From the IMG/VR virus record IMGVR_UViG_3300031965_000003, positions 5,350 to 69,349 of that record: a DNA stretch of 64,000 nt. The stretch is one strand, 5' to 3'. The stretch comes from a virus. The translations under genes were made by a program, and so were the position numbers. This document shows positions 1 through 64,000 of this stretch, piece after piece. The number at the start of each line of letters is the position of its first letter. The stretch's first letter is position 1. The notes beneath the pieces were generated by a model. The model had not been told where the DNA came from. It ran no database searches and saw nothing but the letters and a program-made list of their open reading frames with translations.

Positions 1-685
1 GATCCCACAAAATACCGGATTGCCGCGCTGACAACTGCAAACACCACGGGGGCAAATGTTTTTCTTTAGCATGTCCGAAATCTTCGTAAATCAATTTCGC
101 CGTTGAGCCGCTGGCGGCCCATACGGTTTCTTTATCATAAGAGAATCGATGCAACGGATATACGCCCATGAGTGCATCGGCGGCATTGAAGAAGTCGTTC
201 GGAAACTTCTGCGAGAACCGAACAGCCTTGACCGTTTCTCCCCGAAATTCGATGCTGCCCTCAGAAATAAATAGCCCTGCCAATCGCAGATAATCATCGT
301 CTATTGGATATTCGGAAAATCTCGCGTCGGGCGCTCGCCGCGTGTGGAAAAATGCCTTCGTACCGGAAATCAACTCAGTCATCGGAATCAGTTGCCATGC
401 CGCTGTTTTAGCTTCATAGGCCGTCGTAAATCCATTTGATTTTTGTCTGTGAATTTGACTCACGAGCATATAGTGATTTGGCGTTACGATCGCGCGAGAA
501 GAATATGGCTCAAGCTCGTACATGATCCCGGTATAATCGTAGCAAATTGATCTGACTGGGCTTTGCCACTCGACAGAGCCGCCGGCAACTGGGATAGTCG
601 CCAAGTGCGACTCGCCCTGTAGAACGCCATCAAAATTCATCCATCCGTTGTCCGTTAAAAATTCCGTTGTTTCATCGTCATAACA
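1..685 (-). mobile_element. Intein with LAGLIDADG-type homing endonuclease (partial, continues past left edge)
   Basis: Block A CYDDETTEFLTDNGW starts at residue 244, right after host GYD. Block B-like IVTPNHYMLV is present, as is a LAGLIDADG-like helix LRLAGLFISEGSI. Confidence 0.88.
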
Positions 686-1414
686 GTCGTATCCGTATCT
701 GGCTTCCAATGCGGCGCGGTCTGGATTGCGTGTTGCTTTCCAGTTCTCGTATTGCGCGAACATCACCATGGCGTTGTGATAACCGCGCTCCTTTTGATAA
801 ACGGTCATAACATTGGCGCCGAATCGCTCGACACCGAGCTGGAATTCCGCCTCAGATATTTCACGCCCATTGGAATCTTTAATAACCGCCTCAACGGCAC
901 CAAGAATGTCTTTGGACAGCAGCGAGGTTTCTGGTAGCCCAAATTCCAACCTCGTCGGCTTGTGATCGGGCGGATTCAGCAGCCACTTTTTATGAGTCTT
1001 GATCCGCTTTAATTGCGCATGAGCATAGCCGCTAAAAGTGTAGCGCGCCTTCTTGGAGAGAAAGTCATGCTTCCAGTGCCGTAGCGCCGCACCGATCCAA
1101 TTCTCCTGAATGACATCCTCATCGGCAACCCAAAGGACTTCGATGATGTTTGGATTGCAATCCACCGCCAACTGAAAGAACTTGAGGATACCGTAGATGA
1201 CCATGTCAGGACTCTTCGATTCCGCCTGTTCGAATCGTTTCAGAAAACCGTGGAAATATTCCGCTGGCGGTATGGCGACACCCTTAATATCCAGATCGCT
1301 TTCCGGCGTATTGAGACCATAGGCGTGGCTGCCGTGCTTGACCAAAAGGATTGTGCGATCCTTAAGCCAGTCAAGATTGCCGCGGTAGTCGCGCTGCCAG
1401 TTAAAAGTTTCCAT
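1..1414 (-). CDS. RlaP-like (pol-beta superfamily) nucleotidyltransferase with in-frame intein; 3' end outside window
   Basis: Absent from the ORF track because it runs off the edge. Manual translation from ATG at 1414 gives METFNWQRDYRGNLDWLKDRTILLVKHGSHAYGLNTPESDLDIKGV...NPNIIEVLW...FSGYAHAQLKRIK...ALEARYGYD|CYDDETT..., open to base 2. GS-x-AYG-x4-SD-x-D-x-RG/KG is the NTase signature. Confidence 0.9.
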   Translation of the reverse strand, partial: METFNWQRDYRGNLDWLKDRTILLVKHGSHAYGLNTPESDLDIKGVAIPPAEYFHGFLKRFEQAESKSPDMVIYGILKFFQLAVDCNPNIIEVLWVADEDVIQENWIGAALRHWKHDFLSKKARYTFSGYAHAQLKRIKTHKKWLLNPPDHKPTRLEFGLPETSLLSKDILGAVEAVIKDSNGREISEAEFQLGVERFGANVMTVYQKERGYHNAMVMFAQYENWKATRNPDRAALEARYGYDCYDDETTEFLTDNGWMNFDGVLQGESHLATIPVAGGSVEWQSPVRSICYDYTGIMYELEPYSSRAIVTPNHYMLVSQIHRQKSNGFTTAYEAKTAAWQLIPMTELISGTKAFFHTRRAPDARFSEYPIDDDYLRLAGLFISEGSIEFRGETVKAVRFSQKFPNDFFNAADALMGVYPLHRFSYDKETVWAASGSTAKLIYEDFGHAKEKHLPPWCLQLSARQSGILWD

Positions 1415-1814
1415 AATTTACCTGCCAACAATTTAGCCCCAAATCGCGCCACATCTTGACGACTCTGTCACGATCATCAAGTACGAAAAGAATCTCATAC
1501 TCTGGTTTTATATACGTCTCGTAAATCTCTTTCTTGACAATTTCGTCACGGCGCTGATCTCCCGTTGGGCGCATCCGCAGTGTGGTAAATGGAACCTCAT
1601 GCCAGAAAATCCAATCCAAGGTTACACCGCGATATTTTTCCTGGCGCGAACTGACGAGCAAAATTTCGATGCCGTCTTTTATGCAGAGTTGCAGAATCAG
1701 TTTTACGGCCAGATTAATATCATCGTCCCTGGCCTTCTCGAACAAATACGGCTCGCAATCATTTCTAATCGCGAGCGTTCCGTCGAGATCACAGATTATG
1801 GCGCGTCGCGTCAC
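1401..1814 (-). CDS. HAD-family phosphatase resembling the polynucleotide kinase (PNKP) 3'-phosphatase domain
   Basis: DLDGTLA motif I, LVSSR, LRMRPTGDQRRDEIVK, and FVLDDRDRVVKMWRDLGL typical of T4 PseT C-terminal domain. Confidence 0.88.
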   Translation of the reverse strand: MTRRAIICDLDGTLAIRNDCEPYLFEKARDDDINLAVKLILQLCIKDGIEILLVSSRQEKYRGVTLDWIFWHEVPFTTLRMRPTGDQRRDEIVKKEIYETYIKPEYEILFVLDDRDRVVKMWRDLGLNCWQVNYGNF

Positions 1815-2125
1815 CCAAACTCCTTAACCCGCCAAGCCCGCCTCCGCTGTGCCTTCAACAATGACTTACGATTCTCTTCGATGTAGGCATCAACATCGGC
1901 CATAGTGAATCTGACATAGCGGCCAAGCCTCGTCGCCTTGATCTTACCCTGCCGCGCCTGCGTCTCCACGAAGGTCACCGGCACCTTGAGTATCCCCGCC
2001 ACTTCCTTGCTGGTGTAGAGTGTAGTGGCATCATTGCCGTGCCCTACCCTTTCCAGCTCGCGCCGGATGACACGACCGACGATGTCCTCGATCATGGATT
2101 CGTATGTGGTTGGTCGGTCGGACAT
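1811..2125 (-). CDS. Excisionase-like helix-turn-helix DNA-binding protein
   Basis: LYTSKEVAGILKVPVTFVETQARQGKIKATRLGRYVRFTMADVDAYIE (HTH_17 pattern); start trimmed to ATG 2125. Confidence 0.8.
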   Translation of the reverse strand: MSDRPTTYESMIEDIVGRVIRRELERVGHGNDATTLYTSKEVAGILKVPVTFVETQARQGKIKATRLGRYVRFTMADVDAYIEENRKSLLKAQRRRAWRVKEFG

Positions 2126-2135
2126 GATTTCTCGG

Positions 2136-2336
2136 TCACCTGCCAATCCGTAGAACTTTAGGTGGTTCGATAAGCCTGACACCACTGCCCAGATATCCCC
2201 AACGCTTACCGCAACGCAGACATGCGTATTGCGGCACTGCCATAAAGTCATCTCCGCCCGCTGTTGTTGACGGTGCATAATTCGGGATGAACGAATCCTC
2301 GACCTGAAAAACTAAATCGCATCTGCAATCGCTCAT
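2136..2336 (-). CDS. Hypothetical Zn-ribbon protein
   Basis: CxC...CLRC; fits gap in operon. Confidence 0.5.
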   Translation of the reverse strand: MSDCRCDLVFQVEDSFIPNYAPSTTAGGDDFMAVPQYACLRCGKRWGYLGSGVRLIEPPKVLRIGR

Positions 2337-2346
2337 TCGATTTCCC

Positions 2347-2556
2347 TTATGGAAAAATCCTTACAAACGTACGACCATCATTGACGAGACTGTAATGATT
2401 TTCTGAATCGCAACTAAACCAGCCTCCCCATGGAAATCCTAGTTTTCCGCAAACCGCGCATCTATTTTTGTCGATAGCGTAGTTATATTTTGCGGCGACC
2501 CAGACAAATCGGCCTGTCAATCCCGGTATTTCCACAATCTCAGCGGGTTCACTCAT
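2347..2556 (-). CDS. Hypothetical protein (CxxC...C..H)
   Basis: ORF track; ATGA-type overlap with the upstream gene. Confidence 0.55.
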   Translation of the reverse strand: MSEPAEIVEIPGLTGRFVWVAAKYNYAIDKNRCAVCGKLGFPWGGWFSCDSENHYSLVNDGRTFVRIFP

Positions 2557-2888
2557 CGTTTCAGCACTTCCCAGAAATCTTCAAAGTCTTGGGGTCTCAG
2601 CATGAAAACCTCGACCCCTGGTATGGCGCGGAAGTCCTGCAACCATTCCTTTTGCTTCTCGGTCAACTGCCCGGTCTCCGATTTCAATTCCGCCACTATC
2701 ATCCGCTTCTTTTTAGCATGAACCAGAACGCAATCTGGAAACCCTTCGACGGATCGAAAACTATTCCAGGTCGCGTAGTATCGCCAGCCGGTGAGGATCG
2801 CGGCTTGCTTGACCCTCATTTGAAAAAGTTTCTCCGTAATCTTCGGTTTGCCCTCACTATCGAGCGAGCGGGCGCGAATGTTTCTCAC
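2553..2888 (-). CDS. VRR-NUC domain nuclease
   Basis: EKLFQ...GFPDCVLV...AELKSETGQLTEKQKEWL; GTG start at 2888 overlaps the upstream TGA. Confidence 0.85.
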   Translation of the reverse strand: MRNIRARSLDSEGKPKITEKLFQMRVKQAAILTGWRYYATWNSFRSVEGFPDCVLVHAKKKRMIVAELKSETGQLTEKQKEWLQDFRAIPGVEVFMLRPQDFEDFWEVLKR

Positions 2889-3232
2889 GATCCCGACCCA
2901 TCCTCTTTCGGAGCATATTCGGGCTCTGGCTCCTGCTGGTCCTGCTCCAACTCTTCTTGGCGTCGCGCTCCCTCTTCCCACGCCTCTTGCCGCTGTCGTT
3001 CAAAATTATATTGCCGTTGCCGTTCTTGCCGGCGCTCCTCTTCCATGCGTTGCTCATAGCGCTCTTGCTCAAGGCGGCGCTGCTCGTGATCGTAAGCCTC
3101 GGTGTACGCTTCTTTGCACGGATCCCAGGTGTGGCGGTCGTAATAGTTTCGATCTTTATGATCGTACCGCGCATCTTGGCGCGCCCGTTCCCGATGATCT
3201 CTCTCATCCCAGCAGAATCCGTAACGGCTCAT
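2885..3232 (-). CDS. Hypothetical charged coiled-coil protein
   Basis: E/R/Q-rich ORF coupled to neighbours by 4-nt overlaps. Confidence 0.6.
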   Translation of the reverse strand: MSRYGFCWDERDHRERARQDARYDHKDRNYYDRHTWDPCKEAYTEAYDHEQRRLEQERYEQRMEEERRQERQRQYNFERQRQEAWEEGARRQEELEQDQQEPEPEYAPKEDGSGS

Positions 3233-4041
3233 AGTCTTGCCCTCACCTTCTCTAATACCTGCGGATAGACCTCAGGATGTTGTTCGGCAAACTTCTGTTT
3301 TTCTTTTTTCCAGCGGTAGGCCCCAGGATTATCCGGCACGACTTCGAGCCAGAACTGAGTCCAGCGACGGTGATCTATACCGGCAAGACTGAAGTCCTGG
3401 CGCCTAACGAATCCCCTGAGTTCGATGACGGCGCAGATCTCAAGTGCCGCGATTTTCCACATTGTTAGCTGCGTCGGTGCTGGAACACCGGCGGCAACAT
3501 CGGGAATATAGTATGGTAATTCATGGCGTTTGTCTGGATTACAGTAGTGCCAGTGATCAAATACGTCGCGATCATCCAGCCTGGGCCTGAATTCGATGAT
3601 ACCGTTGTAATTTCGTCGCGCCGTGATCATCTCCAGTCCTAAAGCCTCACAAAGACTGCGGTTCGTTCTGTGATCATCGGGAATCAGTACGGCCCTATAA
3701 TCCGGCCCGGTATAACTTCCCCAGCTCGTTCGCGATTCAATGGCCTGGCTCAAGACAGAGATATTGAATTTGAGCTTGGCCTGGACGCCGATCTGAGTAC
3801 CGTCACTACGGGCCAGCAAGATATCCCAGCCCGCAGTTTCGGGATAGCAGACCCAACCGGGATATTTTCTGATCTCAGTCATGAAACTGCTGCACATCTC
3901 GGCTTCTGTCTTAAATATCGGAACTCTTCGTCTCATCCCCTTATCATCCCTAAAATAATTTCCGCCGCCACTTTCTCGCCGATGTTCTTCAGCAATTGTC
4001 CACAGGTCATGAATTTGCAATTTGCAAAAGCACGTCTGCAT
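3229..4041 (-). CDS. Hypothetical protein, possible PD-(D/E)xK nuclease fold
   Basis: YPETAGWDILL...IGVQAK resembles a D...(E/Q)xK nuclease motif. Confidence 0.5.
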   Translation of the reverse strand: MQTCFCKLQIHDLWTIAEEHRRESGGGNYFRDDKGMRRRVPIFKTEAEMCSSFMTEIRKYPGWVCYPETAGWDILLARSDGTQIGVQAKLKFNISVLSQAIESRTSWGSYTGPDYRAVLIPDDHRTNRSLCEALGLEMITARRNYNGIIEFRPRLDDRDVFDHWHYCNPDKRHELPYYIPDVAAGVPAPTQLTMWKIAALEICAVIELRGFVRRQDFSLAGIDHRRWTQFWLEVVPDNPGAYRWKKEKQKFAEQHPEVYPQVLEKVRARL

Positions 4042-4234
4042 GACACAAATCTTGAAGTTTGCACCAACAAGCTAAGTTTTTATTGCGAAGCGCCGAGAGT
4101 CCATCGATGAGTTTCGTTCGCTGTGGATAGCCGTTCATGGCATCATGCGCCGCAATAAATCTTCCCGTCTTAGACGGCTTGTTCTTTATTCCGCTTTCGA
4201 CCCATTCTCGAAATGAATCACCGCAGCAGCGCAC
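4007..4234 (-). CDS. DUF4326-like protein (C-terminal half only)
   Basis: LRNKNLACWCKLQDLCHADVLL motif; the usual N-terminal GRPSKWGNPF part is missing. Confidence 0.6.
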   Translation of the reverse strand: MRCCGDSFREWVESGIKNKPSKTGRFIAAHDAMNGYPQRTKLIDGLSALRNKNLACWCKLQDLCHADVLLQIANS

Positions 4235-4775
4235 GTTCCAGAGGACTCAAATCCCAAGATGCCAATACGGCATAGACATTTCTGCCGAGATGCCGCAATA
4301 AGATCGGATCATGCGGCGGCTCCTGTTCCCACGTGGCATCCCATAAAATGTGGTACAGATCGATTGATCCTGCCGGCTTGAACCGTGGCGGGATTGATGG
4401 GACGCGGGCTTTTAGGTTGTAAAGAGTGTCACCGGAATGCGGTAACGCTTGAGCGGGAATATTTACCAAGCAATGAGTCGCACGGGGGGACGTCCAACGA
4501 TCCCTAGAAAACGTCACGGTAGAGGATGATTTATAGAGCCAGCACATCTCCCAGCTCGCTCGCGCAATCGCCAACCGCGGTCGTCCCAAATTGTCGATGC
4601 CAGCAGTTTGCATGACATCTATCAAGTCAAGAATCTTCTTGCCTTTGGCGAGATGTTTGTAACCGCGCAGTAAAATCTCATCTTCCTTGGTATGTTTGTG
4701 CTTGATTGCGGCCCGGTAGTTCTGCCATGCCTCCCTCGCCTTCGCCGGATCCATTGAGATTAGATTTGTTTCCAT
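4218..4775 (-). CDS. Hypothetical phage protein
   Basis: 185-aa ORF with RBS, in operon. Confidence 0.65.
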   Translation of the reverse strand: METNLISMDPAKAREAWQNYRAAIKHKHTKEDEILLRGYKHLAKGKKILDLIDVMQTAGIDNLGRPRLAIARASWEMCWLYKSSSTVTFSRDRWTSPRATHCLVNIPAQALPHSGDTLYNLKARVPSIPPRFKPAGSIDLYHILWDATWEQEPPHDPILLRHLGRNVYAVLASWDLSPLERALLR

Positions 4776-4798
4776 ATCAGTCCCCTTTCTTTGTTTTT

Positions 4799-5050
4799 TC
4801 AGTTCATCCCCACCAACCGATAAAAACTCTTACAAACTCCATCTTCACTCCACTCGTTCTTATGCTCGATGACATATCCATCCCTGCGCAGATCGGCGAT
4901 CCTGGAATGAACGGCAAAGGCGCCGCTGACCCGCCACAGGACCGGCATCTCAACCCACTGGCCCCAGACCCGCGACAGCTCCTTGAGGATTTTTTCCTTT
5001 TGGGAGTGGCCACTATTGTGGGCGCGGAATGCGATTTCGAGTTGGTTCAT
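4799..5050 (-). CDS. Small winged-HTH protein
   Basis: SQKEKILKEL...AVHSRIADLRRDGYVIEH...YRL. Confidence 0.7.
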   Translation of the reverse strand: MNQLEIAFRAHNSGHSQKEKILKELSRVWGQWVEMPVLWRVSGAFAVHSRIADLRRDGYVIEHKNEWSEDGVCKSFYRLVGMN

Positions 5051-5982
5051 GGGGAATCATTCGCCTCGACGGCAAACAATCCTTCATTCAACTGCACGGC
5101 GGACTCCAAATTGCGCCAAGCCTGCTCCCAATAACTGCGCTTCAGTTCCACGCCAATAAATCTACGGCCCATTTGCAAAGATACATAACCCGTTGAGCCG
5201 ATCCCACTAAACGGATCAAGAACAATATCGCCTGGGTTGCTCCAAAGCGTCATGGCACGTTCGATGATATCAAGAGACATTGGGCAGATATGTCTCTCGT
5301 CGTACTCGGTGCGCGCTAAGCGATAATTCAAAGTTCTGGTCGTGCGAATATCCATCCATACCGGCGAGGCATAGCGTCTCCATCGTTCGTGCGACAACAC
5401 ACCCGTCGTTGGCTCATTCTCACCTACAAAACTTTGCAAACCGTGCTCATGTGGAATAGGTTCGGGATTCTTGCCAGGCTTCCGAAATGCGAGCAGATAT
5501 TGCGGTATTCCCGCACGCACCATTGCGGAATCCTTGCAAAGCTGCTTATGCATCAGACCGATTGACTTTGTGCGCGTAGCTTCAATCAGTGGATCTTTCC
5601 AGATACAATGCTCGCTATGAAAAATAAAATGTTCCTTCTCGAAGGCTCGGATTAAATCACCGCGGAAGTCTTTGAGACCAATATGACCGTCGCGCACTTT
5701 CATGGCCGGGATGTTCATGCAATCCACGCCAATCAATCGACCGGGTTTGATGACTCGGAATAATTCTCTAACAATGAATCCAAAGTGATCGAAAAATTCA
5801 GCATCGTCGCGACTATTGCCGAGATCACGGTCAGAAGCGGAATAGACATAGAGAGACGAATATGGCGGACTGAATAGCGAAAAATGGATGCTATCTTCCG
5901 CGAGCCCGCGCAACAATTCTACACTATCGCCGTTGTATAAACTCCAGTGACTACCGATTTTTTGATCAAGAACCAATGGCAT
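5047..5982 (-). CDS. DNA N4-cytosine/N6-adenine methyltransferase (beta class)
   Basis: FSPPY catalytic motif IV precedes the VLDPFSGIGSTG SAM-binding motif I. Confidence 0.92.
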   Translation of the reverse strand: MPLVLDQKIGSHWSLYNGDSVELLRGLAEDSIHFSLFSPPYSSLYVYSASDRDLGNSRDDAEFFDHFGFIVRELFRVIKPGRLIGVDCMNIPAMKVRDGHIGLKDFRGDLIRAFEKEHFIFHSEHCIWKDPLIEATRTKSIGLMHKQLCKDSAMVRAGIPQYLLAFRKPGKNPEPIPHEHGLQSFVGENEPTTGVLSHERWRRYASPVWMDIRTTRTLNYRLARTEYDERHICPMSLDIIERAMTLWSNPGDIVLDPFSGIGSTGYVSLQMGRRFIGVELKRSYWEQAWRNLESAVQLNEGLFAVEANDSP

Positions 5983-7459
5983 AAATCATTTCCACCTTCG
6001 GATTGTATTCAGTTTTTACTCTTACGAGTCCGCCACGAAGCGCTTGCGTATTTAAGTCTTTCATTTCTGCTAGCATGCCGTCTGTCATGCGCTGGGCGTC
6101 GACTTCTTTTCTTTGGATGTTCGCTAATACGGCACCTTCGGTTTTTGCGGTGATGATATGCACATCAACCTGGCGCTTCTGACCAAAACGCCAACTTCGC
6201 CGGACAGCTTGATAAAATTGCTCGTATGAATCGGAGAGGCCGACAAAAATATTATCCGAACAACATTGAAGATTTAGCCCGTAGCCAAACATCACAGGTT
6301 TAGACACAATGGCGCGCGTCCTTCCATCGACGAAATCGATAATGGCTTGCTCTTTATGCTCAGCAGAGTCCGACCCCTTCACTTCAACGGCCCCAGTAAT
6401 GGCCCTAGTCAGTGCATCCGACTCTCGGTTCAGATTGCACCAGACGAGAATTTGTCTGTCGATCGGAATATCATTGGCGATCTCCGCGGCGAGTGCGACA
6501 CGATCCTTGATTGATGATCGCCGCGCCGAGACGCGCTCCTGTAATGTCGCCGCCTCTATCGCGAAGAGCGTCCCATCGGCTGGCTTGCCGGAATCAATCG
6601 TATGAGAAATAAACTTAATAGACGGTAAGAGGAAATCTTTGTCTTCATAGCAGAGATCACTCGGTTTTCTGAGAATGACAGCCCATGAACAAATCCAGCG
6701 CCAGAAATCTTTCTCAGCGTGACCCTTGATCCGCCATTTTGAAGTGTCGCCGCCGTCGTGGACAAAGAACATGGAGAGCATTTCAGTGCGCGTCATCACA
6801 CCAAGAAACTCAGCATGGTTGCATAATTCCATGTGATCGTTCGGCGCCGGTGTGGCGCTACAACAGAGCCTAAACGGTGTCTGTGAAAACACCTCTATCA
6901 ATTGATTGCGGGTTTTCCCATCAAACGCCTTGAGTATCGAACTTTCATCCAAGACGACGCCCGTAAATTGATCCGGCTCGAATGCGGCTAGCCTTTCATA
7001 GTTAGTTATTGTGATTCGCTTGCTGATCTCGTCCTGAGTTTTGGCGAGTCCAACTTCAACGCCAAACTTTTCCGCCTCGCGTTTGAATTGCTGCGACACG
7101 GCCAGCGGCGCGACAATTAAAACTTTTCCCGGAATATGGCGAGCCCATTCCAGAGCCATCGGCCCTTTGCCCAATCCACAGTCCGCCCAGATAGCGGCGC
7201 GGCCACGACGAAGCGCCCAGCGCACCAAATCGCGCTGAAAATCAAATAACATTGGGTTGAGTTCTGGAATCTCTTTCAATCCCGTATCTGGGTCGATGAG
7301 TGTCTTCCCGCTCAAAAATTCCTGATAGCTATTGCCGTCCTGTTTCATGTGCCTGTTAATTATCCTTGCTTCTGGACATTTCTCTTTCGCTTTTGTAGCT
7401 TGATCGGCTTGAAACTGTTCGGCTGTCTCAAACGTTCTGCCGCGATCCGTCGTGATCAT
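5966..7459 (-). CDS. SNF2-family helicase
   Basis: DCGLGKG Walker A variant, LDESS motif II, SATPAPND, GLNLQ, QAVRRSWRFGQ; start trimmed to ATG 7459. Confidence 0.9.
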   Translation of the reverse strand: MITTDRGRTFETAEQFQADQATKAKEKCPEARIINRHMKQDGNSYQEFLSGKTLIDPDTGLKEIPELNPMLFDFQRDLVRWALRRGRAAIWADCGLGKGPMALEWARHIPGKVLIVAPLAVSQQFKREAEKFGVEVGLAKTQDEISKRITITNYERLAAFEPDQFTGVVLDESSILKAFDGKTRNQLIEVFSQTPFRLCCSATPAPNDHMELCNHAEFLGVMTRTEMLSMFFVHDGGDTSKWRIKGHAEKDFWRWICSWAVILRKPSDLCYEDKDFLLPSIKFISHTIDSGKPADGTLFAIEAATLQERVSARRSSIKDRVALAAEIANDIPIDRQILVWCNLNRESDALTRAITGAVEVKGSDSAEHKEQAIIDFVDGRTRAIVSKPVMFGYGLNLQCCSDNIFVGLSDSYEQFYQAVRRSWRFGQKRQVDVHIITAKTEGAVLANIQRKEVDAQRMTDGMLAEMKDLNTQALRGGLVRVKTEYNPKVEMIYAIGS

Positions 7460-7652
7460 TGTTAAGCTCCCCCACCAGAGACAGCTCAGGCTCCCTAGAT
7501 TCGTCCACAGGCGCGGCATTCCCATTGACCCTACTGTGATCCCCAAACGGATCAGCGGCGTTCACAATGGCCAAATGGCGCGTAACGGCGATGCCTTTGA
7601 CGGAGGTCTGCAATAATTGCAGGGCCTCCTGATCCCAGCCTGTCACCTTCAC
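7428..7652 (-). CDS. Hypothetical protein
   Basis: 74-aa ORF between helicase and methylase. Confidence 0.4.
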   Translation of the reverse strand: MKVTGWDQEALQLLQTSVKGIAVTRHLAIVNAADPFGDHSRVNGNAAPVDESREPELSLVGELNNDHDGSRQNV

Positions 7653-7719
7653 GGTCCACCGTTGCCGTGGCGGTAGGATTCGACTAGGAGATGTTTACGT
7701 TTGGGCATAGGTCCTGCTT

Positions 7720-8820
7720 TCACTCCCGCTGTTTCGTTTCTAGGTATGCTTTGATGAACGCTTGGGCGACTTGCGGACAGATAGCATTGCCAGCTCCGCG
7801 CAACTTTCCCATTCTTGCGAAAACCCCATGAGCCAGAGGGAATGCATCGGATTGAGCTGATACGCGCCGCCATCCATCCGAGCACTCAACGGCGACGGTG
7901 GGGCCGTTCCAGCGAGGCACACCATCTTGGATTGCAAATCCAACGAGTCCGCTACACCTTTCGCCGCGCGGGCGATACTCACGCCGTTGTTCTTGTGATC
8001 GCGGGCTAGCGGAGTTGCCCAGCCCTTCAGGGTTAATGCGTCCAGTCGCAGTGATTTGTTCTTGGTTCCCTTGCCTGCCTTCTCCGATGCCGTCGGTGTC
8101 GTCCAACCCTTCAATGCCCTGACCGTATTCGTCACGAACCGATTGTTGCCCGCTTGGTGGCCGTCCGTATTCACTGGCGCTGTCGGCGTGTCCAAACCCA
8201 CCAGTCGAACCATCTTCGCCGCCGCTTCCATGCCTATTTGTACTTTCTTCCCGTTGTGCATCGCCGTTCGGCCCTTCATCTCGGCATGAGCGATCGATCG
8301 GCCTCCATTCGGCACGTTGGGCGTCGGCCACCCAATAAAGGCGCTGCCTGATATGGGGTGCGCCGATCCCCGCAGAGCACAGATCGGCAGCCCCGCAGGC
8401 ATATCCCAATGCTTCCAAATCAGCGCGTACTCCGGCGAACCATTCACGTCCATCCTTGCTCGCAACCTGTTCTCCAAAGACAACTGAAGGCTTGCACTCG
8501 GCGATGAGGTCATAAAAAGCGGGCCACAAGTGTCGTTTATCGGCATGGCCTTTTCGCTGTCCCGCGCTCGAAAGCGGCTGACACGGACAGGAGCCGGTCC
8601 AGACTGATTCAGTGTCGGGCCATCCGGATAGCCTGAGAGTATAGGACCATCCGCCGATGCCGGCAAAAAAGTGATGTTGGTCGAATCCTTCAAGGTCTTT
8701 TGCTCCAACTTCTTCGATTGATCTTTGATCCACATAGCCGTCACAAATTAGCTTTTCCTGAATGAGTTCATTGAGCCACGCCGCTGCAAACCCATCGTTC
8801 TCATTGTAGTAAGCCGTCAT
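7720..8820 (-). CDS. DNA cytosine-C5 methyltransferase, alpha polypeptide
   Basis: HFFAGIGGW (motif I), GSCPCQP (catalytic PC), GEQV (motif VI), RQRLYWVA (motif VIII), KLRGAGNAI (motif X); motif IX is missing in this frame. Confidence 0.92.
   Translation of the reverse strand: MTAYYNENDGFAAAWLNELIQEKLICDGYVDQRSIEEVGAKDLEGFDQHHFFAGIGGWSYTLRLSGWPDTESVWTGSCPCQPLSSAGQRKGHADKRHLWPAFYDLIAECKPSVVFGEQVASKDGREWFAGVRADLEALGYACGAADLCSAGIGAPHIRQRLYWVADAQRAEWRPIDRSCRDEGPNGDAQREESTNRHGSGGEDGSTGGFGHADSASEYGRPPSGQQSVRDEYGQGIEGLDDTDGIGEGRQGNQEQITATGRINPEGLGNSASPRSQEQRREYRPRGERCSGLVGFAIQDGVPRWNGPTVAVECSDGWRRVSAQSDAFPLAHGVFARMGKLRGAGNAICPQVAQAFIKAYLETKQRE
7740..8744 (-). CDS. Overlapping alternative-frame beta polypeptide of the C5 methyltransferase
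   Basis: 334-codon ORF fully inside the MTase gene, with GWPTP/GWTTP/GWATP repeats and C-terminal QLNPMHSLWLMGFSQEW resembling motif IX; true start uncertain. Confidence 0.75.
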   Translation of the reverse strand: MTAMWIKDQSKKLEQKTLKDSTNITFLPASADGPILSGYPDGPTLNQSGPAPVRVSRFRARDSEKAMPINDTCGPLFMTSSPSASLQLSLENRLRARMDVNGSPEYALIWKHWDMPAGLPICALRGSAHPISGSAFIGWPTPNVPNGGRSIAHAEMKGRTAMHNGKKVQIGMEAAAKMVRLVGLDTPTAPVNTDGHQAGNNRFVTNTVRALKGWTTPTASEKAGKGTKNKSLRLDALTLKGWATPLARDHKNNGVSIARAAKGVADSLDLQSKMVCLAGTAPPSPLSARMDGGAYQLNPMHSLWLMGFSQEWESCAELAMLSVRKSPKRSSKHT

Positions 8821-9029
8821 CCTTCCTCACCAGGTTCCCTTCCATATCTATCGCGCTCCCTAATCCTCTCCCGCGTTATCTTTTCGACCGCCTCCTCGTA
8901 ACTCATCTTCCCCTCGCTGGCCGCGATCATCGCGCGTATCTTCTCGGTCCCACTCGCAATCGTTGCCGCGCTGCGCGTGTCGGGAAGATTGATCCAGGGC
9001 CGCTTTTTCTTTTTCGGTTTGCGTTTCAC
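8817..9029 (-). CDS. Hypothetical protein
   Basis: ORF with 4-nt overlaps on both sides. Confidence 0.55.
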   Translation of the reverse strand: MKRKPKKKKRPWINLPDTRSAATIASGTEKIRAMIAASEGKMSYEEAVEKITRERIRERDRYGREPGEEG

Positions 9030-9451
9030 TTGCCAGCTTTCACGCCGACTAGAAATTTTCTCAAATCCGCCAACACCCTACCAGCCTCTTCCGGCGACGG
9101 TCGCAACTCATCGATCCTCAACTGTTGAGATCGGCTATTCGCGATGTTTTCCAGTAGTTCCGCCACGGTCGGGAAAAACTTCGATCGCTCAATGGATAGG
9201 TCTACAGCCGCCATGATCTTACTGGCTTCGTATTTACAAAGCCGCTCGTAGTAGACGGCCACGGTTTGAGTTGACAAATCCATGCGAGGATAAGCTGCGC
9301 ACAGTTTTGCCCACGCCTTTGCAAAACCCTCATCGTTTTGCTTTGTAGGCCATGAAGTCCCTGAGACCTGCAAATCCCGCAGGTTCCGATTTTCTTTTTT
9401 GGTTGACACCAATCGCTCCGTTCTTAACTTCAAATAGACCGGCCCACCCAT
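9026..9451 (-). CDS. Putative replicative helicase loader/inhibitor
   Basis: ...AAVDLSIERSKFFPTVAELLE motif; directly follows the replication initiator; start probably near 9408. Confidence 0.65.
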   Translation of the reverse strand: MGGPVYLKLRTERLVSTKKENRNLRDLQVSGTSWPTKQNDEGFAKAWAKLCAAYPRMDLSTQTVAVYYERLCKYEASKIMAAVDLSIERSKFFPTVAELLENIANSRSQQLRIDELRPSPEEAGRVLADLRKFLVGVKAGK

Positions 9452-10097
9452 TTATGATGGACTGCCTAATAATATCGTTAGGATCTTGACCGGCGCCGGC
9501 CCACTCACCTAGCCGTTTGAGAGCTAATTTTTCGGCAAGAATAGTCAAGTGATATTTCTTAGGCATCCTCGCACGGTGATCCTTAAAATCATTCCATAAT
9601 TCCTGGTCAAGCCATTCTGGAAGAATTTCGGTTCCCTCTTCTCCCAAACCCTCTTCTCCTTCTTTCTGAGAAGAAGATAAGATAAGATTACCTTGGTTCG
9701 GTGATCCTTTTTGCTTCCTTGAGGAAGTTCGTTTTCCGTAATGCTTACCGTGCTTTAACCATACTGTCTTTAGGTAGTCTCTGTCCGTGTTGTGATACTT
9801 GCGCGCCAAATAATTACCCGCGTAGTTGAGCCAGTCGTGTAAGAGTTTGCCGTCTAACCAGTGATGCGTTTGGAGCAAGGAGACATACTGAGAAGCATCC
9901 GCCGAATAGCTAGAAGACTCGGCAATCAACTCATCCGACCAGGATGAAAGATCACCGTCTTCTTGCTGTTCTAAAGCAGCGTGCCAGAGTGCGTGAAGAT
10001 GCCCCATGACATAAACTGGTTTCAGGCGAAGGTCTTTCGCTAACTCAATCAACTTTCTATGCCTCAACAAAATCGTGTGAGATTCGATCCAGGCCAA
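9330..10097 (-). CDS. Phage replication initiator (replisome organizer-like)
   Basis: N-terminus MAWIESHTILLRHRKLIELAKDL; C-terminus WNDFKDHR...IRQSIINGWAGLF typical of phage O-like initiators. Confidence 0.75.
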   Translation of the reverse strand: MAWIESHTILLRHRKLIELAKDLRLKPVYVMGHLHALWHAALEQQEDGDLSSWSDELIAESSSYSADASQYVSLLQTHHWLDGKLLHDWLNYAGNYLARKYHNTDRDYLKTVWLKHGKHYGKRTSSRKQKGSPNQGNLILSSSQKEGEEGLGEEGTEILPEWLDQELWNDFKDHRARMPKKYHLTILAEKLALKRLGEWAGAGQDPNDIIRQSIINGWAGLFEVKNGAIGVNQKRKSEPAGFAGLRDFMAYKAKR

Positions 10098-10102
10098 AGG
10101 TA

Positions 10103-10342
10103 CTACCCCTCTTCCCCCTCTTTAATTCTCGCCCTCAACGCCTTGATCTCGTCCCAGAGTTCAGTCAGCCGCTCGTTATAGTCGGCATCCGCCGCCTTCT
10201 TATCGTCTTCGATGCGGATGAATTCACCAACCAGGGTTGAGAGCTTTTCCTTGTTGTCGGACATTTCCTCGGGACTCGGCGGGAAAAGAGTTGGCGTCTG
10301 CGCATTTTTCATCGGCACCTCGATTAGTTTTTTTATGGGCAT
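10103..10342 (-). CDS. Hypothetical protein
   Basis: Helical ORF in operon. Confidence 0.55.
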   Translation of the reverse strand: MPIKKLIEVPMKNAQTPTLFPPSPEEMSDNKEKLSTLVGEFIRIEDDKKAADADYNERLTELWDEIKALRARIKEGEEG

Positions 10343-10361
10343 CGGATTAACACCCTAAACT

Positions 10362-10661
10362 TTAACTGCTGACCGGGGCGCTACTCCCGGCTCGCCTTAT
10401 AGCCTGGCCGTTTGGCGTTTGTTCTCCGCTTTCGGGATATGCCTCACCGGCAGGATGGGCTAAAAGATCGCGAGACCATGAAAAAGGATTTCTCCTCGAT
10501 CGCTGGAACTCGGTCCATTTCTTTTGACCAGCAGTGAGCGTGTAGGTTCCGGCACCAGGCACGTTGCCCCAAGCTTTCGCCCGACGGTGCTTCTTGACCC
10601 GTGCCCTCTCACGCTTTCCCGGCCGTTGAGCCGCGCGACGTTTATCGCTCGGTCTGCCCAT
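10362..10661 (-). CDS. Arginine-rich small protein (possible RNA-binding)
   Basis: N-terminus GRPSDKRRAAQRPGKRERARVKKHRRAK. Confidence 0.45.
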   Translation of the reverse strand: MGRPSDKRRAAQRPGKRERARVKKHRRAKAWGNVPGAGTYTLTAGQKKWTEFQRSRRNPFSWSRDLLAHPAGEAYPESGEQTPNGQAIRRAGSSAPVSS

Positions 10662-10684
10662 CTTCGGTTATGCTCCCTACTCGT

Positions 10685-10927
10685 CTAGGCCCCTAGCTTC
10701 CGGGGTCCAGCAGCTTTTTCCCTGAGTGCATTCTGCGCCAACGGATCGCTTGACTCCTCCTCCTCAAAATACCCGGCCACTATCTCGATGGCCCAGTCCA
10801 GCGCCGATCTTTCCTCTTCATCGTAGTTCGCTTCCTTGCCCTGGGCTCTGCGCACATTGACACGCTCAGCCAACCAGTCGCGCCGGCGTATCAAGCGGTC
10901 CAGTCTTTCGCGGTCAGTGGAGGTCAT
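10685..10927 (-). CDS. Hypothetical protein
   Basis: 80-aa ORF in operon. Confidence 0.6.
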   Translation of the reverse strand: MTSTDRERLDRLIRRRDWLAERVNVRRAQGKEANYDEEERSALDWAIEIVAGYFEEEESSDPLAQNALREKAAGPRKLGA

Positions 10928-10943
10928 GATTAAATCCGTCTAT

Positions 10944-11876
10944 CTATGCGGCCTTCGCGATCTCAGTCTCGCGCTTCTGCTTCACTTCGATGATCTTACT
11001 CTTTTCCTTGTGTGCCAGAGCATTGATCGCAGCATTGTTCGACTTGAAGAGTCGGTCAATTTCTTGTTGCGTCGTTGCTTCCTGAATCATTCTGATAAAT
11101 TCAGAAATATTGTTTTGCTGTTCACCTTCGGTTGCCTGTTGTCCGTCATCCGATTCAACCTTGAAATCGCCCTCAATAACCGGCTCCGGCAGCATGAATC
11201 GCTCCTGGCGGTCGATAATTCGGTTGGTATCGCTTCGGATCTGGTTGACCTCAGCAACAGTGGCAATCGGGTACAGCCGCACCGGCCAGTGTGTCATTAT
11301 CTTGCCGGTGCTGGGATCGGGAATCTTCCGCTCCTCGCGGCTCATCATCATTGGCACCCATGAGATTCGGCCAAACAAATACTTGGCCATCTCGATGCCG
11401 CTCCTGAGATCGATGTCGGTATTAATCGAGCCAGATGATAATTGATAAACCCCACCCATGTTGATATCCGGCAGCACAAGCATGATGTCGATGCGGGCGC
11501 TGCACTTGAATTGCTTCGCGAACTCGCAGAACTCCGGCGACGGGCACTCGATCTGCGTGATCTGTCCCTTATCGTCGCGACGCTCCGCTATCTCCCCATT
11601 ACCTTGGCACTTCAGCCGCTGATTGCCGCCATAGACCGCATAGTACTGGCGCAGAAACATTTCTTCGTTCTCCACGGCGATCATCACCGGCAATGCCTTT
11701 GGCCGATCACCGAACATTTTCTTCACCTCGTCGGGAACGACGAAATAGTCGGTCTCAGCTGGATACTCCTTGCCGTTGCTCGCGGTCTTTTTGATGCCAA
11801 GTCTAATCTTACCCAGCCGTGGTAGCCGGATTACGTTCTGCGGTTTGTTCTCGCCCTTGATCCTTGTGAAATTCAT
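10944..11876 (-). CDS. phiC31 gp3-like recombination directionality factor family / recombination protein
   Basis: IRLPRLGKIRLG N-terminal signature, ETDYFVVP, QRLKCQGNGE, GGVYQLSSGS. Confidence 0.75.
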   Translation of the reverse strand: MNFTRIKGENKPQNVIRLPRLGKIRLGIKKTASNGKEYPAETDYFVVPDEVKKMFGDRPKALPVMIAVENEEMFLRQYYAVYGGNQRLKCQGNGEIAERRDDKGQITQIECPSPEFCEFAKQFKCSARIDIMLVLPDINMGGVYQLSSGSINTDIDLRSGIEMAKYLFGRISWVPMMMSREERKIPDPSTGKIMTHWPVRLYPIATVAEVNQIRSDTNRIIDRQERFMLPEPVIEGDFKVESDDGQQATEGEQQNNISEFIRMIQEATTQQEIDRLFKSNNAAINALAHKEKSKIIEVKQKRETEIAKAA

Positions 11877-13215
11877 TTTTAACCTCGTCTCCCGTTACGC
11901 CATTGTTTACTGCTGCAACTTCGCCATTTTCAATATAAACGCCGACCTTACCGCTCTCGTCGACCACTTCCATCCAGACCTGATAGTCTCTGTCTTGCGC
12001 CATCTCCTCGATGATCCGCATCGACTCGGAATCGAGCAGTGAGCCGTCAGTAATTCTTAGGACGTGTAATTTGGGATTGAGTGACATGGCCATCGCCATG
12101 CTAACCCTGAGTTGCTCGGCGCCGGAGGCTTGGGAGAGAGGCAAACCGTCGTAGGTCACCGCACCATTGCCAAAGCCTAGGGCATCCAACGGGAATTGCG
12201 CCGAGCTGATCAGTTCGGCCTTTTGCTGATCAATGCTGTCGATCGCCTTGGTGAGTTGATCAACCTTGGCATCGGTCGTCGCCAGTTCGGCCTTAAGACG
12301 CTTCATTTCCTTGACAGCGCGCTCGACCTCTGCTGACTTCCTCTCGAATTCGGCCAGCCGCTGCCGGATCAACTTGTTTTTCTTGCCAGCCTCTCTGATC
12401 TCGGCCTGTATGCCCGTGATGTCTGGAACCGTGATGGCGTCACGGTCGGTTGCAAGTGCATTGCGGATCTGTCGGACCTCGGAGAGTTGCACTTGCTTTT
12501 GGTCACGCTGCGCGGTCAACTTTATGATTTGGTCGTTTAGATTGTCGATGTCCCGAGTCAGCTCTCCGCCTCTGCGTTCGGCGTCGTCGGTCTTCATTTT
12601 GAAGCCATCCCGCTTCTGTTGCAGCGCCATGGCCTCATTGACTTTCTCCACCAAGTCGGCGACATCCGTTTCCTTTTCATCAACCAATGGCGGCAGCAAA
12701 GGCACGACGACAGAGGTCTCCTGTGCTTCGAGCCGCTTGGCGTCACGATTGATCTGGGTCCGCTCTTCGTAGAGCGCCTGTCTCTGCTGATCGAGCTTTG
12801 TCGTATCAATGCCGGTGAGCGCGCGCAGGGTATCGAATTGCTTTCGCTGATCCATCTGCATGAACTCCAAAGGATCGAAACTGAGTCGACCGATCAAACC
12901 GTCGAGCATGGTCTGCGGCGATTTGAAACGGAGACCGTCCTTGTTTTCGATCACCAGTGCGGTAGAACTCTCATTGAAACTGCGCTTGACGATGATGTCG
13001 CCGAGGTCGAGTTCTACGGCGGCTTTCTTCTGACCGCTGCGGATCGGTTTTTCCGGGATATTTTGTTGACCTCCCAACGCCCAGTAGATCGCATCCAGTA
13101 CGGAGGTTTTGCCGGCACTGTTCTTGCCGGTTATCTTGACGATATTACCGTTGGGAACGATTTCGACGGCGACGAGCTTTTTGATGTTCTCGGCGCGAAA
13201 TTTTATGATCCTCAT
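11809..13215 (-). CDS. SMC/Rad50-like AAA ATPase with coiled coil
   Basis: Walker A GKNSAGKTS, long coiled coil, signature ASGAEQL, ITDGSLLD. Confidence 0.9.
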   Translation of the reverse strand: MRIIKFRAENIKKLVAVEIVPNGNIVKITGKNSAGKTSVLDAIYWALGGQQNIPEKPIRSGQKKAAVELDLGDIIVKRSFNESSTALVIENKDGLRFKSPQTMLDGLIGRLSFDPLEFMQMDQRKQFDTLRALTGIDTTKLDQQRQALYEERTQINRDAKRLEAQETSVVVPLLPPLVDEKETDVADLVEKVNEAMALQQKRDGFKMKTDDAERRGGELTRDIDNLNDQIIKLTAQRDQKQVQLSEVRQIRNALATDRDAITVPDITGIQAEIREAGKKNKLIRQRLAEFERKSAEVERAVKEMKRLKAELATTDAKVDQLTKAIDSIDQQKAELISSAQFPLDALGFGNGAVTYDGLPLSQASGAEQLRVSMAMAMSLNPKLHVLRITDGSLLDSESMRIIEEMAQDRDYQVWMEVVDESGKVGVYIENGEVAAVNNGVTGDEVKNEFHKDQGREQTAERNPATTAG

Positions 13216-14195
13216 GACTTCGATCCTTTCTTGGCCATTGATTTCACGTTGAATCGCTCAGATGGTACTTTTTCGATTGCGTCTGGCGGCACCAGTTCCT
13301 CGATATACTTTTTTCGCTCACTGATGCTGATACTAATAAGATATTCCCCGGCACGCCCCGACTGCGCGTTAGCTTCCTTGAGTGCGGCTTTTAGCTGCCC
13401 TTTAAGTACATCTCGCTCCTTGCCGATTTCCGTTTCCTGCGCGCCCAACTCCTTGTAGTAGCGTGCCGTGGTTTCGAGTTCTTCGGCTAGCGCAACGTTC
13501 TCGGATAACGCCTTGACTTCCGCGACATAATTGCTCCAGCAGTGTTCCTGCCAGCGGCAATATCCGCAGTGCCAGTCGTCGAAATCATAAGGCCGCGGCG
13601 GTATCTCTCCGTCAGCCGCCATGCGCTCGACATTTTCAAACATGGCGATATCGGCGAGGGCCTGAGCCTCGTCGTACCGAATCGTAAACTCCTTCATCGT
13701 CGCCGTGTTCTTGTTCTTGTACAGAATTATGCCTTCGACGATGGGAAGCCCGGCTTTAGCCAAACCGTGTAGATAAAGATTTGCTTGCCGACGATGGTCG
13801 TCTAGAGGTTCGTCTTTGAGTCGCTCGAAACCGAAATGATTGATCGATTTGATTTCCAGTAGTCGGGTATATTCGAAGGGATCCGTGACTAAGCCGTCAA
13901 TCTCGCCGTCAAGTTTCTTGTCGCCGATCATGGCGATGAAGATGCGCTGCTTTGCGCCCTTGAGTTCGTCTAAACGAAATACCGTTTTGCGGATATGATC
14001 CTTGATCAATTTCTCATGAGTATTGCCATCCTCAAAGACAAGTAACGTTCGGCCAGGGAAACGATCAGGTTCAACCGCCGTGGCATGGTAGACCAAGGCA
14101 CGGACACATTTTCCGACGCTGCTAGGCCGTGGAAAATACGGACCTTGCTCTTCCTGATTATCGGCTGCATTGCGCGTGATTAGTTCAACCAACAT
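13212..14195 (-). CDS. Cas4-like PD-(D/E)xK exonuclease (phage recombination type)
   Basis: RPSSVGKC, GNTHE, DGEIDG, LLEIKS, RQANLY, DDWHCGYCRWQEHC; start moved to ATG 14195. Confidence 0.85.
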   Translation of the reverse strand: MLVELITRNAADNQEEQGPYFPRPSSVGKCVRALVYHATAVEPDRFPGRTLLVFEDGNTHEKLIKDHIRKTVFRLDELKGAKQRIFIAMIGDKKLDGEIDGLVTDPFEYTRLLEIKSINHFGFERLKDEPLDDHRRQANLYLHGLAKAGLPIVEGIILYKNKNTATMKEFTIRYDEAQALADIAMFENVERMAADGEIPPRPYDFDDWHCGYCRWQEHCWSNYVAEVKALSENVALAEELETTARYYKELGAQETEIGKERDVLKGQLKAALKEANAQSGRAGEYLISISISERKKYIEELVPPDAIEKVPSERFNVKSMAKKGSKS

Positions 14196-14631
14196 TGCGC
14201 AGATCCTTTTCCTTGTGCGGGCAAGGTAGTCCATCTTTTGTCGAACAGTTGCAGTTCCAACACAAAATAGTGAATTCGTCTTTCGGCCAACCTAATTTGG
14301 CAAGTGTCATGAGAAGACTAGTCGTGCTCTTTGTGTGCTCACGTCTCCATCTATGACCGCCGCCGTTTTTATGTTCCAAAGTAAGAAATCGCGGCTCAGT
14401 TTCACCGCAACAATTACAGCGACTTCCATACGCATGAATCATCTCCTCACGCAGTTGTCGGCTCCTACGTTGCCACCAAATTGACACTTTTTTTGAGCAG
14501 GATTTGCATCGGCTGTGCTTACCTGGAGACAGTGCGGGATTCTTTCCGCAGGCCCAACACAGTCCGTCCGCCTTCTTTTTGTCTTGCCATTTGATTCGAT
14601 CGGATGGTTTGGTTTTATAGCCTTTTGGCAT
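14185..14631 (-). CDS. Free-standing HNH homing endonuclease
   Basis: YGSRCNCCGETEPRFLTLEHKNGGG...ILCWNCN, with an N-terminal CxxC...CxxC zinc finger. Confidence 0.8.
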   Translation of the reverse strand: MPKGYKTKPSDRIKWQDKKKADGLCWACGKNPALSPGKHSRCKSCSKKVSIWWQRRSRQLREEMIHAYGSRCNCCGETEPRFLTLEHKNGGGHRWRREHTKSTTSLLMTLAKLGWPKDEFTILCWNCNCSTKDGLPCPHKEKDLRNVG

Positions 14632-14684
14632 CAGCCCTCCGTCTGCGATTGCCCGGCATTTTTCGTAATCAATTCGACGAGCAT
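14631..14684 (-). pseudogene. Orphan 17-codon duplicate of the exonuclease N-terminus
   Basis: MLVELITKNAGQSQTEG* versus exonuclease MLVELITRNAADNQEEQG; its TGA overlaps the HNH ATG. Confidence 0.75.
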
Positions 14685-14714
14685 TCCCTTGCCCTTTCCG
14701 TTAAGTTGAGCCCG

Positions 14715-14894
14715 TTAATCTTTGCCTGTCTTCTTTTCAGTCGACGATAATTCGTGAAATAAACCTTCATCCTGACAATAGTCGCACTGAGACACGCCGT
14801 CACATTCGCCGTCCAAATGCTTCTGCTTACGAGCCTCTTCGATTAGGTCCTGTTCCCACTCGTGCCGGCAATTGTAGCGGTCAGGTATATGCAT
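14715..14894 (-). CDS. Hypothetical acidic Cys/His protein (59 aa)
   Basis: Manual translation MHIPDRYNCRHEWEQDLIEEARKQKHLDGECDGVSQCDYCQDEGLFHELSSTEKKTGKD. Confidence 0.55.
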   Translation of the reverse strand: MHIPDRYNCRHEWEQDLIEEARKQKHLDGECDGVSQCDYCQDEGLFHELSSTEKKTGKD

Positions 14895-14902
14895 CGCTTA
14901 CT

Positions 14903-15106
14903 CTATTCAGTGCGCCAGTAGCACGGATGCTCACGATCCAACTCGATCAAATCTGCAACGCTTATCTGCACCGTGCCGGCATTCAGGCTTTCCTGACACA
15001 TAAAAAGCCCTTGCCAACAACTTGCTGTCAGGCATTTATCGCAGACGGTGATTAAATCATCGAGTCGATTTTTCATCTGAAATTTACGAAATTGTATGTT
15101 GCTCAT
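14903..15106 (-). CDS. Hypothetical Cys-rich protein
   Basis: ITVCDKCLTASCWQGLFMC; start trimmed to ATG 15106 (15076 also possible). Confidence 0.6.
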   Translation of the reverse strand: MSNIQFRKFQMKNRLDDLITVCDKCLTASCWQGLFMCQESLNAGTVQISVADLIELDREHPCYWRTE

Positions 15107-15109
15107 ATC

Positions 15110-15145
15110 GAGTGAACGCCGACCTGAAGAAAAAGGGATTAAGAC
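15110..15145 (+). CRISPR. Solitary CRISPR-like repeat unit A (type III-style repeat, not an array)
   Basis: GAGTGAACGCCGACCTGAAGAAAAAGGGATTAAGAC (36 nt); the GACCTGA..AA.AAGGGATTAAGAC core and ATTAAGAC 3' end match the type III repeat family pattern as recalled; near-identical copy at 23499-23533. Confidence 0.7.
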
Positions 15146-15151
15146 TTTCCT

Positions 15152-15197
15152 CTTTCGTTCGCATGTCGTAGCAGAGACCGACATTGTTGCGACTCAT
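15152..15197. repeat. 46-bp imperfect direct repeat, copy 1 (adjacent to CRISPR-like repeat A)
   Basis: 39/46 identical to 15504-15549; first 20 nt (CTTTCGTTCGCATGTCGTAG) identical. Confidence 0.9.
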
Positions 15198-15199
15198 AG

Positions 15200-15493
15200 T
15201 TAGCATCCCTCATCGTGATAGCCGTCTTGCACGACGATCGGATCTCCACCAGCGTTGATGCCCTTGCCCTTGGATTCGACGCGCATAAGAATTATCGCAG
15301 AGTCAATATCGGGAGCCGAAACGGTATGGCAACGACCCCACTTGTCAAAGAGAGAGAGTTTCAATGTTACCAAGCGATCACAGTTGCTATGTTTCCACAG
15401 TTCCACGCCGATACAATAAATAGGCGTGGCGTCAAGTTCGTCTATTAAGTCTCTCGCTTTAGCTTCTGCTTCTTTAAGATCGTAAATCATCAC
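15200..15493 (-). CDS. Hypothetical acidic protein flanked by the 46-bp repeats
   Basis: 97-aa ORF with GGGGAG RBS. Confidence 0.65.
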   Translation of the reverse strand: MMIYDLKEAEAKARDLIDELDATPIYCIGVELWKHSNCDRLVTLKLSLFDKWGRCHTVSAPDIDSAIILMRVESKGKGINAGGDPIVVQDGYHDEGC

Positions 15494-15503
15494 GCTCTCC
15501 CCA

Positions 15504-15549
15504 CTTTCGTTCGCATGTCGTAGGGGAGACCCAAATTGTCGCGCTTCAT
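15504..15549. repeat. 46-bp imperfect direct repeat, copy 2
   Basis: See copy 1; sits just upstream of the RBS of 15200-15493. Confidence 0.9.
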
Positions 15550-15550
15550 A

Positions 15551-16528
15551 TCAGATAGCTTTCCCGCAGATATCGACTTCCCATATCGCGGCGCAGACCC
15601 CAGCAGCTTTAATCTTTTCTGGATACTTCGCGTTTTTGTGAACTTTGATCTGCGAGACTTTTAACGGACAGGCCATGAAATGTTTTGCCGCCGAATTAAA
15701 TTTCAGCGTGTGAATGGGTGACGGCGAGAAATGCAAACCGCCACCACACTCTGCTTCGCCGCCGTCCCAGTCTGCCGCTTGTGGTTTACCGCCCGACGTG
15801 TAAAAAATTCCGCGAATGCGGGCGTTGTCGGTAGAAAAATCCTCGTCAACACCCTTAAAGAGCACCGCGACGCCCTTTTTAATATCAACGCCGTAAAAAT
15901 CGCACCACTCTTTGGCGGTAGCAATTTCTGGAATTCGAATCTGTACGCCGCCTTTGGCTTTTACTTTTTGGCCATGAATAGTGACGGCGTTAAAGTCGGA
16001 AGCCGTCACCTGCGCGGAGTCGGAAGCCGTCACCTGCGCGGAGCCGTAAGCCCTCACCTGCGCGGAGCCGGAAGCCCTCACCTGCGCGGAGCCGGAAGCC
16101 CTCACCTGCGCGGAGCGCAAAGCCGTCACCTGCGCGGAGTCGGAAGCCGTCACCTGCGCGGAGTCGGAAGCCGTCACCTGCGCGGAGCCGAAAGCCCTCA
16201 CCTGCGCGGAGCCGAAAGCCGTCACCTGCGCGGAGCGCAAAGCCGTCACCTGCGCGGAGCCGTAAGCCGTCACCTGCGCGGAGTCGGAAGCCGTCACCTG
16301 CGCGGAGTCGGAAGCCCTCACCTGCGCGGAGCCGTAAGCCCTCACCTGCGCGGAGCCGAAAGCCCTCACCTGCGCGGAGCCGGAAGCCCTCACCTGCGCG
16401 GAGTCGGAAGCCGTCACCTGCGCGGAGCCGTAAATTTGAAAACTTTCCGTTCCAGTGCATTCTGGATAATCGCCGGATTCCAGCGCAGCGGTGAGTTCAC
16501 TCTGCGTTTTTACCAAAACCGTTTTCAT
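15551..16528 (-). CDS. Octapeptide-repeat beta-solenoid protein with DUF7666-like C-terminal domain
   Basis: 18 x AQV(T/R)AxxS followed by FKGVD...ECGGGLHFSPSP...KIKA. Confidence 0.75.
   Translation of the reverse strand: MKTVLVKTQSELTAALESGDYPECTGTESFQIYGSAQVTASDSAQVRASGSAQVRAFGSAQVRAYGSAQVRASDSAQVTASDSAQVTAYGSAQVTALRSAQVTAFGSAQVRAFGSAQVTASDSAQVTASDSAQVTALRSAQVRASGSAQVRASGSAQVRAYGSAQVTASDSAQVTASDFNAVTIHGQKVKAKGGVQIRIPEIATAKEWCDFYGVDIKKGVAVLFKGVDEDFSTDNARIRGIFYTSGGKPQAADWDGGEAECGGGLHFSPSPIHTLKFNSAAKHFMACPLKVSQIKVHKNAKYPEKIKAAGVCAAIWEVDICGKAI
15992..16423. repeat. 18 x 24-bp tandem repeat
   Basis: Unit (minus strand) GCGCAGGTGA(C/G)GGCT...CTCC. Confidence 0.95.
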
Positions 16529-16537
16529 ATCAATTCT

Positions 16538-16741
16538 TTACGCCCTCCCCACCAGTGGCCGGATCGCCGGCAACTCCTCAAACGACTCAAAATCGCGAGC
16601 TAGCGCCTGACGGTTCAAAACGTCAATCTGACCGTCGAGTTGGCCTAATTTGTAGGCCCAGATGAGTTTGCTTTCCGGCGACAACTCGATAAGTCCCCGA
16701 TATTCGCTAATCAGTTCGTCGTAGGTTGTGATTTTGTTCAT
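16538..16741 (-). CDS. Hypothetical protein
   Basis: 67-aa ORF with GGGGG RBS. Confidence 0.6.
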   Translation of the reverse strand: MNKITTYDELISEYRGLIELSPESKLIWAYKLGQLDGQIDVLNRQALARDFESFEELPAIRPLVGRA

Positions 16742-16868
16742 AAAGACCCCCTTGCCTGTTTTGTTACAGCCCCATGCCGTGACGAACTTGACCCCTTCAC
16801 CCGGTGTACGCTAGGCAATATTATTCGACACAATTTTAACCCGCAGGGCGGGCAGAATATTCCGCGTT

Positions 16869-17090
16869 TCATCTATCACCCCCATCATGCGGGTTGTTCA
16901 GCGCCTCGTGATAGCAGTCCCAGTGCGCCCACGTTTGTTCTTTAGTGTAAAAGTCGTGGCCGTATTTGGTGCTGTCGTCAGTTGGCGCAATGGGTTTCTT
17001 GCAGAAGACGCAGTCGCCTTTACTAAATACCAGCGCCTGTTCAGGAAATTTCCGACTGCCATAATTTAGACGATCGCGATTGACTGCCAT
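16869..17090 (-). CDS. Hypothetical Zn-finger protein
   Basis: CVFCKKPI...HWDC. Confidence 0.6.
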   Translation of the reverse strand: MAVNRDRLNYGSRKFPEQALVFSKGDCVFCKKPIAPTDDSTKYGHDFYTKEQTWAHWDCYHEALNNPHDGGDR

Positions 17091-17092
17091 CT

Positions 17093-17284
17093 TTACAGCC
17101 CCATGCTCTCAAACCACTTGAACAGCCAGTTATCGAATCGCCCCCTGACGACGAAGAGAACGGCGGCAACGAGTCCTAGCGAGACGACAACCGTAGTCAA
17201 CGTCAGCAGATCCTCAGAGATGCCTGGTTTCTGATTGCGGTTCGGCTTCGGTGCAAAATCAGAGATCAGTATTTTTCTGCTCAT
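17093..17284 (-). CDS. Small membrane protein
   Basis: One hydrophobic helix LLTLTTVVVSLGLVAAVLFVV. Confidence 0.55.
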   Translation of the reverse strand: MSRKILISDFAPKPNRNQKPGISEDLLTLTTVVVSLGLVAAVLFVVRGRFDNWLFKWFESMGL

Positions 17285-17640
17285 TGTGACTCCAATTCTT
17301 TTAGTCGCTTTTCTCGTTCAGCTATCTCCGCGCGGAGCCTATCTATTTCGGCGGCTCGTTTCATTTTCGCGTCATATTCGAGTCGAGCTGTCTTTTGGAC
17401 TTCGGTCTCAATCGGCACCGCCGTAAAGTATTTGTCGCCACGAGGATCGGGACGAACCGTAATGGAGTCGAAGCCCATCTTTTTGCCCAGCTTCGCCCAT
17501 GCCGCGTTAGCGTTTTCTTGAGGACTAGGTGACCTATAGTCACCAATCATCATCACTCGCGTGGGCTTACTACAGGCGTCGAGCAACTCGGTCAAATCCT
17601 CTTCGGACATCTCGTATTGCACTCGTGGATTCACAGTCAT
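17281..17640 (-). CDS. Hypothetical phage protein
   Basis: 119-aa ORF with ATGA overlaps. Confidence 0.65.
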   Translation of the reverse strand: MTVNPRVQYEMSEEDLTELLDACSKPTRVMMIGDYRSPSPQENANAAWAKLGKKMGFDSITVRPDPRGDKYFTAVPIETEVQKTARLEYDAKMKRAAEIDRLRAEIAEREKRLKELESQ

Positions 17641-17728
17641 GCCCTCCGAACACTGAGCACGATTAATCTCTGATACGGTTTGAGATCGACAAGGCGGCGA
17701 CGACGGAAGATTAGTGAGAGCAGTTTCT

Positions 17729-18388
17729 TCATTCGCCCCTCCTCAGTCCCACCCCATGACAGGTCTCGCAGACATAGATCGGCATGCCAGAAATCCAGCC
17801 CCTGTGCCTGAGCGCCGCGTAGCATTCCGGACATGCCGCGCTTGGTCCCTTGTCGCCATGCAGAATCGGCTGACATTTTGTTTCTTCTTTGAGACTTGGA
17901 TTGCATTGGAGATTGATCGCCTCTTTATTTTTATAATAGTGCCGAAGCGCAGCTACTCTTGCGCAGGTACGACAGGTTCGTGCCCCAGTTACGTTAACGA
18001 AAACATTGTCACCGGAATATGGATGCCCATGAGGGCAATGCGTCTTGGCGAGTTTAGCCGCTATCGCCCGCTGTCGATTCTTCTCGGTAAACCCATTTCG
18101 GTGTTTCGCTTTTCGATCCGCCATATTGTCTTGATGTGTCCCAAGAAAAAGATGTTCGGGATTAACGCAATTACAAACATCGCAGTGATGGAGAACGTGG
18201 AGACCGTCTGTTATCGCGCCATGAGTCAATTCCCAGGCGATCCTGTGTGCTCTCACTGTTTTGCCCTTCCAATGCACCAATCCGTAGCGATGATCATTGC
18301 GGCCGCCAATGGCGCCGGTCCAGAGCCAACAATTCATGGTTTTATTGACGTAGTTCCAAAAATTATCGACGTTCATTTTTGACACCAT
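17729..18388 (-). CDS. HNH homing endonuclease
   Basis: CWLWTG...YG...RAHRIAWELTHG...VLHHCDVCNCVNPEHLFLGTHQDNMAD, then THCPHGHPY...CRTC; start trimmed. Confidence 0.88.
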   Translation of the reverse strand: MVSKMNVDNFWNYVNKTMNCWLWTGAIGGRNDHRYGLVHWKGKTVRAHRIAWELTHGAITDGLHVLHHCDVCNCVNPEHLFLGTHQDNMADRKAKHRNGFTEKNRQRAIAAKLAKTHCPHGHPYSGDNVFVNVTGARTCRTCARVAALRHYYKNKEAINLQCNPSLKEETKCQPILHGDKGPSAACPECYAALRHRGWISGMPIYVCETCHGVGLRRGE

Positions 18389-18659
18389 CGCTATGGATAA
18401 TCGGAAGTGCGTAGTTTTGAGCGAAATAAAAATTTTGAAGAATGTGATCGACCGAGTCCTGATCGCCACTGGCTACAGCCTTGACGAGTCTCGCCTTGAG
18501 GTCATCGAGACGAATGACCGGGATTTTGAGATCACGCTTCGGCTTCGGGTGCGGAGATTTGATCATGGGTGATTTCCGATTGAGTTGCCTACGCAGCACC
18601 CTGCTCTTGGGCGTTGATGATTTTCCGCGCTTTGCGGATGAGAGCCGAATGTCTGGCAT
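18363..18659 (-). CDS. Hypothetical basic protein
   Basis: ORF track; true start may be internal. Confidence 0.45.
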   Translation of the reverse strand: MPDIRLSSAKRGKSSTPKSRVLRRQLNRKSPMIKSPHPKPKRDLKIPVIRLDDLKARLVKAVASGDQDSVDHILQNFYFAQNYALPIIHSDGVKNERR

Positions 18660-18768
18660 AATAAGCAGCCGCTCGACATGCCCGACCGCAGTATTTCTGC
18701 CATTCGCTCACCGGCACAAATTCCCGCTTGCACCGTCTGCATTTTTTCGGCTTTACTTTTGGAATCAT
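18589..18768 (-). CDS. Small Zn-finger protein, first gene after internal promoter
   Basis: CRRCKREF...QKYCGRAC; ATG 18768 with GGAG RBS. Confidence 0.65.
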   Translation of the reverse strand: MIPKVKPKKCRRCKREFVPVSEWQKYCGRACRAAAYYARHSALIRKARKIINAQEQGAA

Positions 18769-18810
18769 AGTGGTACTCCTTAGCACGTGCGTCATAAATT
18801 CAAATGTTCT

Positions 18811-18848
18811 ATGACGTATGTAATACGTCATGTCGCATAGTTTGTCAA
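18811..18848 (-). promoter_or_regulatory. sigma70-like promoter with palindromic operator
   Basis: TTGACA (18843-18848), 17-nt spacer, TATTAC (18820-18825); perfect inverted repeat ATGACGTAT-GTA-ATACGTCAT at 18811-18831. Confidence 0.65.
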
Positions 18849-18883
18849 GGGGGTATTTAAAAAAATGTTGATGACGCAGATTT

Positions 18884-19141
18884 TCAATCAATTATTGGGC
18901 AATTGAGTAGCGCTGCATAGTGCGATTGTAATTGCACCGATTGTTCAAGCGCCGCATTGAGTCTCTCAATTGATACGATCCGTAAAGCCCAATAACCATC
19001 ACTGCGTTCAACCCATTCACCAAATTTAACGCTTCGACCTTGAGAGTTTTCGACTTCTATGAAGCGCCCGGATTCATGACTTGGCGGACCATCAAAAACG
19101 ATATCGATATAATCTATCGGCATGCGTTTTGTTTCGTTCAT
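18884..19141 (-). CDS. Hypothetical protein
   Basis: 85-aa ORF. Confidence 0.6.
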   Translation of the reverse strand: MNETKRMPIDYIDIVFDGPPSHESGRFIEVENSQGRSVKFGEWVERSDGYWALRIVSIERLNAALEQSVQLQSHYAALLNCPIID

Positions 19142-19551
19142 TTAAATCCTCGCTTTCTTTCTCTCCGATAGTCCGCTCGTTTACTCCCGACGTTGGCGTC
19201 CATATCGAGCTTGCGCATGTCGTAAAAACCCAAGCGTTCGCAGATTCTCATCATCTGGTGTGGGGTGTTTCGTAATTCATTAAATATCAGCGCCCCGGCA
19301 CAGTGAGGCGTTTCTTCCTTTGGCTGAAAGACTTCGAAGCCATCATCATCCTCGATGAGTTCGCAAGCCTTGTGACAACCGAATTCGCCGCTGGCATGTT
19401 CCACCAAACTAGCGAAAGTAAAGCCGCTGGTTTTCAGAAATGGGCATTCTTTACAGGGCGCCGTCATGGTGTAGTTCACGGGTCCTCGCTTTCTTTCTCG
19501 CGCCGGCTTAACGGACCGGCGCTGGAGGTTGACTAGACCTGCCGCTCCCAC
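19138..19551 (-). CDS. Cys-rich hypothetical protein (PCxxCPF...CHK...CAGA; DUF6283-like pattern)
   Basis: Motif pattern; real start probably near 19470. Confidence 0.55.
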   Translation of the reverse strand: MGAAGLVNLQRRSVKPARERKRGPVNYTMTAPCKECPFLKTSGFTFASLVEHASGEFGCHKACELIEDDDGFEVFQPKEETPHCAGALIFNELRNTPHQMMRICERLGFYDMRKLDMDANVGSKRADYRRERKRGFK

Positions 19552-19578
19552 TCGGACGGGAGGTCCGCCCGGAGGAAG

Positions 19579-19920
19579 TCAAAAAGTCAGCTCGTCAAAA
19601 TCCGGATGCTCGCCGGCACGCTTGAGCGCGAGACCGCGCTCCTTATCGAGCGACTCCAGTTTAGCGACTAAACCGGCGCCATCGATCGACCATTTTTCCG
19701 CGAGGCCATCGCCCTCGCAGGCATCGAGGATCTCGTGCGCTATCTGGCCGCCGAGACCGGGCCGGATCTGGTGGCCGGTAAACGCATCGACTAGATTGAG
19801 GTCTGCGTGAGACTCGTCGAGTATCGTACCGTTGAGCACGTCTAAGATTGCAGCTTTTTCGTTGCGGCTAAAATTAATCATCGGTGATACCCTCCCACGC
19901 TTCTGAAAATTCACGTTCAA
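19579..19920 (-). CDS. Hypothetical acidic protein
   Basis: ORF track; start probably ATG near 19882. Confidence 0.55.
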   Translation of the reverse strand: MNVNFQKRGRVSPMINFSRNEKAAILDVLNGTILDESHADLNLVDAFTGHQIRPGLGGQIAHEILDACEGDGLAEKWSIDGAGLVAKLESLDKERGLALKRAGEHPDFDELTF

Positions 19921-20515
19921 AAAATAAAGAGGCTAGACCAGAGACTTGTTTTAGCCGGATCACTTCATCCCGGTCAAGACCGACTTCGCGAGATATTTTT
20001 TCATCGCTCCAATTGCGGCGGACCAGATCTACCACAATCGCGCTCATGGCATCCACCTGATGTTTGCCACGTGCCCGATTGTGTCGGATAGTAGATGCTA
20101 TCCGATCGCCACGATCAGTGCGCTCATCATTGATCACCGTGATTGGCAAACGACCGTGGACACGATCCTTGATTACAGCCACTTCACGGCCAACGCGGTT
20201 GCGATGGAACCCGTCAACCACTTCATAATCATTTTCCTCTCTGAAGGTAACAATCGGCTGAGTGTAACCGTCCTCTTCGATTGATGTCTGCAACAGGCGC
20301 ATCTCTGGGCTAGCCACGCGGTTTGGGTTGTAATCGTTAGCGCGCACCAGCTCCTGTTTCACCCAAAGAACGCAGTCCACCGGCTCATGTTTCAGCGGAC
20401 TGTACTCACGCAGCATGAGTTTGATTTCATTGATTGCGTCAATACGAGCATCATCATCTAATTCGCGCAACCCTTGTAGCGCAGAGGCTACTATGTCGAT
20501 TAGATTGTCCCCCAT
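19874..20515 (-). CDS. ibrB: IbrB-like ParB/Srx domain protein
   Basis: HEPVDCVLWV, ANDYNPNRVASPEMRLL..SIEEDGYTQPIV, VVDGFHR, ASTIRHNRARGKH. Confidence 0.88.
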   Translation of the reverse strand: MGDNLIDIVASALQGLRELDDDARIDAINEIKLMLREYSPLKHEPVDCVLWVKQELVRANDYNPNRVASPEMRLLQTSIEEDGYTQPIVTFREENDYEVVDGFHRNRVGREVAVIKDRVHGRLPITVINDERTDRGDRIASTIRHNRARGKHQVDAMSAIVVDLVRRNWSDEKISREVGLDRDEVIRLKQVSGLASLFFEREFSEAWEGITDD

Positions 20516-21705
20516 CGCATCCTCCGTTTTTTCATAATCTTTCGATAGCGCTCGTAGGCTTGACTATTGGTCTGGGTAAAGCTCAGACCTTTAAACCAGT
20601 AGTCGTTGCGCAATAGCGCTTTACATATACGCCGCCAGGACGGGGCTTTATGTTGAGCTTCCAATTTAGGATCGGCCTCATCGGGGATTCCGCTCTGGTA
20701 GCCGCGATCTCCATACCAGTGCAGAAACACGGCGATTTTGTTTTCGTAGTGATCCTTCGATCCCGCCGGCATTGTAGCGAGTAAAAATTTAGCGAAGCTC
20801 TCCCATGTATGATTTTCAGGCTTGCTGATTTTTAATCGACCGAGAATGTTGCCGCTCTCACGCGCATATAGAGCGCCGGAATTGGCGCCAGCCACACGCG
20901 CCACGACTTTGCCCCAGGTCTCCGGCTCGATGACATGATACAGCCAAAGACCTTTGCGCTGGTCATCTCCATAAGGCTGGCAGATACGCATCTGATGGAT
21001 AGTCAAACCGGCCTGATACATGCGGTCGTAGAGAGCGTTATAACAGACACCTTCCCGCGCCGTGTAGGTCCACAGATCCTCGGTGCGCCAATCATAGATT
21101 GGATAGATATTATAGACCGCGCCGCTTTTCCATGTCGTCCATTGTTTGTCATCGAAGCGCGTCTTGTCCGCGATCAACGTGCGAAACCGATTAAGCGATT
21201 CGTCCGCGCGAATGCCGACGAAACAGGCGGTCAGTTTATTCCCGCCGTACCAGTGGCCGAAAAACTCCACAAACTCCTCGAACTCCATGCCTCGATGAAA
21301 AAATGGGAACATCGATCCGTCGGTTATTGCGAGCTTTGGCGGCTGGCGCACCCAATCATCGCGCCGGTTCGGGTCCCAGCATTGCCAGCGTGGCTCGATC
21401 ATGCTGACGGCGTTGCGCAGGTTGATAGGCAGGGCGATCCAGTACGGCTCGATCTGATTTTTATAAATATTATAGCAGCGCTCAGCATGCGTCATCGTCA
21501 GTTTGTATTGCGCTTCAAGATCGATCAGCAGCAGTCCGACTTTGCGGTTGCGTTTCTTGGCCTCGGCCATAACCAAGTGCAGCATCACAGTGGAGTCTTT
21601 GCCCGCCGAAAAACTCAAGTAAACTTTCTCGAACGTGTCGAACACCCACGATATCCGCTGTCGCACTGCGGTCAACACGTCTAGGCCGAGCGGACGCTTA
21701 GGCAT
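20500..21705 (-). CDS. ibrA: IbrA-like PAPS-reductase/PP-loop protein with DUF3440
   Basis: SFSAGKDS PP-loop, VGIRADESLNR, YPIYDW, MRICQPYGDDQRKGL, PSWRRICKALLRNDYW. Confidence 0.9.
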   Translation of the reverse strand: MPKRPLGLDVLTAVRQRISWVFDTFEKVYLSFSAGKDSTVMLHLVMAEAKKRNRKVGLLLIDLEAQYKLTMTHAERCYNIYKNQIEPYWIALPINLRNAVSMIEPRWQCWDPNRRDDWVRQPPKLAITDGSMFPFFHRGMEFEEFVEFFGHWYGGNKLTACFVGIRADESLNRFRTLIADKTRFDDKQWTTWKSGAVYNIYPIYDWRTEDLWTYTAREGVCYNALYDRMYQAGLTIHQMRICQPYGDDQRKGLWLYHVIEPETWGKVVARVAGANSGALYARESGNILGRLKISKPENHTWESFAKFLLATMPAGSKDHYENKIAVFLHWYGDRGYQSGIPDEADPKLEAQHKAPSWRRICKALLRNDYWFKGLSFTQTNSQAYERYRKIMKKRRMRWGTI

Positions 21706-22067
21706 CGCATCACCTCGTCGCGCGACAGCGTTTCTTTTTCAAAGCCGTTGTACCGGCAAAAATATCGGTTGAACTTTTTCCAGCCGAGAGGTTCGTGAAC
21801 CTCGTAAATCTTGCCGTCATCGAGAATAAAGTGCAGATACACACCGCGCGATGCCGCCCCATTAGATTGAGAATAGTCTTTGGCTCCTCTAAGGAACTGC
21901 CGATCAAACCCGCGCTGCGAGTCGAGCCCTTTAATCTCCGCTACCCAAGGCCGCTGAGGCAGCGGCCGGAATAGATGTTTCGGCGGAGTCAGTCCATGTT
22001 TTTTGTGCATGGAAATCTCGTAGTGACGATTCTCCGCGACGAATTCCAAGCCGAGCGAATGTTTCAT
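21681..22067 (-). CDS. Hypothetical protein directly upstream of ibrA
   Basis: PWVAEIKGLD...RQFLRGAKDYSQSN...SRGVYLHFIL; overlaps the ibrA start. Confidence 0.7.
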   Translation of the reverse strand: MKHSLGLEFVAENRHYEISMHKKHGLTPPKHLFRPLPQRPWVAEIKGLDSQRGFDRQFLRGAKDYSQSNGAASRGVYLHFILDDGKIYEVHEPLGWKKFNRYFCRYNGFEKETLSRDEVMRCLSVRSA

Positions 22068-22675
22068 CTCGCCCCTCCCGGCGCCGGCAAGGCGAGAGCT
22101 TTGGCCGCGCCATCGATCAAGCCTGCCATCTTTTTATATTCAAGGCTCATCGATTGAAACTGCCCCCCCGTCTCCTGCGCGAGTAATCGTAAAAACTCCT
22201 CGCCGGCATGAGGTCTAGGCCCAACATAAAAAACATCAATTTGGACACCCCGGCTTTGCATCTGGCGGGCCTCGGCGAGCGCCGCGCTGGTGTCATCAGG
22301 GAGGCCATCGCTGATTAACACACAATGTTTTGCCCCCTTTTGCCGCGCGCTCGCCAGCGCTTCGTGCAACGGAGTCGATCCCCGTGGCTCTGGGATGTAA
22401 TCCGCGACATGCTCGCCACGGCCATTCCACGGATCGGGAAAAATAATCTGAGTAAATCCAACGCGCTGTCGCAACGCAGTGACGATCTCGCGCAGTGCGT
22501 CGATTTTCGCGCGCCCAGGCTCTACATAATCAGCCATAGATCCTGAGCAGTCGAGCAGTAAAAAAGAGTGGTTTGCCTGCTCTGCGCGGCGCTGTTGTTG
22601 TTGCCTGTCTCTGACGGTCTCAGAGAGGGATTTTCTTTGCAGAGAATTTTGCAATTTGGCGACTAAATCGGTCAT
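22064..22675 (-). CDS. von Willebrand factor A domain protein
   Basis: MIDAS motif LLLDCSGSM...GSTPLHEAL...LISDGLPD. Confidence 0.9.
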   Translation of the reverse strand: MTDLVAKLQNSLQRKSLSETVRDRQQQQRRAEQANHSFLLLDCSGSMADYVEPGRAKIDALREIVTALRQRVGFTQIIFPDPWNGRGEHVADYIPEPRGSTPLHEALASARQKGAKHCVLISDGLPDDTSAALAEARQMQSRGVQIDVFYVGPRPHAGEEFLRLLAQETGGQFQSMSLEYKKMAGLIDGAAKALALPAPGGAR

Positions 22676-22683
22676 GACTCCTC

Positions 22684-23436
22684 CTATAGCGCAAGTGCAA
22701 CGGCCTTTTTGATCGCCGCTTTCAGCGCTGTCGCGCCTTCCGCATCCGTGCCGGGCCGAAACGCCAACTCTTTGAGTTTCTGATAGGTCGCCCAGGCTGA
22801 CTCTGCCTCGGTATTCAGTTCGCCCGTCTCCGCGCGATGGATAATCAAGTCCTCTAGTGCGAGCAACGCCGCGAGTTCCTTCCCGTCAGAATTTAACCCG
22901 GCGGCTTCGGATGATGGCGCATCGGCCACGGGCGCCGATTGCGCGCCAGACTGCTCGATGATTTGATAATCCCACGCCGGTTGATCTTTCAGGGCGATGC
23001 CGCGCGGGACATCGCGAATTTCCACTATTGCGTTTTTTGCGACGATCGCGGGATTTTTGCGCGAGCCGCCACTACCAAGATCACCATCACTAACGATCAC
23101 GCCCGTCCCCAAGCGCACGCCGCCGTCGCGGCCATACTTGAGTTGCGCAATTTGCCTGCCGGCGACAAACAAGGAATCGTAATGACCGTTGATCCCGATG
23201 CGGATCGTCACTAGATCAACTGCCGCCTCGGTCCCGTCAACACCGAATATTTCTCGGCACAGTCCCCTGACTCGCGCCTCGTCTCGCGGATCAAACGACC
23301 ATTCTCGGCTCTCAGCCTGCCAAGTGCCGCCTAATTTTTTTGCCGCTGCGGGGAAATCGGGGTGATAAGGGCTGGAGATGCGGAGACGTTGACGACCATC
23401 TTTTAGGACGACCGTCCGATAATTGATATTTGACAT
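22684..23436 (-). CDS. Hypothetical phage early protein
   Basis: SPYHPDFPAAAKKLGGTW...WSF N-terminal module; GGAGG RBS. Confidence 0.7.
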   Translation of the reverse strand: MSNINYRTVVLKDGRQRLRISSPYHPDFPAAAKKLGGTWQAESREWSFDPRDEARVRGLCREIFGVDGTEAAVDLVTIRIGINGHYDSLFVAGRQIAQLKYGRDGGVRLGTGVIVSDGDLGSGGSRKNPAIVAKNAIVEIRDVPRGIALKDQPAWDYQIIEQSGAQSAPVADAPSSEAAGLNSDGKELAALLALEDLIIHRAETGELNTEAESAWATYQKLKELAFRPGTDAEGATALKAAIKKAVALAL

Positions 23437-23447
23437 GGTATCCTCCC

Positions 23448-23474
23448 CGCTCCGGGTCAGCGGAGCGTTTTTTT
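23448..23474 (+). terminator. Hairpin with T7 tail (plus-strand terminator; on the minus strand it overlaps an RBS)
   Basis: CGCTCCG-GGTCAG-CGGAGCG followed by TTTTTTT. Confidence 0.55.
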
Positions 23475-23479
23475 AGGCT

Positions 23480-23497
23480 CGGTTAGCTCCGGGCGGG
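23480..23497. repeat. Early-region leader motif, copy 1 (minus strand CCCGCCCGGAGCTAACCG)
   Basis: Shared with 24964-24991 and 25284-25311; the 11-nt core also occurs at 24038-24048. Confidence 0.85.
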
Positions 23498-23498
23498 C

Positions 23499-23533
23499 GA
23501 GTGAACGACGACCTGAAGAAAAGGGATTAAGAC
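23499..23533 (+). CRISPR. Solitary CRISPR-like repeat unit B
   Basis: GAGTGAACGACGACCTGAAGAAAAGGGATTAAGAC; differs from unit A by one substitution and one A deletion. Confidence 0.7.
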
Positions 23534-23569
23534 CATGCTGCACACTCACCGCGTGGCAATAACACGTCT

Positions 23570-23854
23570 TCATTCCTCCAAGAGCAAGAAGCCTTCTGGG
23601 CGATCATTTTTTGCATTATTAAAGTAGATTCTGGTTGTCATACAATTCCGATCAAATGTAAGCGATTTGGTTTTCAGAGTTTTACAACCGACCCAACCGC
23701 TATGTTTCAGGGCACGCATTATGGTTTTATTGTCACAATCCTGATCATCGGGTAAGGTACAAACATGAGATGTTTTTAACACATTAAAAACGTTCCACCC
23801 GTCCTTTTTGGACCCCCATTTTTCATAGATGTAAACTCTCCATGTCCGTTTCAT
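23570..23854 (-). CDS. Hypothetical protein
   Basis: 94-aa ORF in early operon. Confidence 0.65.
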   Translation of the reverse strand: MKRTWRVYIYEKWGSKKDGWNVFNVLKTSHVCTLPDDQDCDNKTIMRALKHSGWVGCKTLKTKSLTFDRNCMTTRIYFNNAKNDRPEGFLLLEE

Positions 23855-24036
23855 GTTAATTGCTCCTTACTCCTTAGTTGACTAATTTGACGTTGTGCAT
23901 ATTGCCAAATCAAACGTTCAGTGCAGTGAGCTTCCAGCATCTGCGACATGGCCGTTGCTAAAGCTTTCGCAGCACACTCACCATGTGTGGACGCCATTAT
24001 TTCCGCATAATAGTTAAATTTTTCATCTACATTCAT
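23851..24036 (-). CDS. Hypothetical protein
   Basis: ATG 24036 preceded by CCCGGAGCTAAA. Confidence 0.6.
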   Translation of the reverse strand: MNVDEKFNYYAEIMASTHGECAAKALATAMSQMLEAHCTERLIWQYAQRQISQLRSKEQLT

Positions 24037-24055
24037 TTTAGCTCCGGGTAGGCTA

Positions 24056-24406
24056 TTATATTTCCGAGATAACGTAGGTAATCGCCGGGCCTGCAATTGC
24101 TCGTAGACGATCAATACCTAGCTCAACCCCTCGATCTGCTGGGGTCAAAGCTAGCGGTATCTCAGTAACGCTAGCCGCCAATACGGCTAGTGACAGTGGG
24201 AGCACGCCAACCACGTGGCATGCCTCTACATCGTCAGGCTCCGCGTGAGCAATCACGCGAGCATTGTCAGTGACAAGCCCGCGCTCTCGCAGTAGCTCAA
24301 CGAGCGCCGGGTGACGAGTTACCACTACCACGGGCGCGCACGGTGCGCCGGCATCCGGTACGATGCCGCAAAAACGGCATCGACCGTTAGTAAATTTGTG
24401 TTTCAT
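24056..24406 (-). CDS. Csx16 (VVA1548)-family protein; candidate cyclic-oligoadenylate ring nuclease / anti-CRISPR
   Basis: VVVVTRHPALVELLRERG...VIAHAEPDDV...VVGVLPLSLA...LALTPADRGVEL matches recalled Csx16 consensus (SRHPGAIEWL..QG...VAHLD..D...VIGTLPVHLA...LDLP..LRG.EL) along its length. Confidence 0.78.
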   Translation of the reverse strand: MKHKFTNGRCRFCGIVPDAGAPCAPVVVVTRHPALVELLRERGLVTDNARVIAHAEPDDVEACHVVGVLPLSLAVLAASVTEIPLALTPADRGVELGIDRLRAIAGPAITYVISEI

Positions 24407-24422
24407 TTTCTTCTTGTTCTCC

Positions 24423-24728
24423 TTATTCTGTTTCCGCGGCGACAGCGTCGCTGAGCTTTTTCCGCTCGGCGGCTGTTAATTGCCGGATGCCGCCACGCTC
24501 GGTCTGGATCGCCGCGCTCTCGTACTGCGATTGTCCGCTTGATGCCACCAAGCGGACCACCTCCCTAAAACCCTGAGCCCGCACGGTCTGGCATAGATCA
24601 TCCCAGACAACCCACGCCTTATCGTGGATAGAGCGGGCTGGTTTAACCACTGTCACGGTCGCTGCTGTCGCGGGCAGAGGACTGCCAGGTCGCCACCCCG
24701 GCGGCGGTATTGTAGTAATTTTTATCAT
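24423..24728 (-). CDS. Hypothetical protein
   Basis: 101-aa ORF. Confidence 0.55.
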   Translation of the reverse strand: MIKITTIPPPGWRPGSPLPATAATVTVVKPARSIHDKAWVVWDDLCQTVRAQGFREVVRLVASSGQSQYESAAIQTERGGIRQLTAAERKKLSDAVAAETE

Positions 24729-24952
24729 TCTATTGTTCTTTTATTATAATATTCCGTAATGGAGCCTGGGTTGCCTAACCCCTCCCACTCCTCCCATAGA
24801 CAAGCCGCTGCGCGGGTAGCTGCTGTGGCATCCACGCTAGCCGCGATTGCCGAGATCGCGGCTAGATTGGCATCGCTGATCCAGCTGCGGCAGAGGGAGA
24901 CTGCCTCCCTCACGCCGATCCCTGCCGCGGTCAGGTCTAATACGTTAAACAT
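24725..24952 (-). CDS. Hypothetical protein
   Basis: GGAGG RBS directly after the leader hairpin. Confidence 0.6.
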   Translation of the reverse strand: MFNVLDLTAAGIGVREAVSLCRSWISDANLAAISAIAASVDATAATRAAACLWEEWEGLGNPGSITEYYNKRTIE

Positions 24953-24963
24953 TTCGTTCCTCC

Positions 24964-24991
24964 GTTCTCGGCCCGGTTAGCTCCGGGCGGG
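24964..24991. repeat. 28-bp direct repeat / leader hairpin, copy 2
   Basis: GTTCTCGGCCCGGTTAGCTCCGGGCGGG, identical to 25284-25311. Confidence 0.92.
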
Positions 24992-25011
24992 CTTGCTGGT
25001 GCGCTCCATTA

Positions 25012-25251
25012 TCAATCCAATCCTCGCGCAACAAATCCGCGTTGCGCCAACGGGACACAAATATGATCCTCACACGCGCCATTGACGACGCGGTAGATAG
25101 CTCCGCAGTCCTTGCAGGAGAGCGAGCCGTACTTAGTCGTCCGCGCCACATCATTATTTTTTAGGATATCAAACTCGGCCTTCCGCGCCGCCCAGCAACA
25201 TGGGCGCTGTGGGTCGTCAGTGTTACAAAAATGTCGGTATTTGCGTTCCAT
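25012..25251 (-). CDS. Hypothetical Cys-rich protein flanked by 28-bp repeats
   Basis: GGAGGAGG RBS; CC, CKDC, C..H.C. Confidence 0.65.
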   Translation of the reverse strand: MERKYRHFCNTDDPQRPCCWAARKAEFDILKNNDVARTTKYGSLSCKDCGAIYRVVNGACEDHICVPLAQRGFVARGLD

Positions 25252-25283
25252 TTTGTCCTCCTCCGCTCCGGTCGGGGAGCGTT

Positions 25284-25311
25284 GTTCTCGGCCCGGTTAG
25301 CTCCGGGCGGG
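25284..25311. repeat. 28-bp direct repeat / leader hairpin, copy 3
   Basis: Identical to 24964-24991; contains perfect stem GCCCGG-N6-CCGGGC. Confidence 0.92.
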
Positions 25312-25497
25312 TTTGGTGTTTTTTGGGTCGATTTTTTTTAGCACATCACCGGTTAGGCCTTGCGCGTGGGCGGTGCGTAGGCAGTGCGCATGGATCGCCT
25401 CGGCAATAAACCGCTGGAGGGTTACCCCAGTGCGCGCGGAGAGAAACTTAGCCGCCGCGTGAGTTGCGTTATCCAAACCTGTAATCCGTAGTTCCAT
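25297..25497 (-). CDS. Ribbon-helix-helix (Arc/CopG-like) regulator, first early gene
   Basis: Alternating strand ELRITGLD, then helices NATHAAAKFLSARTG and VTLQRFIAEAI. Confidence 0.65.
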   Translation of the reverse strand: MELRITGLDNATHAAAKFLSARTGVTLQRFIAEAIHAHCLRTAHAQGLTGDVLKKIDPKNTKPARS

Positions 25498-25519
25498 TTT
25501 TTGCCCCCTCCCTATGTAT

Positions 25520-25552
25520 TGTGTAATTTAACACATTCCGCATATTTGTCAA
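25520..25552 (-). promoter_or_regulatory. Early sigma70-like promoter with overlapping inverted repeat
   Basis: TTGACA (25547-25552), 16-nt spacer, TGn-TAAATT (25525-25530); TGTGT-N6-ACACA brackets the -10; AT-rich upstream tract. Confidence 0.65.
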
Positions 25553-25991
25553 TAGGGGCTGAAAAATATTTTTTGCCAGTGGAAAATACCTTTACTTATT
25601 AAGTATTTATCAAGATTTTAATCGCTTAGACTGGGTAGATATCCGCTGACACTCTATATATAAGGATAAGGTTAGAGCCGGCGGAGGGTTGAAACCGCGG
25701 CGCCGCACGTCTGATCAAAACTGACGGGCAGTCGATTTATATCGATACGCAAGCCCCATAAATCGATATCCAAATGTGGCGGTCCGCGGTGTCTCATAGT
25801 CAGCAGAAATCGCGCCGGCTTGAAAACTTCGCGAGGATGAACGAGAGAAGCCGTCGTTGTCGTTGGTTGTTATGTTAAAGAAAATTATCAACCAGCGATC
25901 ATTTTTTCTCAAGCTAGTGTCTTAACTCGACTAGGCGATGTTAATGATACTTAATATCCACAACACCATGATCATTGGCGCCCCGTATGCG

Positions 25992-26171
25992 TCAGTTATT
26001 AAGACTTTGATGCAAAAACCTTCGATGCCCAACCTCTAACTGTAAGGTCACTGGACAGCACCAACAAGTTATGGTTGACACGGCATGCGCCTCTAAGCAT
26101 CCCTCATCAAATTCTAGCAACAACTCATCTTGCTGTGCCTTAAGTAACTTATCATAGGCATCATGAGCCAT
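25992..26171 (-). CDS. Hypothetical protein
   Basis: MAHDAYDKLL...; start trimmed to ATG 26171. Confidence 0.5.
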   Translation of the reverse strand: MAHDAYDKLLKAQQDELLLEFDEGCLEAHAVSTITCWCCPVTLQLEVGHRRFLHQSLNN

Positions 26172-26334
26172 GATTTCCTTCTTTCTTTTTAACGAGCATA
26201 TCAAGCTTGATCGCGGCAAGTTTAAGGGTAGTCTCAACGTCCCTGAGAGCTTGCAGTAGTATCTCGTTCTCACGCCGCAGCTTGTCTATATGATCAGCTG
26301 CTTGTGGACTCAATGACTGCCCTGGTTGCTCCAT
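26161..26334 (-). CDS. Small coiled-coil protein (57 aa)
   Basis: Manual translation MEQPGQSLSPQAADHIDKLRRENEILLQALRDVETTLKLAAIKLDMLVKKKEGNHGS. Confidence 0.5.
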   Translation of the reverse strand: MEQPGQSLSPQAADHIDKLRRENEILLQALRDVETTLKLAAIKLDMLVKKKEGNHGS

Positions 26335-26375
26335 GCTAGCCCCCTAAGGTATCAAGCCCGGCCGCCGTCCCAATA

Positions 26376-26597
26376 TCATAAAACAACTCTAACACACTCA
26401 CTCACTCTACTTGGTGCGGGTAAGTTTTCATGACCATCAGCAGCGCGCCTTGTTGCGTAACGCGATCCGTCGGGACGTGATAGATTTTCTTGGCTGTCAG
26501 CACGATATTGATCAAGCATGTTTGGCGCCCGCATCGAGGCGCAGCCCGTGATGGATAGTAACGAGGCTAAAAGCGCGGCGTATAAAATCGGCTTCAT
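26376..26597 (-). CDS. Putative lipoprotein
   Basis: MKPILYAALLASLLSITG|C lipobox. Confidence 0.6.
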   Translation of the reverse strand: MKPILYAALLASLLSITGCASMRAPNMLDQYRADSQENLSRPDGSRYATRRAADGHENLPAPSRVSECVRVVL

Positions 26598-26658
26598 TTT
26601 TAAAAGCCCTCCAGACAACGCACTCAGATTTTTCCGAGTGCGTTGGGTTGTAAGGCTC

Positions 26659-27240
26659 TTAGGAAGCCGGCTTTTCGACAGTCATTGCTTTGGCTACTCC
26701 CGCCGCTACGGCGCCAGCGATAGCATCCAAGAACACTGGTGTCTTGGCGACCAATTCGGCAACTTCGTCAACATTCCACTGACGATCGATTGCCAAGTCG
26801 GAATTCCGAACAGTCCGCGCAACTTCGCCTTCCTGGAATGCACGAATCCGTCCGTCGTGCGAGATCGCGAGATTATTCACACGTCCCTGCAAACTTACGG
26901 CTCCTTGCATCAACTGAACCGTCAACTGCCGCAAATTCTGATCATGGTCCTCACCGTTTCGTTCTCTACGCTGTACCATGTTCTGTGAGGCGGAATCACG
27001 ATTCAATTCCATTGCGACTAGCCGCTTCATGTTCAGCATGTAGGCTTCGGCTTGCCCGATGTCGCTGGTTACCTCCGCTCCCGAAGAGCGATAACCAGCG
27101 CCAACGTCCGTTTGCTGTCCGCCCTGAGAGGCCGACGTTGCCGTTGCTGCCTGAGCTGCATCCGCTGCTGCTCTAGCGCTAGCCGCAGCTTGTTCGGCTG
27201 CTATTCTAACGCTTTCTACATCTATTTCCGTTTGTGCCAT
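26659..27240 (-). CDS. Hypothetical helical late protein
   Basis: 193 aa, AGGAGG RBS, Ala/Gln-rich. Confidence 0.7.
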   Translation of the reverse strand: MAQTEIDVESVRIAAEQAAASARAAADAAQAATATSASQGGQQTDVGAGYRSSGAEVTSDIGQAEAYMLNMKRLVAMELNRDSASQNMVQRRERNGEDHDQNLRQLTVQLMQGAVSLQGRVNNLAISHDGRIRAFQEGEVARTVRNSDLAIDRQWNVDEVAELVAKTPVFLDAIAGAVAAGVAKAMTVEKPAS

Positions 27241-28097
27241 AATGTTTCCCTCCTTTCTCCCGGATCTCCGGGCAAATTATTCTCAACCGCGATAATCGTA
27301 TTGAGTAAGTGCGAAAACGCTGAGCCGTTTGTGATCTCATGTTCCCATACTACTAATACTTTCCATCCGAGTTTTTTAGCGCGAAGCTCGACTATTTCAA
27401 ATTCGCTGTCGAATTTAGTATGTCTCCCGCTAGGAAAACATTGCGGACATGCGTGCCAATAACATCCGTTCCCTTCGATAATTAGTTTTAGATACGGGAT
27501 GGCGATGTCGAATTGATGATATGGATGCAAGGCGGGAACAACTAAATGCTTTTCGTATGAGATGCCGTGCCTAGCAAGAAACTTCTGCAAAGGAATTTCA
27601 ACGGACTTGCTATCCTTTATCGGCATCACCATTTTAGCTCGCGCAGCTTTCAACGCTAAACGATGTGCTTGCGTTCTAGGTGGTTTTTTAATTCCCTTTT
27701 TAGATTCGCTATTTCTTCGTCGTTCTTCTTCAGTCATCGGGCGCCTACGAATTCCCCTTTGAACGAGACTAATCTTTTTAACCCACTCTTCTCCATGCGG
27801 CTTACCGCGATGATTATGGCCGTGAATAAATCTTCCGCCTAACTCTGGACGGGCAGGGTGAATTACTTGACCACAACCGCAAGCACACAATGGTAATATT
27901 GTTGGTAGAGGATGTTTACGCCTGCGCGCCCTGGCTTCTTCGCTTAATGGACCTCTTGGAATACCTTTCTGCGCCAAGCTAACTTTTCTAGTCCATTCTT
28001 CGCTATGAGGTTTACCACGCCCATTATGGCCGTGGATGTATGTTCGCAGCGTAGCCCCGCCACAGCCACAAGCGCATAGATTAGACATTTGATTCAA
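27222..28097 (-). CDS. NUMOD3-repeat + Vsr/DUF559-type putative homing endonuclease
   Basis: Two CACGCG...IHGHN.RGKPH.EEW..K.SL repeats; C-terminal SVE...FDIAI...IIEGNGCYWH...GWKVLVVWEHEI. Confidence 0.8.
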   Translation of the reverse strand: MNQMSNLCACGCGGATLRTYIHGHNGRGKPHSEEWTRKVSLAQKGIPRGPLSEEARARRRKHPLPTILPLCACGCGQVIHPARPELGGRFIHGHNHRGKPHGEEWVKKISLVQRGIRRRPMTEEERRRNSESKKGIKKPPRTQAHRLALKAARAKMVMPIKDSKSVEIPLQKFLARHGISYEKHLVVPALHPYHQFDIAIPYLKLIIEGNGCYWHACPQCFPSGRHTKFDSEFEIVELRAKKLGWKVLVVWEHEITNGSAFSHLLNTIIAVENNLPGDPGERRETLWHKRK

Positions 28098-28214
28098 CGT
28101 CCCAGCCTCCGCTTAATTTTAACCTCACCATGAAAGATCAGGGTTGCCGCCAACCAAACTTTTTAGCGTATTGATCTTCAAATTCTGCACTAGCCATTAG
28201 ATCACCTCCTTTCT

Positions 28215-28406
28215 CTACGGTTCTGTAGTCGGTAGCTCAACTGCCTTTACCTGCGCCACAACGGCTTGCAGGTCAGCACTTATCTGATCAAGTTTTGCCT
28301 TGGTCTCAGCAGGCGTGGCGTCATCATTACGCACGGCGTCGATGATTTGCCACACTGTCTGCACCAACCCCGGCAGCATCGGAATAAGAGTCAATGCCAA
28401 CGGCAT
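28215..28406 (-). CDS. Hypothetical late protein
   Basis: 63-aa ORF with GGAG RBS. Confidence 0.6.
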   Translation of the reverse strand: MPLALTLIPMLPGLVQTVWQIIDAVRNDDATPAETKAKLDQISADLQAVVAQVKAVELPTTEP

Positions 28407-28408
28407 GA

Positions 28409-28774
28409 TTATTTACCTCCTTCTCCGTAAGTTTTAATTACAGCCACCGCAAAAGCGCTTAGATCGGCAGCTAGTTGCACGACCAGCTTGTCTAACTGTT
28501 CTTGGGCCGCAGCGTCATTAGCCGTTCGCGCTGCCTCCCAGAGCTGAATCGTCAACGGGTAGGCCTTTTGAAATTCCTTCCCAAAGGCAGTAAACTTTGC
28601 GCACTGGGAAGGCGGAATCGTCTTTGTTAGGTCACAGCCTTCCTTATATACCCTCGCCACCACGACGAACTCGTTGCCGACGCCTTTGAGCGACTCACCA
28701 GTCACAACCAGGCTCGTTGTGGCCGCGCAGCTGGTTATTAAAAATGCCAACAAGATTAATTTTAAATGCTTCAT
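28409..28774 (-). CDS. Putative lipoprotein (spanin-like candidate)
   Basis: MKHLKLILLAFLITS|C lipobox. Confidence 0.6.
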   Translation of the reverse strand: MKHLKLILLAFLITSCAATTSLVVTGESLKGVGNEFVVVARVYKEGCDLTKTIPPSQCAKFTAFGKEFQKAYPLTIQLWEAARTANDAAAQEQLDKLVVQLAADLSAFAVAVIKTYGEGGK

Positions 28775-28791
28775 CTACACACCCTCCTTCG

Positions 28792-29214
28792 CTATTTGTA
28801 TTCCTGTAAGTGCGGCCGCCGTTCTATCTCAATGCGCTTTAGCACCCGCACGGCTTCGTCACGCTGCTTGAACCAATAATCGAGCTCCCGTTGATCCTCG
28901 ACACTCCATTTCGGATCGATCTTCTTTTTGACGCTCAAGCGTTCAATCCTGCTTTGGATGTCTCGTAGATCATTGGACAGCCTATCGGCTTGCCACCCGG
29001 CTACCACTACCTCTGTGATCCTTGAGGCATAAGGCCACTCACCAAACGTCTCTCTGACTGAGGTGCTGGTAAACGCCAGCCCAGCATACAGCATGGCCAC
29101 GGCAGCCCCAACTGAGGCCACCGTAGTGGCTACCTTCTGGACCGTTGTCATGTCTGCTAAATATGAGAACAGCCCTTTTGATGCCTGAGTCTTTGTTGCC
29201 TTCTTTTTTGCCAC
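28792..29214 (-). CDS. Membrane-anchored coiled-coil protein (i-spanin/holin candidate)
   Basis: N-terminal TM helix followed by a coiled coil. Confidence 0.5.
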   Translation of the reverse strand: MAKKKATKTQASKGLFSYLADMTTVQKVATTVASVGAAVAMLYAGLAFTSTSVRETFGEWPYASRITEVVVAGWQADRLSNDLRDIQSRIERLSVKKKIDPKWSVEDQRELDYWFKQRDEAVRVLKRIEIERRPHLQEYK

Positions 29215-29217
29215 GGC

Positions 29218-29388
29218 TCAAGCCTGCTTGTTCGGCACCGTGTAGACGCCAATCGCCGTGATGACCATGATGATTACGTCAGCCAACTTATCCTCAAACC
29301 CATCGCTGAGACTGATGCCAAAGAATTGTTTTAACCCTAAGACCAACAGCCCAATGATGCTCGTTACGAACTTTGCATAAGTACCCAT
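29218..29388 (-). CDS. Putative two-TM holin (56 aa)
   Basis: Manual translation MGTYAKFVTSIIGLLVLGLKQFFGISLSDGFEDKLADVIIMVITAIGVYTVPNKQA; GGAGG RBS. Confidence 0.6.
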   Translation of the reverse strand: MGTYAKFVTSIIGLLVLGLKQFFGISLSDGFEDKLADVIIMVITAIGVYTVPNKQA

Positions 29389-29397
29389 GAGTGCCTC

Positions 29398-29577
29398 CTA
29401 TGTTAGGTTTCTAATCGCCTGTTTGATAGCCGCTAACGCTTGAGCCCTTGTTATGTCGGGCAGCCCGTGCAGCGCTCTCAGCACGTTTAACTGCTGCACG
29501 ACCACGGTTAACATCGCGCGCACAAACTTTGACGCGTCGATGTTTTTCTCTTGTTCCCTGTAATCCAGTCTAACCAT
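29398..29577 (-). CDS. Hypothetical protein (59 aa)
   Basis: Manual translation MVRLDYREQEKNIDASKFVRAML... Confidence 0.5.
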   Translation of the reverse strand: MVRLDYREQEKNIDASKFVRAMLTVVVQQLNVLRALHGLPDITRAQALAAIKQAIRNLT

Positions 29578-29579
29578 AG

Positions 29580-29993
29580 TTATACCGCCGATACCTCTAT
29601 CTCGTCAGAAACATGATACGCGTCAACCAGCCTAACTACGAATACCGCAGGCGTGTCAGCCGTGATGGTGATCGTGGGATCGGACACCGTGATCGAAGTC
29701 AAGACCCCGTTGACCCTAGGGCTGGCATCGTCGATCAAGCCTGCAAACGTGAGCACGCACTCGTCCACACCATCAGCGTCAAATGGCGTCTTGCTCGGTG
29801 TGACCGTCACGGTTGTTTTATTGACCAGCGCCCCAGCCGACACCCGTTTATACGTCTCCGGGTCGCTCTCAAACTCAGCCTGAGTCAATTCTAATCGAGA
29901 CGGATAGTTAACCACTTGATCATCATCGGCTAAAAACACGCGTCCAAGGATCTCACCCGTAGACGAATCATAGACAGCCAACCGTTTACTCAC
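29580..29993 (-). CDS. Tail-associated hypothetical protein
   Basis: Follows the tail tip gene; Ig-like beta content. Confidence 0.6.
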   Translation of the reverse strand: MSKRLAVYDSSTGEILGRVFLADDDQVVNYPSRLELTQAEFESDPETYKRVSAGALVNKTTVTVTPSKTPFDADGVDECVLTFAGLIDDASPRVNGVLTSITVSDPTITITADTPAVFVVRLVDAYHVSDEIEVSAV

Positions 29994-32900
29994 CGTTTCA
30001 ACTCCACGGCCTGAAGCCGTCTATACCTGGCAACACCATTATCGTTTTGATCCCAACCGCCGCGGTAAGCATAGGTACCAGCAGCAGGCGTGTCGATATA
30101 CGCACAAGCAACGACACTTCTTGGAGTAGACGATGCGGTGTCTCGATACACCGTTGTGTCAAGAACGGTCCCTGTGGATAAAGCCCCGCGGTATAGCGTT
30201 AAGGTGCCGTTACCGTTATTCTCCAACGTGCCTTCTATCTTTAGGATCAAAAAAACTGGACCGCCAACAGTGGTGATTGAGATTGAGGCCACTTCTATCT
30301 CCTCGCCACCAACGGCCGACGTATCATTGCTGTTGGTGTAAAATTGATTTTGAGTTATAGCATTAGTGCCAATCCCAACCGTTGTAGTCCCCGAATCGAA
30401 ATTGTGCATTATTTGACCGGCAGCATTGTAGACCTGCAATCCGTAGTCGGTAGACGCGCCTGATATACGACCTAAGATGACACGTGTAGTGCCGTTGCCG
30501 TCGATCACATAAAGCCTGCTGTTTAGGCCGTCGATCACTACGTTGCCAGAGGTGATCGACAACGCGGCAGAAATCGTACCAGCGGTGAGTTTGTCAGCCG
30601 ACAAGCTGGCTATGTGAGCGTTGGTGATGATGGCGTTGGCTATCTGAGCTGCTACACTGATCACGGCGGTGTCGGTGCGTAAATGGCTGGAATCAATCAC
30701 GGCAGCAGCTATCTTGGCAGCCGTCACAGCTCCGGCATTCAGCTTGGCTGTGGTGATGGCATTGGCCGCTATCGTGTTAGCGGTGACGGCATTGGCTTGG
30801 ATGACCGACTCATTGAGACCAAACACGCCTATCACGGGAATCACCAAGGCGTATTGGTCAGCATCTGCTATGTTTTTTCCCACGCCTACCAGGATCTTAG
30901 TTTCTCCTACGGTGCTGCTGTAGGTGGTAGTCGTTTGCAGCACGGTGGAAGATACCGCGGTGTTCAGGTACACGTAAGTCAGCGCCGTCATGCTGCCTGT
31001 GTCTCCTGCGTCAATGGCATAGGTGGTGCCGTCGGCCAACGCGATGGTACCCGATGACCATGCCATCGTCTCGTTATCCGATGCCGTGAAGGAGATGTCA
31101 GTAGCAAACCGTTGGGCCTGCTCGGTGAGCTTAGCCGATGCGATGGCTCCGTCGTCGATGTCATCGGTAGCGATACGCAGCGTTGTGCCTGGATTACCGG
31201 CAAACTGCGTAGCGTGAAAGCCGCTGGTGTTACCTGACTTATCGCGAGATTTTAACCAATAATAGTATATGGTGTCATTAGCCAGCTTGTCATCTACCCA
31301 GCTGATGCCGCGCGTCTCTCCAAGTTTGGTCGCACCTGAAGAGTCATTAGACGTGCTGCGCCATACCTCAATAACGTCTAGGTCTGGATCAGTAGGTATC
31401 GTCCATCGGATCAGGTTGAGTTGGATGCCGGGCGTTATCGTAACGCTCGTAGGTGCGTCAGGAGCCACTAAGTCTCCGTCCATCGTAATGGCCAACAGCG
31501 ACCATCGACCCACGTAGTTGCGCAACCCTCGATCATTAAAAGGCGTGATCCTAAACACGTATGCAGTATTGTATTGAGCGGGGATAATCGCCCGCGTACC
31601 GTAGAACGGTCCCTGGTCAGTCCAACCAGAATCGGTGCTGGTCCTCCAATCTACGTCGAACCCGTGCAACACACCTGCCTGAGCGATCAACGTATAAGGA
31701 TCGCCGCTCGCCGGCGGTGACGCGAAGGCAGGTGCCACTGATGCAACTCGGGTCATGTAATTCCAATTCGTGATCTTGGTGGTCACGCCGGAAGACACGC
31801 CGCTGTTAAACTGGAGGTACATACCCACTAGCGCGTCATCAACAGGAGTGTGCGAGGTCGCGAGCGTTACTGCGTTGACAGCGCCAGTTGCCGTGGTGGC
31901 CCCGCCAAACAACGGCGGGTGCGGTGTCACGTCTATGAGGACATAGTTCTGATAGTTGCCATCTTTGGTCTCCCACTGCTCCTCGTGTACGTTGATTGAG
32001 TAAGGCTGTGGTGGCGGGCTATTTAAAAATTGCTCTGGCGAAACGATTGTGTTGCCAATGACTACCGTGCGGTCATTACGTCTAACTCGGTCAGGGATAC
32101 TGGGGTCCTGGGAGATGTACTCTTCACCCACGAACTCATAGACTCCTTGCTCATCACGTTTAACGCTCTTAACTCTTACCAGCACCAGGTCTTCTGAGGT
32201 GACGCCTATCGCCCAACGGTCGCCAGGAACACAAGCATACTGGAATGCAGAAGCAGGGCTGGCTACGGCTGTGACTATAGCTTGGTTCCCAATACCTGGC
32301 GTAGTTGCCAAGGTGCGGCTCTCTGGGGTGTCGGCTGCCGTGTGCCACACGTACATGTCATAAGTTTTATCACCGTGAATGGTCACCTCACGGTCAAGCA
32401 CTATGTGATTGGCAGAGCCGTCTAATACCCGCCCACCGTAACCAAACTCGTAATCGGTAGTGATGATCCCCACGCGGGCCTTGTCACCCAACTCAACCGC
32501 AACGCCTTCTAAACCCGTCGCCCACGTTACCTCTCTCAAGGTCTGGCGGCGGCGATCGAGTTGCCACTTGGCCTCTCGTATCGCCTCTGACTCTCGGCTG
32601 ATGCCCCATAAGGCGATGTCGATGTCTTTGATCGGGTCGTTGTTGCCATACACCGACGCAGAGTTTTGAACGTACAGCACGTCCCGCTCGTACTTTAACT
32701 CAGCATTGGAGAACGATACGTTGGCTTGATTAGGTCTCAATGGATCGGCAGGAGCGATCCTGACCTGCGTGCGCGACGGGATGGTGTTGCCGGCGTGAAA
32801 TACCTGCCGCAAGGGCAAGTCGTCACGATCACTGATGATCTTATACTGTTGCTGAGAGTAGATGAGAGCGCTGCGGTAATTACCTAGGATCTGATCTATC

Positions 32901-34345
32901 CACTCCCTGTGCGGCTTTTTTTGATCCATGACTAAATCAAGCCGGTGCTGTTTCTCCGTACCGCCCAACCCGTCTGGCACCAAAGTGTCGCACAGCGTGG
33001 CAAAATCGATAAACGACTGAATGTTGATCTGATTTATGTCAACAAACGCCCCCATCCCATAGCGTGAGTTAGTCATGTAGTCCAACACGCACCACGCCGG
33101 GTTGGCAGTCCAGCTGGTGACATAGGCGGTCGGCGTTTGATAGGCTCGCAATTCGTTGCGGCCTCTGAGCATCGCGCTGATCTGTGGGAGGCCACCGTTG
33201 AGCTGCGACGTGGCGATTGCCTTAACCGCCGAAACTGCGGTATGGCTAAACGTGGGTGTAGTCTCAGTGATCTCTGTAACGTTTTGAAGCCAGAGCTTCC
33301 ACTTATCCCAGTCCTCGCGTTGACTGGTGGCCGACTGCCACGTGAGCTTCACATCCCACTCAGACCGTGAGCCAAAGTCGATCTCTATCGCGTCCCAGTG
33401 CGCTCCCAAGGCGTCTCCAGTCCAATACACGTCGGCTATCTGCGCGTAGCCAGTTGTGTTAACGTGCTTATAATCGACGGTGTAACGCACCGTTTGCGTG
33501 AGACGACGGTCTGGATGCTTGCCCTCGCCGCTCAGTCTCACCAACCCTTCAAGAGCAGCTATCTGTAGCTGGACTTGATCAATCTCAACCCCCTGGGTAC
33601 GATAGACTATGGGCGCGTCGGTAAACTCCCTGCCATCTCTAAATGTATTGCGGATCTGATCAAATCCAACGAATGAGCTTTGAATCGGAGAGCCAACCTG
33701 CGTCTCAAGACTCACGTCCGGCAGCTCTGTCAAGGCGACACCATTGACCTCTAAGCAGCTCACCTCTGTCACCGGCCCCTCGCCCCAGCCAACCAGCATG
33801 TTCAGCTGCTGCTTGCGATTGAGCCCCCCACTGCGATAGAGCGTTAGAGGAGAGGTTATAGGCAAGTGGCCCATCTCTGCAATGTCGATAGTGGCCATGA
33901 GCATCTGGCCGCCTGTACGGTGCTCGCCGTAGGTAATAGGCACCACGCCGCCAGCTTGATACCGCGTGTTGATGCCCTCCCAGCTGTACTGTGTCGGACG
34001 ATCGTATCCAGATGTGCTCTTTGGTGTTTTAGGCTTATTAAATAATCCGATGAAAAATTGAACGGTTGACAAGATAGCTGAAATAATGGAGACTATCGTG
34101 CTTATTACGCTAAAGATCTCTTTAGGGGTGATGTCGATGATCAACGTGTCATTAGCGGTAAGGGACACATTGCGCCAATTGTCAATCCGTACCCCGTTGA
34201 CTCTGACCTGAGAGACACAAGCGGCGACCTGCCTCAGCATGTCGTCGCTAGCGAAGATGTCACCCAGGCTGGTGTCTGGTGGTGGTGGCACCAAGCTAGA
34301 GTACACGTGCTCGTTGCCGATGATGTCGTGCAGCTCAATGCGCAT
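29990..34345 (-). CDS. Tail tip / host-specificity protein (lambda I+J-like)
   Basis: N-terminal ubiquitin-like part, VVPITYGEHRTGGQ, WTANPAWCVLDYMTNSRYGMG, FN3 APDAPTSVT; start trimmed to ATG 34345. Confidence 0.9.
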   Translation of the reverse strand: MRIELHDIIGNEHVYSSLVPPPPDTSLGDIFASDDMLRQVAACVSQVRVNGVRIDNWRNVSLTANDTLIIDITPKEIFSVISTIVSIISAILSTVQFFIGLFNKPKTPKSTSGYDRPTQYSWEGINTRYQAGGVVPITYGEHRTGGQMLMATIDIAEMGHLPITSPLTLYRSGGLNRKQQLNMLVGWGEGPVTEVSCLEVNGVALTELPDVSLETQVGSPIQSSFVGFDQIRNTFRDGREFTDAPIVYRTQGVEIDQVQLQIAALEGLVRLSGEGKHPDRRLTQTVRYTVDYKHVNTTGYAQIADVYWTGDALGAHWDAIEIDFGSRSEWDVKLTWQSATSQREDWDKWKLWLQNVTEITETTPTFSHTAVSAVKAIATSQLNGGLPQISAMLRGRNELRAYQTPTAYVTSWTANPAWCVLDYMTNSRYGMGAFVDINQINIQSFIDFATLCDTLVPDGLGGTEKQHRLDLVMDQKKPHREWIDQILGNYRSALIYSQQQYKIISDRDDLPLRQVFHAGNTIPSRTQVRIAPADPLRPNQANVSFSNAELKYERDVLYVQNSASVYGNNDPIKDIDIALWGISRESEAIREAKWQLDRRRQTLREVTWATGLEGVAVELGDKARVGIITTDYEFGYGGRVLDGSANHIVLDREVTIHGDKTYDMYVWHTAADTPESRTLATTPGIGNQAIVTAVASPASAFQYACVPGDRWAIGVTSEDLVLVRVKSVKRDEQGVYEFVGEEYISQDPSIPDRVRRNDRTVVIGNTIVSPEQFLNSPPPQPYSINVHEEQWETKDGNYQNYVLIDVTPHPPLFGGATTATGAVNAVTLATSHTPVDDALVGMYLQFNSGVSSGVTTKITNWNYMTRVASVAPAFASPPASGDPYTLIAQAGVLHGFDVDWRTSTDSGWTDQGPFYGTRAIIPAQYNTAYVFRITPFNDRGLRNYVGRWSLLAITMDGDLVAPDAPTSVTITPGIQLNLIRWTIPTDPDLDVIEVWRSTSNDSSGATKLGETRGISWVDDKLANDTIYYYWLKSRDKSGNTSGFHATQFAGNPGTTLRIATDDIDDGAIASAKLTEQAQRFATDISFTASDNETMAWSSGTIALADGTTYAIDAGDTGSMTALTYVYLNTAVSSTVLQTTTTYSSTVGETKILVGVGKNIADADQYALVIPVIGVFGLNESVIQANAVTANTIAANAITTAKLNAGAVTAAKIAAAVIDSSHLRTDTAVISVAAQIANAIITNAHIASLSADKLTAGTISAALSITSGNVVIDGLNSRLYVIDGNGTTRVILGRISGASTDYGLQVYNAAGQIMHNFDSGTTTVGIGTNAITQNQFYTNSNDTSAVGGEEIEVASISITTVGGPVFLILKIEGTLENNGNGTLTLYRGALSTGTVLDTTVYRDTASSTPRSVVACAYIDTPAAGTYAYRGGWDQNDNGVARYRRLQAVELKR

Positions 34346-34700
34346 GAGGTCTACCCACGGCCAAGATGCGTTTTTCATAGCGTGATAGCGGCTCGCACAC
34401 CACGCCGCCAAACGCTCTACCGGCATGAATAAAGTCCGTATCTGAAACCATGACTGCTATATGATTCACCAACCCGTCAATAAGCTCTGAGAACATCAAT
34501 ACGTCGTAGCGCTGAACAGTGATCGCCAACGGTTGGCGATACACCTTAAGATAATGTCCCCAAGTTGAGTTATGCGGAGGGTTGCTAGGCAGCCCCAGGT
34601 CCAGGGATTCATTCAACACCCATCGAACCACACCGTAGCAGTCAAACCCTTCTTGCAGTGTTCGACCCCCGTCCTTATAAGGTGTTCCAACTAGTTCCAT
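34335..34700 (-). CDS. NlpC/P60 tail tip protein (lambda K-like)
   Basis: VGTPYKDGGR...GFDCYG...HIAVMV...FIHA. Confidence 0.9.
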   Translation of the reverse strand: MELVGTPYKDGGRTLQEGFDCYGVVRWVLNESLDLGLPSNPPHNSTWGHYLKVYRQPLAITVQRYDVLMFSELIDGLVNHIAVMVSDTDFIHAGRAFGGVVCEPLSRYEKRILAVGRPHAH

Positions 34701-35197
34701 TAAAATATAGCAAATTGACGCTGGTTAAGCGGTATGCTAGGAAAATCTTGCCTGTTGTAGATACGCCTTGGCCCTTCAGCGTCGTAGTTAAAATTGTACC
34801 CTAGGACAAACCGTGCCACCTCATTGGTAAATACCGTTGCTAAGATTTGAAGCTTGGTCGAATCTTCTTGTCCCGACGACGTTAGAGTCGTGTTGATCAA
34901 CCGGATCGTTACGTCATTCATGCTTAAGTCATTATCCTTGGCAAAGCGCAGGGCTGCCCCTGTGTAATTGCTCACGTCGATGGTCAGTTGAGGCAGCTCG
35001 CCCCCAGTGCGCTGCTCTTCGGCTCCTACGATGAACGGAACTGGCACATACACGCGACTATTGTAGGTTAGCGTTTCTGGATGGCTGGTAAAGTAAGCCG
35101 TGGAGTTAGCATTAACCTGGAGGTCAATCAGATGAGTCCAAACCTGTCCCTCAAGAGAATTTTTAAGCGCAATAAAACTTGTGCTGAACGTCTTCAC
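34700..35197 (-). CDS. Tail tip protein (lambda L / DUF1833-like)
   Basis: Position between Dit and NlpC; YVPVPF...LPQLTIDVSN. Confidence 0.75.
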   Translation of the reverse strand: MKTFSTSFIALKNSLEGQVWTHLIDLQVNANSTAYFTSHPETLTYNSRVYVPVPFIVGAEEQRTGGELPQLTIDVSNYTGAALRFAKDNDLSMNDVTIRLINTTLTSSGQEDSTKLQILATVFTNEVARFVLGYNFNYDAEGPRRIYNRQDFPSIPLNQRQFAIF

Positions 35198-35200
35198 AAC

Positions 35201-35428
35201 CTACTCTTTCCTCTCTTGATGCCGGGTGTAACGGCAAAACTCCTCTATCCTGTCAATCCGTTCACTATTTACGGTGTGCATCAACTCGCAGATCTTTGCC
35301 TGGTTCATTATCTTTTCGGTTAGAGAGGCTAGCCCTTTCCATAACCCGAATAGTCCAACGATCCCAGCACCAAGAAGCAAAACGAGTAACGACACTACGC
35401 CGCTCAATAGTATCATGCTTGTATTCAT
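35201..35428 (-). CDS. Small membrane protein (holin-like)
   Basis: One TM helix and a charged C-terminus. Confidence 0.55.
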   Translation of the reverse strand: MNTSMILLSGVVSLLVLLLGAGIVGLFGLWKGLASLTEKIMNQAKICELMHTVNSERIDRIEEFCRYTRHQERKE

Positions 35429-35798
35429 TTTTACGGTCCAAATAATGTGTCATGCCGCAGCCCAACCGCTCGTACCAGCGCCAAATGTCTCTTACTGCCA
35501 GCTCAATAACCGTGGCTACAACCCCCAACAACAAAGGCAACCTGTAGATCAAGGCTCGATAGGGGTACTCAATAAACAAACCAATAAAGTTATTGTTTGG
35601 CTCAATGATGGCATCAAGATCAAACACGATGCTCCATGCCATAGCTATCGCCAAACCTATTATTGCATAGGTGCGAGGGCTGAGTAGACTGGTCTGATGT
35701 GATAGTATCCATAGACATGACGTTAAAATCAGCACCGCGAACAACAACGCTACAAAGGTCAAAACCACGTACATGATGCCCCCTCTTTTGCTAAACAT
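35265..35798 (-). CDS. Multi-pass membrane protein next to endolysin
   Basis: Three hydrophobic segments; 3' part overlaps 35201-35428. Confidence 0.5.
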   Translation of the reverse strand: MFSKRGGIMYVVLTFVALLFAVLILTSCLWILSHQTSLLSPRTYAIIGLAIAMAWSIVFDLDAIIEPNNNFIGLFIEYPYRALIYRLPLLLGVVATVIELAVRDIWRWYERLGCGMTHYLDRKNEYKHDTIERRSVVTRFASWCWDRWTIRVMERASLSNRKDNEPGKDLRVDAHRK

Positions 35799-36270
35799 CT
35801 TGCAAGATCATTGAGCCATTAAATTGCTGCCAATTATTCAAGTAATCGGCTGTTGTGCCTTTGCCTAAAGGCGTATTGTAGTACGCTTTCCAATAGTCGG
35901 CTTGACCGTGAAGATGATCTGGGATAGCACTTTTTACCCTCAGATAATGCACCCTGCACATAGCCGTGGCATAATATAGGTTACCAATGACCTCTTCAGA
36001 TTGAGCCCAATCTGCGATCATCAACTGTTTCAGTTTGTCTACTAGCTTCGAGTTGTAAAGCAGAAAATTGTTCCAAATATCGTCATGGGTTGCAGGCTCC
36101 ATCTGGTATATCCCTAACGCTGGACCACCGAGTTGTATCAAGTAACGGCCACACGCGCTTTCTTGCATGGCGGTGCCTAACACCAACCTTTCAGCGGGAA
36201 CGCTCCAAAGGTCAAGCGCCTTCAATGTTGGACGTATGACTTTAAACAGTAAGTGTTTTGGCTCTATCAT
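35791..36270 (-). CDS. Putative endolysin, lysozyme-like fold
   Basis: LVLGTAMQES catalytic Glu, ALGIYQMEPATH, YWKAYYNT. Confidence 0.7.
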   Translation of the reverse strand: MIEPKHLLFKVIRPTLKALDLWSVPAERLVLGTAMQESACGRYLIQLGGPALGIYQMEPATHDDIWNNFLLYNSKLVDKLKQLMIADWAQSEEVIGNLYYATAMCRVHYLRVKSAIPDHLHGQADYWKAYYNTPLGKGTTADYLNNWQQFNGSMILQDV

Positions 36271-36848
36271 GTGGTCAACCCAGATTCTATCAACCGTAGT
36301 GATATCTTGTACAACCCTGCTGCCACCTCTTCCGTAACCAGCTGCTCTGGTTCAAAGTTGACTCGGTACTTGCAGCCATACTTAGCCAACAGGTCGTCAC
36401 CGCTGACAGGCGCTGTTGTAAATGTTACAACCCCGGCATTGGGCGTGAGCGAGTAGGCCGTCGTCCAATTGCTGTTTGCCCCCGTGGACGGCCTAAAACT
36501 TTGGACAGCAATAGAACCAGCACCGACATAACGATTGGGTAAAAAATAGCTTGTGCGCACACCGTCAGCCTCTCCAAAGATTTGATAGTTTTCCATGGTG
36601 CCCCAGCGGCCACCGTCCCAAAAAAACGATCGCCCACCTTGATGCAGGGCATGTAGAGCCGATAAGCATTGGACCTCGCTTTCGCTTAATGGGCCAAGCT
36701 CCAACTCAAACGTGTAGAGCGGGCGCTGGCTACGGTTGAAAGCATAGTAAACGCCAGCATCACTGTACTCCACTCGTGACGTGATGGTATTGGCGGTTCT
36801 CTTAATGTTAGGCCCGGGGGTCATTGTCAACGTTCTAACATTGGCCAT
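36267..36848 (-). CDS. Distal tail protein (DUF2460-like)
   Basis: Follows TMP; GRSFFWD, FGEADGVRTSYFL, GVVTFTTAP..G; start trimmed. Confidence 0.75.
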   Translation of the reverse strand: MANVRTLTMTPGPNIKRTANTITSRVEYSDAGVYYAFNRSQRPLYTFELELGPLSESEVQCLSALHALHQGGRSFFWDGGRWGTMENYQIFGEADGVRTSYFLPNRYVGAGSIAVQSFRPSTGANSNWTTAYSLTPNAGVVTFTTAPVSGDDLLAKYGCKYRVNFEPEQLVTEEVAAGLYKISLRLIESGLTT

Positions 36849-36849
36849 C

Positions 36850-39800
36850 TCAACGGCTCCTTCTAATCCAATTATTGACCATCTCGCCCACGGCCCCCTT
36901 GCGCTCACCGTTGTCTACGATGATCTTTATGATGTCCTCGGGCTTCATGTCGGGCCGTCGTGGCGTGATGTCGCCGTTGATCTGTACCTGCACGTTGGGT
37001 TGATTATCTCGCCGTTGACCTGCGGGCTTCATGCGAGCCACGATCTCGTTACCCTCTTCACCTATCAAGCCAACAGTAGGCTGAGTCACTATCCCGCCGC
37101 TAGCAAATGGTCTTAGCACGCCTTTAGGCAACGTAAGCATGCCGTTACTTTCTGGCCTACGGTTTACTAGTCCCGGTAACTCTTGCAGCGCTCGCGCCGC
37201 CCTTAGCATGTTGTCAGCCGCTGAGTTGAGGCCCAGTCCCGCCGCGTCTAACGTCACTCCCGCTAAACCCAGGGTCAGCCCAGCCGAGTCCAGGTTGATA
37301 CCAGCTGAACCGACAGCCGCGCTTGCCTCATCCAAGGTCAACCCTGCCGCATTAAGCAGCACGCCTCCAGAGATAAGATCAGCCCCATCGGTAGGATCAG
37401 CTTCGCCTGCTTGAATATAGCGTGCGTCTTCTGTGGCACTGCGATCAGGCTTGGCGGGCTTCATGCGGGCCACGATCTCTGGCCCCTCTTCCCCGATCAC
37501 GCCCACCACCGGACCTTGAGCTATCGTACCTGACCCAAAGTGCGGCAAGTTAGTTGTCCAATGAGGCAGCTGCTTGCCAGCGTTAGAGACTACTCCACCC
37601 TTACCGAATGAAAACAATTTACTAATCGAGCTAAATATATTTATCGCCGTGCCGACGGTGCTTAATGCGCCCTGAACTGCGCCAATGATGCCGTTGGCAC
37701 CGCCGCCAACACCTCCGGTTATCCCAGCGATGCCCCTGACCGACTGTGTCAGCATCTGGGTAAACGAACGGAAGCCACCCTCCAACTGATTCGTAGCAGC
37801 ATCAAGATCGTTGATCGAACTGCCTGTAGTGTCGGTAGCCTGGCGAAACTCCTCATAGTCATCTTCAGCTGAATCTAACAGCGCATAGTCAAACTCTCCA
37901 CCACCGCCGCCTTCAATGCCAGTACCAGCGGCCAACGATGGCTTCACGGACGCCAACTTGCCGTCACCTGCTGGCACAACAGCCTGTAGATCTGGAATCT
38001 TCAGCGCTTGTAGGTGTTGAGCGGCCTGTAACAACGAGGTGCCTGCCATGTCTAGCTTATCAGAAGCAGGTAACAATCTATCCACGGCCGCGAGCTGCGC
38101 CACGGATGACTCGGTTATCTTTTGGGCGGCTTCAACCTGTGCTGCTTGAGCTTTGTCTTCGGCGCTTGCAGGCTTGGCCTTTTCTCCTAAACCTAGAATG
38201 GATTTAAGACTGCCGCTCAACACCCCTGTAAGGGTGGTTGGCCGTTTACCCGTCTCTTCGGCTATCTTATCTAACTGCGGTTCTAACAATTTCGCCAGCC
38301 CGGTCTGCAACAAGTCGGAGAATATTGCCTTACCCATCGATTGAAGCAGTTTTTTAAATGACCCCCGTTCACCCTCAAACACCTCTAAAAATTTGTCCAC
38401 AAAATCCTTGGCAACGCCCTCCGCCGCCTCACGCGATTGGCGGCGCATCTCTTCCATGGTCTTGTCAAAGCCGGTGCGTAGCTTCTCCAATTCGTTCTTG
38501 GCTGCACCTATCCTAGCTTCTATTAACGTCCTTTGCCCATCGGTGCCCGGTTCATGCTCTAACCGCTGTTTCTCCAGCTCCAACAGGTCGATCTGAAGCT
38601 GCTTTAACTTGCGTTGCGCTGCATCTAGCTCTGCTACCTTGGCAAGGATGATCGTGTATGGCTGCTCCTGACTCTTTAAGGCGTCGAGCTGATCCTGAAG
38701 CACGGTAACCACAGATTGTTGAGCTATAACTAATTCATCTGTAGTGAGTTTTTGGTCGGCGATGGCTTGCCGTTCTACCTCCAGACGGCTTTCGTTGGTG
38801 TAGATCTGGCCCTCTTCTGCAGCGTCCTGGTCAAACCGCGCTCCAGCCTCTTGCCTTTCCTTTTCCGCTTGAGTGAGTCTGTCTAAATTACGCCTGGCAG
38901 TGATGTACCACTCGTTCAGCTCCTTTAGCTTATCTACTTTTTCTTTGTCTAACGGGATACCGCTTTCAAGTTCGTAACGGTAAATCTGCTGTGCCAGCGT
39001 CAACCGTTGCACAGCATCCTCGCCAAGCAGCAATTTTTCCTCTTCCAGCTCCAGCTTGTCAGCCTGATCAAGAAGAGACTTAGTAAAATTCTTGACGGCC
39101 ATATCTTCGCGCAAGGACTGAGTGAGACGAAGAATTTCATCGGCGTACTTCTTGATGGCTTCTGGTTTGATGCCTTCGGCGACAGCCTTTAAATTGATGC
39201 CATACATCAAAGCCGCATCACCGCCTTCTTCCAACTCTTTACGCTGTATCTTAAGAGCGTCAACTTGGCTTTGCAGGCTCTTGGTAAACGATTCAAGCGC
39301 TTTTTGAGCCTTGGCGTCTACCAGATTTGAGTTATCAAGCTCTTTACCGGGCTCAACCGCTAAGAGTTTTTTCATCGCCGCATCTACCGACTGTATGGCT
39401 ATGCCAGCTTTTTGAGCTTGCTCTTTTAACGCCAAAAAAACTGTTAATGACGCAGCTGTGCTAGGCGGCAATTGACCCAAAGATATGATCTTTTCTTTTA
39501 ACTCATCTACAGAGAGCTTGGCCGTGTCGGTAAACGTCAATCCGAGTTGATCAAAGGCGCTCTTAGCCTTAGCAAATTGATCCTCTAATTGCTTACTAGT
39601 ATCCTCCAAAGTCTTGACATAACCGAACCTCTCTACTGAGAGCTTGAAGGTCTCTAACTCAAATCGACTCTTCTTGATCTGATCAGCTAACACAATAAAT
39701 CTTACCCCAGCGTCGCTGGTGTCGAGTTGTAGATCTTGAAGCGCCTTCTCTAAGTCTGTCTTAGACAGATCAGCAAGCGCCGCCATCTCTTCTTCACTCT

Positions 39801-40974
39801 TACCAGATGCCTCTGCTAGGTCCTTTATAGATTGAGACAGCGACCCTTCCAGGATTGTAAGAGACGCGGCCTTACTAGCCACAAGGTCTTGAGCATCTCC
39901 TAGCCCTATAATCGCTACAGCTGCTGCACCAGTTGCTATGGTTATAGCAGCTATAGGTCCTAAAGCACCCGTAAACAGGGCAGCCAACGCGCCACCACCA
40001 GCCAGAGCAGCTAGCGCAGGGGCAAACTTAGCTACAAGACCAAACAAGGTGCTGATACCGTTGATAAGAGTCGCTAAACCAGCCTGCATGTCCGGGTCTG
40101 ACAAGACTCTGGAGAGTTCGCCCATCAACGACGTATAGTTCTCCAACACCCCCGCCTTACCCAACTCAGAGTTGAGCTCAAATAGCGCGTTTTTCACGCG
40201 AGCCATCGAGCTTTGCACGTCGCTTGCCGCAGCAGCCACCTGCGGGCCAAACACGCGGTCAAACTCTTTGGCCAACTTTGGGAGCAGGTCCGTAGCCATG
40301 ACTTGCCCGCTTGAGACCATCTTGTCTAATTGACTGGTGCTCACGCCCATCGCTTTGGCGGCTAACTGAAAGGCCCCAGGAATGCGCTGGCCGAGTTGTC
40401 TTCTGAGCTCTTCCATCGAGACCGTGCCCTTGCTGATCATCTGCTCAAGGGCCAGAAATACCAACCGCGTGGTCATACCGTCAGCGTTCATGACGGTCAA
40501 AGCCTGAGCCGTGCTGGTGAATATCTTACGAACTGTTTCAAGAGAGAGCCCAGCCTGCACGGCGGCCACGCCGAACTGGCCATAGGTCTCGGCCAACTCT
40601 TGCAGCGGCAACCCTAACCGCTCGGCCTCAGCTCGCACAAAGGCGAACTCCTTGGCCCCTGCGGCGGCACCGCCGGTGGCAATCTCAAAGAACCGTGTCA
40701 TCTTATCCAGGCTGATCTGGACCTCAATGATAGACTGGACAAGCTTCTTGAAGGTGATGGCGATGAATGATGCCTGTAGGGCGCGTACCGTGGTGCTCAA
40801 GACGGAGAACTTGCCATTGAGCCCATCTAACGCTTTTCCAGTGGCAGCAGACTGCCTGGCGGTGCTACTGCTGCTTTTGTCCAGCTTGCCCAACTCAGAG
40901 TTGATCTTGCGCAACTCGTCAGACATCTGGTCAACGGCGGTGATGACGACTTGTATTTGGTTGGTCTCAGCCAT
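36850..40974 (-). CDS. Tape measure protein
   Basis: 1374-aa helical protein with TMP domain QMISKGTVSMEELRRQLGQRIPGAF; FASGGIV C-terminal motif. Confidence 0.95.
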   Translation of the reverse strand: MAETNQIQVVITAVDQMSDELRKINSELGKLDKSSSSTARQSAATGKALDGLNGKFSVLSTTVRALQASFIAITFKKLVQSIIEVQISLDKMTRFFEIATGGAAAGAKEFAFVRAEAERLGLPLQELAETYGQFGVAAVQAGLSLETVRKIFTSTAQALTVMNADGMTTRLVFLALEQMISKGTVSMEELRRQLGQRIPGAFQLAAKAMGVSTSQLDKMVSSGQVMATDLLPKLAKEFDRVFGPQVAAAASDVQSSMARVKNALFELNSELGKAGVLENYTSLMGELSRVLSDPDMQAGLATLINGISTLFGLVAKFAPALAALAGGGALAALFTGALGPIAAITIATGAAAVAIIGLGDAQDLVASKAASLTILEGSLSQSIKDLAEASGKSEEEMAALADLSKTDLEKALQDLQLDTSDAGVRFIVLADQIKKSRFELETFKLSVERFGYVKTLEDTSKQLEDQFAKAKSAFDQLGLTFTDTAKLSVDELKEKIISLGQLPPSTAASLTVFLALKEQAQKAGIAIQSVDAAMKKLLAVEPGKELDNSNLVDAKAQKALESFTKSLQSQVDALKIQRKELEEGGDAALMYGINLKAVAEGIKPEAIKKYADEILRLTQSLREDMAVKNFTKSLLDQADKLELEEEKLLLGEDAVQRLTLAQQIYRYELESGIPLDKEKVDKLKELNEWYITARRNLDRLTQAEKERQEAGARFDQDAAEEGQIYTNESRLEVERQAIADQKLTTDELVIAQQSVVTVLQDQLDALKSQEQPYTIILAKVAELDAAQRKLKQLQIDLLELEKQRLEHEPGTDGQRTLIEARIGAAKNELEKLRTGFDKTMEEMRRQSREAAEGVAKDFVDKFLEVFEGERGSFKKLLQSMGKAIFSDLLQTGLAKLLEPQLDKIAEETGKRPTTLTGVLSGSLKSILGLGEKAKPASAEDKAQAAQVEAAQKITESSVAQLAAVDRLLPASDKLDMAGTSLLQAAQHLQALKIPDLQAVVPAGDGKLASVKPSLAAGTGIEGGGGGEFDYALLDSAEDDYEEFRQATDTTGSSINDLDAATNQLEGGFRSFTQMLTQSVRGIAGITGGVGGGANGIIGAVQGALSTVGTAINIFSSISKLFSFGKGGVVSNAGKQLPHWTTNLPHFGSGTIAQGPVVGVIGEEGPEIVARMKPAKPDRSATEDARYIQAGEADPTDGADLISGGVLLNAAGLTLDEASAAVGSAGINLDSAGLTLGLAGVTLDAAGLGLNSAADNMLRAARALQELPGLVNRRPESNGMLTLPKGVLRPFASGGIVTQPTVGLIGEEGNEIVARMKPAGQRRDNQPNVQVQINGDITPRRPDMKPEDIIKIIVDNGERKGAVGEMVNNWIRRSR

Positions 40975-41212
40975 TGGCCTCTATATCCATGTCAAACGCT
41001 GCCTGTTTGGCCCTACGAGCAGCGGCAAAAGCCTCGCGACGGGTAGCTATGACGCCCTTGCGCCGCTGCTGCGCGGCCTCGTCATGAGATTTAATCTCGT
41101 CGGCTACCCCTAGCAGCATGGTATTTAAATCGAAAAAGAATCGTTCATAATCAGTTTTGAACACCTCCATCGGCAGCAGGCTCGACGGCCTCTGCCCGTA
41201 TCTCTTGCCCAT
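40967..41212 (-). CDS. Tail assembly chaperone, frameshift (GT) extension
   Basis: Position before TMP; frame opens shortly before a T6 run in the upstream chaperone gene. Confidence 0.7.
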   Translation of the reverse strand: MGKRYGQRPSSLLPMEVFKTDYERFFFDLNTMLLGVADEIKSHDEAAQQRRKGVIATRREAFAAARRAKQAAFDMDIEANG

Positions 41213-41627
41213 CTGGTCCAGGAGGCCCGGCCCCTGTCCCGCGAAAAAAGCGCTCCATATCTGCTAGACCTGCCAGCTCGTATGACCAGTGGATGATCTC
41301 GCCAACCAGGTACTCGCCATCGCCGCCCAGGTCACCGGCGCATATCTGACCTTCAGGGCACTCGCCGTCGCTACCAAACCAGACCTTAGGGGCCACTACG
41401 CCCCTGGTCAGGTAGAACTGCGTCACTTGGCGCTCAGCTTCAGGGTCTTGCTCGGCCTTCTCCTTGAGGTCATTCAACGCCTCTTGAACGGTCTTAGTAA
41501 GATGCATAGGGACCTGTCCCATGCCGGTCAAAAACTCCTTGATGCTCACGCGCCGAATCGTGAACCGTTGCCCCGAAAACGGCGCCACCACGTCCTTACG
41601 AAACTTGTTTAACTCCAATTCTGCCAT
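41151..41627 (-). CDS. Tail assembly chaperone (G-like)
   Basis: Between tail tube and TMP; ends ...MERFFRG...; start trimmed to ATG 41627. Confidence 0.75.
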   Translation of the reverse strand: MAELELNKFRKDVVAPFSGQRFTIRRVSIKEFLTGMGQVPMHLTKTVQEALNDLKEKAEQDPEAERQVTQFYLTRGVVAPKVWFGSDGECPEGQICAGDLGGDGEYLVGEIIHWSYELAGLADMERFFRGTGAGPPGPDGQEIRAEAVEPAADGGVQN

Positions 41628-41628
41628 C

Positions 41629-41973
41629 TCACTGCCCTCCATCTTTCTTGACAACACCCAAGACAGAGTCCAGTTGATCGCGCTGCTGCGATTGTAGATG
41701 CTCTGCCTCGTCTAGATAGATACCAATGCGGAGCATATTTTTAGCCACTGTAGCTGCCTCGTCAGCCCCTGCCAATCGCTCACGTAGGTCGATCATGATG
41801 TCTTCAGCCTCTTCTTTTCTATCTAGCGACACGTAAAACTCAACCATCTGCAACAACGTAAGAACATAGCTAGCCCCGTAGCGAAACCACGCTACCGACT
41901 CCGGGTCTGCTCCCAGTACCAGTTCGGCGTTGCCGCGCATCCTCGAAAAGTTGCGTGTGCCGATCACCGCCAT
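41629..41973 (-). CDS. Hypothetical protein in tail module
   Basis: 114-aa ORF. Confidence 0.6.
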   Translation of the reverse strand: MAVIGTRNFSRMRGNAELVLGADPESVAWFRYGASYVLTLLQMVEFYVSLDRKEEAEDIMIDLRERLAGADEAATVAKNMLRIGIYLDEAEHLQSQQRDQLDSVLGVVKKDGGQ

Positions 41974-41981
41974 CTGATATC

Positions 41982-42968
41982 TCAGTCAAACGCGATACGC
42001 CATTCATCATTGCCGTTGCGTTCATACGCCTGGTAGTCCGTGTTGAAGATAGCCAGGCCTTCCTTGTCGCCGCGGCCAGAGGTTTTGGCGATAGCCTGAC
42101 TCATCGTTAGCGTCACTCGATTACCGGCATCCACACCAGCCACTACCTGGATGATCGAGCCGGAGGTGGACCGCCAGTTAGCTATCCAGTTATGGCTACT
42201 TGTGTTACTGGCCTCTGGGTCCATCGAGCCGCCTGGCGCGCGCTCCGTGATCAACACTCTAAACACGCCAGAACCAGAGGCTGCCCACGAGGCCCGTTGC
42301 TCAAACAGCGTGTTGTTCGTGTTAAAGTTCAGGTTCTCGATCACCGCCCCAAGCGACTCAACGATTACCGACCCGGAGCCGACCCACCGTGGCGGAGCCA
42401 AGGTAGGTAACCCAACAGGGTTACCACGCGTGGTAGATGCCTCCGTGGTTAGCTGCCCACGGAAGGTAAACTCTGCTATAGGCGGCGTGGCGGCTACAAA
42501 CAATAAATTGACGTTGCCCATCGCACCGACGATACGGTGATCAAAGCCGTCGATGTGCGCCACCATCGTAACCGATGCTTGGCTTTGCACCCGGCCAGCC
42601 GGAATGTAGCTGTACTCACCACGAGCCGCAGCGTTGCTGGTGACGAACGTCTCCAAGGCTCCACAGGCCCTTAACAGATCGCCCAGTGGCGGCTTATCGC
42701 CAGCGGTGTAGCTGCCTCCTGCAACGCCCTGGACGAACGTCCTAAAGGTCACCCCCACCGGCCTCACCGTAGCGAATGGTCGTGAGAAGCCCAAGGTTGA
42801 TAGCCCGCCCGTTTGCTCTACGTACTCTTGGCCAATGTCGATGGTCATCGGTTCAATCAGCCTGATGGCCTGATATGAGTTCGATTCTTGCGGCGCTCGG
42901 TCCGTACCGTAGACGCTTTCTACAGCGGTAAGAAGAATTTGACGACGATTGATTGATACGTCTGGCAT
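41982..42968 (-). CDS. Major tail tube protein
   Basis: LTAVESVYGTD, LLRACG, GAMGN, AEFTFRG pattern; position. Confidence 0.8.
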   Translation of the reverse strand: MPDVSINRRQILLTAVESVYGTDRAPQESNSYQAIRLIEPMTIDIGQEYVEQTGGLSTLGFSRPFATVRPVGVTFRTFVQGVAGGSYTAGDKPPLGDLLRACGALETFVTSNAAARGEYSYIPAGRVQSQASVTMVAHIDGFDHRIVGAMGNVNLLFVAATPPIAEFTFRGQLTTEASTTRGNPVGLPTLAPPRWVGSGSVIVESLGAVIENLNFNTNNTLFEQRASWAASGSGVFRVLITERAPGGSMDPEASNTSSHNWIANWRSTSGSIIQVVAGVDAGNRVTLTMSQAIAKTSGRGDKEGLAIFNTDYQAYERNGNDEWRIAFD

Positions 42969-42982
42969 AACTCGCCTCCTTT

Positions 42983-43453
42983 TTACAATCCTGTTCCTGA
43001 GAACAATTCAAATTCAGCCGATATTGAGTGCGCCCCGACGTAGCCTTGCTCAGATTCGGGCCGTATCACTTGCCACACCAACGGCGAGCGAGTGAGTCCT
43101 ACGCCCTTGATCCGGTCAAAGTCAGTCCAGTCGCGCAAAAAGTCTAACAACAACCCCCCGACATGAAACATGGCCTCGTCCATGCGCTGACGGCTGTGCG
43201 CGTCATAGATCCAGATGGAAAACACGACTCTTGCCGTCAATCTTCGCGTCTGCAGGGTATAAGCACCGCTCCCCCTGGCCACGTCTTCCCACGGCGTCTC
43301 TAGATAGTATTCAATCGCTGGCATGTCAGCGAACGTAATCTCGTCAACGTCGTAGATGATGTTGCGAATCTCAGTGAACCTTTCATCCAACCGCAACCGC
43401 TCACCCAACGGGACGATCAGGTCACGGTAAACATCTATCGCCGGCTCAGCCAT
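42983..43453 (-). CDS. Tail terminator/completion protein
   Basis: MPAIEYY pattern, size and position. Confidence 0.65.
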   Translation of the reverse strand: MAEPAIDVYRDLIVPLGERLRLDERFTEIRNIIYDVDEITFADMPAIEYYLETPWEDVARGSGAYTLQTRRLTARVVFSIWIYDAHSRQRMDEAMFHVGGLLLDFLRDWTDFDRIKGVGLTRSPLVWQVIRPESEQGYVGAHSISAEFELFSGTGL

Positions 43454-44078
43454 TAGCTCTCCGTTCCGTCTCTTTGACGTAGTTAATAGCCGCTTTCAGC
43501 AGGTCTTTCATCAAAGTTGGCTCGTTTTCTCTCGGTAGCATCCTTCGTTTTGGCACCCCAGGGTTCTTCAACACGTAACGAACAAATGCGGTACCAGCCT
43601 CAGCCTTTTTCAAGGAGATAGTTTTCCCAGATGCTAAACGCTTGGTCTTGACTGCCGTGCCAATAGCCACAGGAAACGCCAACACTCCACCTGGCTTTCG
43701 TGGTCGGATCTGAATGTACCCTTTACCAGCAGCAATGCCTGTCCCTTTCTCGTGCCATAGTGCCGTCTTTAATGGTGACCCAACAACGGCCTCGGTACTG
43801 CTCCATCTAGGCACAAAGCTGGCTCGCAACAGCCCAGTGTCTTGCAGCACACGGCCAGCCCCACCACGTCTACCCGCCAAGGTGCCGGGTCTAAGAGGCT
43901 TCCATCCTCCTACCATACCGCCTTCGCTGGTAAAGTTACGGTTGATCCAGTTCAACGCTAAGATCGCCCACCTGGAGTGAAGGTCACGTCGGTTAGCCAT
44001 CTTGATAGCTAACTGCGTGGTCATGGTCCTCACCTTAGCCACCCCTTTCACCGCTACCTTAAACTCCAACTTTGCCAT
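43446..44078 (-). CDS. Virion morphogenesis (Mu gpG-like neck) protein
   Basis: NFTSEGG...WKPL...LQDTGLLRAS...LWHEKGT...PKRRML. Confidence 0.8.
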   Translation of the reverse strand: MAKLEFKVAVKGVAKVRTMTTQLAIKMANRRDLHSRWAILALNWINRNFTSEGGMVGGWKPLRPGTLAGRRGGAGRVLQDTGLLRASFVPRWSSTEAVVGSPLKTALWHEKGTGIAAGKGYIQIRPRKPGGVLAFPVAIGTAVKTKRLASGKTISLKKAEAGTAFVRYVLKNPGVPKRRMLPRENEPTLMKDLLKAAINYVKETERRANG

Positions 44079-44083
44079 GCTCG

Positions 44084-44887
44084 TTAGCTGTCCTGTGCCT
44101 CTTCGGCATCTAAAATATCTTGATCGATGTTTTGCTCTGTCATTGACCGCCGCCCAAATGTCGGCACCCCATCTTGGACGCCGCCCGTGATATAATCAAC
44201 AGGAGCAGCCTTACGGGTAGTGCCGTCTACAGTAGCGTCGCCCTCGACTACGTCATTCAAAAAATCGACAAAGTCGTTTCTTAGCTTGGCAAACGCCGGA
44301 GGTATCTCGTTCTTCTCGCTTGTACCAAAGGTCCCGTAGAGCGTGTAAACAGATAGAAACTCTTCTCCCTGCGCGATGTACGCAGGCGACGGAGAAAATG
44401 GCACCGTCATGACGGTCCCAAGCCTCGCATTGATGTAAGCGTAAGCCGCAGTCATGTGCGGCGCCACGTCACGCTCAGTCAAGTCGCCACGGCCCACTAG
44501 CTGCCTGGCTATCCGCAGCACGTTGTTCTTGTTGCCGTAGCTGTAGAATGACATTGGTTCGGTCTTGGCTATCTCAAAGATGCCGCGGGTAACTGTGTAT
44601 AACGATCCCTGAATAGACCCGCTACCAAACACCTTCCACTCGTAGGTGTAAAAACCAACTGAGCTGGGCAGCTGGCGAAACACGTAAAAGTTGCCTTTGG
44701 TAACATCACCACCGCTCGCCGTTACCGTTTGACCTGATTGAACAGCCGTCGGCTGCAGGATCGACCCGTCCGTGTTATAGATCGTAAAGACAACGGTTGA
44801 CGGTATCGACTGTGAATTTAAGTAGCTGAACATTCGCAGGTCATCAGCCTCAAACCTATCTATGTTACCGCTAAGATCAAAAGCCAT
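44084..44887 (-). CDS. Head-tail adaptor (Mu gp36-like C-terminus) with N-terminal Ig-like extension
   Basis: AYINARLGTVMTVPF; position after head accessory genes. Confidence 0.6.
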   Translation of the reverse strand: MAFDLSGNIDRFEADDLRMFSYLNSQSIPSTVVFTIYNTDGSILQPTAVQSGQTVTASGGDVTKGNFYVFRQLPSSVGFYTYEWKVFGSGSIQGSLYTVTRGIFEIAKTEPMSFYSYGNKNNVLRIARQLVGRGDLTERDVAPHMTAAYAYINARLGTVMTVPFSPSPAYIAQGEEFLSVYTLYGTFGTSEKNEIPPAFAKLRNDFVDFLNDVVEGDATVDGTTRKAAPVDYITGGVQDGVPTFGRRSMTEQNIDQDILDAEEAQDS

Positions 44888-44895
44888 CTTGCGCC

Positions 44896-47721
44896 TCAGT
44901 ATATGTTTGTGTCATCCTTACCAGGTCTTATTACACTGGCCAATGATCGGCCTCGCTCTTTGATGTTATCAGCAGCCCGATTGATGACCTCGGTTCCTCG
45001 GCGCACCAACCCCTGACCCCCGCGTAACGATTGCGTCACCCTGTTGTGCGCCGCATGGATGCCTGACACTATTTCGGTACCCAGGCCTCTTATCATACCA
45101 TAGGTCAGTACCGCAGTAGCAGCTATGGTCCGAAACAGACTCATGCTTTTACTTTGCGCACCGACCATTATCGTCAATGCTGCCACCGTCCTGACTATCA
45201 CGGTTAACCTGCTTATGCCTGTAGCCATCAGCAGTGACGCGCTCAATAGTTTACCTACAAGTATCCTGACCTCACCTGATAGATGAACGGCTGCACTGAT
45301 CGCCTTACTAATGATTGCACCGTGACCTACGGCGCCCGCTAACACGACAGCTGAACTCATGGTCCTGAATAAACTCGCTACCGTGTTTACTGCCGGAGTT
45401 ATCTCGACTCGGCTAGCTAACATGCGCCCATACACTTGTAGCCTGTTGACTCCGACCGCCTCTAGTGCAGACGCGCTTATCGTTCTTGCCGATGATTTAA
45501 TCTGTGATAACGCACCGCTCAACGCGACAGCGCTTTGTAGTCTATAAGCGATCTCGCGGGTCATCGTTGCGGCCATGCTTAGACCTACGGCGATAGTCTC
45601 TTGAACGAATTGTGACGCTGAGGTAGCCCTAGTTATAACTGGCGTTAGCACGTTATTGACGATGATCGACCGCAAGGCGTGCAACAGAGCTGTCACATCA
45701 ACCTGATCCATCAATTGTCCGGCTATGGTCCTGGCGTGCGTAGCGCGATTCGTAAAAGAAGTCGCTATCACCAGCGCAACGGCTAGGGCTTGACGAAATA
45801 GCCCAGCAGACGCGGTTACGGATGTCGCCAGTAAATCATTGACCGTTATCGACACGCTCAACAGCCTGTTTACCGCCGCCGTCAATACCGCGCCGGCAGC
45901 CACGGTCTTGGATATACCGCGCATCAACGCGGCGGTTCCTACCGCAACAGCGTCAACGGCTTGTTGGAAGGTCTGAGCGACGTTCGAAGATCTATCAATG
46001 GTCGTAGTTAAAACACTGCTGGCGGCTAGGTCACGAAACAACTGCATCAACCGGCCGACTCCGGGAGTTATAGCGGACGAGGTTGAGAGGCTTACCGCCG
46101 CAACCAACGGTCGAGCCATCGACGCCGCTTCTACGATAGCCGCGCTTATGGCCCGCGTCACCAGGCCCATAGATCGGCTTATGGCCGCCGCTAAGACCGC
46201 TTCGGTTGACAGCGTTTTAGCAAAGCCGCGAACCATTCCTGCTATGTCGACCAAGGCTGCATCTATCGCTTGTTGATACGCTTGAGCAACGTTAGAAAAC
46301 CTACTGATGGTTGTTGACAGGACAACACCTGGGTTCACGGCGCGGAACAAAGACGCCAGTTTACTGACCGTAGCCGTGCCGGCCATAGACGTGGCCAAGG
46401 CTTGAAGACGCTCCAGCCGCTCAACGACCGATGAACCGTCAAGAAGCTGAGCGGCCACGGTACGAGCCACGGTCCCCATTGATTGCGCCATCTTAAACGC
46501 TGTCACGGACTGAGAGCTTAAAGTCTTCGCTATCTTTTTACTCAAGACGGCAGAAGATACGGCTGCGGCGCTGATGGCGAGCAGCCAGATCAATAGCTGG
46601 GCCAAGTTTGAGGCACTCAACAAAGCCGCAGCTACCAACCTAGTGTACGATTGTGTTGACGCCAGCGTTACCGACTCAATCAGCTGAGCCGCTACAGACC
46701 TGTACAGGCTAAGCACCGTTGCAGTTGACCCAGTCAAGGACGACTCTGATGATATGCGGGCGCCCATGCCTCTCTGGATACCCATGGCTACCGTATCACT
46801 AGCGGCAACAGACCTAAACAGCGACGCTAATTTAATCATACTCGGAGCAGACAACTCGGAGGCGGCTAATGTCTGAAAGTATGTTTGAGCCCCTGCCGGT
46901 CCAGTCGCCGGTACTCCCATGCCGCGCCAAAACAGCAGCGGGTATCGCAGACCGCCAAGCGTCTCGGCTATCCAATCGAGAAAACCTACACCCATCGTCG
47001 CAGCTGCCGTCGTGGCAACGGCTATGCTCTGCTGCCAAAACGACTTAGATGTGTTCATCGACAGCCCGATAAATTGTATCAATGCCGTAGGCACCTGTTT
47101 ACCGATCTTACGTTGTATCGCTGGTATAGCCGTTGAGCTGGCGTCGAGTGCCTGTTGTATGTGACTGGAGTAGGTGATCTGAATCGTAACAGCGTCAAAA
47201 CGTTGATCCACCGCCGCGCTGCCGCCCGTATTGCTCGTAGTGACGGTATACGCAAGCTCTAGCCTAACGTTGGTGGCGGCCTCTACGTATGCTGCCTGCA
47301 CTGCGCGTATGCTGCCAGCCGCCCCAGCCGTATAGTCGTGAGTGGCGGTGCTGATTGACGTTGAGATCAACTCAGTGCCTGCGCCGCAAACGTTGTCGCC
47401 CGCATCGTCCACCAACCGCATGATGATGGAATGACTACTCAGTTTAGTAGCCGAGACTAGACTTTCGCTCCATGCCGTGACTTGGACGCTGCTTATCTGG
47501 GCATCGGTGCTGATACCAAAGATGGTGGCCCAGCTATCCCCGGCTCCGGCCTTAACTCCACGTTCAGACTCCGTGACATTTTTTGTCGCTTGGGTAAATT
47601 GAGCCGCCACGGCTGCATCAGCCACTCGCGCATAGACGATACCGGAATCGCCGGCATCAGCTAATGTTTCCCAACTGTCGGTAGCGTCCCAGTTGGTCCA
47701 AGTAATACTTGCTGTGGCCAC
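44896..47721 (-). CDS. Large Ala/Ser/Thr-rich putative virion protein
   Basis: 941 aa of low-complexity beta-strand repeats. Confidence 0.7.
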   Translation of the reverse strand: MATASITWTNWDATDSWETLADAGDSGIVYARVADAAVAAQFTQATKNVTESERGVKAGAGDSWATIFGISTDAQISSVQVTAWSESLVSATKLSSHSIIMRLVDDAGDNVCGAGTELISTSISTATHDYTAGAAGSIRAVQAAYVEAATNVRLELAYTVTTSNTGGSAAVDQRFDAVTIQITYSSHIQQALDASSTAIPAIQRKIGKQVPTALIQFIGLSMNTSKSFWQQSIAVATTAAATMGVGFLDWIAETLGGLRYPLLFWRGMGVPATGPAGAQTYFQTLAASELSAPSMIKLASLFRSVAASDTVAMGIQRGMGARISSESSLTGSTATVLSLYRSVAAQLIESVTLASTQSYTRLVAAALLSASNLAQLLIWLLAISAAAVSSAVLSKKIAKTLSSQSVTAFKMAQSMGTVARTVAAQLLDGSSVVERLERLQALATSMAGTATVSKLASLFRAVNPGVVLSTTISRFSNVAQAYQQAIDAALVDIAGMVRGFAKTLSTEAVLAAAISRSMGLVTRAISAAIVEAASMARPLVAAVSLSTSSAITPGVGRLMQLFRDLAASSVLTTTIDRSSNVAQTFQQAVDAVAVGTAALMRGISKTVAAGAVLTAAVNRLLSVSITVNDLLATSVTASAGLFRQALAVALVIATSFTNRATHARTIAGQLMDQVDVTALLHALRSIIVNNVLTPVITRATSASQFVQETIAVGLSMAATMTREIAYRLQSAVALSGALSQIKSSARTISASALEAVGVNRLQVYGRMLASRVEITPAVNTVASLFRTMSSAVVLAGAVGHGAIISKAISAAVHLSGEVRILVGKLLSASLLMATGISRLTVIVRTVAALTIMVGAQSKSMSLFRTIAATAVLTYGMIRGLGTEIVSGIHAAHNRVTQSLRGGQGLVRRGTEVINRAADNIKERGRSLASVIRPGKDDTNIY

Positions 47722-47976
47722 TTACTTGCCTAGGCTCCTCATGTGCTCAATCCAAGGATTACTGTCGTACCCACATACCTTACAGACACCGTGCTCCCAC
47801 TCAACCTCACGTGGTTGCCCGTGGCTGCCGTGAGGGATAGTGAGGCATAACTCTCGGCACTCATCACAGCAGTAGCACTGGTTGCTGTCGGCCGCTGTGT
47901 CGTTGTCTCTTAAGGTGGTAGCGCACTGTTGCCTCTCGCTTAACCTATCTGAGTGTCTTATGCACGCGTGAACCAT
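47722..47976 (-). CDS. Cys-rich hypothetical protein
   Basis: CYCCDEC, CKVC. Confidence 0.45.
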   Translation of the reverse strand: MVHACIRHSDRLSERQQCATTLRDNDTAADSNQCYCCDECRELCLTIPHGSHGQPREVEWEHGVCKVCGYDSNPWIEHMRSLGK

Positions 47977-47991
47977 GCTTAATTACCTTGT

Positions 47992-48567
47992 CTAGCTTGG
48001 ATCTGATTCTACGATTGGGTCCGCGCTAGCGTTAGTTGTCAACGTTGCCGTCCATACTGCCGTCGAGTCGTTCTCGTCATAGATCGTCATGATGCCGCCA
48101 GACGTAGTGATCCTGTTCCGCAGGGTCCGCAGAGCATTGATCGGGCTGCGTGCCGCTATGACCGAGACGCTCGACATTGCCACACCAAACATGGCTGCTC
48201 TTTGAATGTCCCACACCCCGCTTGAGCCAGTGATCATGTAGTCAAACTCATTGGCCGGCATGACTGTGTATTCATGCCATACCGGTAAGCAATTAAGCGA
48301 CGTAGTAGAGGCGACCAATCTACCCAAGGAGCCCGTGTCGGTATTGTCGAACTGAACAGAGTACATGCCGGTTGAAGCGCCGCTCGCAAGTACCCGTTGA
48401 GAAGCTGTATTGGTTACGTTCCTGGCTACAGCAGCGGCACCGTTCTTGAACAACATCAGCGTAGAGTTAGTCAGCGTGGTGCCAAGAGAGTTGACAAATA
48501 CACCGGAGGTGTCAGTAAACGGACCCAGAAGGACAGTAGTCGAAGTTGCCTGTCTCAGAAAAAACAT
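47992..48567 (-). CDS. Putative virion protein
   Basis: LRQATSTTVLLGPF...GMYSVQFDNTDTGSLGRL. Confidence 0.65.
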   Translation of the reverse strand: MFFLRQATSTTVLLGPFTDTSGVFVNSLGTTLTNSTLMLFKNGAAAVARNVTNTASQRVLASGASTGMYSVQFDNTDTGSLGRLVASTTSLNCLPVWHEYTVMPANEFDYMITGSSGVWDIQRAAMFGVAMSSVSVIAARSPINALRTLRNRITTSGGIMTIYDENDSTAVWTATLTTNASADPIVESDPS

Positions 48568-48568
48568 T

Positions 48569-49828
48569 TTACATTCTCCTTCGTCTAGCGTTCATAAAAG
48601 TAGCCGCCTCAGCCGTTCCCGGACCAAACGCGATATAGCCGACGAACGCCGCAACGGTATCAGCATTGTCAATGCATGTCATAGTAAATCCGTCTGCATC
48701 CATTGATTTGCATTTGCACAGTCCGACCACTGCACCAGTAGCATCAAGGTTAATGTATGCCTGATCGTAATCGATCGCAGACCAAGCTTCCGAGGGGTTA
48801 GGCGCATAATTTTCCCTGATAGCATGGGCGACTTGACTACTCGGTCCCGTAAATACACCGATTGAGAATTGTCCAGGTGACGTAGAGGCATCTTGAATAC
48901 TCTCCACTCGATTCACCGACACGCACATGACGGCAGCAGGCCTAAAGCCCAAACCACTAATAACAATGTCAGTAGTATCGGTTTTAGTAGCAAAATCACC
49001 AGCGACATAGTTCCCGCCCACAAGCAGTGCTAGCGGCACATTCCGAGTAGCGGATGCTTCCAGCATATTGATTTCAAAACCGTTGGCCGGACTTGATTGA
49101 AATTCAGTAAATTCAGCTCTTTCAGTAATGATTATTGGCGGATCGTTATTTTTACCCAATTCGGCTAACACTTCATCCCCATAACCGTATGACCCTGCCC
49201 GTCCAGCCGTTTGCGTGTCAGCTGTATTCATTACACAGATAAATTCGTTCGATGGTCCCGTTGCGGCACCAAAACCAAGTTGTCCGCCAGCTAAAACAGA
49301 CCCGTATCCTGCCCCATTATTACAACTGAGTAACATTGCTAAGGTAGGAACAAACGTTGTTGTGACATTTTGCGCGCCAGTAGTTGCGTTGTGTATAAAA
49401 TCTAACGTTTCCTGGTTAGTAATAGAGTCGCCGCCAAGCGAAAGATACGAAACACGTATCGCTACCTCGAAGGCATCATCAACCACAACGTCGAATCCAT
49501 CGGCGTCCGTTGTGTAATCGCCAAGCCCCTCGACTGTCCCGTCAGTAGCAATCGTTGCAATACAAGCAACGTTGCTCATATACTGATCGGTATTGGTTGG
49601 AGATACATTATCCTCTGATTGCAGCGTCGCACACCGTCGATCTGTAGTAGAGACAGCAAATCCAACACCAAAGCGTAGATTCGCGCTACCTGCTGTATTA
49701 GTAGCTTCGTTGCGACCACTCCAAAAAAAGATTGTCAATTTAGGCTGAAAACCAAAACCACGCAATTGAATTGTGGTGGAATCGGATGCAGGAATATTAA
49801 ATGTGCCGACTTTTGCTTGAATTGCCAT
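48569..49828 (-). CDS. Putative virion beta-rich protein with two GFxP repeats
   Basis: GFGFQPKLTIF and GLGFRPAAVMC. Confidence 0.7.
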   Translation of the reverse strand: MAIQAKVGTFNIPASDSTTIQLRGFGFQPKLTIFFWSGRNEATNTAGSANLRFGVGFAVSTTDRRCATLQSEDNVSPTNTDQYMSNVACIATIATDGTVEGLGDYTTDADGFDVVVDDAFEVAIRVSYLSLGGDSITNQETLDFIHNATTGAQNVTTTFVPTLAMLLSCNNGAGYGSVLAGGQLGFGAATGPSNEFICVMNTADTQTAGRAGSYGYGDEVLAELGKNNDPPIIITERAEFTEFQSSPANGFEINMLEASATRNVPLALLVGGNYVAGDFATKTDTTDIVISGLGFRPAAVMCVSVNRVESIQDASTSPGQFSIGVFTGPSSQVAHAIRENYAPNPSEAWSAIDYDQAYINLDATGAVVGLCKCKSMDADGFTMTCIDNADTVAAFVGYIAFGPGTAEAATFMNARRRRM

Positions 49829-51000
49829 TAGACTACACCAGCACCAGCTTTTATTTCCGCAGCTAATGATGCATTAGCTGCCGCTGGCGAATATGAATAC
49901 GGCGGCGTAAATATACCGCTAGTGTTGAATTCCTGATATGCTTCATCACCAGACTCCGAGTATGGGTTAGTCACTTTGATAGCCGTAGCATTGCCACCCT
50001 CGGTAGTGATATGAGCAACAGCTGGATACACCCAAGTATCATTATTATAGCAATCACTTTCGCTAAGGTAGCTACCTTCAATCGATACTTGCACACCAAT
50101 CCAATCATTCGTATTGGCTCCGTCAAAATAATTATTAAAGCTGTGCAGCTTTCCACGCCGCATCAATGGATGGCGCACATGGGAATTGAAATAGTTACGA
50201 TAACTCGTAACCGTGCAACTTGTCGCATTTGTAAGTGATGGATCGTTGACATAGAGCCACGCGCCATGATCGGTGTCTACTTGCTGCTGAAAGTCACAAT
50301 AAGACACGGTAATATTGTAAGGCGCTGGATGAATAACATCGGACGGAGTAATCCGTAACCCCTCAATATCGGATGCATTTGTCTCGATAGTAAGATGATC
50401 CAACCAAACGTTATAAATGTTGTCACCTAATGTTAGCCTAGCCGACGAGCCGAAACTTTCAGAAAAGGTAATATTATGTAAAATGACATTGTTAATATCT
50501 AATGGACTTGGGCCGCCAAAATTGCCTATAAAAAAAGCGCCAGACCCAGTGCCAGCAATTACGATACTGGCGTTTCTACCGTCTACCGTTTTGTTTGATC
50601 TACACACTAAGGCACTTGTCAGCGTGATCGTCCCGCTCACATCAAACACGATCCAACGTGTTGTCGTATCTTCGAGAAACGATCGCAGAGAGCCAGCGCC
50701 GGAATCGTTGAGAGTCGTCACATGAGATTCGACCCCTCCGAAACCGCCAGTTGTGTTTTGGCCGTACCCGACTGGTGTACCTAGCCCGTTCAAAGCTGAT
50801 GACGGCACTATTCTTATCACAGCTTGTTGCCCACCAATCTTGGTTTTTATGCGAACATCTATCGCCTGCCTCCAAAAAGCACCTCCAGTATTTATACGCC
50901 CGCTCATGCCTAGCCGCGCTGCTATCGCCTGATACCAAGTCACCGGCACCTCACCAGGCTGTCTTGTCCACTTGATACGATAGATGTTAGAACGTGCCAT
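49828..51000 (-). CDS. Pectate lyase family (PL1-like) beta-helix depolymerase
   Basis: GYGQNTTGG.GG...VTTLNDSGAGSLR, IVFDVSGTI, SNKTVDG, VWLDH, RHPLMRRGKLHSFNNY. Confidence 0.85.
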   Translation of the reverse strand: MARSNIYRIKWTRQPGEVPVTWYQAIAARLGMSGRINTGGAFWRQAIDVRIKTKIGGQQAVIRIVPSSALNGLGTPVGYGQNTTGGFGGVESHVTTLNDSGAGSLRSFLEDTTTRWIVFDVSGTITLTSALVCRSNKTVDGRNASIVIAGTGSGAFFIGNFGGPSPLDINNVILHNITFSESFGSSARLTLGDNIYNVWLDHLTIETNASDIEGLRITPSDVIHPAPYNITVSYCDFQQQVDTDHGAWLYVNDPSLTNATSCTVTSYRNYFNSHVRHPLMRRGKLHSFNNYFDGANTNDWIGVQVSIEGSYLSESDCYNNDTWVYPAVAHITTEGGNATAIKVTNPYSESGDEAYQEFNTSGIFTPPYSYSPAAANASLAAEIKAGAGVV

Positions 51001-51003
51001 GAC

Positions 51004-52980
51004 TTATTTACCCGCCAGCCTACGCAAGAGACCAATCATCCCACCGAACCCAGGCGACCGCGTGACCTGCCTATAAATGGTGATACGTATCGAATCGACT
51101 TGGAACGTCTCTGTGGTAACAGAATCTTTACGCACGGCCACACCAAACCCAGTTGCGTTGATGTCGTCCGTGGTCCAGGTACCCTCCCACAAATAGTTCT
51201 CACCACCAGTCTCAAGAAACGCCTCAGTAGACGTCACGTTGATCGTGCTACTAGAAGATTGGATGACTCCAGCCTTGACCAATCGCGCTACCAACGTGCT
51301 AGACGATGATAAGCACTTGCACTCAACCTCAGCCTTGATGCCTGTTACTTGATCCCCTTCTCTTAGATCAAAGCCGAACTGTGTCACCACCAACCATTGA
51401 CTCGTCTGGTTGCCGAGGACAGCTGCAGCGTATTGATCGTTTGAGGCTGTTGCAAAGCCTGGATTGGTCCAAGCCACGTCGCCTTCAATGGCGCTGTTGG
51501 TGCCCGCACCACCATAACGCGGACCCGTTGATGGATAGACGACTGGAATTTTAGTGCCCCAACGAAACCACATGAACGGCACGCGGTTCAACGTTGCCAA
51601 TATCGTACCTGTAAACGCTGACACGCGCCCTGACGTGCTTACGAGAGCGGTCAAGAAAAACATCTCTACGTCTTTACTGATATCAACCGCTGAGTGCGTA
51701 ACCACGTCAATCAAGATCTGTGCTGGAGCCTTAGGTAACGAGTGAGAACCAAACATGGCCAGATTGTAAGGCAAGGTTCTTAGCGCAGCGGAGATGCCCT
51801 TACGTGCTGCACCAACGTCGGCCACGGTCTTCACCAGTGCCCCGTTATAAAATAGAGTGGCGTCCTTCCACGCCTCGCCCGTTACCGTCATGCTAACATC
51901 CAACGCCTTCAAGATGATCCCGTGCTCAACGAGGAGCGTGTCAACGATGTTGACGACAGCACCTTCGATGAACTTACCTATGCTCCAACCCGTCTCGTTG
52001 ATGGCCGCACTAGCCGCAGTCGCCGCTTCAATAACCGTGCTAAACAACCTGCTGCTTTGCGACACCGAAGCAACGGCAATCATCGACGTTGCTATGTTCT
52101 TACCCAGCAACACAATGATAGCCACTGTAGAGTGACACACAGCCTCTATAGCCACTAACGATGTCCCTACCGATACTGGGCGGGGGATATCAGCAGCGAT
52201 CAACGCGGCTAGGTCCATAGCCTGAGCGTGAAGCACGCCAATCTTAGCAAAGGCCCCTGCGCTAAGCTGCCTAGCTTGGATCAATTGGGAACGGAGAATA
52301 TCCCTCGTTGCCTCTCCTACCATTGCCGTCAAAGCCGTAACGGTGACCGACACCAAGCCGCGGTCGCTGCTGACCGCCCCAACCAACAGCGCCGAGGCGC
52401 TTAACGCTTGGTTTAACGACAGCATCTTGCCAGCGTTTGTTGTTGACACGGCCTTGCTCGATACCTGCCGCCCAAACAGCAACAGCCTTGACGAGCTAGA
52501 GGCCAGCACAGCCCTAGCAGCCACGGCCACCGGGCGTATCGGTATCGGAGACAAGCCTCCAGTAACAGCCGCTCGCGCCGTTAGGTTGGTGAACAGCCTG
52601 CGCCCACCGGCAACCACCGAGGCCGTTATTACATTGCTAGCGATAGCGAGAAAGCGCCGTCGACTGACAGCTGAAAGGATCGATGCTGCCCCTGAGACGT
52701 TTAGCTCGAGGAACAGCATCCGTGAGACAACAACCCTGGCGATGACAGCAGCACGCACGTTGACCAACCAAGGTGCGCTGCTCCATAATCTTAGCTCTGG
52801 AATGTTGCACAATGCCGCCACGATTGCCACCCTGTGAATCCCCTGACCTGGACTGAACCAAAAACCAACATTCTTGCCTGCGACTCTGGGCGGTGGCTTG
52901 CCTTTGCGGTGTCGTCCGCTTTCTAGGAAGCTTGTCGACTTAGATCGTCGATGCTGCCCTCCTTTTGAACGAAACAACAT
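51004..52980 (-). CDS. Large Ala/Ser-rich putative virion protein with C-terminal beta-sandwich
   Basis: 658 aa; C-terminal AWTNPG...QFGFD...VTGIKAEV...WEGTWTTDDINATGFGV. Confidence 0.65.
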   Translation of the reverse strand: MLFRSKGGQHRRSKSTSFLESGRHRKGKPPPRVAGKNVGFWFSPGQGIHRVAIVAALCNIPELRLWSSAPWLVNVRAAVIARVVVSRMLFLELNVSGAASILSAVSRRRFLAIASNVITASVVAGGRRLFTNLTARAAVTGGLSPIPIRPVAVAARAVLASSSSRLLLFGRQVSSKAVSTTNAGKMLSLNQALSASALLVGAVSSDRGLVSVTVTALTAMVGEATRDILRSQLIQARQLSAGAFAKIGVLHAQAMDLAALIAADIPRPVSVGTSLVAIEAVCHSTVAIIVLLGKNIATSMIAVASVSQSSRLFSTVIEAATAASAAINETGWSIGKFIEGAVVNIVDTLLVEHGIILKALDVSMTVTGEAWKDATLFYNGALVKTVADVGAARKGISAALRTLPYNLAMFGSHSLPKAPAQILIDVVTHSAVDISKDVEMFFLTALVSTSGRVSAFTGTILATLNRVPFMWFRWGTKIPVVYPSTGPRYGGAGTNSAIEGDVAWTNPGFATASNDQYAAAVLGNQTSQWLVVTQFGFDLREGDQVTGIKAEVECKCLSSSSTLVARLVKAGVIQSSSSTINVTSTEAFLETGGENYLWEGTWTTDDINATGFGVAVRKDSVTTETFQVDSIRITIYRQVTRSPGFGGMIGLLRRLAGK

Positions 52981-53023
52981 CCTGCATTACCGTCACTCGC
53001 TCTTGCTGCTCATCACGCGGCGC

Positions 53024-53389
53024 TTATGTCGCCAAGCCCGAGTTCGTGAGGGTCATCGTGAACTCAATGCGGTCGTTCGTTGCCAAGGCCACCGTGCTAA
53101 AGTTGCCCTTGATCAGCAGCGTGCCAGAGTTGTTGTTAAACAACCCAGCGTTGGTGATCGATGCTACGGCAGCCGCCGTCATCGTCGCGATCCACTGGTT
53201 TTGATTGAACGCGCTGATGCTTGCCGCCGCCGCCACCCGTGAGTGCGACTCGGTAAACAACGTCGTGTCAGCTATCGCAGCCGTCCCGGTGCCTTCGCCC
53301 CAACCAATCTGAAATGTAGTTGTAGTAATCGTGGCATTTATTAGCTGCGCAAGCCATGCGGTGCCGCAGGTTGTAAAAACGTTTGCCAT
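53024..53389 (-). CDS. Small virion (fibre/collar-like) protein
   Basis: IGWGEGT..AAIADTTLFTE, ITNAGLFN, LATNDRIEFT; GGAGG RBS. Confidence 0.7.
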   Translation of the reverse strand: MANVFTTCGTAWLAQLINATITTTTFQIGWGEGTGTAAIADTTLFTESHSRVAAAASISAFNQNQWIATMTAAAVASITNAGLFNNNSGTLLIKGNFSTVALATNDRIEFTMTLTNSGLAT

Positions 53390-53499
53390 TGAAACCTCCT
53401 GTTATATCTTCCCACTGATCCGTAGCCGCTCTGTAGACCCTGACCTTGATCTCTGCCTGTGGTTCTAGCGACGCATCTGACACGCTGCCTTACCCTCTC

Positions 53500-56400
53500 T
53501 CACTTGGCATATGTTCCCTCGTAAGGGAAAAACTTTGCTGTCAATAGATTGTCGATGATCTTACGAGCCTCCTCCTTGTCGGCGGCTCTAAACTTACACG
53601 TGCCGTTGAGCGCGGCTCCCTGCGGCTTAACGTCCATGCTCACGCACACCTCCGTGCCCTCACCCATCAGCGCCAGCGCCTCGGAGTAATAGTTCAAGGC
53701 GTCCTCACTCAAGAAGGCGTACTCATTGGTCAAGAAGTGCTTGCGGAAAGACCTGATCACGTTCTCTAGGTGCGGCCTCACGTCTGGCGTCACCCGGTGA
53801 CCGTTAGCCTCCATCGCGTACTTGGCCACGTGCATCTCGTCACGGATGTCGTAGAGGAAGATCCCCAGTATCCTCTCCGGGTACTTGACACGGTCACATT
53901 GAAGCAGTTTAAAGTTACGCCAAAACCTTTTGCGCCTAATGGATTCGGTTAGGTAGCCGTCATGGTGGATGTGAACATCGGTGATCAGCATACAGCCTTG
54001 GCCCACGCCCTTGTTGATGCCGAATTCTGCGTGCTCGTGGACGCAGTTATGAACAATTACCCCTCCAGCAACAAAATTGTGATTAGGCGCGGGCATCTCA
54101 ATGTTATAAACATCCTCAACACCGCCATCTTTGATAGCTACAATCTTGTGATTGGCTGCCCTGGCCCTAGCAGCTCGACGAATACCTTCAATTCTTTTCT
54201 GCCTCACTATAGGATCAGCCCAAGTCTTCTTATTAAGTTCGGCACGCCTTTCTATAGTCCAAACTTGATTTAACCTTTGCCCGGCTCCCCTCAATCTACT
54301 CTTAGCGCCGATCAGCGCTTTAGTTTCGCTGCCATGCCGTCGACCCCACATGGAATTATTGGCACCATCGCATGGAGCGTGATTGTCGACTATCCTCTTT
54401 TTAGTATCCTCGCTAACATGCCTACCTACATTATGATGCAGCGCATGCTCCCGAGCGGTTAATAGCTGTAAGTTACTTGGATCATTATTTATCGGATCAT
54501 GATCCCTATGGTGGACATGATAACCTTTAGGGATCGGACCGTTGATCGTCTCATATATAAACCGATGCTCATCGACTACCATGCCGGTACCACGTTGTGC
54601 GATCCGCCATCCCCGGTTAACAGGACTACGTCCATCTTTCAGCCGATAACATGGCATCAACCTCATTCCCGGTCTTAACTCAGAGGCTGGTACATAATCT
54701 CCAGGCTGAACATCCTTCCATGCCTTTCGCAGTAAAAATAAATGTTCTGGAGTAGCTTTAATAATGGTGCCATCATCTAGCTCTATCTCTAACACCTTAA
54801 CTTGACGACGCGTCATGCCTACCCAATTAGCCTGTTCGATAGAGATTCTTGCCTTCTGGTGATCGTAACAATAAACCCAAGGTCGTTGTCCGACCAAATC
54901 TTTGATGGCTAGGGCTCCTTTAGCTGTACTGATTAAAGTATCTCCAGACAAACAGCCATAAAATTTTATGCCTACACCGTTGCGGAACAGCCTGACCGGG
55001 ATGTCTTTCTTCAACACCCCAGCCGGATCAACGGCCACGTGGTACTGCGGCATGGCGTAACCATGCAGGTAATTAGCTCTCAGGTACTTCCACAAACCGC
55101 CCCAGTCTAACAGCTGCTCGTCTGCGTCGATCCACAGCACCCAGTCTGTCCACACGTCCTCGATGCTCTCGTTGCGCGGCGTCTCGAACCCAGCCATCCT
55201 GCACGTTGCCGGGTCTATGGTCATTGGGTCGTGCTGCATCAGATGGGTGTAACAGAAGAACGGGTTCGTGCCCGCCCGCACGTCATCTGTGTACTCTAGG
55301 GCGACGTTGGTGGTGCGGTCTATCGAAGGGCCATTGTCAAGCACCACGATTTGATCAGCCATCTTAGTAACCGACCGCAGGCAACGGTGAAGCGTGGCCT
55401 CTTCGTTGTTGGCAATCAGGCAGAACGCCACCGTCTCTCGTGGCCCCTGCAGAAATAACTTGCGCTCGTAGTCTATCTTGCCGACTGGCTTGTCGTCCTT
55501 GCGATAGGTGATAAAGAAGCAACCGCCAAAGGTCCTGTCTAACTCTAGCTCCTGGTAGCTGCTGAGGTGAGTGACCGAGAACTCTTTACGGTGACCAAAT
55601 ACCTCGTAAACGTCATGCTTGTCCCAACTGGTCAGGTGGCAGGGAGAGTTGCCCTTCATCACGAACTCGTTCCGCTCAATGTGGCCAGTAGGCACCGTCC
55701 ACACCATCCATCCGCCCGGCCTACAGTGACGCTCGACCTGAGCAACAAACTCGCAAGGGTCAGGCACGTGCTCAAGCGTCTCCATGCAATTTACGCAATC
55801 AAACTGCTGCTCAAGCTCCATGGTCTCATCGCCTACCTTGAAGGCTACCTGTTCAGGGTGAAGGAAGGCCGGTGCGCCATCGGCCAAGCGTGAGGTCCTC
55901 AGCTCGTTGGCGCACCGGATGAGGGACGGGGATACGTCCACCCCAAGCACGCCGAGGGCAGGGTGCGCATTGGAGACGGCCCGGACATACCCCCCATGAG
56001 CACAGCCGTAGTCAAGCACGCTTTTAACATCGTCGTGCTGACCCAACCAAGCCACCAGCTCTCGGCATCGTGGCTCAGTATCTGCCCACATGGCCGTGCG
56101 AAAATCCGCCGCTGCACCGCCGCTACGCTGCTCGTAAAACTCAGCCAGCGTTTGGCGGCGCGCTTCGGAATCACTCACGTTCATAAACGGCACGTGGCGG
56201 TCAATGTACTTATCGACGGCCCGATGCAAGACGGGGTCGTTATGCCTGGCCGCCAGCTGCCTAGCCGCTAGCACGTCGGAGTTGAATAAGAAGTGCTTGA
56301 CCATCCGCTTGGTGTCAGATGTCTTAGCGCCGATGATGTCATGAAAAAGCTCTGTCCACTCTTCAGCCACCGGCCCCCAGGTCCACCGTTCGGCTCGCTG

Positions 56401-57495
56401 ACGAGCAGCCTTTGACAGCTTCTCCCACCGCTGATCATTGTGGATAAGATCGATGGTTTGATCGATAAACGCCCTGATGTAGGCGTCAGACGGCGCTTTA
56501 AACCCAGGATCGACAGGCTCACCAGCCAGGCCGATGGCCCCGTCTTCTTTTAAAAGCACGTGAGTGCCAGCACACGTTTCGGGACACGCGCCTTTCCACG
56601 GTCCCAACATCACCGTGCCGCAGGCCCCTAGCTCTTGGCTCGTGATGTGGGAGACCTCCTCAAAGACTGACGAGTAGACGAACAACCTCGCCTGCTTGTA
56701 GTGCTTGTAGAGCTCCTGCTTACCAAGGTTACCTAGGTTCTGCACTGAGTCGCCGTGTTGCTTGGCTGCCTCGGCTAGCTCGTTGTATAGAGGCAGCGTG
56801 CTGGGATCCTCGTAGCGCGACACGTAGAGCCTAGCTCGTGGCTCACGCTTGATGATCTCTGGCCACACCCTCGTCAACAGGATGTCCAGCCCGCGCTCAG
56901 GACGAGCCGTGAACATCAGCTTGAAACGGTCACGCTCCTGATCAGGCACCGAATCGAGCAACGACAGGTCGATACCGTTGCGTGTGACGTGGTATAAAGC
57001 ATCTACGCCACCATGGACCGCCTGATACTGCTTCTTCATGAACTCTGACAAGACTAGGATCTTGTCCAGGTTCCAGATAAAGCCGCCAAAGTTGCTCGGC
57101 CCTGTCTTGGTAGCCAAGTCGTGCTGCCACAACACGTTGCACTTCGATGGGTAGTCAAACTGAAACATGACCGGCTGGCGTTGAACCAGCATCACGTCGG
57201 TCGGCACGGACCGAGCGTGGTCAAAAAAGCCCTTCGGAAACTGAGGGCCTCCCGCGGTGCTTTGTACCCAGCCCATCGGCCTGTACTCAACCCCGTTGGC
57301 CTCGTGCTGCTTCTCCGTCATGCAAAATAAAGACACCCGATGGCCGATCTTAGCTAAAGCTTCTGACGCCTGCACGGCTGCCGTTTCCGATCCACCGAGC
57401 GACTTGCCTGACGGGATCGTGTCGCCCGCCATCGGCATCCCCATGCACAACAGCGTTATGTCTAGATTGTATCTCACTGTGCTGCCCTCTTTCAC
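53500..57495 (-). CDS. GT4 glycosyltransferase - class I SAM methyltransferase - GT2 glycosyltransferase fusion, intein-containing
   Basis: GT4 (SLGGSETA, RNGID, RPERGL, EELGACG-like), MTase (VLDYGCAHG, CMETLEHV), GT2 (LIANNEEATLHRCLRS, WIDADEQ). Confidence 0.88.
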   Translation of the reverse strand: MKEGSTVRYNLDITLLCMGMPMAGDTIPSGKSLGGSETAAVQASEALAKIGHRVSLFCMTEKQHEANGVEYRPMGWVQSTAGGPQFPKGFFDHARSVPTDVMLVQRQPVMFQFDYPSKCNVLWQHDLATKTGPSNFGGFIWNLDKILVLSEFMKKQYQAVHGGVDALYHVTRNGIDLSLLDSVPDQERDRFKLMFTARPERGLDILLTRVWPEIIKREPRARLYVSRYEDPSTLPLYNELAEAAKQHGDSVQNLGNLGKQELYKHYKQARLFVYSSVFEEVSHITSQELGACGTVMLGPWKGACPETCAGTHVLLKEDGAIGLAGEPVDPGFKAPSDAYIRAFIDQTIDLIHNDQRWEKLSKAARQRAERWTWGPVAEEWTELFHDIIGAKTSDTKRMVKHFLFNSDVLAARQLAARHNDPVLHRAVDKYIDRHVPFMNVSDSEARRQTLAEFYEQRSGGAAADFRTAMWADTEPRCRELVAWLGQHDDVKSVLDYGCAHGGYVRAVSNAHPALGVLGVDVSPSLIRCANELRTSRLADGAPAFLHPEQVAFKVGDETMELEQQFDCVNCMETLEHVPDPCEFVAQVERHCRPGGWMVWTVPTGHIERNEFVMKGNSPCHLTSWDKHDVYEVFGHRKEFSVTHLSSYQELELDRTFGGCFFITYRKDDKPVGKIDYERKLFLQGPRETVAFCLIANNEEATLHRCLRSVTKMADQIVVLDNGPSIDRTTNVALEYTDDVRAGTNPFFCYTHLMQHDPMTIDPATCRMAGFETPRNESIEDVWTDWVLWIDADEQLLDWGGLWKYLRANYLHGYAMPQYHVAVDPAGVLKKDIPVRLFRNGVGIKFYGCLSGDTLISTAKGALAIKDLVGQRPWVYCYDHQKARISIEQANWVGMTRRQVKVLEIELDDGTIIKATPEHLFLLRKAWKDVQPGDYVPASELRPGMRLMPCYRLKDGRSPVNRGWRIAQRGTGMVVDEHRFIYETINGPIPKGYHVHHRDHDPINNDPSNLQLLTAREHALHHNVGRHVSEDTKKRIVDNHAPCDGANNSMWGRRHGSETKALIGAKSRLRGAGQRLNQVWTIERRAELNKKTWADPIVRQKRIEGIRRAARARAANHKIVAIKDGGVEDVYNIEMPAPNHNFVAGGVIVHNCVHEHAEFGINKGVGQGCMLITDVHIHHDGYLTESIRRKRFWRNFKLLQCDRVKYPERILGIFLYDIRDEMHVAKYAMEANGHRVTPDVRPHLENVIRSFRKHFLTNEYAFLSEDALNYYSEALALMGEGTEVCVSMDVKPQGAALNGTCKFRAADKEEARKIIDNLLTAKFFPYEGTYAK
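54046..54954 (-). mobile_element. Intein (303 aa) carrying an HNH endonuclease and NUMOD3-like motifs
   Basis: Starts CLSGDTLIST, block B IKATPEHLF, HNH HVHHRDHDPINNDPSNL, block F VYNIEM..NHNF, ends VHN|C. Confidence 0.95.
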
Positions 57496-57510
57496 GTTGT
57501 GTTTTTGTCC

Positions 57511-57849
57511 CTATCTTAGCGGCTCTCCATAGATCAACACCGCGATGCCTGTCTGGCTGGCCGCCTGGCTGAACGACAGGTTAACGTGGTTCCCATAGTT
57601 GAGAAGATCTACTACAGCGCCCCCCGAGTTGATGACGATGCTGCTGCTCACCTGGAAGGCGCTGCTGTCCACGCCCAGCTGGTAACGCAGCGTCACCGAC
57701 GAGATGTTGGTCACGAAGCCCGCCAGACGGGAGTACTGGGCGCAGTAAAACACGCCCAAGGCCCCGCCCGTGCTGCCCGTGTAGCTAAGCGCGGTGTTGC
57801 TATAAAGAGTCTTGCGCGAGTGGCCGTCAATGAACGTGGTGCCCATCAC
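57511..57849 (-). CDS. Putative head accessory protein
   Basis: Beta-rich 112 aa in head module. Confidence 0.6.
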   Translation of the reverse strand: MMGTTFIDGHSRKTLYSNTALSYTGSTGGALGVFYCAQYSRLAGFVTNISSVTLRYQLGVDSSAFQVSSSIVINSGGAVVDLLNYGNHVNLSFSQAASQTGIAVLIYGEPLR

Positions 57850-57858
57850 GCACCTCCG

Positions 57859-58212
57859 TTACTGGATCACGAACCAGGATATCGGCATCGCCGCGTTCGG
57901 CGCGATGCTAGCGCAGCACACGATCTCAAACGCTCCGGCCCTGACCGATTGAGCCGCCGTTACGATGGCTTGCCCAGACGACATGGCCGTGGTGCCCATG
58001 TAACGGTTTGTCAAGATCACGCTACCGCTGGCCACCCCAGGCGCAGAGACAGACAACACAGCCGTGCCGCTGTTCATGATACCGATGCCGCGTATGTTGG
58101 TGTTACCGACAAACGATGACGACACGGCAAGACCTGTGAGGGAGCTCACTGGACCGCCAGCCGTTTGCATAAACGCGCCTGCGCCCCATCTTTGCTTGTA
58201 AAGCTCTGCCAT
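57859..58212 (-). CDS. Putative head accessory/fibre protein
   Basis: Beta-rich 117 aa after capsid gene. Confidence 0.6.
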   Translation of the reverse strand: MAELYKQRWGAGAFMQTAGGPVSSLTGLAVSSSFVGNTNIRGIGIMNSGTAVLSVSAPGVASGSVILTNRYMGTTAMSSGQAIVTAAQSVRAGAFEIVCCASIAPNAAMPISWFVIQ

Positions 58213-58261
58213 GACTGATGCCTCCTATCTGCCAACCGTTTAAAGCGGCAGACCTCGGACG

Positions 58262-58513
58262 TTAAACGTTCAGCTTGGTCCGCTGGCTCAACTTCGCTTT
58301 GAGCTGGGTGTTCTCCTTGCGCAAGATGGTCAGCTCGGTCTCTATCTTCCGTAGCTGATCGAGCCCTACCTCCTCCTGCCACACGATGCATCCCTGGCCA
58401 AACGCTTCTTGAAGCTGCTTGCGGAACCCCGTGTGGCCCTGGTAAGGGATAGGCATCCCCTCAGCCATGGTAAATCTCTTCGTCTCCATCTTTTGAGCAG
58501 CGATCCAAGGCAT
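58262..58513 (-). CDS. Hypothetical protein
   Basis: GGGAGG RBS; follows capsid gene. Confidence 0.6.
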   Translation of the reverse strand: MPWIAAQKMETKRFTMAEGMPIPYQGHTGFRKQLQEAFGQGCIVWQEEVGLDQLRKIETELTILRKENTQLKAKLSQRTKLNV

Positions 58514-58532
58514 ATGCTGTGCCTCCCTTGTC

Positions 58533-59519
58533 TTAGCAGTTCACGATCAGGTAGCCCAGGTCCGTCGAGACCACCGATTCTGCCTGGTAGTGAAGGATCT
58601 CCACTACTTCGGTCTTAGTGTTCTCGTCGTTGCGGCGCGTGACCGTAAAGGGCGCTGGGAAGCCTGCCGGCCGCCACTGGAACGTATAGCCGTGACTCGG
58701 CACCATGCGCCCCGGCGTAGGCGACACGTGCAGCAGCACGCAGGCCGTGGACCAGATCTCGGTATAAGCGCCCGTGGCCCCTTCACCTGCCGTGTTCTTC
58801 ACGCCCTTGCCGATCAGCACCCTGAAGTTCGGCACCCCAGCGCCAAAGGCAGTTGCGAGCTCAGCCGCCGTCACTCCGCCTCCGGTGGTGTTGCCCTTGC
58901 CACGAGCAAAGTCAATCATCTCCGGGTGCTGGCGCAGGTTGTTGTATGCCCGGCCCGACAGGATCATCGTGTTGGGCTCCATCCCAGTAGTGCTGCGGAT
59001 GGACTCAAAGCCCGTGAAGATATCGCTGACCGGCGCGCCGTTGACCTGGTCGCCCCACGTGTTGCCGAGCGATACCCAACTGCCCACATTGCTGTTGTTG
59101 ATCAGCGTGGTGGCTAACCGATCCTCCCAGGCCAGGTTGAGCTGGTCGGTGATGTAGTTGGCCGCCGAGACCCTTAGCTCCAGCGAGTCATCCGCATTGT
59201 CCAAGTCTTCCCAAGGCATCTCCATCGCTAACCCGTACCCATTAGCGAAGTAGGTCTGCGAGCCGACCGAGAAGGTGATCCGAGGCGTGGGTGCTCCTGG
59301 GCCACGGTTGGCCGTGGGGACGCGCAGCCAGTCGGCCTTGGTCCACACGTAGTAAACGTCCGATTGTTTCGCTACTGGCACCGGCGGGTAGATCTGTGGG
59401 GCGATAAGCCCTTGCGGACGGTAGCCGACCGTTAAGTTAGTCAGCGGCCCGTCAATGTGCAGATCACGGCCAGTCGCCTGAGCGTACTTTTTAATGTCAT
59501 GTCTCAGTGTACCGTCCAT
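58533..59519 (-). CDS. Major capsid protein (HK97 fold, lambda gpE/Mu-like group)
   Basis: DGPLTNLTVGY...IAPQIYPPVPVAKQSDVY, PNTMILS..AYNNLRQHP, PSHGYTF; start moved to ATG 59519 with AGGAGG RBS. Confidence 0.88.
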   Translation of the reverse strand: MDGTLRHDIKKYAQATGRDLHIDGPLTNLTVGYRPQGLIAPQIYPPVPVAKQSDVYYVWTKADWLRVPTANRGPGAPTPRITFSVGSQTYFANGYGLAMEMPWEDLDNADDSLELRVSAANYITDQLNLAWEDRLATTLINNSNVGSWVSLGNTWGDQVNGAPVSDIFTGFESIRSTTGMEPNTMILSGRAYNNLRQHPEMIDFARGKGNTTGGGVTAAELATAFGAGVPNFRVLIGKGVKNTAGEGATGAYTEIWSTACVLLHVSPTPGRMVPSHGYTFQWRPAGFPAPFTVTRRNDENTKTEVVEILHYQAESVVSTDLGYLIVNC

Positions 59520-59553
59520 TGTGATTTTGCCTCCTGTTCGTTTGTCAAAGACC

Positions 59554-59922
59554 TTAGCCGATGGCATCAGTCATGTAGCCGCTGACGATCATCTCGGCGG
59601 GCAGGCCGCTGTCAGCGTTGCTGATCAACCGCCCAGCCACGAACTGTCCAGACGTAGCCACTACGGCAAAACCGTTGGCCCCGTTCATGACCCTGGCGTT
59701 AGCCCCTAGGCTGCTCGCCACCAATACTTTAGCGTGACCCAAGGTGACCAGCGTCGCCTCTTCATTGTTGTTCGGGTGGTTGAGCGTGACACCCAACACC
59801 ACGTCTCCTGACGTTGGGCTGTGCCACACGTCCACACCAGCTGCCGCGACGAACCTATACTGCGACAAGTTTCCACTCGCCACGTAACTTGCTTTGATAT
59901 ATCCACCTCTGACTTCAGGCAT
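59554..59922 (-). CDS. Capsid decoration/cement protein (DUF2190-like)
   Basis: LSQYRFV, VLGVTLN.P..EEATLVTLGHAKV between protease and MCP. Confidence 0.75.
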   Translation of the reverse strand: MPEVRGGYIKASYVASGNLSQYRFVAAAGVDVWHSPTSGDVVLGVTLNHPNNNEEATLVTLGHAKVLVASSLGANARVMNGANGFAVVATSGQFVAGRLISNADSGLPAEMIVSGYMTDAIG

Positions 59923-59976
59923 GGTAGTAACCTCCTACAATCGTTAGCGCCTCGTGCAGTCTAACAAGACGCCAGG

Positions 59977-61914
59977 TTAATTCTTCAGCTGGCTCCACCG
60001 TGTGGCCAACTCTTTGTCATCCTTCAACACCGAGCGTAGGGCGTCACCATAGGCGACCGACTTGTCCTTCGCTTGATATTCCTTCACCCGCCGTTCGATC
60101 TCAGCTCCGGCATCCGACAGCGGCTGGGCCTCGTCAGGCTCGCCGTACTGACTCAAGGACTTGAAGATCGACGGCTGATTCTCAACGTACCCCTTGATGG
60201 CGTCAGCTAGGCTCACCTGCACGTCCTTGCCCTCTTGGCTGTACTTGACGACGCGCTCGCTGTCATCAGGCAACGAGAACAGAATCGCCTTCATCGCGCC
60301 CTCTTGAGCCGGGGGCAGCTTGCCAGCCTTCTTTTGAGAGTCGATCCACGTGTTGATGGCCGTCGCCTTGCGTTCACTCTCCAGCCGTTCGACCCTGGCC
60401 TCCATACGGACCTTTTCCTCAGCGGCCTGCTTTTCCAATTGAGCTTGCTTCTGCTCGGCGTCTGCCTTGGCATCTGTCATTTGCCGCTCAAACTGCTTCC
60501 GCAGCTCGGCCTCCTTGGCGTCGAACTCAGCTTTTAGCTTGTCGCGCTCTTCCTGCAATTGCTTTTCATTCAATGCCATCTCGGCACCTCCTGTGTTGTC
60601 TGTGTCGGGCGAACCACTGTTTAGCTCGGATGGTTCGCCCGCGCCCGCCGAGCCATCACTCATCTGCTTTTTCTGCTGATTGCAATAGTCGTCAGCTTCT
60701 TTCTTGGTGGGGAACTTCTTTACCATCTTGTCGTCTTCATCCATGACGTAAAACATGCCGTCGCGTTTAACCGTGTGCATAGCATCCCTCCTTGAGTCTT
60801 GATCACTGTCTTCGCCATCGTGCCTGCGCTTGTTCGCCTCGACGGCGCGTAGCTGATTGAGCGCGCTCTCGCGCGTCTTGTGGCGGCCTAAGACCTTGGA
60901 CCCGTCCTCGGTGAGCACCAACCACTCATCGCCACGCTTGCGGATCATGTAGACGTGAACGCCGTCGATAGCATACTCCATAAGCTCATCATCCTTGCTT
61001 GCCGCTTTGACGATCTTATAGTCGTATCCGGCCAGGCTATTCTTAGCCTCTTCTAGCGTGTCCCAGGTCTTGATGCGCTTACCCTTGGGGTCAAGCACCG
61101 TGAAGCCCTTACCTTCTTGCTTGATCATGTACGCGGCGAACTCTTGAGCCTCCTCGTCCTCTTTAGCGTAAACAGCCATTCGCGGCTCGAATAGATCGCA
61201 GCTACCATCAGGGGCGATCTGTCCCTCCACTAAAGAGCACGCCTTCCAACCCTGAAGGAAAAAGTTACAGCCGCGGCAAAACTCTTCGGTGGCCTCGGTC
61301 TCATAACCGGCCTCATCTTTAGACTTGCGCGGAACGTTCATCAGGTACTCGGCCATCGAGGACGGCACGGCCATCGGCACGCTGTAATCATACACGTGGA
61401 ACTCGTTCTTGTTCTCGTCGTAGGCAAACAAACCGCCGCTGTCATTTCTTTGGTAAAGGGCCTCGATCTCTTTGAGGCTGGTGATGGCGGGAATCTCAGC
61501 ACCGAGGAAAGCGATGGACTTAAGCACGCGAGGATACTTGGTGTGATCGTCGGAGTCACCAGACTTCCAGTTCCAGTATATCTCCGCCGACACCCTTTTG
61601 TAGGCCCCCGCGTTGATTAGATCGGCAAAACGGCGTGGAATCTGCGCCACGTCGGCCAATAGCTTTTTACCTTGCCGATAAATCTTTAACACGTATCCAA
61701 GAGCCGGGGCACCAAATACCTTACGAGCAGCGTTTTCATCCTCTTGACCATCAGCGTGGCCAGCCTTGACGGTAGGCTTGAAGTTGACCAGGTCGAAAGC
61801 CCTAACCATCTCATCAAGATCCGACTCGCTATACTTGTCACCGTTATAGCTACCGGCAGAGAAGATCTCCAACCCGTTGATGGTTGCGGTTTTTAGCTTC
61901 TTACCTTCTGGCAT
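59977..61914 (-). CDS. Mu-like prohead protease plus scaffold, with inserted accessory modules
   Basis: EIFSAG.Y...VKAGH...PALG...YKRVSAEI...LKSIAFLGAEIPAI; C-terminal coiled-coil scaffold; start trimmed to ATG 61914. Confidence 0.88.
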   Translation of the reverse strand: MPEGKKLKTATINGLEIFSAGSYNGDKYSESDLDEMVRAFDLVNFKPTVKAGHADGQEDENAARKVFGAPALGYVLKIYRQGKKLLADVAQIPRRFADLINAGAYKRVSAEIYWNWKSGDSDDHTKYPRVLKSIAFLGAEIPAITSLKEIEALYQRNDSGGLFAYDENKNEFHVYDYSVPMAVPSSMAEYLMNVPRKSKDEAGYETEATEEFCRGCNFFLQGWKACSLVEGQIAPDGSCDLFEPRMAVYAKEDEEAQEFAAYMIKQEGKGFTVLDPKGKRIKTWDTLEEAKNSLAGYDYKIVKAASKDDELMEYAIDGVHVYMIRKRGDEWLVLTEDGSKVLGRHKTRESALNQLRAVEANKRRHDGEDSDQDSRRDAMHTVKRDGMFYVMDEDDKMVKKFPTKKEADDYCNQQKKQMSDGSAGAGEPSELNSGSPDTDNTGGAEMALNEKQLQEERDKLKAEFDAKEAELRKQFERQMTDAKADAEQKQAQLEKQAAEEKVRMEARVERLESERKATAINTWIDSQKKAGKLPPAQEGAMKAILFSLPDDSERVVKYSQEGKDVQVSLADAIKGYVENQPSIFKSLSQYGEPDEAQPLSDAGAEIERRVKEYQAKDKSVAYGDALRSVLKDDKELATRWSQLKN

Positions 61915-61930
61915 CTCTTTATCTCCGCGC

Positions 61931-61990
61931 ATAAAAGAAAAGGGGCCTTGAGGTCTGCGGAAATTAACCGCATTAACCTCAAGGCCCCTT
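61931..61990 (-). terminator. Strong intrinsic terminator-like hairpin upstream of the protease gene
   Basis: 15-bp perfect arms AAGGGGCCTTGAGGT/ACCTCAAGGCCCCTT (61940-61954, 61976-61990), inner 5-bp stem, then TTTCTTTTAT on the minus strand. Confidence 0.75.
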
Positions 61991-62049
61991 CTTTGCCAAG
62001 CCTCGCGCCGCTCCATGCGACGGGCCGATGTAACAGGTACCCTAAGTTA

Positions 62050-62078
62050 ATTTTAGCTATACCCTGTTTTATCTTAAA
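62050..62078 (-). promoter_or_regulatory. Candidate sigma70-like late promoter
   Basis: TTTAAG, 17-nt spacer, TAAAAT in an AT-rich intergenic tract. Confidence 0.45.
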
Positions 62079-62093
62079 AGTAAACCAATATTT

Positions 62094-62567
62094 TTATACA
62101 TTATCTTTAGGCCCCCAGATGGAGTATGTTCGGGTGCCCTCTTGCAGCCCCCACTCGTCGCCCATATCCTCACCAGCGGCCAATAGGAAGATACGTTTAG
62201 CCGCGGTGCCGTTGACCTGGCTGGCGTGCCTGACCACCAGCAGGTCAGCACGTTCAGGGGCAGCCCCGTTCACCGCTACCTGCGGGCCTATGCGGTGAAG
62301 CTTAACGGCTTTGTTAAACCATGCTTCAGCTCCATCTGGCTGGCTAGACCAATCTACCTGCACGTGAACCTTGCCCTCCAGGTTACAGGCCGCTGCCGCC
62401 AAGACCACCGTGCTTCGACCCCCGTCCGGGTCATGCTCAACGATCACCGGCTTCTGGCCGCAACTAAGCGCCGTGTTGTACAAGGCTATCGCCTGGTCGG
62501 TCTGAAGAAGCCCCGGATGGTTGCCCAGCTTGCCGTACACCGTTTCAAAGTCTTTAAACTTGGCCAT
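62094..62567 (-). CDS. Degenerate class I SAM methyltransferase-like protein
   Basis: IVEHDPDGGRSTVVLAAAA resembles VEIG...GRST..LA, but the Gly-rich loop is altered. Confidence 0.45.
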   Translation of the reverse strand: MAKFKDFETVYGKLGNHPGLLQTDQAIALYNTALSCGQKPVIVEHDPDGGRSTVVLAAAACNLEGKVHVQVDWSSQPDGAEAWFNKAVKLHRIGPQVAVNGAAPERADLLVVRHASQVNGTAAKRIFLLAAGEDMGDEWGLQEGTRTYSIWGPKDNV

Positions 62568-62967
62568 TATTGCCTTCCCGTAACGCGGTGTCTACCAGAT
62601 GGGCTAGGTTAGTGGTTGCCACAGCTGTTGAGGTTTCAGTACCAGTGATAGACCAGTAGGGCTTCGGTACGTATTCAAACCTTTCGACCTTTGGCAAATC
62701 AATCTTACCAACTCTAGCCAGCTCTTTGTCGTTCTCTCGCCGTTTTTTGAGCTTGTCTAATCGGCCAGCCTTCAAGTCGCTCAGGTCATCCTGCAAAAAC
62801 CTGATCTCGGCTGCCAATTGCTTTTGTTCCTGATGCTTGTCAAAGATGGCATCAAGCGTGGCCTTAAGCATGACCTTCAACTCGTTAATCTTTTCTTTAT
62901 CGATCTCCTCAAGAGCCTTCTTATAGGCCTGATCCATCTTTTTCTTTTTCACCTTCGATCTTACCAT
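62554..62967 (-). CDS. Hypothetical coiled-coil protein
   Basis: GGAGG RBS. Confidence 0.65.
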   Translation of the reverse strand: MVRSKVKKKKMDQAYKKALEEIDKEKINELKVMLKATLDAIFDKHQEQKQLAAEIRFLQDDLSDLKAGRLDKLKKRRENDKELARVGKIDLPKVERFEYVPKPYWSITGTETSTAVATTNLAHLVDTALREGNNGQV

Positions 62968-63001
62968 AAGCTACCCTCCTACTTGTTACACTTTTACACT
63001 T

Positions 63002-63199
63002 TTATTTACCAAACGGTACCCTAAACGTAGTCACAATCTCCATGTAGATGCAGTCGCGGCGGCGCTCAACCTTGAACTGTTGACGCCTGCTGATCTCGTC
63101 TAAACACTGGATCAACGCCGACTCGAACTTCTGCATGATCAGCCGCACGTCGTCGTTGTCCGTCAGCACCACACCGCTGCTGTTAGCATCACAGTTCAT
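63002..63199 (-). CDS. Hypothetical protein
   Basis: 65-aa ORF with ATGA overlap. Confidence 0.55.
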   Translation of the reverse strand: MNCDANSSGVVLTDNDDVRLIMQKFESALIQCLDEISRRQQFKVERRRDCIYMEIVTTFRVPFGK

Positions 63200-63420
63200 C
63201 CAGCATGGTCCTTACACACAAGCAGGCCAAACAAGCCGCCACAGAAAGCACCCACTGCCCCCGCGTACCACCAACCATCAAACCCCAACTCCATGGTCAG
63301 CACTACCAGCTTGACCAGCACCACCCACGCTGCCCCACCGACTATGCCCAACCCAGCGCAAAACAACACGGTAAAGAACTTAGCCAGCAACGTTAGCTTC
63401 TCTATCTTTGCCTGTTCCAC
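63196..63420 (-). CDS. Small two-TM membrane protein
   Basis: Two hydrophobic segments. Confidence 0.6.
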   Translation of the reverse strand: MEQAKIEKLTLLAKFFTVLFCAGLGIVGGAAWVVLVKLVVLTMELGFDGWWYAGAVGAFCGGLFGLLVCKDHAG

Positions 63421-63436
63421 TCAGTCACACCCCCTT

Positions 63437-64000
63437 TTATTTAAATCCAGCAGGTACCTGCCTTACCAGGCTGTCTAGCTTGGCTTGGCTCGTCCACTCC
63501 ACGGGCACATCGTCAGCGGTCACGTAAACGTGAAGTGACCTGCAATTCCAGTGGAGCGGCGGCGTCAGCTTCACCAGCAGTGGATCATCTTTTTTGATCT
63601 TGATGCCGTCAGCTAACGCACAAAGGTCCGTGGTCCTAAAGTCCAAGATGCTGCTGTGTTCCATGCCGATCACGTACTCGCCCGCCGCCTCGGCCACCGC
63701 GCTCCTGGCCTGCGACAAGGCGGTCAAGGTCTCCACCCTCACTATCGTTTCTAGCCGGTAGGCCTGAAGGATGTCCTCCGCCGTGCCGGTGACGCCGCTC
63801 GGGACGAGCTTGGTCGGGTCACCCACCCACGGCTCGAACAGGTTCCGCAGGATGCCCATCGTCTCGATCAACGTGCGCCCGCCCTTCAGGTGCTCCCACA
63901 GCTGCGTGCTCGTCTGCTTCCACAGCTCCATGTCCACGATGCCCTTGACGTAGTTGGAGCGGTTCAAGAAGTAGTTGGCGATCTTGTCAGGGTCAAAAGC
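63437..64000 (-). CDS. Head morphogenesis protein (Mu gpF / SPP1 gp7-like), 5' end outside window
   Basis: RLETIVRVET..A...R, ILDFRTTDLC..ADG, PPLHWNCRS; frame open to 64000. Confidence 0.88.
   Translation of the reverse strand, partial: AFDPDKIANYFLNRSNYVKGIVDMELWKQTSTQLWEHLKGGRTLIETMGILRNLFEPWVGDPTKLVPSGVTGTAEDILQAYRLETIVRVETLTALSQARSAVAEAAGEYVIGMEHSSILDFRTTDLCALADGIKIKKDDPLLVKLTPPLHWNCRSLHVYVTADDVPVEWTSQAKLDSLVRQVPAGFK

Follow-up and report, generated by a model that had tools for sequence, protein, structure and literature searches.

Point mutation is a hard escape route for phages that face type III CRISPR, and to our knowledge few phage counter-measures to these systems are known. In type III systems, pairing of tag and anti-tag prevents Cas10 activation. 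Among the proteins closest to the locus described here, the Csx16 family has been shown experimentally to be a cA4-specific ring nuclease; Csx16 was found in two of 28,114 phages, and the related protein Csx15 is without clear ring-nuclease activity (PMC12409355). Solitary CRISPR repeats carried by viruses are enriched beside acr genes (Camara-Wilpert et al. 2023, PMC10651486), and the RNA anti-CRISPRs known as Racrs inhibit types I-C, I-E, I-F and V-A (PMC10651486).

The window analysed here comprises 64,000 nucleotides of the IMG/VR virus record IMGVR_UViG_3300031965_000003, and the locus belongs to the early/accessory arm of a ~95-kb tailed soil phage. Every phage gene of this arm is on the minus strand, and ORFs of at least 250 aa lie on the minus strand throughout, save two that are nested in longer minus-strand ORFs. 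Profile searches found no cas genes in the 95-kb phage record. A first-pass annotation had proposed that this phage took a Csx16-family gene and type III-style repeats from a host type III locus and uses them together as a protein and RNA anti-CRISPR module. The features it described were located with an offset of 1–2 nt at most and the observation itself was confirmed, but the interpretation was supported only in part.

A stand-alone Csx16-family gene in an accessory cassette

The gene at 24056..24406 (minus strand) encodes a stand-alone protein of 116 aa which, as had been claimed, belongs to the Csx16 family and is a predicted cA4 ring nuclease. It scored 49 bits with PF09652, for which the cut-off is 25 (E 6.9e-13), and the alignment spans 87 of the 91 positions of the profile; a PF09652 search at the genome level gave the same match, while the NCBIfam Csx16 model TIGR02620 gave none at E <= 0.01. 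The phage protein looks intact and keeps the residue of each of the 14 columns that are invariant in an alignment of 32 family sequences; T30, R31, H32, H54, G67, V68, L69, P70, P84 and L85 are conserved, and an N-terminal extension of ~25 aa contains a CxxC motif. The structure model has a pLDDT of 90, and its best matches among solved folds are the AcrIII-1/Crn2 ring nucleases, at ~16% identity in the structural alignment. Membership of the AcrIII-1/DUF1874 family itself was ruled out, as PF08960 found no match in the phage record. Csx16 probably acts as an anti-type-III factor. It would most likely work like AcrIII-1, a dimer binding and cleaving the cyclic tetra-adenylate made by Cas10, and with cA4 cleaved the CARF/SAVED effectors of the host would never be switched on.

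We found 101 homologs of the phage Csx16, with identities of up to 75%, and relatives are encoded on at least 42 IMG/VR contigs. The closest relatives, at 60–75% identity, are found in phage-like contexts, and for four of the closest homologs the neighbours are phage-like, with cas genes absent within 4–6 kb. By comparison, the Csx16 domain of an array-linked type III-B locus (L007, see below) is only 25% identical to the phage protein, and the proposed capture of the gene from a host type III locus was not supported. On these sequence relationships the phage Csx16 is a member of a virus-borne clade, and a sizeable one, since stand-alone Csx16 is found in dozens of metagenomic phages against two cultured ones. 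The spread of this clade over dozens of metagenomic phages suggests that ring-nuclease anti-CRISPRs extend beyond AcrIII-1.

Upstream of the operon, the promoter-like site at 25525..25552 (minus strand) consists of TTGACA, 16 nt and TAAATT with an upstream TG, agreeing with the consensus at 10 of 12 positions. Its -10 is flanked by the 5-nt inverted repeat TGTGT/ACACA, just as the first-pass annotation had read it, and this sigma-70-like promoter with its palindrome over the -10 would drive the operon. The first gene (25297..25497, minus strand, 66 aa) had been called a ribbon-helix-helix regulator. Its sequence has a strand-helix-helix pattern, but its match to the ribbon-helix-helix family PF07704 (E 0.0025, 19 bits) stays below the cut-off of 28; no PDB sequences matched its product, and other family searches were likewise without a match. 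The product is probably a ribbon-helix-helix DNA-binding protein and a candidate autoregulator, that is, a small repressor that would be made first from the operon and would control it.

The remaining ORFs of the operon are also on the minus strand. Across the ORFs from 23570 to 25497, the search that returned PF09652 for Csx16 returned no family match for the Cys-rich ORF at 25012..25251 (79 aa). An ORF of 75 aa lies at 24725..24952, one of 101 aa without informative match at 24423..24728, and one of ~61 aa at 23851..24036, with the ATG at 24036 as its likely start; the ORF at 23570..23854 (94 aa) finds similar folds among uncharacterised viral proteins. In a related phage from another soil metagenome (run X4), positions 23438–24970 are missing and 23437 is joined to 24971, skipping 1533 nt, with 39 nt at the joint that copy the hairpin at 23447–23469; this evidence is one contig, one side of which is 29 nt long. 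Given this related phage, Csx16, four small ORFs and repeat B (described below) can be regarded as one accessory cassette (23438..24970), and co-inheritance of repeat B and Csx16 within this 1.5-kb unit is supported. Copies of a hairpin stand at its bounds; the intergenic hairpin element, of the CCCGGAGCUAACCGGG type, occupies 23470..23504 (minus strand), with copies at 24964–24998 and 25284–25318.

Two solitary repeats of a type III-B repeat family

Repeat A (15110..15145, 36 nt) and repeat B (23499..23533, 35 nt) are both on the plus strand in crRNA sense. A single substitution and one A of an A-run set them apart, and their similarity stops sharply at both ends; no matches to them are expected in shuffled sequence, and a third copy was absent from the 95-kb record. 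Both are lone repeats that resemble CRISPR repeats and lie away from cas genes. Repeat B, expected about 520 bp downstream of Csx16, ends 523 nt past its stop codon on the downstream side, abuts the hairpin element and is antisense to the operon. Between it and the stop of the ORF at 23570–23854 lies a non-coding stretch of 36 nt, the length of a spacer (23534..23569), for which no target was found. Repeat A, the second near-identical copy that had been reported at 15110, stands apart from the cassette by 8.4 kb and separates the ATG of a minus-strand gene (15106) from a Shine-Dalgarno-like AAGAGGAAA. Beside it, a leader with a small ORF (15149..15198, 50 nt, minus strand) is 84% identical to 15501–15550, and the sequence after repeat A matches 15504–15523 perfectly over 20 nt. 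Because the leader copy at 15501–15550 has no adjoining repeat, repeat A looks like an insertion. The two repeats are 8,389 nt apart and do not enclose a spacer of normal length, as two or more would in a mini-array.

Long metagenomic arrays with repeats like these 35–36-mers exist, and the description of the repeats as type III-style was borne out, one such array standing beside a type III-B locus. Arrays of 73, 43, 34 and 31 repeats share with the phage repeats the 36-nt length and the 3' 23–25 nt; over the array repeats compared, length and register agree, the 3' 23–26 nt are identical, and 25–31 of 36 positions match overall. The array of 73 repeats (L007) comes after Cmr4, Cmr5, Cmr6, a Csx1-Csx16 fusion, SAVED, Cas1 and Cas2, and the array of 43 repeats adjoins a Csm6-like CARF-HEPN protein. 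The crRNA-sense orientation follows from the leader, which is on the cas2 side, and from the terminal repeats, which are degenerate (L007, L023), the array of L023 ending in a degenerate repeat with a Csm6-like neighbour. The search for host and subtype thus yielded the type III-B repeat family but not the array of the exact host, whose repeat (5' half GAGTGAACGCC) was absent from 185,579 species genomes and from IMG/VR; among 248 spacers of related arrays, none matched the phage. From these likenesses we regard it as nearly certain that repeats A and B are CRISPR-derived. Since long arrays of their family stand elsewhere next to type III-B loci that signal through cA4, the repeats indicate the kind of system that the phage faces, and they provide a handle for tracing its host.

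Transcription and possible roles of the repeats

The first-pass annotation had the early transcript deliver the repeats as Racr RNAs. This does not agree with their orientation: the crRNA sense is the plus strand and the genes are on the minus strand, so that early mRNA carries anti-repeats and not repeat mimics. In the 250 nt upstream of each repeat, about the range expected for a Racr sense promoter, the plus strand yielded no sigma-70-type promoter, although this consensus may not be that of the host. The nearest one precedes repeat A by 360 nt, and a hairpin and T-run lie in the interval. A plus-strand hairpin followed by a T-run also lies directly upstream of repeat B, no plus-strand terminator was found just downstream of either repeat, and no minus-strand terminator was found in the operon ahead of them. 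Since the repeats run opposite to every phage gene, they are probably not simple RNA decoys, and lying antisense to the operon with no promoter or terminator recognised for them, they were read as captured CRISPR units. Our best explanation, which we consider fairly probable, is therefore a Csx16 anti-type-III enzyme in a cassette together with such captured repeats. Most simply, A and B would be mini-arrays collapsed to single repeats, an origin toward which we count a contig of soil run X4 with repeat, 33 nt and repeat, and the early mRNA would only carry them along as anti-repeats, not as Racr RNAs.

Captured in this way, the repeats may be a relic, an antisense RNA or a weakly expressed Racr. 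That they are currently without function is a serious possibility, short of probable, whereas action as antisense RNA is rather unlikely, and so, to the same degree, is action as a sense Racr or guide. Nevertheless, the near-identical, full-length state of the repeats, the position of one of them at the cassette edge and the published enrichment beside acr genes (PMC10651486) favour function over a relic. The first-pass model, spelled out here as sense Racr repeats that would mimic those of the host, sequester Cas6 or Cmr subunits and cooperate with Csx16, draws on full-length repeats that match the type III-B family, on repeat B lying 523 nt from the ring-nuclease gene in the same cassette, on the clustering of viral solitary repeats with acr genes and the Racrs known for types I-C, I-E, I-F and V-A (PMC10651486), and on a weak motif (TTCATC, 17 nt, TATGTT) that would start an RNA 2–3 nt before repeat A. 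We consider it unlikely, because A and B are antisense to all genes, the plus strand has neither a sigma-70-type promoter within 250 nt upstream nor a close downstream terminator, the hairpin and T-run sit just upstream of repeat B, and the complementary, presumably abundant early mRNA would titrate any sense RNA; for type III, moreover, no Racr has been tested. About as doubtful is a model that takes the anti-repeat in the early mRNA as the active form. It might pair with the repeats of host pre-crRNA, blocking Cas6 processing or inviting RNase III, or a full anti-tag (GUCUUAAU...) by the adjacent ~35 nt might let a crRNA directed at that site read the transcript as 'self', with Cas10 off. 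The orientation of both copies, their location within the transcribed operon, where the minus strand has no terminator ahead of them, the tag/anti-tag rule of type III systems and the 36 non-coding nt of spacer length that adjoin repeat B are all consistent with this. On the other hand, it is without precedent, no host spacers matching repeat-adjacent sequences were found (the 248 spacers of related arrays included), protection in cis reaches only ~35 nt per repeat, complexes already loaded stay armed when crRNA processing is blocked, and recombination with an array hardly explains exactly one inserted repeat. That such antisense repeats form a new RNA anti-CRISPR, by anti-tag 'self' or pre-crRNA duplex, alongside the ring nuclease is more doubtful still. 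If true, no cA4 would be made or crRNA maturation would be stopped, and the neighbouring ring nuclease would mop up cA4 still produced. With its antisense repeats, the locus is a concrete case for asking whether solitary repeats are only mimics or also anti-repeats and anti-tags.

The X4 contig, in which the 33-nt spacer runs antisense to a ribosome-binding site and ATG, and the perfect 20-nt match of the sequence after repeat A at 15504–15523 would also fit a guide, that is, a one-repeat crRNA gene or emptied mini-array formed by the repeat and the sequence following it. Such a guide would borrow host type III complexes against competing phages or against the phage's own leader RNA at 15501–15550. 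We regard this as quite improbable: it requires plus-strand transcription, for which no signal was found, as no target was for the sequence after repeat B; self-targeting is costly, and the X4 contig may come from a host array. Least credible of all is a Csx16 homolog serving as a cOA sponge or as regulator of another cyclic-nucleotide pathway, encoded by phage or host, with the repeats unrelated to it. The lack of clear ring-nuclease activity in the related Csx15 (PMC12409355) and the extra Cys-containing N-terminus would allow such a role, but the invariant family residues are all kept, cA4 cleavage has been shown for Csx16 itself (PMC12409355), and the gene stands among early accessory genes next to a type III repeat. 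Under the preferred reading of an enzyme-bearing cassette with captured repeats, Csx16 is most likely the working anti-type-III factor of the locus.

Comparison with known systems

Like Racrs (PMC10651486), the phage repeats are lone and full-length with no adjoining cas genes, and one copy lies less than 1 kb from an anti-CRISPR-type gene; they differ in being antisense to the operon without a recognisable sense promoter, and in belonging to a type III repeat family. The pairing of repeat and protein had been thought undescribed. It is indeed unusual, but it introduces no new principle, as solitary repeats lying together with acr genes have been published before (PMC10651486). With virus-borne CRISPR mini-arrays (reviewed in PMC11656645) the locus shares host-type repeats carried by a virus, and a repeat-spacer-repeat contig with the same repeat occurs in a related soil sample; here, however, each repeat stands alone, 8.4 kb from the other, and no spacer is defined. 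The operon may resemble Aca-controlled acr operons in its small predicted DNA-binding protein, the palindrome over its promoter and its anti-CRISPR-type gene, with the difference that the candidate regulator is the first gene and its ribbon-helix-helix match is only sub-threshold. What the locus illustrates is that one swappable cassette can combine a predicted ring nuclease with a repeat from the corresponding type III-B family.

The protein compares most closely with Csx16 (PF09652/TIGR02620; Hoikkala et al. 2025, PMC12409355), with which it shares the family, the TRH, H and GVLP residues and a core domain of ~90 aa; its predicted fold may likewise be CARF-like, near AcrIII-1/Crn2. Unlike CRISPR-associated Csx16, it comes from a phage whose 95-kb record is free of cas genes, carries the 25-aa CxxC extension and is missed by the NCBIfam model. 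AcrIII-1 (DUF1874/Crn2) is its best structural match, but at ~16% identity and with PF08960 absent; the likeness lies in the predicted degradation of cA4 by a phage enzyme, which would blind type III effectors.

Solitary repeats of a type III CRISPR family

The phage carries two solitary copies of a CRISPR repeat, repeat A at 15110-15145 (36 nt) and repeat B at 23499-23533 (35 nt), both with the crRNA-sense on the plus strand, which confirms the second near-identical copy reported at 15110 in the first-pass annotation. The two are one substitution and one A apart, their likeness ends abruptly on both sides, and no such pair is expected by chance. The phage form of the repeat is GAGTGAACGCCGACC...AAGAC. 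A metagenome scan for arrays, using the 3′ 19-20 nt of the phage repeat as the pattern, returned arrays of 73, 43, 34, 31, 22, 21 and 16 repeats, among others. These related arrays have 36-nt repeats, spacers of about 33 nt and the common 3′ end CCTGAAGAAAAAGGGATTAAGAC, while the 5′ 13 nt are variable. Repeat A shares the length and register of the array repeats and agrees with them at 25-31 of 36 positions, including 23-26 identical 3′ bases. Because the pattern searched for already contained the first 19-20 of these bases, independent support comes from the existence of the arrays, the further matching bases, the equal length and the coincident boundaries.

The 73-repeat array (locus L007) is preceded by genes for Cmr4, Cmr5, Cmr6, a Csx1-like CARF-Csx16 protein, a SAVED protein, Cas1 and Cas2, and the 43-repeat array (locus L023) adjoins a Csm6-like CARF-HEPN gene. 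These neighbours indicate that the repeat family belongs to type III systems signalling by cyclic oligoadenylate (cOA), of which Csx16 is a natural component. The phage repeats are thus real, CRISPR-derived repeats that name the type of system concerned, and the proposed resemblance to type III array repeats holds for both loci. The CARF-Csx16 protein (L007:2595-4139, 514 aa) combines a Csx1-like CARF domain (TIGR02221, DxTHG motif) with a C-terminal Csx16 domain. Like Csx1-Crn2, it appears to be a self-limiting fusion of effector and ring nuclease.

Searching with the repeat did not lead to the host, as had been hoped, since the exact array was found neither in species genomes nor in IMG/VR: a 22-mer from the 5′ and central part of the repeat gave no array in the species genomes, only one chance hit in a Chlorobiaceae coding sequence, and nothing in IMG/VR. 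No real match to the phage was found among 248 spacers of the related arrays, and none of 42 viral Csx16 loci had a copy of the phage repeat core. Solitary copies of the same repeat family also lie beside small toxin-antitoxin-like genes at L011:113-149 and L033:1980-2015, on contigs that are not viral-looking; the L011 copy agrees with repeat B at 31 of 35 positions. A separate element of about 55 nt, whose reverse complement has the CRISPR-repeat-like end GGCGACTGTGGATTGAAAC, occurs once or twice per contig on five IMG/VR contigs, two of them with Csx16 (L076:1122-1177 and 9711-9766; L073:82-225; L102-L108). Here a solitary repeat may again accompany a viral Csx16; no host array was found for the element.

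Orientation and surroundings of the repeats

The virus record in IMG/VR, from a soil metagenome, comprises 95,009 bp, of which the window covers bases 5350-69349, and is rated 80% complete. Tape-measure, tail fibre J-like and head protease proteins (PHROG matches) lie at 30-62 kb, and a helicase, a Cas4-like exonuclease and PAPS-reductase/ParB genes at 5-22 kb; the region with Csx16 and repeat B is a small-gene stretch following the tail genes. All ORFs of at least 250 aa are on the minus strand, bar two nested within longer minus-strand ORFs. The window gave no Rfam match and no tRNAs, and none of the public RNA runs checked holds the phage. By tblastn against a cultured-phage collection, Csx16 had no match and the head protease only distant ones, so no host could be inferred. 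The Cas4-like PD-(D/E)XK exonuclease (13212-14234; phrog_1706/1990) adjoins an SbcC-like ATPase, and a role in recombination is more probable for this module than one related to CRISPR. At 19874-21705 a ParB_N protein precedes a PAPS-reductase/DUF3440 protein, an arrangement that resembles the IbrB/IbrA gene pair; a 325-aa protein at 15551-16528 has about 18 tandem 8-residue ALTTAQ-type repeats with a 24-nt DNA period, and the structural region encodes a 1331-aa protein with glycosyltransferase, methyltransferase and HNH matches (53500-57495).

The L007 array has its leader on the cas2 side, ahead of the first repeat, and ends in a degenerate repeat; the far repeat of L023 is degenerate too. 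The repeat terminates in GGGATTAAGAC, as other type III repeats do, and the last 8 nt of such repeats become the crRNA 5′ tag. Judged from the leader side and the degenerate end repeats of these arrays, the crRNA-sense strand of both phage copies is the plus strand, opposite every phage gene. No plus-strand sigma-70-type promoter was found within 250 nt upstream of either repeat, in a scan assuming the sigma-70 consensus, and no plus-strand terminator close downstream. Repeat A is preceded only by a weak TTCATC, 17 nt, TATGTT motif, and on the plus strand a hairpin and then seven T's stand just upstream of repeat B. An upstream hairpin and T-run common to both repeats was considered and rejected, the copy at repeat A being coding sequence and the likeness probably chance. 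On the minus strand, nothing terminator-like separates the repeats from the surrounding genes. Given this and the antisense layout, an anti-repeat beginning with the anti-tag GUCUUAAU is surely made as part of the operon RNA if the operon is transcribed. In RNA folding the repeats are essentially unstructured in either orientation, and flank z-scores are unremarkable.

Repeat A separates a Shine-Dalgarno-like AAGAGGAAA from the ATG at 15106. On the side away from that ATG, a 50-nt leader (15149-15198) is duplicated with 84% identity at 15501-15550, and the latter copy runs directly into the next gene without a repeat; by this comparison a single, exact repeat unit seems to have been inserted at repeat A. 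A small ORF of 19 aa is encoded in the 15501-15550 copy, its stop codon overlapping the next gene's start, and in the 15149-15198 copy the corresponding reading frame continues through repeat A. Between the stop codon of ORF 23570-23854 and repeat B are 36 non-coding nt, and the repeat abuts a copy of an intergenic hairpin element; for the 36 nt, searches of the phage, the fetched loci and IMG/VR found no target.

Csx16, the early operon and the accessory cassette

The Csx16-family gene named in the first-pass annotation (24056-24406, minus strand) was borne out by a match to Pfam Cas_VVA1548 (E 6.9e-13, 49 bits, cut-off 25); the NCBIfam Csx16 model gave no hit. Among 5.8 billion proteins searched there were 101 homologs (top identity 75% over the core); when 32 of these are aligned, the phage protein retains 14 of 14 invariant columns (T30 R31 H32, L35, H54, G67 V68 L69 P70, L73, A74, P84, L85, L96). 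Its AlphaFold model is confident (pLDDT 90). A fold search of AFDB Swiss-Prot gave nothing significant, a PDB profile search yielded nothing beyond spurious matches of 20 residues to designed ankyrin proteins, and Atlas look-ups of two cassette ORFs were uninformative. Csx16 specifically cleaves cyclic tetra-adenylate (cA4), and a survey of 28,114 cultured phage genomes found it in just 2 (PMC12409355). The phage protein is very probably a ring nuclease that removes cA4, thereby blinding a type III-B system.

A profile-based scan found Csx16 relatives in 42 IMG/VR contigs; single-sequence patterns found no close relatives there of Csx16 or its 250-aa neighbour, and more distant relatives of the 250-aa gene had no Csx16 listed among their called neighbours. 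Four of the closest Csx16 homologs have small phage-type gene neighbours and no cas genes within 4-6 kb, and one contig has two copies; on the phage-like contig L099 (6001-7150), two Csx16 paralogs lie about 500 bp apart. A second Csx16, Cas6 and DUF1874 are all absent from the phage itself. Its Csx16 and the corresponding domain in the type III-B locus L007 are only 25% identical, which together with the phage-type neighbours places the phage gene in a virus-borne Csx16 lineage and speaks against the earlier proposal that it was taken from a host type III locus, at least recently.

The promoter described in the first-pass annotation is present at 25552-25525 on the minus strand (TTGACA, 16 nt, TAAATT, TG upstream), its -10 flanked by the palindrome TGTGT/ACACA. 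The RHH assignment of the first gene (25297-25497) stood only in part: a family match exists but is sub-threshold (E 0.0025). Csx16 would be expressed early, from a promoter that the first-gene product may repress.

Related sequences were compared in Logan contigs of four soil metagenome runs, each of the two joints resting on one contig. A contig from run X4 passes from 23437 to 24971 with 39 nt between, which copy the hairpin at 23447-23469, indicating a related phage without repeat B, Csx16 and four small ORFs. All of these therefore make up a single accessory cassette with copies of the hairpin element at its borders. The element (CCCGGAGCUAACCGGG) lies at 23470-23504, 24964-24998 and 25284-25318, with its core also at 24038-24048, and in the early operon it is intergenic, upstream of ribosome-binding sites. 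Since copies lie at the cassette borders, the element may act in RNA processing or in the gain and loss of the cassette. Another X4 contig shows two repeats separated by a 33-nt spacer. This spacer runs antisense to a ribosome-binding site and ATG, as expected of a working type III spacer, and no target for it was found in the phage, in the fetched loci or in IMG/VR; with the flanks of repeat A uncovered in X4, this contig could come from a host array or a viral mini-array.

Possible roles of the repeats

The exact unit length of the phage repeats is most simply explained if repeat-spacer-repeat mini-arrays collapsed through repeat-repeat recombination. In favour of a function are their near-identity, their full length and the fact that repeat B borders an anti-defence cassette. 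Solitary repeats are enriched near acr genes, and RNA anti-CRISPR (Racr) activity is documented for types I-C, I-E, I-F and V-A but not type III (PMC10651486). That the phage repeats are such sense decoy RNAs, delivered by the early transcript as first proposed, is nevertheless unlikely: the operon reads both repeats antisense, the scans for a sense promoter and terminator, with their sigma-70 assumption, were empty, and the early mRNA would neutralise any sense RNA. An antisense role, in which the anti-tag marks 'self' or the anti-repeat blocks pre-crRNA processing, would suit the operon's reading direction, yet it is without precedent, and neither the 248 array spacers nor the repeat-adjacent sequences gave a supporting match; we regard it as physically feasible but doubtful.

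Csx16 genes in phages and solitary repeats in phages have each been described on their own. What is new is that, for type III, Csx16 and a repeat are inherited together within a single cassette, and that the layout is antisense.

Follow-up and report, generated by a model that had tools for sequence, protein, structure and literature searches.

Solitary type III-associated CRISPR repeats lie antisense to the genes of a phage that carries a Csx16-family gene

Two full-length CRISPR repeats, each standing alone and each reading in the opposite sense to the genes around it, were found in a phage that carries a candidate type III counter-defence gene. They lie in a 64,000-nt stretch of DNA (hereafter, the window) from a 95,009-bp virus record, with repeat A at 15110-15145 and repeat B at 23498-23533, both on the + strand. 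Judged by their sequence, both belong to a type III-associated CRISPR repeat family ending in GGGATTAAGAC. The repeats are likely an immune-evasion device, and we propose that they may act as a mark of self in the phage mRNAs. Solitary repeats in phages are already known, and the supplement of PMC10651486 catalogues them, the GGGATTAAGAC family included. The arrangement described here, without a detectable promoter, antisense to the operon, and beside a ring nuclease gene, appears to be new.

Repeat A is a 36-mer, and B departs from it by one C/A substitution and a 1-nt deletion (one A fewer in the A-run of the loop). Their similarity begins one base before A, at 15109, giving a 37-nt unit at 15109-15145, and the two copies are in direct orientation at a distance of 8,389 nt. 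They were the only copies in the whole virus record, and none of 100 dinucleotide-preserving shuffles of the window contained a chance match to the 36-mer at three or fewer mismatches. On neither strand did the 200 nt to each side of A and B contain a degenerate partner repeat above the shuffle level. A and B are therefore solitary repeats, not a CRISPR array or mini-array, which would comprise at least two repeats with spacers of ~30-45 nt. As SRUFinder asks of solitary units (PMC10651486), both are intergenic and their flanking 100 bp contain no partial repeat.

A coding role for the repeats was rejected. Short ORFs on the minus strand cross both repeats; the 1-nt indel between the copies shifts their frame, so they are not conserved coding sequences, and a third phage lineage uses another frame of the repeat. 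An Rfam scan of the whole window gave no match, and neither the repeat (on either strand) nor its 130-150-nt contexts folded better than shuffles. The sequencing runs containing the phage sequence were soil and sediment DNA runs only, and contigs from four runs, aligned at A and B, showed no variation. No DNA relative of the phage was found among 50,697 phage records, and IMG/VR yielded neither a match to the exact repeat nor relatives of the phage exonuclease gene. A third ATTAAGAC, the last 8 nt of the repeat, is present at 25998-26005 (+ strand), near the 3' end of an ORF at 25992-26273 (minus strand). It was rejected as a third repeat: the sequence upstream does not resemble the repeat, and for this 8-mer to be present three times in the window is at the level of chance. 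Outside the window, the two ends of the record (G000:C1:1-190 and 94,520-95,009) consist of one and the same tandem repeat with a 12-nt unit. A single long repeat of this kind is probably where the assembly broke, and the phage genome may be circularly closed. In one variant of the 12-nt unit, 9 nt are identical, probably by chance, to the first 9 nt of repeat A.

Related arrays were used to characterise the repeat family. We searched prokaryotic genomes, one for each species, for pairs of GGGATTAAGAC ends at a spacing of 48-78 nt and obtained at least 120 loci; a more specific metagenome scan returned 54 further array loci. More than 170 bacterial and metagenomic arrays have the 3' half of repeat A in common. 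The listed loci were all arrays with a period of ~70 nt, and their repeats follow the architecture G(A/C)CC(T/C)G-loop-(A/G)GGG-ATTAAGAC. The closest array among the matches listed (L027, in the 7.1-Mb genome G001) matches A at 32/36 positions and an A/B hybrid at 33/36, and several metagenome array repeats are 31/36 identical to the repeat; the nearest array found is thus 89-92% identical to the phage repeat. The cas-gene neighbourhood, examined at this one locus of the family, contains genes for Csm2 (PF03750, 4e-10), two RAMP proteins, and Csm6-HEPN (PF09670, 8e-31), and the L027 array is therefore type III-A. The same family is represented in supplement file 3 of PMC10651486, where solitary repeats ending in GGGATTAAGAC from IMG/VR3 are typed as III-A or III-B by CCTyper. 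The phage repeat sequence itself was absent from the examined part of that supplement.

We determined the crRNA-sense strand from array polarity and from the position of the handle. When 39 complete arrays were oriented so that their repeats end in GGGATTAAGAC, a degenerate extra terminal repeat lay downstream in 17 arrays and upstream in 1, and the last repeat had more mismatches than the first in 18 arrays, with the reverse in 2. Cas6 cleavage leaves an 8-nt crRNA handle, its canonical position being 8 nt before the repeat end. In the phage repeat, a stem (CCT-loop-AGG) is followed by exactly 8 nt, ATTAAGAC; the stem itself is weak (3 bp, -3.2 kcal/mol) and no better than in shuffles. Array polarity, together with the stem followed by exactly 8 nt, establishes the + strand of the window as the crRNA-sense strand for both A and B. 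The genes next to A and B are all on the minus strand, and a non-overlapping ORF set for the whole window comprises 76 minus-strand and 9 plus-strand ORFs.

In minus-strand mRNA, the 8-nt handle of both copies is thus present as its exact complement, GUCUUAAU. These anti-tags, read from the sequence, lie at 15138-15145 (A) and 23526-23533 (B), both on the minus strand. Type III systems reportedly discriminate self from non-self through pairing between crRNA tag and anti-tag (Marraffini and Sontheimer 2010). When the crRNA handle pairs with the 3' flank of a target, type III complexes read that target as a transcript of their own array; Cas10 is then not activated, and neither cyclic oligoadenylate nor DNase activity results. 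An anti-tag counts only when it directly abuts a protospacer. The earlier note had described 15110-15145 as a solitary, CRISPR-like, type III-style repeat with its crRNA sense on the + strand, opposite to the phage genes, and our results agree with it on each of these points: the position is exact, and the repeat family is genuine. Its further suggestion of a perfect anti-tag in the minus-strand mRNA is true at the level of the sequence, and the orientation statistics given below favour it over a promoter model. As a free decoy, which was the role suggested, such an anti-tag would not work, because it matters only where it abuts a protospacer.

The reading that we favour, with a probability of roughly one in three, is that the active molecule is the phage mRNA itself, in which the anti-tag makes an adjoining targeted site look 'self'. 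According to this proposal, A and B would have been copied full-length from a type III (Csm/Cmr) array of the phage's host. Placed in short non-coding gaps of minus-strand operons, they would be transcribed only within phage mRNAs, in antisense, and these mRNAs would carry GUCUUAAU directly 3' of the phage segments 15146-15182 (A) and 23534-23569 (B). Both segments are putative 'self' protospacers on the minus strand, defined by position only; the first lies inside a leader element (D4, described below) and the second consists of the 36 nt from B to the stop codon of the gene at 23570-23854. The host would have had spacers against both segments, the repeat would have been gained via recombination with the array at spacer/protospacer homology, and variants with a neighbouring repeat would be invisible to those spacers and would be selected; it is these three elements, host spacers, recombination origin, and protective effect, that we infer. 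A nearby Csx16 ring nuclease may blunt the remaining signalling. Functional type III spacers are antisense to mRNA, so an origin by array recombination would make the antisense orientation automatic. As in the known tag:anti-tag system, the phage mRNA has a perfect 8-nt handle complement, such as an antisense array transcript would have. The difference is that the anti-tag here would lie on the invader, not on the host array, and would abut a host-targeted sequence that is inferred here.

The gene for this candidate cA4 ring nuclease lies at 24056-24406 (minus strand). It belongs to the string of minus-strand genes that includes the B locus and is 523 nt away from B, with a 94-aa ORF (23570-23854, minus strand) in between. 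Its product matches Pfam PF09652 (Cas_VVA1548, Csx16) with an E-value of 6.9e-13; the score of 49 bits exceeds the curated cut-off, which is 25. Among 28,114 phage genomes, just 2 were reported to encode Csx16, a ring nuclease specific for cA4 (bioRxiv 10.1101/2024.09.24.614671). In one bacterial genome (G002), an array whose repeat matches A at 31/36 positions has a native Csx16 gene 3 kb away, and the two Csx16 proteins share 36% identity. The Csx16-family gene near B, together with this array and its native Csx16, indicates that the phage is under type III pressure, and it is plainly engaged with type III systems of this kind. In carrying such a gene, the phage resembles other viruses with ring nucleases (AcrIII-1, phage Csx16; bioRxiv 10.1101/2024.09.24.614671) and thus counters type III signalling at the protein level. 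Unlike these protein enzymes, which act on cA4, the repeats are a separate feature at the level of nucleic acid. No recognisable acr-type gene was found next to A.

We then examined whether the repeats could be transcribed in their own sense. The earlier note had proposed a weak + strand promoter upstream of A (TTCATC-17-TATGTT), and our results gave this proposal no support: its score of 7/12 is the same as the median of the best scores obtained for 1,500 random 75-nt segments of the window, and a consensus promoter scan did not report it. No + strand promoter candidate was found for B. Directly upstream of B is a strong terminator-like hairpin with a T7 run (23448-23477, + strand) that ends ~20 nt before the repeat, and this argues against + strand read-in to B. 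The hairpin is a + strand terminator-like element in a region with genes on the minus strand only. All transcription upstream of A and B would run in the sense opposite to the repeat. Among 28 viral solitary repeats of the GGGATTAAGAC family, promoters were not enriched (mean best scores of 7.14 and 7.04 for the two strands versus a background of 6.86). Many other phages have only 3-30 nt between the repeat's 5' end and the start codon of a gene on the opposite strand, which leaves no room for a promoter.

These results weigh on the classic explanation by decoy crRNAs (Racrs), which we consider rather doubtful for this phage. Here, a cryptic + strand promoter would give a small repeat-sense RNA that is cut by host Cas6, and the handle-bearing product would load Csm/Cmr or tie up Cas6, diluting the phage-targeting crRNAs. 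Several features do suit this explanation. Type III crRNAs require only an upstream repeat, so a single repeat would suffice, and the full 36 nt, with Cas6 stem and handle, are conserved between A and B. As with the solitary repeat units and Racrs described previously (Faure et al. 2019; Camara-Wilpert et al. 2023, PMC10651486), A and B are lone, full-length, host-type repeats in intergenic positions without cas genes, and a candidate anti-CRISPR gene is near, B having the Racr-type location close to the Csx16-family gene. Decoy function has been shown for type I-F and other types of solitary repeat, which cluster with acr genes (PMC10651486), and the III-A/III-B assignments in the supplement extend the catalogue to the present family; however, type III is absent from the main text of that paper. 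Unlike the units described there, the phage repeats have no detectable promoter, and their sense strand is opposite to all surrounding genes.

Orientation further separates this family from type I-F. Three pattern scans of IMG/VR contigs gave 39 loci with GGGATTAAGAC-family repeats, almost all of them solitary, and for the census, loci with a shared flank were represented by a single one and orientation was scored against the ORFs up to 1.5 kb away. With genes called simply as longest ORFs, A and B coming from one phage, and some loci having a common repeat, the type III family was antisense to the surrounding genes at 17 loci, mixed at 8-9, and sense at 2-5 (binomial p 0.0007-0.017; here and below, the second figure of each census range leaves out flagged possible chance matches). 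The same procedure applied to type I-F solitary repeats gave 16 sense, 10 mixed, and 8 antisense loci, with a Fisher p of 0.0004-0.004 for the contrast between the two types. At 21-22 of 27-31 type III loci, the gene 5' of the repeat was on the opposite strand, versus 8/34 type I-F loci (p 3e-5 to 2e-4). The type I-F solitary repeats (L222-L321, IMG/VR) were co-directional with the upstream gene in 26/34 cases and lay between convergent genes in 12/34.

The antisense bias of type III solitary repeats, in contrast to the sense bias of type I-F, appears to be new. It runs against the decoy explanation, since the orientation is opposite to that of the class with the validated RacrIF1. An anti-tag role would predict an antisense bias confined to an RNA-sensing system, and so would an origin at functional type III spacers. 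Taken together, the lack of promoters, the hairpin before B, and the type III-specific antisense bias point to the phage mRNA as the relevant molecule.

The immediate surroundings of the repeats bear on how they arrived. At A, a predicted 50-nt leader element, D4 (15149-15198, minus strand), ends in a Shine-Dalgarno sequence, and so does a second copy (15501-15550, minus strand), which is 84% identical to the first and has a start codon directly after it. Each D4 copy precedes a small gene, and A is wedged between the first copy and the ATG of a 67-aa gene (phrog_10857; 14903-15106, minus strand), which lies immediately downstream of the reverse-complement repeat in the direction of transcription. 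A 97-aa gene with no family match (15200-15493, minus strand) precedes D4 and A on the same transcript side, upstream of both. Excising the 37-nt unit would leave AAGAGG, 5 nt, and the ATG at 15106, and A looks like a clean insertion that parted the Shine-Dalgarno sequence from its ATG. A GC-rich leader hairpin, D3 (about 23470-23497, minus strand), abuts B, and further copies lie between small early genes at 24964-24998 and 25284-25318; the one loose contig end at this locus, at 23497, is explained by another D3 copy. Downstream of the reverse-complement B in the direction of transcription is a 250-aa gene (phrog_18108; 22684-23436, minus strand).

The products of neighbouring genes include a Cas4-like exonuclease, an SbcC-like ATPase, HNH endonucleases, a ParB-like nuclease, a PAPS-reductase-like protein, and many small unknowns. 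The Cas4-domain exonuclease gene (13212-14631 region) has its start overlapped by an HNH endonuclease gene, and two more HNH/homing-endonuclease genes lie within the same 15 kb (17729-18469 and 27222-28097). The ORF at 15551-16528 (minus strand) consists mostly of a 24-nt tandem repeat (15898-16521; 8-residue period, ~26 units) and matches phrog_15773 and, weakly, baseplate families.

The insertion-like appearance of A is compatible with the repeats being functionless footprints, a reading that we consider unlikely. They would then be scars of phage-array recombination, or 36-bp homology patches for cassette exchange between phages, and the orientation bias would reflect only how scars arise, at type III spacers antisense to mRNA. 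The direct copies bracket 8.4 kb of accessory-looking genes (HNH, ParB-like, PAPS-reductase-like), and the failure to find the exact host array in the metagenome collection also fits. In one other lineage (L126), the repeats sit at mosaic junctions: the repeat accompanies the handle-side flank in 5/5 contigs, and the other flank occurs in three versions. However, identical repeats are found, still full-length, in several unrelated contexts, only two positions distinguish A from B, and one copy adjoins a type III counter-defence gene. One identical 36-nt repeat was present in at least four unrelated flank contexts (L127/L136, L128, L141, L144), which points to repeated acquisition. This recurrence and the flank pattern of the L126 lineage also count in favour of the self-mimicry reading. 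In another phage (L130, IMGVR_UViG_3300020050_009088), a 9-nt direct repeat, CCGTTACTC, is found on both sides of the solitary repeat, with 7 extra nt on one side, and this may be a microhomology footprint of insertion. No protein families were found to recur beside the family repeats in unrelated phages.

A trans-acting antisense role is a less probable alternative, to which we give little credence. The complement of the repeat, present in an abundant early mRNA, would pair with every pre-crRNA repeat, blocking Cas6 or inviting RNase III, so that no new crRNAs would mature. Such an 'anti-repeat' would account for the antisense orientation, the missing dedicated promoter, the full-length conservation, and the early-operon position beside csx16. 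It gives no reason, however, for a bias specific to type III rather than type I-F, it would leave complexes loaded before infection untouched, and the copies match known arrays at only 31-33/36 among the matches listed. We found no precedent for it in the literature.

The similarity between the two D4 copies brings up a guide made from a single repeat, which is very improbable. A crRNA formed from A and the adjoining D4 would direct host type III complexes to 15501-15550, or to repeat-less relatives of the phage, for self-regulation or for competition between phages. The sequence after A is, as noted, close to 15501-15550, and viral mini-arrays do target related viruses (PMC11656645). The guide would nevertheless require + strand transcription, for which the promoter evidence is at background; 15501-15550 has no anti-tag, at the risk of Cas10 activation against the phage itself; and B has no second site of this kind. 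In CRISPR mini-arrays acting in virus-virus conflict (Medvedeva et al. 2019, as summarised in PMC11656645), host-type repeats are likewise present on a virus without cas genes; unlike in those mini-arrays, there is no second repeat within 200 nt here, and hence no bounded spacer.

Least credible is an attP-like site for integration into a host CRISPR array, for although solitary repeats have been proposed to serve integration into CRISPR repeats (introduction of PMC10651486) and the record contains a tyrosine-recombinase-like fragment, we judged this reading unlikely because the recombinase match is a 133-aa open frame only, 16 kb from A, two copies 8.4 kb apart do not fit, and no orientation bias relative to genes would be expected. 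The recombinase match (PF00589) covers the C-terminal half of the model only and lies outside the window, at G000:C1:3788-4048.

Self-mimicry by an anti-tag in the phage mRNA, the reading that we prefer, also has evidence against it. Self-recognition needs only the 8 handle nucleotides, yet both copies retain all 36. What was inserted looks in both cases like an exact repeat unit, an outcome not explained by simple one-sided recombination, and each copy would shield just one protospacer. The searches for the predicted host array and spacers also count against it. The exact array was not found in the metagenome collection, in 123 genomes of the G001 order, or in the genome matches listed (at least 120 loci), and the best array matches to the phage repeat were only 31-33/36 among the matches listed. 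No spacer among 1,855 from arrays matched the phage over 20 nt or more, and none of 2,440 array spacers matched the flanks of A or B; the same 2,440 matched no viral locus except for mini-array self-hits. We also followed the anti-tag prediction for another phage (L204), and no array spacer in 301 Chromatiaceae genomes equalled its flank. In the literature, we found no paper on natural acquisition of an anti-tag.

Type III immunity is said to be hard to escape, as it tolerates mismatches and works without a PAM (for example, Pyenson et al. 2017). To our knowledge, the known escapes from it are deletions and protein anti-CRISPRs. It is possible, and we put it forward tentatively, that phages also escape type III by planting a host repeat beside the targeted site rather than by mutating the site. 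If so, the antisense bias of viral type III solitary repeats would be the genomic trace of this route, and these repeats would be mechanistically unlike Racr decoys. If A and B are ordinary Racrs or scars, the locus simply adds another entry, next to a phage ring nuclease, to the solitary repeats already catalogued. If, on the other hand, a 36-nt repeat beside the target suffices to switch off Cas10, it would offer phages a cheap third escape route, one that would be legible from sequence alone, and the type III solitary repeats already catalogued should not be assumed to be Racr decoys. The opposite orientation biases of type III and type I-F repeats provide a concrete hypothesis for any type III model system.

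Follow-up and report, generated by a model that had tools for sequence, protein, structure and literature searches.

A solitary type III-like CRISPR repeat beside one of two probable gene-start leaders in a phage early region

Solitary repeat units (SRUs) are widespread on viruses, and several of them act as RNA anti-CRISPRs (Racrs; Camara-Wilpert et al. 2023, PMC10651486). SRUs and Racrs are expressed as small RNAs, often directly downstream of a promoter (PMC10651486). Viral crRNA-like regulatory RNAs (Cracrs) and the host CreA/CreR elements pair a repeat with a 'spacer' of partial match, and in this way turn Cas proteins towards repression instead of destruction (Liu et al., bioRxiv 10.1101/2024.10.29.618823). 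In Cracrs, degenerate repeats flank the spacer-like segment; these RNAs work with type I or V-A effectors, which bind DNA, and they match promoters of host cas or toxin genes (10.1101/2024.10.29.618823). Virus mini-CRISPR arrays hold at least two repeats around a spacer against a competing virus (Medvedeva et al. 2019, PMC6858448).

We analysed 64,000 nt (hereafter the window), positions 5,350-69,349 of the 95-kb phage record IMGVR_UViG_3300031965_000003, which contains two CRISPR repeats, A and B (Table 1). Expression apart, their sequences fit the definition of a viral solitary repeat unit (PMC10651486). Like SRUs and Racrs, they are full-length, solitary, host-type repeats in intergenic positions on a virus, in a gene region of anti-CRISPR type. 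Unlike them, they belong to a type III family, lie antisense to the operon and have no recognisable promoter of their own. A further difference is that the self-match studied here lies in a neighbouring leader and not in the repeat. Compared with Cracrs, the phage has one repeat, a type III (RNA-targeting) context and a match to itself only, and no match was found to the host loci examined (L002-L024 and four whole genomes). As in the virus mini-arrays, repeat material stands on a virus without cas genes; however, the repeat is single and the match lies within the phage's own genome.

Phage genomes are mosaic, and in their early regions repeated intergenic boundary or leader sequences flank gene cassettes. 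The locus resembles such boundaries in that short gene-start sequences stand at consecutive boundaries and bracket an orphan gene, and a second leader family (CCCGGAGCTAA) does likewise. It differs in that only two copies are present, both known from this one genome.

Table 1. Coordinates of the repeats, leader segments and genes around the self-match, numbered from the first letter of the window
Feature	Position	Strand	Description
Repeat A	15110-15145	+ (crRNA sense)	36 nt, GAGTGAACGCC + GACCTGAAGAAAAAGGGATTAAGAC
Repeat B	23499-23533	+	35 nt; relative to repeat A, one substitution and one A fewer
Repeated leader module	23434-23498	-	65 nt; common to 25245-25310; begins where repeat B ends
Leader copy 1 (probable)	15146-15198	-	Sequence reading; the 'spacer-like segment' of the first-pass annotation
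Leader copy 2 (probable)	15498-15550	-	Sequence reading
97-aa orphan gene	15200-15493	-	Between both leader copies (cassette)
67-aa gene	14903-15106	-	phrog_10857 family (PHROG match E 6e-13)

Two solitary repeats of a type III-associated family

By its sequence, repeat A is a genuine type III CRISPR repeat. The 3' 25 nt, GACCTGAAGA(A/G)AAGGGATTAAGAC, are identical in 23 stretches of bacterial MAGs, most of them Nitrospira or Nitrospiraceae and the others Acidobacteria, Halothiobacillus, an alphaproteobacterium and Syntrophobacteraceae. Identity to the conserved part of Nitrospiraceae repeats is 27/27. The 5' 11 nt vary between hosts, and a metagenome scan did not find the phage version of this part (GAGTGAACGCC) in arrays. 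Host arrays reach ~70 units with a period of ~71 nt. At three loci, RAMP genes and a gene for a Card1-type CARF nuclease end ~100 nt before the array and point the same way; at a fourth, CARF-family genes and Cas6 are present. Degenerate terminal repeats sit 3' when the repeat is written in the sense '...ATTAAGAC'. This neighbourhood, together with the 3' degenerate repeats, marks the family as type III-associated and makes the + strand the crRNA sense of the phage copies.

A degenerate three-unit mini-array was seen in a Syntrophobacteraceae MAG contig (L005:5741-5912); CARF-family genes (Cas_NE0113, Cas_APE2256), a DUF2130 gene and a Cas6 gene lie around it. Nothing else found came as close to the 5' half of the phage repeats as the first unit of this mini-array (..GAACGAACGACGACCTGAAAAAGAAGGGATTAAGAC).

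The two phage repeats agree at 34/36 positions and lie 8.35 kb apart in the early region. They are full-length (36 nt, like host repeats) and solitary, with no second or partial repeat nearby. No third copy was found in the 95-kb record with up to 5 errors allowed in the 25-nt core, nothing repeat-like lies downstream of 15146-15200, and a scan of IMG/VR with the 3' part of the repeat returned no match. In its crRNA sense repeat A is antisense to the phage mRNA and to every phage gene nearby, and a crRNA made from it would begin with the tag AUUAAGAC at 15138 (+).

Repeat A has a run of five A where repeat B has four. After this indel the two repeats fall in different reading frames, and conservation of the repeat as coding sequence was rejected on that ground. 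All tabulated host repeats have a 4-nt stretch after GAAGA (AAAA, AGAA, GGAA or AAAC), in a search whose pattern allowed 3 or 4 nt there. Repeat B may be a decaying copy.

Repeat B adjoins the 5' edge of another repeated leader module, exact to the base. This module contains a CCCGGAGCUAA hairpin, a CGCUCC..GGAGCG hairpin, GGAGGA and an ATG. When repeat B is deleted and the sequence is compared with 25245-25370, the alignment begins 1 nt from the junction and reaches the ATG. The repeated module lies on the side of repeat B opposite to the 'spacer' side; the sequence on the spacer side matches nothing else in the 95-kb record (best 12 nt, E 0.17). Both repeats are therefore found at the edges of repeated leaders, with the leader in spacer position in one case only. 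Some 8 kb from the self-match, the second leader family (CCCGGAGCTAA) stands before several early genes, with further sites at 24964-24998 and 24038-24048.

A guide and a decoy alike would require transcription of the + strand. A consensus scan found no + strand promoter near the repeats. The best upstream + strand sites on a weight matrix, which is sigma-70-like and may not be the host's, scored 5.2 for repeat A and 4.0 for repeat B; 45% and 63% of random windows, respectively, scored as high. On the same matrix, an early minus-strand promoter at 25552-25525 scored 13.6. On the + strand, each repeat is preceded at a distance of 30-50 nt by a terminator-like hairpin and a T-run (15046-15062 and 23448-23467); the hairpin before repeat B has 7 pairs, of which 6 are G-C, and is followed by seven T. 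In the mRNA sense, both hairpins come before ribosome-binding sites.

One explanation is that the repeats act only as Racr-like decoys, in which case + strand repeats would bind Cas6/Cas7; alternatively, their reverse complement in early mRNA would be antisense against the repeats of host pre-crRNA. In both forms the neighbouring sequence would be irrelevant. Their full length, solitude, near-identity and match to the Nitrospiraceae core speak for such a role. However, no + strand promoter was found, a Racr for type III is not reported in PMC10651486 (the main text of which does not contain the term 'type III'), repeat B lacks one A common to all tabulated host repeats, and no host repeat with the phage's 5' 11 nt was found. 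We consider a decoy-only role unlikely, in either form.

Similar gene starts on both sides of an orphan gene

The first-pass annotation had reported that the segment after repeat A (site 1, 15152-15197) is 39/46 identical to a second site in the same phage (site 2, 15504-15549), with a perfect 20-nt run. Sequence reading and a direct comparison by script reproduced both values, and the perfect run is the first 20 nt of the 46-nt match (CTTTCGTTCGCATGTCGTAG). A repeat search of the window showed that the full likeness extends over 50 nt, 15149-15198 against 15501-15550, with 42/50 identity (84%). Beyond these 50 nt, identity drops to 8/30 and 10/30, which is chance level. The 20-mer CTTTCGTTCGCATGTCGTAG occurs at two sites only in the window (0 expected in 100 shuffles), and nhmmer found two copies only of the 50-nt segment in the whole 95-kb record (E ~1e-16; next match E 1.6).

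Counted from the end of repeat A (15146 = spacer position 1), the mismatches fall at positions 2, 3, 6, 27, 28, 35 and 37, so that the mismatches near the handle described earlier (2, 3 and 6) are borne out. The 8 nt adjoining site 2 agree with the handle ATTAAGAC at 1/8. The match was also said to adjoin the ribosome-binding site of the 97-aa gene, and site 2 indeed abuts the Shine-Dalgarno sequence GGGGAGAG at 15495-15502. In a simulation, a perfect 20-nt run given 8 mismatches in 50 had P ~0.10. Random placement of the mismatches thus suffices; the run needs no special explanation, and we rejected the idea that the perfect block demands selection.

The boundaries of the likeness coincide with gene landmarks. 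It starts 3 nt past the end of repeat A, runs for 50 nt and ends at two TATG start codons, after the stops of the 97-aa and 325-aa genes. Host spacers (n=226) measure 30-40 nt with a median of 35, and the likeness outruns the longest of them by 17 nt. These last positions (15182-15198), past any host spacer length, are still 13/17 identical.

All genes around the self-match are on the minus strand. In leader copy 1, TATG (ATG 15197) stands 2 nt past the TAA of the 97-aa gene and is followed by 15 codons, MSRNNVGLCYDMRTK, and by a Shine-Dalgarno-like AAGAGGAAA (15146-15154). Next in mRNA order come the reverse complement of repeat A and GAT-ATG (15106) of the 67-aa gene. In leader copy 2, TATG (ATG 15549) stands 1 nt past the TGA of the 325-aa gene; the short ORF codes for MKRDNLGLPYDMRTK-VGRA-stop and ends in a TGA that overlaps the ATG of the 97-aa gene (TGATG; ATG 15490), before which stands the Shine-Dalgarno sequence GGGGAGAG. 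Both copies have the order stop, start, 15 codons and Shine-Dalgarno, before consecutive genes.

Given this layout, we think it probable that the two 50-nt segments are paralogous gene-start leaders and that repeat A is a separate, later insertion. The putative leader, with its purine-rich Shine-Dalgarno sequence, stands once before the 97-aa gene and once before the 67-aa phrog_10857 gene. The copies would be alike by descent, either through duplication or through recombination at a cassette boundary when the 97-aa gene arrived. The start/stop overlaps suggest a coupling role, in which ribosomes would likely pass from the upstream stop via the short bridging ORF to the next ribosome-binding site. 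Repeat A would have entered later as a precise 36-nt insertion between the Shine-Dalgarno sequence and the ATG of the 67-aa gene, and the leader would therefore happen to occupy the spacer position. We infer both this order of events and the coupling role from the sequence, and the order from one genome, since no relative with a comparable arrangement was found.

The gap between the leader-1 Shine-Dalgarno sequence and ATG 15106 is exactly the 36 nt of repeat A. Deleting the repeat in silico joins GAGGAAA to GATATG and places the Shine-Dalgarno sequence 6 nt before the in-frame ATG 15106. This layout parallels GGGGAGAG-CGTG-ATG at copy 2, and the leader alignment then crosses the junction. By a rough estimate, such a spacing between Shine-Dalgarno and ATG would be restored by chance in a few percent of cases. 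We take the repeat-deleted junction as an in-genome 'empty site', which would mean that the repeat was inserted into a pre-existing leader. A homologue of the 67-aa gene in L025 starts ~10 residues before the conserved LITVCDKC, behind a strong Shine-Dalgarno sequence. A counterpoint is that precise insertion of a full-length repeat would have happened twice, for which paralogous leaders offer no mechanism.

The repeats themselves may be a Racr-like counter-defence RNA of the phage, a role that is needless for explaining the self-match. Decoy or anti-repeat activity concerns the repeats and not the self-match, and it is compatible with an explanation by leaders.

Among 5.8 billion proteins the 97-aa protein matches only itself. 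It has no Pfam or PHROG family and no IMG/VR relative, and the ESM Atlas holds only low-confidence look-alikes (pLDDT 0.55). A cassette gene would be expected to look like this. The 97-aa protein is no paralogue of the 67-aa protein, and a simple tandem gene duplication was rejected. The adjacent 325-aa protein (15551-16528, -) contains ~18 copies of a 24-nt repeat (8 aa, GSAQV[RT]A-type, Pfam ALTTAQ) and, at its C terminus, a domain like DUF7666 (phrog_15773); the repeat is less numerous in homologues from three IMG/VR contigs.

The leader copies differ at seven positions within 15 shared codons. These differences fall in four codons, and all change the amino acid (S/K, N/D, V/L, C/P). There is thus no sign of selection on the peptide, and a conserved N-terminal peptide was rejected because every differing codon is non-synonymous. 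The mRNA folds predicted for the two copies are different as well, neither being unusually stable, and a stem that sequesters the Shine-Dalgarno sequence is predicted at copy 2 only. Folding of both leaders and of the + strand repeat-plus-flank revealed no shared structure (Z-scores -0.1 to -2.1), and no Rfam family was found at gathering thresholds within the window. Since neither peptide nor RNA fold is conserved, the leader is best described as a nucleotide-level gene-start module or an orphan fragment, and not as a conserved N-terminus. The first-pass annotation had offered a simpler alternative, in which a gene start was duplicated when the 97-aa gene was inserted. The boundaries favour that idea; the non-synonymous differences speak against it as a coding duplication and point to a nucleotide-level leader instead.

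A second inserted gene lies nearby. A 148-aa HNH-like ORF (14185-14631) is found between the duplicated gene starts MLVELITKNAG.. and MLVELITRNAA... Most differences between the flanks of this ORF, the orphan's MLVELITKNAGQ.. and the exonuclease's MLVELITRNAAD.., are synonymous, as would be expected if a homing-type insertion brought in a diverged copy of the 5' end of its target. Taken together, the HNH-like and 97-aa cases suggest that inserted genes flanked by duplicated gene starts are recurrent here. Within 14140-14690, the orphan start reads MLVELITKNAGQSQTEG-stop (ATG ~14684) and the exonuclease reads MLVELITRNAADN (ATG ~14195).

We searched for relatives in which the gene, the duplication and the repeat could be compared, as the first-pass annotation had proposed. 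IMG/VR, protein and metagenome searches turned up no phage that shares the arrangement, and no relative was found with the uninterrupted form (GAGGAAAGATATG) or with a single leader. Scanning IMG/VR with the shared 20-mer returned nothing. Homologues of the 67-aa and 325-aa genes lie in unrelated contexts, without leader or repeat. Four soil runs (X1-X4) compared with 12000-26000 gave contigs that were all short and contained identical pieces only; in these short contigs, no joint skipping the 97-aa gene or the repeat was found.

Soil metagenomes from several studies (dated 2019-2025) contain pieces identical to this phage, so the phage, or a strain nearly identical to it, is found repeatedly in soil samples. 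Outside the window, both ends of the record (G000:C1:1-190 and ~94490-95009) lie in a single kind of 12-nt tandem repeat, (CCGCCGAGTNAA)n. A long repeat probably interrupted the assembly there, and the genome may therefore be a closed circle, or its completeness may exceed the estimated 80%.

A guide RNA or a recombination scar as possible but unlikely sources of the self-match

The first-pass annotation had proposed that a repeat-plus-spacer RNA guides a host type III complex to the start of the 97-aa gene, by a logic similar to that of CreA. A + strand RNA of repeat A would be cut by Cas6 8 nt from the repeat end and loaded into the complex. Pairing of the guide at site 2, in the ribosome-binding region of the 97-aa gene, and at its own antisense site would then lead to repression or cleavage of these mRNAs with Cas10 off. 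Cas10 would stay silent at site 2 through mismatches 2, 3 and 6, and at site 1 through full pairing of tag and anti-tag.

The pairing geometry at site 2 is as first described, with nt 7-26 perfect. In TtCmr, pairing of nt 1-7 is needed for cOA synthesis and binding depends on segments at ~nt 13-29 (PMC8376896). The claimed geometry, binding without Cas10 activation, agrees with the nt 1-7 rule for cOA (PMC8376896); the pattern is compatible with such binding, and compatibility is no evidence of use. The 3' ends of type III crRNAs are trimmed by host nucleases (PMC8376896), so a single upstream repeat could in principle suffice for a guide. Because type III requires only an upstream repeat and 3' trimming, a + strand RNA, if transcribed, would work as a guide even if it had not evolved for that role. 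If the + strand is transcribed, mismatches 2, 3 and 6 would keep the phage from triggering immunity against itself.

Several observations oppose a guide. No + strand promoter stands out, and a terminator-like hairpin lies ~50 nt upstream. A spacer-length guide would have its boundary at the repeat end; the likeness starts 3 nt off, exceeds spacer length by 17 nt and stops at start codons. No second site matches the spacer side of repeat B. Moreover, the best target of such an RNA would be the perfectly complementary cis-antisense mRNA, tag included, and not the 39/46 site. The Cracr survey contains no case of a type III crRNA-like regulator (V-A, I-B, I-C, I-E and I-F only; bioRxiv 10.1101/2024.10.29.618823). 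The proposed guiding of a type III complex to the 97-aa gene start thus gains no positive support, given the lack of a promoter above background, the excess length and the matchless repeat B. The parallel with CreA also fails, with no second repeat, no match to a host cas or toxin promoter in the loci and genomes examined, and a type III instead of a type I or V-A context. We consider a regulatory guide of this kind very unlikely. The complete chain, in which a Cas6-processed antisense RNA loads Csm/Cmr and binds the ribosome-binding regions of two consecutive phage genes with Cas10 silent, is about equally unlikely.

The self-match could instead be the scar of an exchange with a host array. 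A host spacer would have matched the leader, and recombination between protospacer and spacer would have brought the repeat that adjoins the spacer into the phage genome. With an anti-tag then beside the protospacer, the phage mRNA would be read as 'self' by type III complexes. In both repeats the crRNA sense opposes the phage mRNA, a requirement for functional type III spacers, yet two-for-two agreement in orientation has a 25% chance expectation. The phage also encodes a PD-(D/E)XK/Cas4-like nuclease (13212-14234), with an adjoining 468-aa ORF (11809-13215) that by eye is a putative coiled-coil ATPase; the nuclease has no relative in IMG/VR.

Host sequences gave no trace of such a spacer. 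Compared with the whole phage, none of the 226 host spacers gave a match, and neither repeat flank matched the host loci L002-L024 (best 15/16, E 0.39). Comparing 14 kb of the phage with four whole host-type genomes yielded repeat-to-repeat matches only. A host spacer corresponding to the segment after repeat A, which the first-pass annotation had suggested looking for, was therefore found neither among the 226 spacers nor in host loci, and metagenome contigs searched with the 20-mer held no matching spacer. The 20-mer did occur in two metagenome contigs; both carry one unrelated chromosomal gene (..IYDMRTKEKEQ.., opposite strand) with no repeat nearby, and were set aside as a chance match.

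The structure of the insertions also argues against a scar. Exact full-length repeats have phage sequence on both sides, and an illegitimate second crossover would rarely give this twice. The duplication of the leader must still pre-exist, and recombination with a host spacer cannot by itself explain likeness past 40 nt. We regard a recombination scar as quite unlikely.

Implications for phage early regions and type III repeats

If the guide proposal were true, the phage would use a host type III complex as its own post-transcriptional regulator. This would be the first type III counterpart of crRNA-like regulatory RNAs and would matter greatly. Whatever follows a lone repeat counts formally as a 'spacer' in type III systems, and the boundaries of a self-match beside a solitary repeat should therefore be checked against gene landmarks before it is taken for a guide-target pair.

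If the two segments are instead paralogous gene-start leaders, phage early regions would be made up of cassettes bounded by repeated leaders, and a solitary type III repeat could sit precisely between a ribosome-binding site and a start codon. Paralogous leaders would bring no new mechanism; they would provide context for the study of possible type III RNA anti-CRISPRs.

Follow-up and report, generated by a model that had tools for sequence, protein, structure and literature searches.

Background

According to the modular theory of Susskind and Botstein, the mosaic genomes of lambdoid phages reportedly contain linker or boundary sequences, short and conserved, which lie at gene boundaries and were proposed to be sites of module exchange. 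Synthetic cistron insulators place a Csy4 hairpin or RiboJ before the ribosome-binding site and thereby make a gene independent of its context. The promoter-early stem-loops (PeSLs) of T4-type phages, each composed of a strong sigma-70 promoter and a terminator stem-loop (Arbiol et al. 2010, PMC2839356; Comeau et al. 2014, PMC4122927), are short conserved cassettes that lie between small non-essential early ORFs in hypervariable regions, and the indels and replacements between relatives map to them. The SAS/ESAS sequences of Cluster K mycobacteriophages, whose function is unknown and whose pairing as RNA has little support (Pope et al. 2011, PMC3203893), are asymmetric, occur in one orientation, contain a Shine-Dalgarno sequence and are found a few bases before the mostly ATG starts of non-structural genes only; the upstream stop codon sometimes falls within the element, and ESAS adds an inverted repeat just upstream, made of 17-bp imperfect repeats with a 4–13 bp spacer.

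Here we describe a repeated leader element from a window of 64,000 nucleotides, which corresponds to positions 5,350 to 69,349 of the IMG/VR virus record IMGVR_UViG_3300031965_000003 (95 kb, estimated to be 80% complete). In appearance the element is most like ESAS, in marking and mediating cassette shuffling it is like the PeSLs, and it is a member of neither; among the known phage 'linker' elements it is distinct in its sequence, its stem geometry and the phages that carry it. On the basis of sequence comparison we propose, with a probability of roughly 0.55, that it is a portable intercistronic junction, in which the hairpin would stabilise or mark segments of the RNA and the identical copies would serve as exchange points.

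The element shares with PeSLs its location between small ORFs of a variable region and the indels and replacements that map to it, but it has neither promoter hexamers nor a U-tract, its conserved block is 23 nt long, and membership was rejected for want of both a promoter and a terminator. Since it is composed of a stop codon, a hairpin, a Shine-Dalgarno site and an ATG, it would act within one transcript, unlike the PeSLs, which define separate transcription units. The layout of SAS/ESAS, with the Shine-Dalgarno core 3–7 bp before a mostly ATG start, recurs here as AAGGAGG located 3–8 nt before ATG in 17 copies. However, the 13-bp consensus GGGATAGGAGCCC and the 17-bp imperfect inverted repeats of SAS/ESAS are absent, and assignment to this group was rejected as well; in place of the imperfect repeats the element has a perfect 6-bp GC stem with a 6-nt loop. 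Its sequence and its phages are unrelated to those of SAS/ESAS, it is common to otherwise dissimilar contigs, in which it marks cassette exchange points, and it exhibits one compensatory change, as opposed to the little support for RNA pairing in Pope et al. It also differs from the lambdoid linkers in being a defined unit of hairpin and ribosome site, repeated within one operon. With the synthetic insulators it has in common a hairpin of ~28 nt directly upstream of the ribosome-binding site, but those require a cleaving enzyme or ribozyme, and an in silico effect of the element on accessibility is absent.

Results and Discussion

The early operon and the four copies in the window

The phage is a siphovirus, which encodes a tape-measure protein, a J-like tail fibre and a head protease as well as recombination-type nucleases. 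Essentially all long ORFs are located on the minus strand, on which the promoter scan identified promoter hexamers only at 25525–25552 and 25884–25912. The -10 hexamer of the first of these sites (Table 1) lies within a palindrome that is distinct from the hairpin element. The promoter at 25525–25552 is followed by a run of small genes encoding proteins of 66, 79, 75, 101, 116, 61, 94 and 250 aa, of which the 75-, 101-, 61- and 94-aa proteins are ORFans, while the 116-aa protein is Csx16/VVA1548-like (Pfam E = 7e-13). The IMG/VR search gave no relatives of the 250-aa and 75-aa genes. An Arg-rich ORF, for which Pfam and PHROG gave no match, is present at 10362–10661, about 15 kb downstream.

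Table 1. Features of the early region, in the order of transcription (window coordinates)
Feature	Position	Strand	Score or basis
Sigma-70-like early promoter (TTGACA, 16 nt, TAAATT, TG before -10)	25525..25552	-	promoter scan and sequence reading
First gene of the early run (66 aa, weakly RHH/Rv0623-like), ending at the loop TAA of copy 1	25297..25497	-
Copy 1, full hairpin (stem 25302–25307 with 25291–25296) and 3' tail GAGAAC	25284..25312	-	41 bits
Second hairpin CGCUCC/GGAGCG, between copy 1 and the Shine-Dalgarno site	25264..25281	-
79-aa Cys-rich gene, between copies 1 and 2	25012..25251	-
Remnant ORF of 11 codons (MERTSKPARS), fused to copy 2, with the loop TAA as its stop	24977..25009	-
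Copy 2, full hairpin, then GAGAAC, GGAGG, 6 nt and ATG at 24952	24964..24992	-	43 bits
75-aa ORFan with copy 2 at its head	24725..24952	-
Copy 3, 5' half only, 14/16 bases matching, fused to ATG 24036	24038..24053	-
Copy 4, weakened stem (3' arm CCGAGC), adjoining a 36-nt repeat at 23498–23525	23476..23498	-	41 bits
Second hairpin of copy 4, 7-bp stem	23448..23467	-
250-aa gene, phrog_18108 (function unknown), with copy 4 at its head	22684..23436	-

The 11-mer core CCCGGAGCTAA occurs exactly four times, within 1.9 kb and always on the minus (gene) strand (23483–23493, 24038–24048, 24977–24987 and 25297–25307), with distances of 1, 24, 45 and 46 nt to the start codon across the four copies. Four matches were reached in 0 of 100 dinucleotide shuffles, even with one mismatch allowed, and there is no fifth copy of the 11-mer anywhere in the 95-kb record. 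The number of cores, their coordinates and their position upstream of start codons, as given in a preliminary description of this DNA, are confirmed by these results, and so is the identity of the 28-mers of copies 1 and 2 (25284–25311 and 24964–24991), which fold into a perfect 6-bp GC stem with the 6-nt loop AGCUAA. Of the other two, copy 3 is limited to the 5' half, with no 3' arm and no hairpin, and in copy 4 a single G-to-A change results in an uncompensated C/A mismatch in the stem. Counting copy 4, the full hairpin is present three times, and a covariance model built from the element family and run with filters off recovered only these three copies in the window. Copy 3 is joined straight to its ATG, and therefore its own GGAG is its Shine-Dalgarno site. 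The minimum-energy fold of copy 4 has the C-rich 5' arm paired with the Shine-Dalgarno region instead. The second, CGCTCC...GGAGCG hairpin had been described as overlapping the Shine-Dalgarno site; it was found after copies 1 and 4, but at both it abuts that site and does not cover it. Read on the plus strand, the second hairpin of copy 4 is a hairpin followed by T7, i.e. terminator-like.

Distribution and layout of the element family

The family was collected by one metagenome scan with an exact 22-mer seed, a procedure that inflates the apparent conservation. The scan matched 18 contigs (fewer than one is expected by chance), which originate from Hainich groundwater and several soils. Fifteen of the 18 were kept as family members and duplicates were removed; one exact 23-mer falls inside an 809-aa bacterial ORF, and this coding-sequence match (L116, the same as L132 and L141) was set aside. 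The family analysed here thus comprises 22 copies, from the window and 14 contigs. IMG/VR holds one near-identical copy (27/29 bases, L008/L124), which is placed behind the first of the small genes in a different early operon, a position that the element occupies in L124, L115 and L128. Cultured phages gave no match to either the 3.4-kb region or the 49-nt element, Rfam gave no match at the elements up to E = 5, and 80 loci carrying the neighbouring PAPS-reductase-like gene contained 0 copies. Matches to the 18-mer in 185,579 species genomes were rejected as chance-like, being single, distributed over many phyla and, in the examined cases, located inside genes. Several of the short contigs terminate at or near the element, as expected, because repeats branch the assembly graph.

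All copies are on the gene strand and confined to the region of small early genes, where they are grouped, two to three per 0.3–2 kb, downstream of an early promoter. Approximately 9 of the 22 upstream frames end at a TAA or TGA inside the hairpin loop, and the other upstream ORFs stop 0–39 nt 5' of the hairpin. The hairpin is followed by an A-rich spacer of 2–8 nt that ends in AAC and then by AAGGAGG, often with an extra G. A Shine-Dalgarno site and an ATG are found downstream of 19 of the 22 copies, and in 17 of them an AAGGAGG-type site lies 2–8 nt past the hairpin and the ATG 3–8 nt further. The second hairpin before the Shine-Dalgarno site is present in L123 in addition to copies 1 and 4 of the window, and the tail after the first hairpin differs across the family. 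A scan with a free loop revealed a similar leader of hairpin, Shine-Dalgarno site and ATG in seven further contigs (the L101 group); the search pattern held the stem fixed, and this result is therefore uninformative with respect to covariation.

Homology between contigs starts and stops at or near the element

Of the 231 pairs that the 22 copies form, only two have related flanks, and tblastx among the element-bearing contigs identified almost no shared proteins. In five comparisons the homology between contigs starts or stops at the element or within a few bases of it, which supports the earlier suggestion that the element is a cassette boundary or recombination handle. One case is provided by L152, which comes from a complete 46-kb phage and has an orthologue of the 79-aa gene (75% aa identity); five further orthologues of this gene are P0001–P0003, P0005 and P0006. 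Nucleotide homology of the window to L152 extends from 25323 to 24993, i.e. it begins 11 nt before the 23-mer of copy 1 and ends 1 nt before copy 2, and the only homologous block consists of the leader of the 79-aa gene, the gene itself and the next six codons. In L152 the orthologue is followed by a 127-aa gene, of which the window retains the first six codons only; this remnant of the replaced gene is joined to copy 2 and closed by the stop codon in its loop. Five bases at the joint, AGCAA, are shared with the extended 5' flank of L122, which suggests a microhomology event. As the left joint between the window and L152 lies inside a gene, the exchange would have been illegitimate or driven by microhomology (AGCAA) rather than an element-to-element exchange.

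The remaining comparisons involve pairs of contigs or pairs of positions. The collinearity of L123 and L131 ends at a stop codon, which is followed immediately by the element in L131, while in L123 an extra 76-aa gene is located between that stop codon and the element. L120 and L125 are identical in the element and downstream of it and different upstream. The reverse is seen at positions 33 and 1035 of L119, which have the same upstream sequence and different downstream genes, and likewise in L115b and L119b, which are similar upstream and different downstream. The element is locked in orientation, restricted to early genes, reused unchanged before unrelated genes and located at the edges of homology; as far as can be judged from these alignments, genes are gained, lost or swapped at it.

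Evidence for an RNA hairpin

Copies outside the search seed have a variable 5' flank (GCCCG, ACCCG, CCCCG, CUCCG, CUACG and GCCCA) and a constant stem, and the loop occurs as AGCUAA, AGCUGA, GAUUAA, GGCUG or ACCGAG. Apart from one compensatory change, in the L152 leader, and the uncompensated mismatch of copy 4, the stem is invariant in the family. The first hairpin of the L152 leader reads CCUGG/CCAGG in place of the CCCGG/CCGGG of the family, which is a compensatory change of C-G to U-A, and its loop differs from that of the family at 4 of 6 positions; the outer pair of the second hairpin is A-U in L152 and C-G in the window. Covariation, a check that had been set beforehand, was thus observed once, but this one double change in six pairs, from a single orthologous leader, was equalled in 31 of 500 shuffles, and an IMG/VR scan in which the five inner stem pairs were left free yielded 80 matches with chance-level complementarity, 0 of them fully paired. 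Copy 1 and L152 had fold z-scores of -2.2 and -3.2, respectively, and the values of copies 2–4 and L124 were unremarkable; among the leaders with the family hairpin, 3 of 4 tested had an unremarkable value. Support for an RNA hairpin is therefore thin to modest, and the hairpin itself is plausible by virtue of the one compensatory change.

The predicted probability that the Shine-Dalgarno site is unpaired is 0.599 in the native sequence and 0.598 after deletion of the element. With accessibility unchanged by the deletion, an 'insulator' effect is not visible in silico, and the translational switch envisaged in the preliminary description finds no support in this calculation. A control with the 3' arm reversed was void in this accessibility test, as that arm is palindromic.

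Alternative explanations

The hairpin could be the binding site of a trans-acting RNA-binding protein, either an antiterminator of the boxB/N type or a translational repressor, that co-regulates the early genes. The strong conservation of the sequence, most loop positions included, and the existence of the Arg-rich ORF agree with such a site, as does the nutR-like position of copy 1 immediately downstream of the operon's first gene, which is the same in L124, L115 and L128; in lambda, nutR is located after cro. On the other hand, the loop varies among the copies and differs at 4 of 6 positions in the L152 orthologue, an operon has multiple copies, every one of them linked to a Shine-Dalgarno site, no shared protein was found among the element-bearing contigs (which are short), and the Arg-rich ORF combines its distance with the lack of a family match; we consider a protein-binding site unlikely, and the boxB-like role suggested earlier was not borne out. 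A lambda-type nut site comprises a boxB hairpin, whose conserved loop is read by the Arg-rich N protein, and a linear boxA, with one site per early operon; it was rejected here in view of the variable 6-nt loop, the three to four copies per operon, the paired CGCUCC and the absence of an identified N-like protein. The CGCUCC beside copy 1 pairs in its own hairpin and is therefore not a linear boxA. Another possibility dispenses with RNA function altogether: the element might be a recombination scar or a selfish short repeat that travels with the Shine-Dalgarno site and start of the cassette and is homogenised by gene conversion. Identical 23-mers in unrelated contexts with almost no covariation, the many contigs broken at the element, which is typical of assemblies at repeats, and the predicted accessibility, which is the same after deletion of the element, all speak for a scar or selfish repeat. 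We nevertheless regard it as rather unlikely, given that the flanks and the loop drift while the stem varies least, that both L152 hairpins carry compensatory changes, and that the orientation is strict, as is the distance to the Shine-Dalgarno site.

The identical 28-nt unit, a GC hairpin with a 7-nt tail ending in GAGAAC, has a shape that we take to be CRISPR-repeat-like. This shape and the Csx16-like gene located ~570 nt away would be compatible with a substrate or decoy of a hairpin-specific endoribonuclease, either a Cas6/Csy4-like enzyme of the host or an unknown phage factor. As a substrate, the early RNA would be cut before each ribosome-binding site into insulated single-gene messages; as decoys, the many copies would soak up Cas6 and amount to an RNA anti-CRISPR built into mRNA leaders, for which Racrs, RNA anti-CRISPRs that mimic CRISPR repeats, are a published precedent (PMC10651486). 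We find a role of this kind very unlikely, since the 18-mer has only single matches and no array in the 185,579 species genomes searched, those examined lying inside genes, the tail after the hairpin varies across the family, and no Rfam CRISPR-DR match was obtained. Still less probable is promoter activity, with a phage-encoded or redirected RNA polymerase making one transcript per cassette. The conserved block of ~23 nt ends 10–20 nt before the start codon, a geometry that presumably resembles the promoters of single-subunit RNA polymerases, but such transcripts would carry leaders just a few bases long, there are no sigma-70 hexamers at the elements, the phage, a siphovirus, has an early promoter of the host type, and no PF00940 candidate was found in the 95-kb record (~80% complete; the search controls also gave no match). 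Hardly credible at all is a DNA operator for the RHH protein of the first gene: the inverted repeat CCCGG-N6-CCGGG does follow the RHH gene, but the first genes are unrelated in the other element-bearing contigs, a more likely operator is the separate palindrome surrounding the early promoter's -10, and the flanks of the element are asymmetric and orientation-locked, with a position tied to Shine-Dalgarno sites. An intrinsic terminator was rejected because the hairpin is followed by an A-rich spacer without a U-tract, and the scan revealed no terminator-like site on the gene strand at any copy. Integron attC sites are 57–141 bp long, with paired R''/L'' and L'/R' boxes, and are recognised by an integron integrase; the element, with its 23–28 nt, single 6-bp stem and no partner GTTRRRY site after it, was rejected as an attC.

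Proposed role as a portable junction

As a portable intercistronic junction, the element would form a unit of ~45–50 nt in the early polycistronic mRNA, in which a stop codon and a very stable 6-bp GC hairpin are followed by a short A-rich spacer that ends in AAC and then by a consensus Shine-Dalgarno site and an ATG. We infer that the hairpin acts in the RNA as a self-contained structural unit, possibly as a barrier to exonucleases or as a processing mark, and its loop would provide a stop codon to any ORF that runs into it. The identical copies, over 23–50 nt, may supply homology for the phage recombination enzymes or a microhomology anchor. Single-gene cassettes could in this manner be gained, lost and swapped, with every incoming gene keeping a working start region. 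Points against the junction are the minimal covariation, the mismatch in copy 4, the unchanged predicted accessibility and the left joint between the window and L152, which lies inside a gene.

If correct, this would be a natural 'plug-and-play' joint: the cargo gene would bring its own optimal ribosome-binding site together with a stable hairpin and a stop that closes the ORF before it. As the stop codon, the hairpin and the ribosome site come with the gene, accessory and anti-defence genes could pass from one phage to an unrelated one and be expressed immediately. The idea behind PeSLs and SAS would be widened from T4-type phages and mycobacteriophages to uncultured siphophages of groundwater and soil, and the 50-nt unit would be a defined part suited to reporter tests. 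As to the cargo itself, the view that the cassettes carry anti-defence genes is consistent with one gene, the Csx16/VVA1548-like one, while the other cassette genes are ORFans.

Hairpin-less junctions and an analogous leader

Three contigs (L128, L121 and L123) contain junctions that lack the hairpin, in which the word GGAGCU(A/G)A or GGAGCGGAA, comprising a Shine-Dalgarno site and a stop codon, lies immediately 5' of the ATG. These junctions resemble copy 3 of the window, i.e. the copy consisting of only the 5' half of the element fused to the ATG, and the hairpin element may have been derived from a junction of this kind. An analogous leader is present in a different phage group (L101–L103, L108–L110 and L114), in the order stop codon, CCCGGC-UCUG-GCCGGG hairpin, CCAAGAAGAA, AGGAG and ATG. 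The L101 leader precedes a gene unlike that found in the other six contigs, which indicates that the swap point is the start codon.

The exact 23-mer of the element was also found in a Gammaproteobacteria MAG from soil (L141, the same as L116 and L132), where it falls within an ORF of 809 aa, is translated as ARPELTGP and has no Shine-Dalgarno site on its 3' side. This occurrence is probably due to chance, although an exact match of 23 bases is unexpected.

Promoter consensus and neighbouring early genes

A near-perfect sigma-54 promoter consensus, TGGCAC-N5-TTGCT, is located ~195 nt upstream of the element in L124 (minus strand) and ~235 nt upstream in L128, in both cases immediately 5' of the first small early gene. 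It sits in a 20-nt block common to these two otherwise unrelated contigs, with ~0.2 matches expected by chance across 420 kb of searched sequence; no match to this consensus occurs in the window.

The early cassettes of the window include a gene for a Csx16/VVA1548-family protein, a candidate anti-type-III-CRISPR factor. In a third phage (L153), a long, unrelated G12/C9 hairpin with a 15-nt tandem duplication lies 5' of the orthologue of the Cys-rich 79-aa gene, again between it and the first early gene.

Copy 4 is adjoined by a ~36-nt repeat, whose second unit is found 8.4 kb away, ahead of another gene (93% identity across 28 nt). The second hairpin at copy 4 (CGCUCC/GGAGCG stem), when read on the plus strand, is followed by seven T residues and is thereby shaped like an intrinsic terminator for transcription opposing the early operon.

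Positions of the features discussed
Feature	Contig	Positions	Remark
Hairpin-less junction	L128	~2905-2919	
Hairpin-less junction	L121	~6512-6527	
Hairpin-less junction	L123	~750-775	
Exact 23-mer	L141	~3497-3519	
Csx16/VVA1548-family gene	window	24056-24406	Pfam E = 7e-13
G12/C9 hairpin	L153	4915-4975	
Repeat unit at copy 4	window	23498-23525	
Second repeat unit	window	15109-15136	
Terminator-shaped hairpin	window	23448-23474	plus strand
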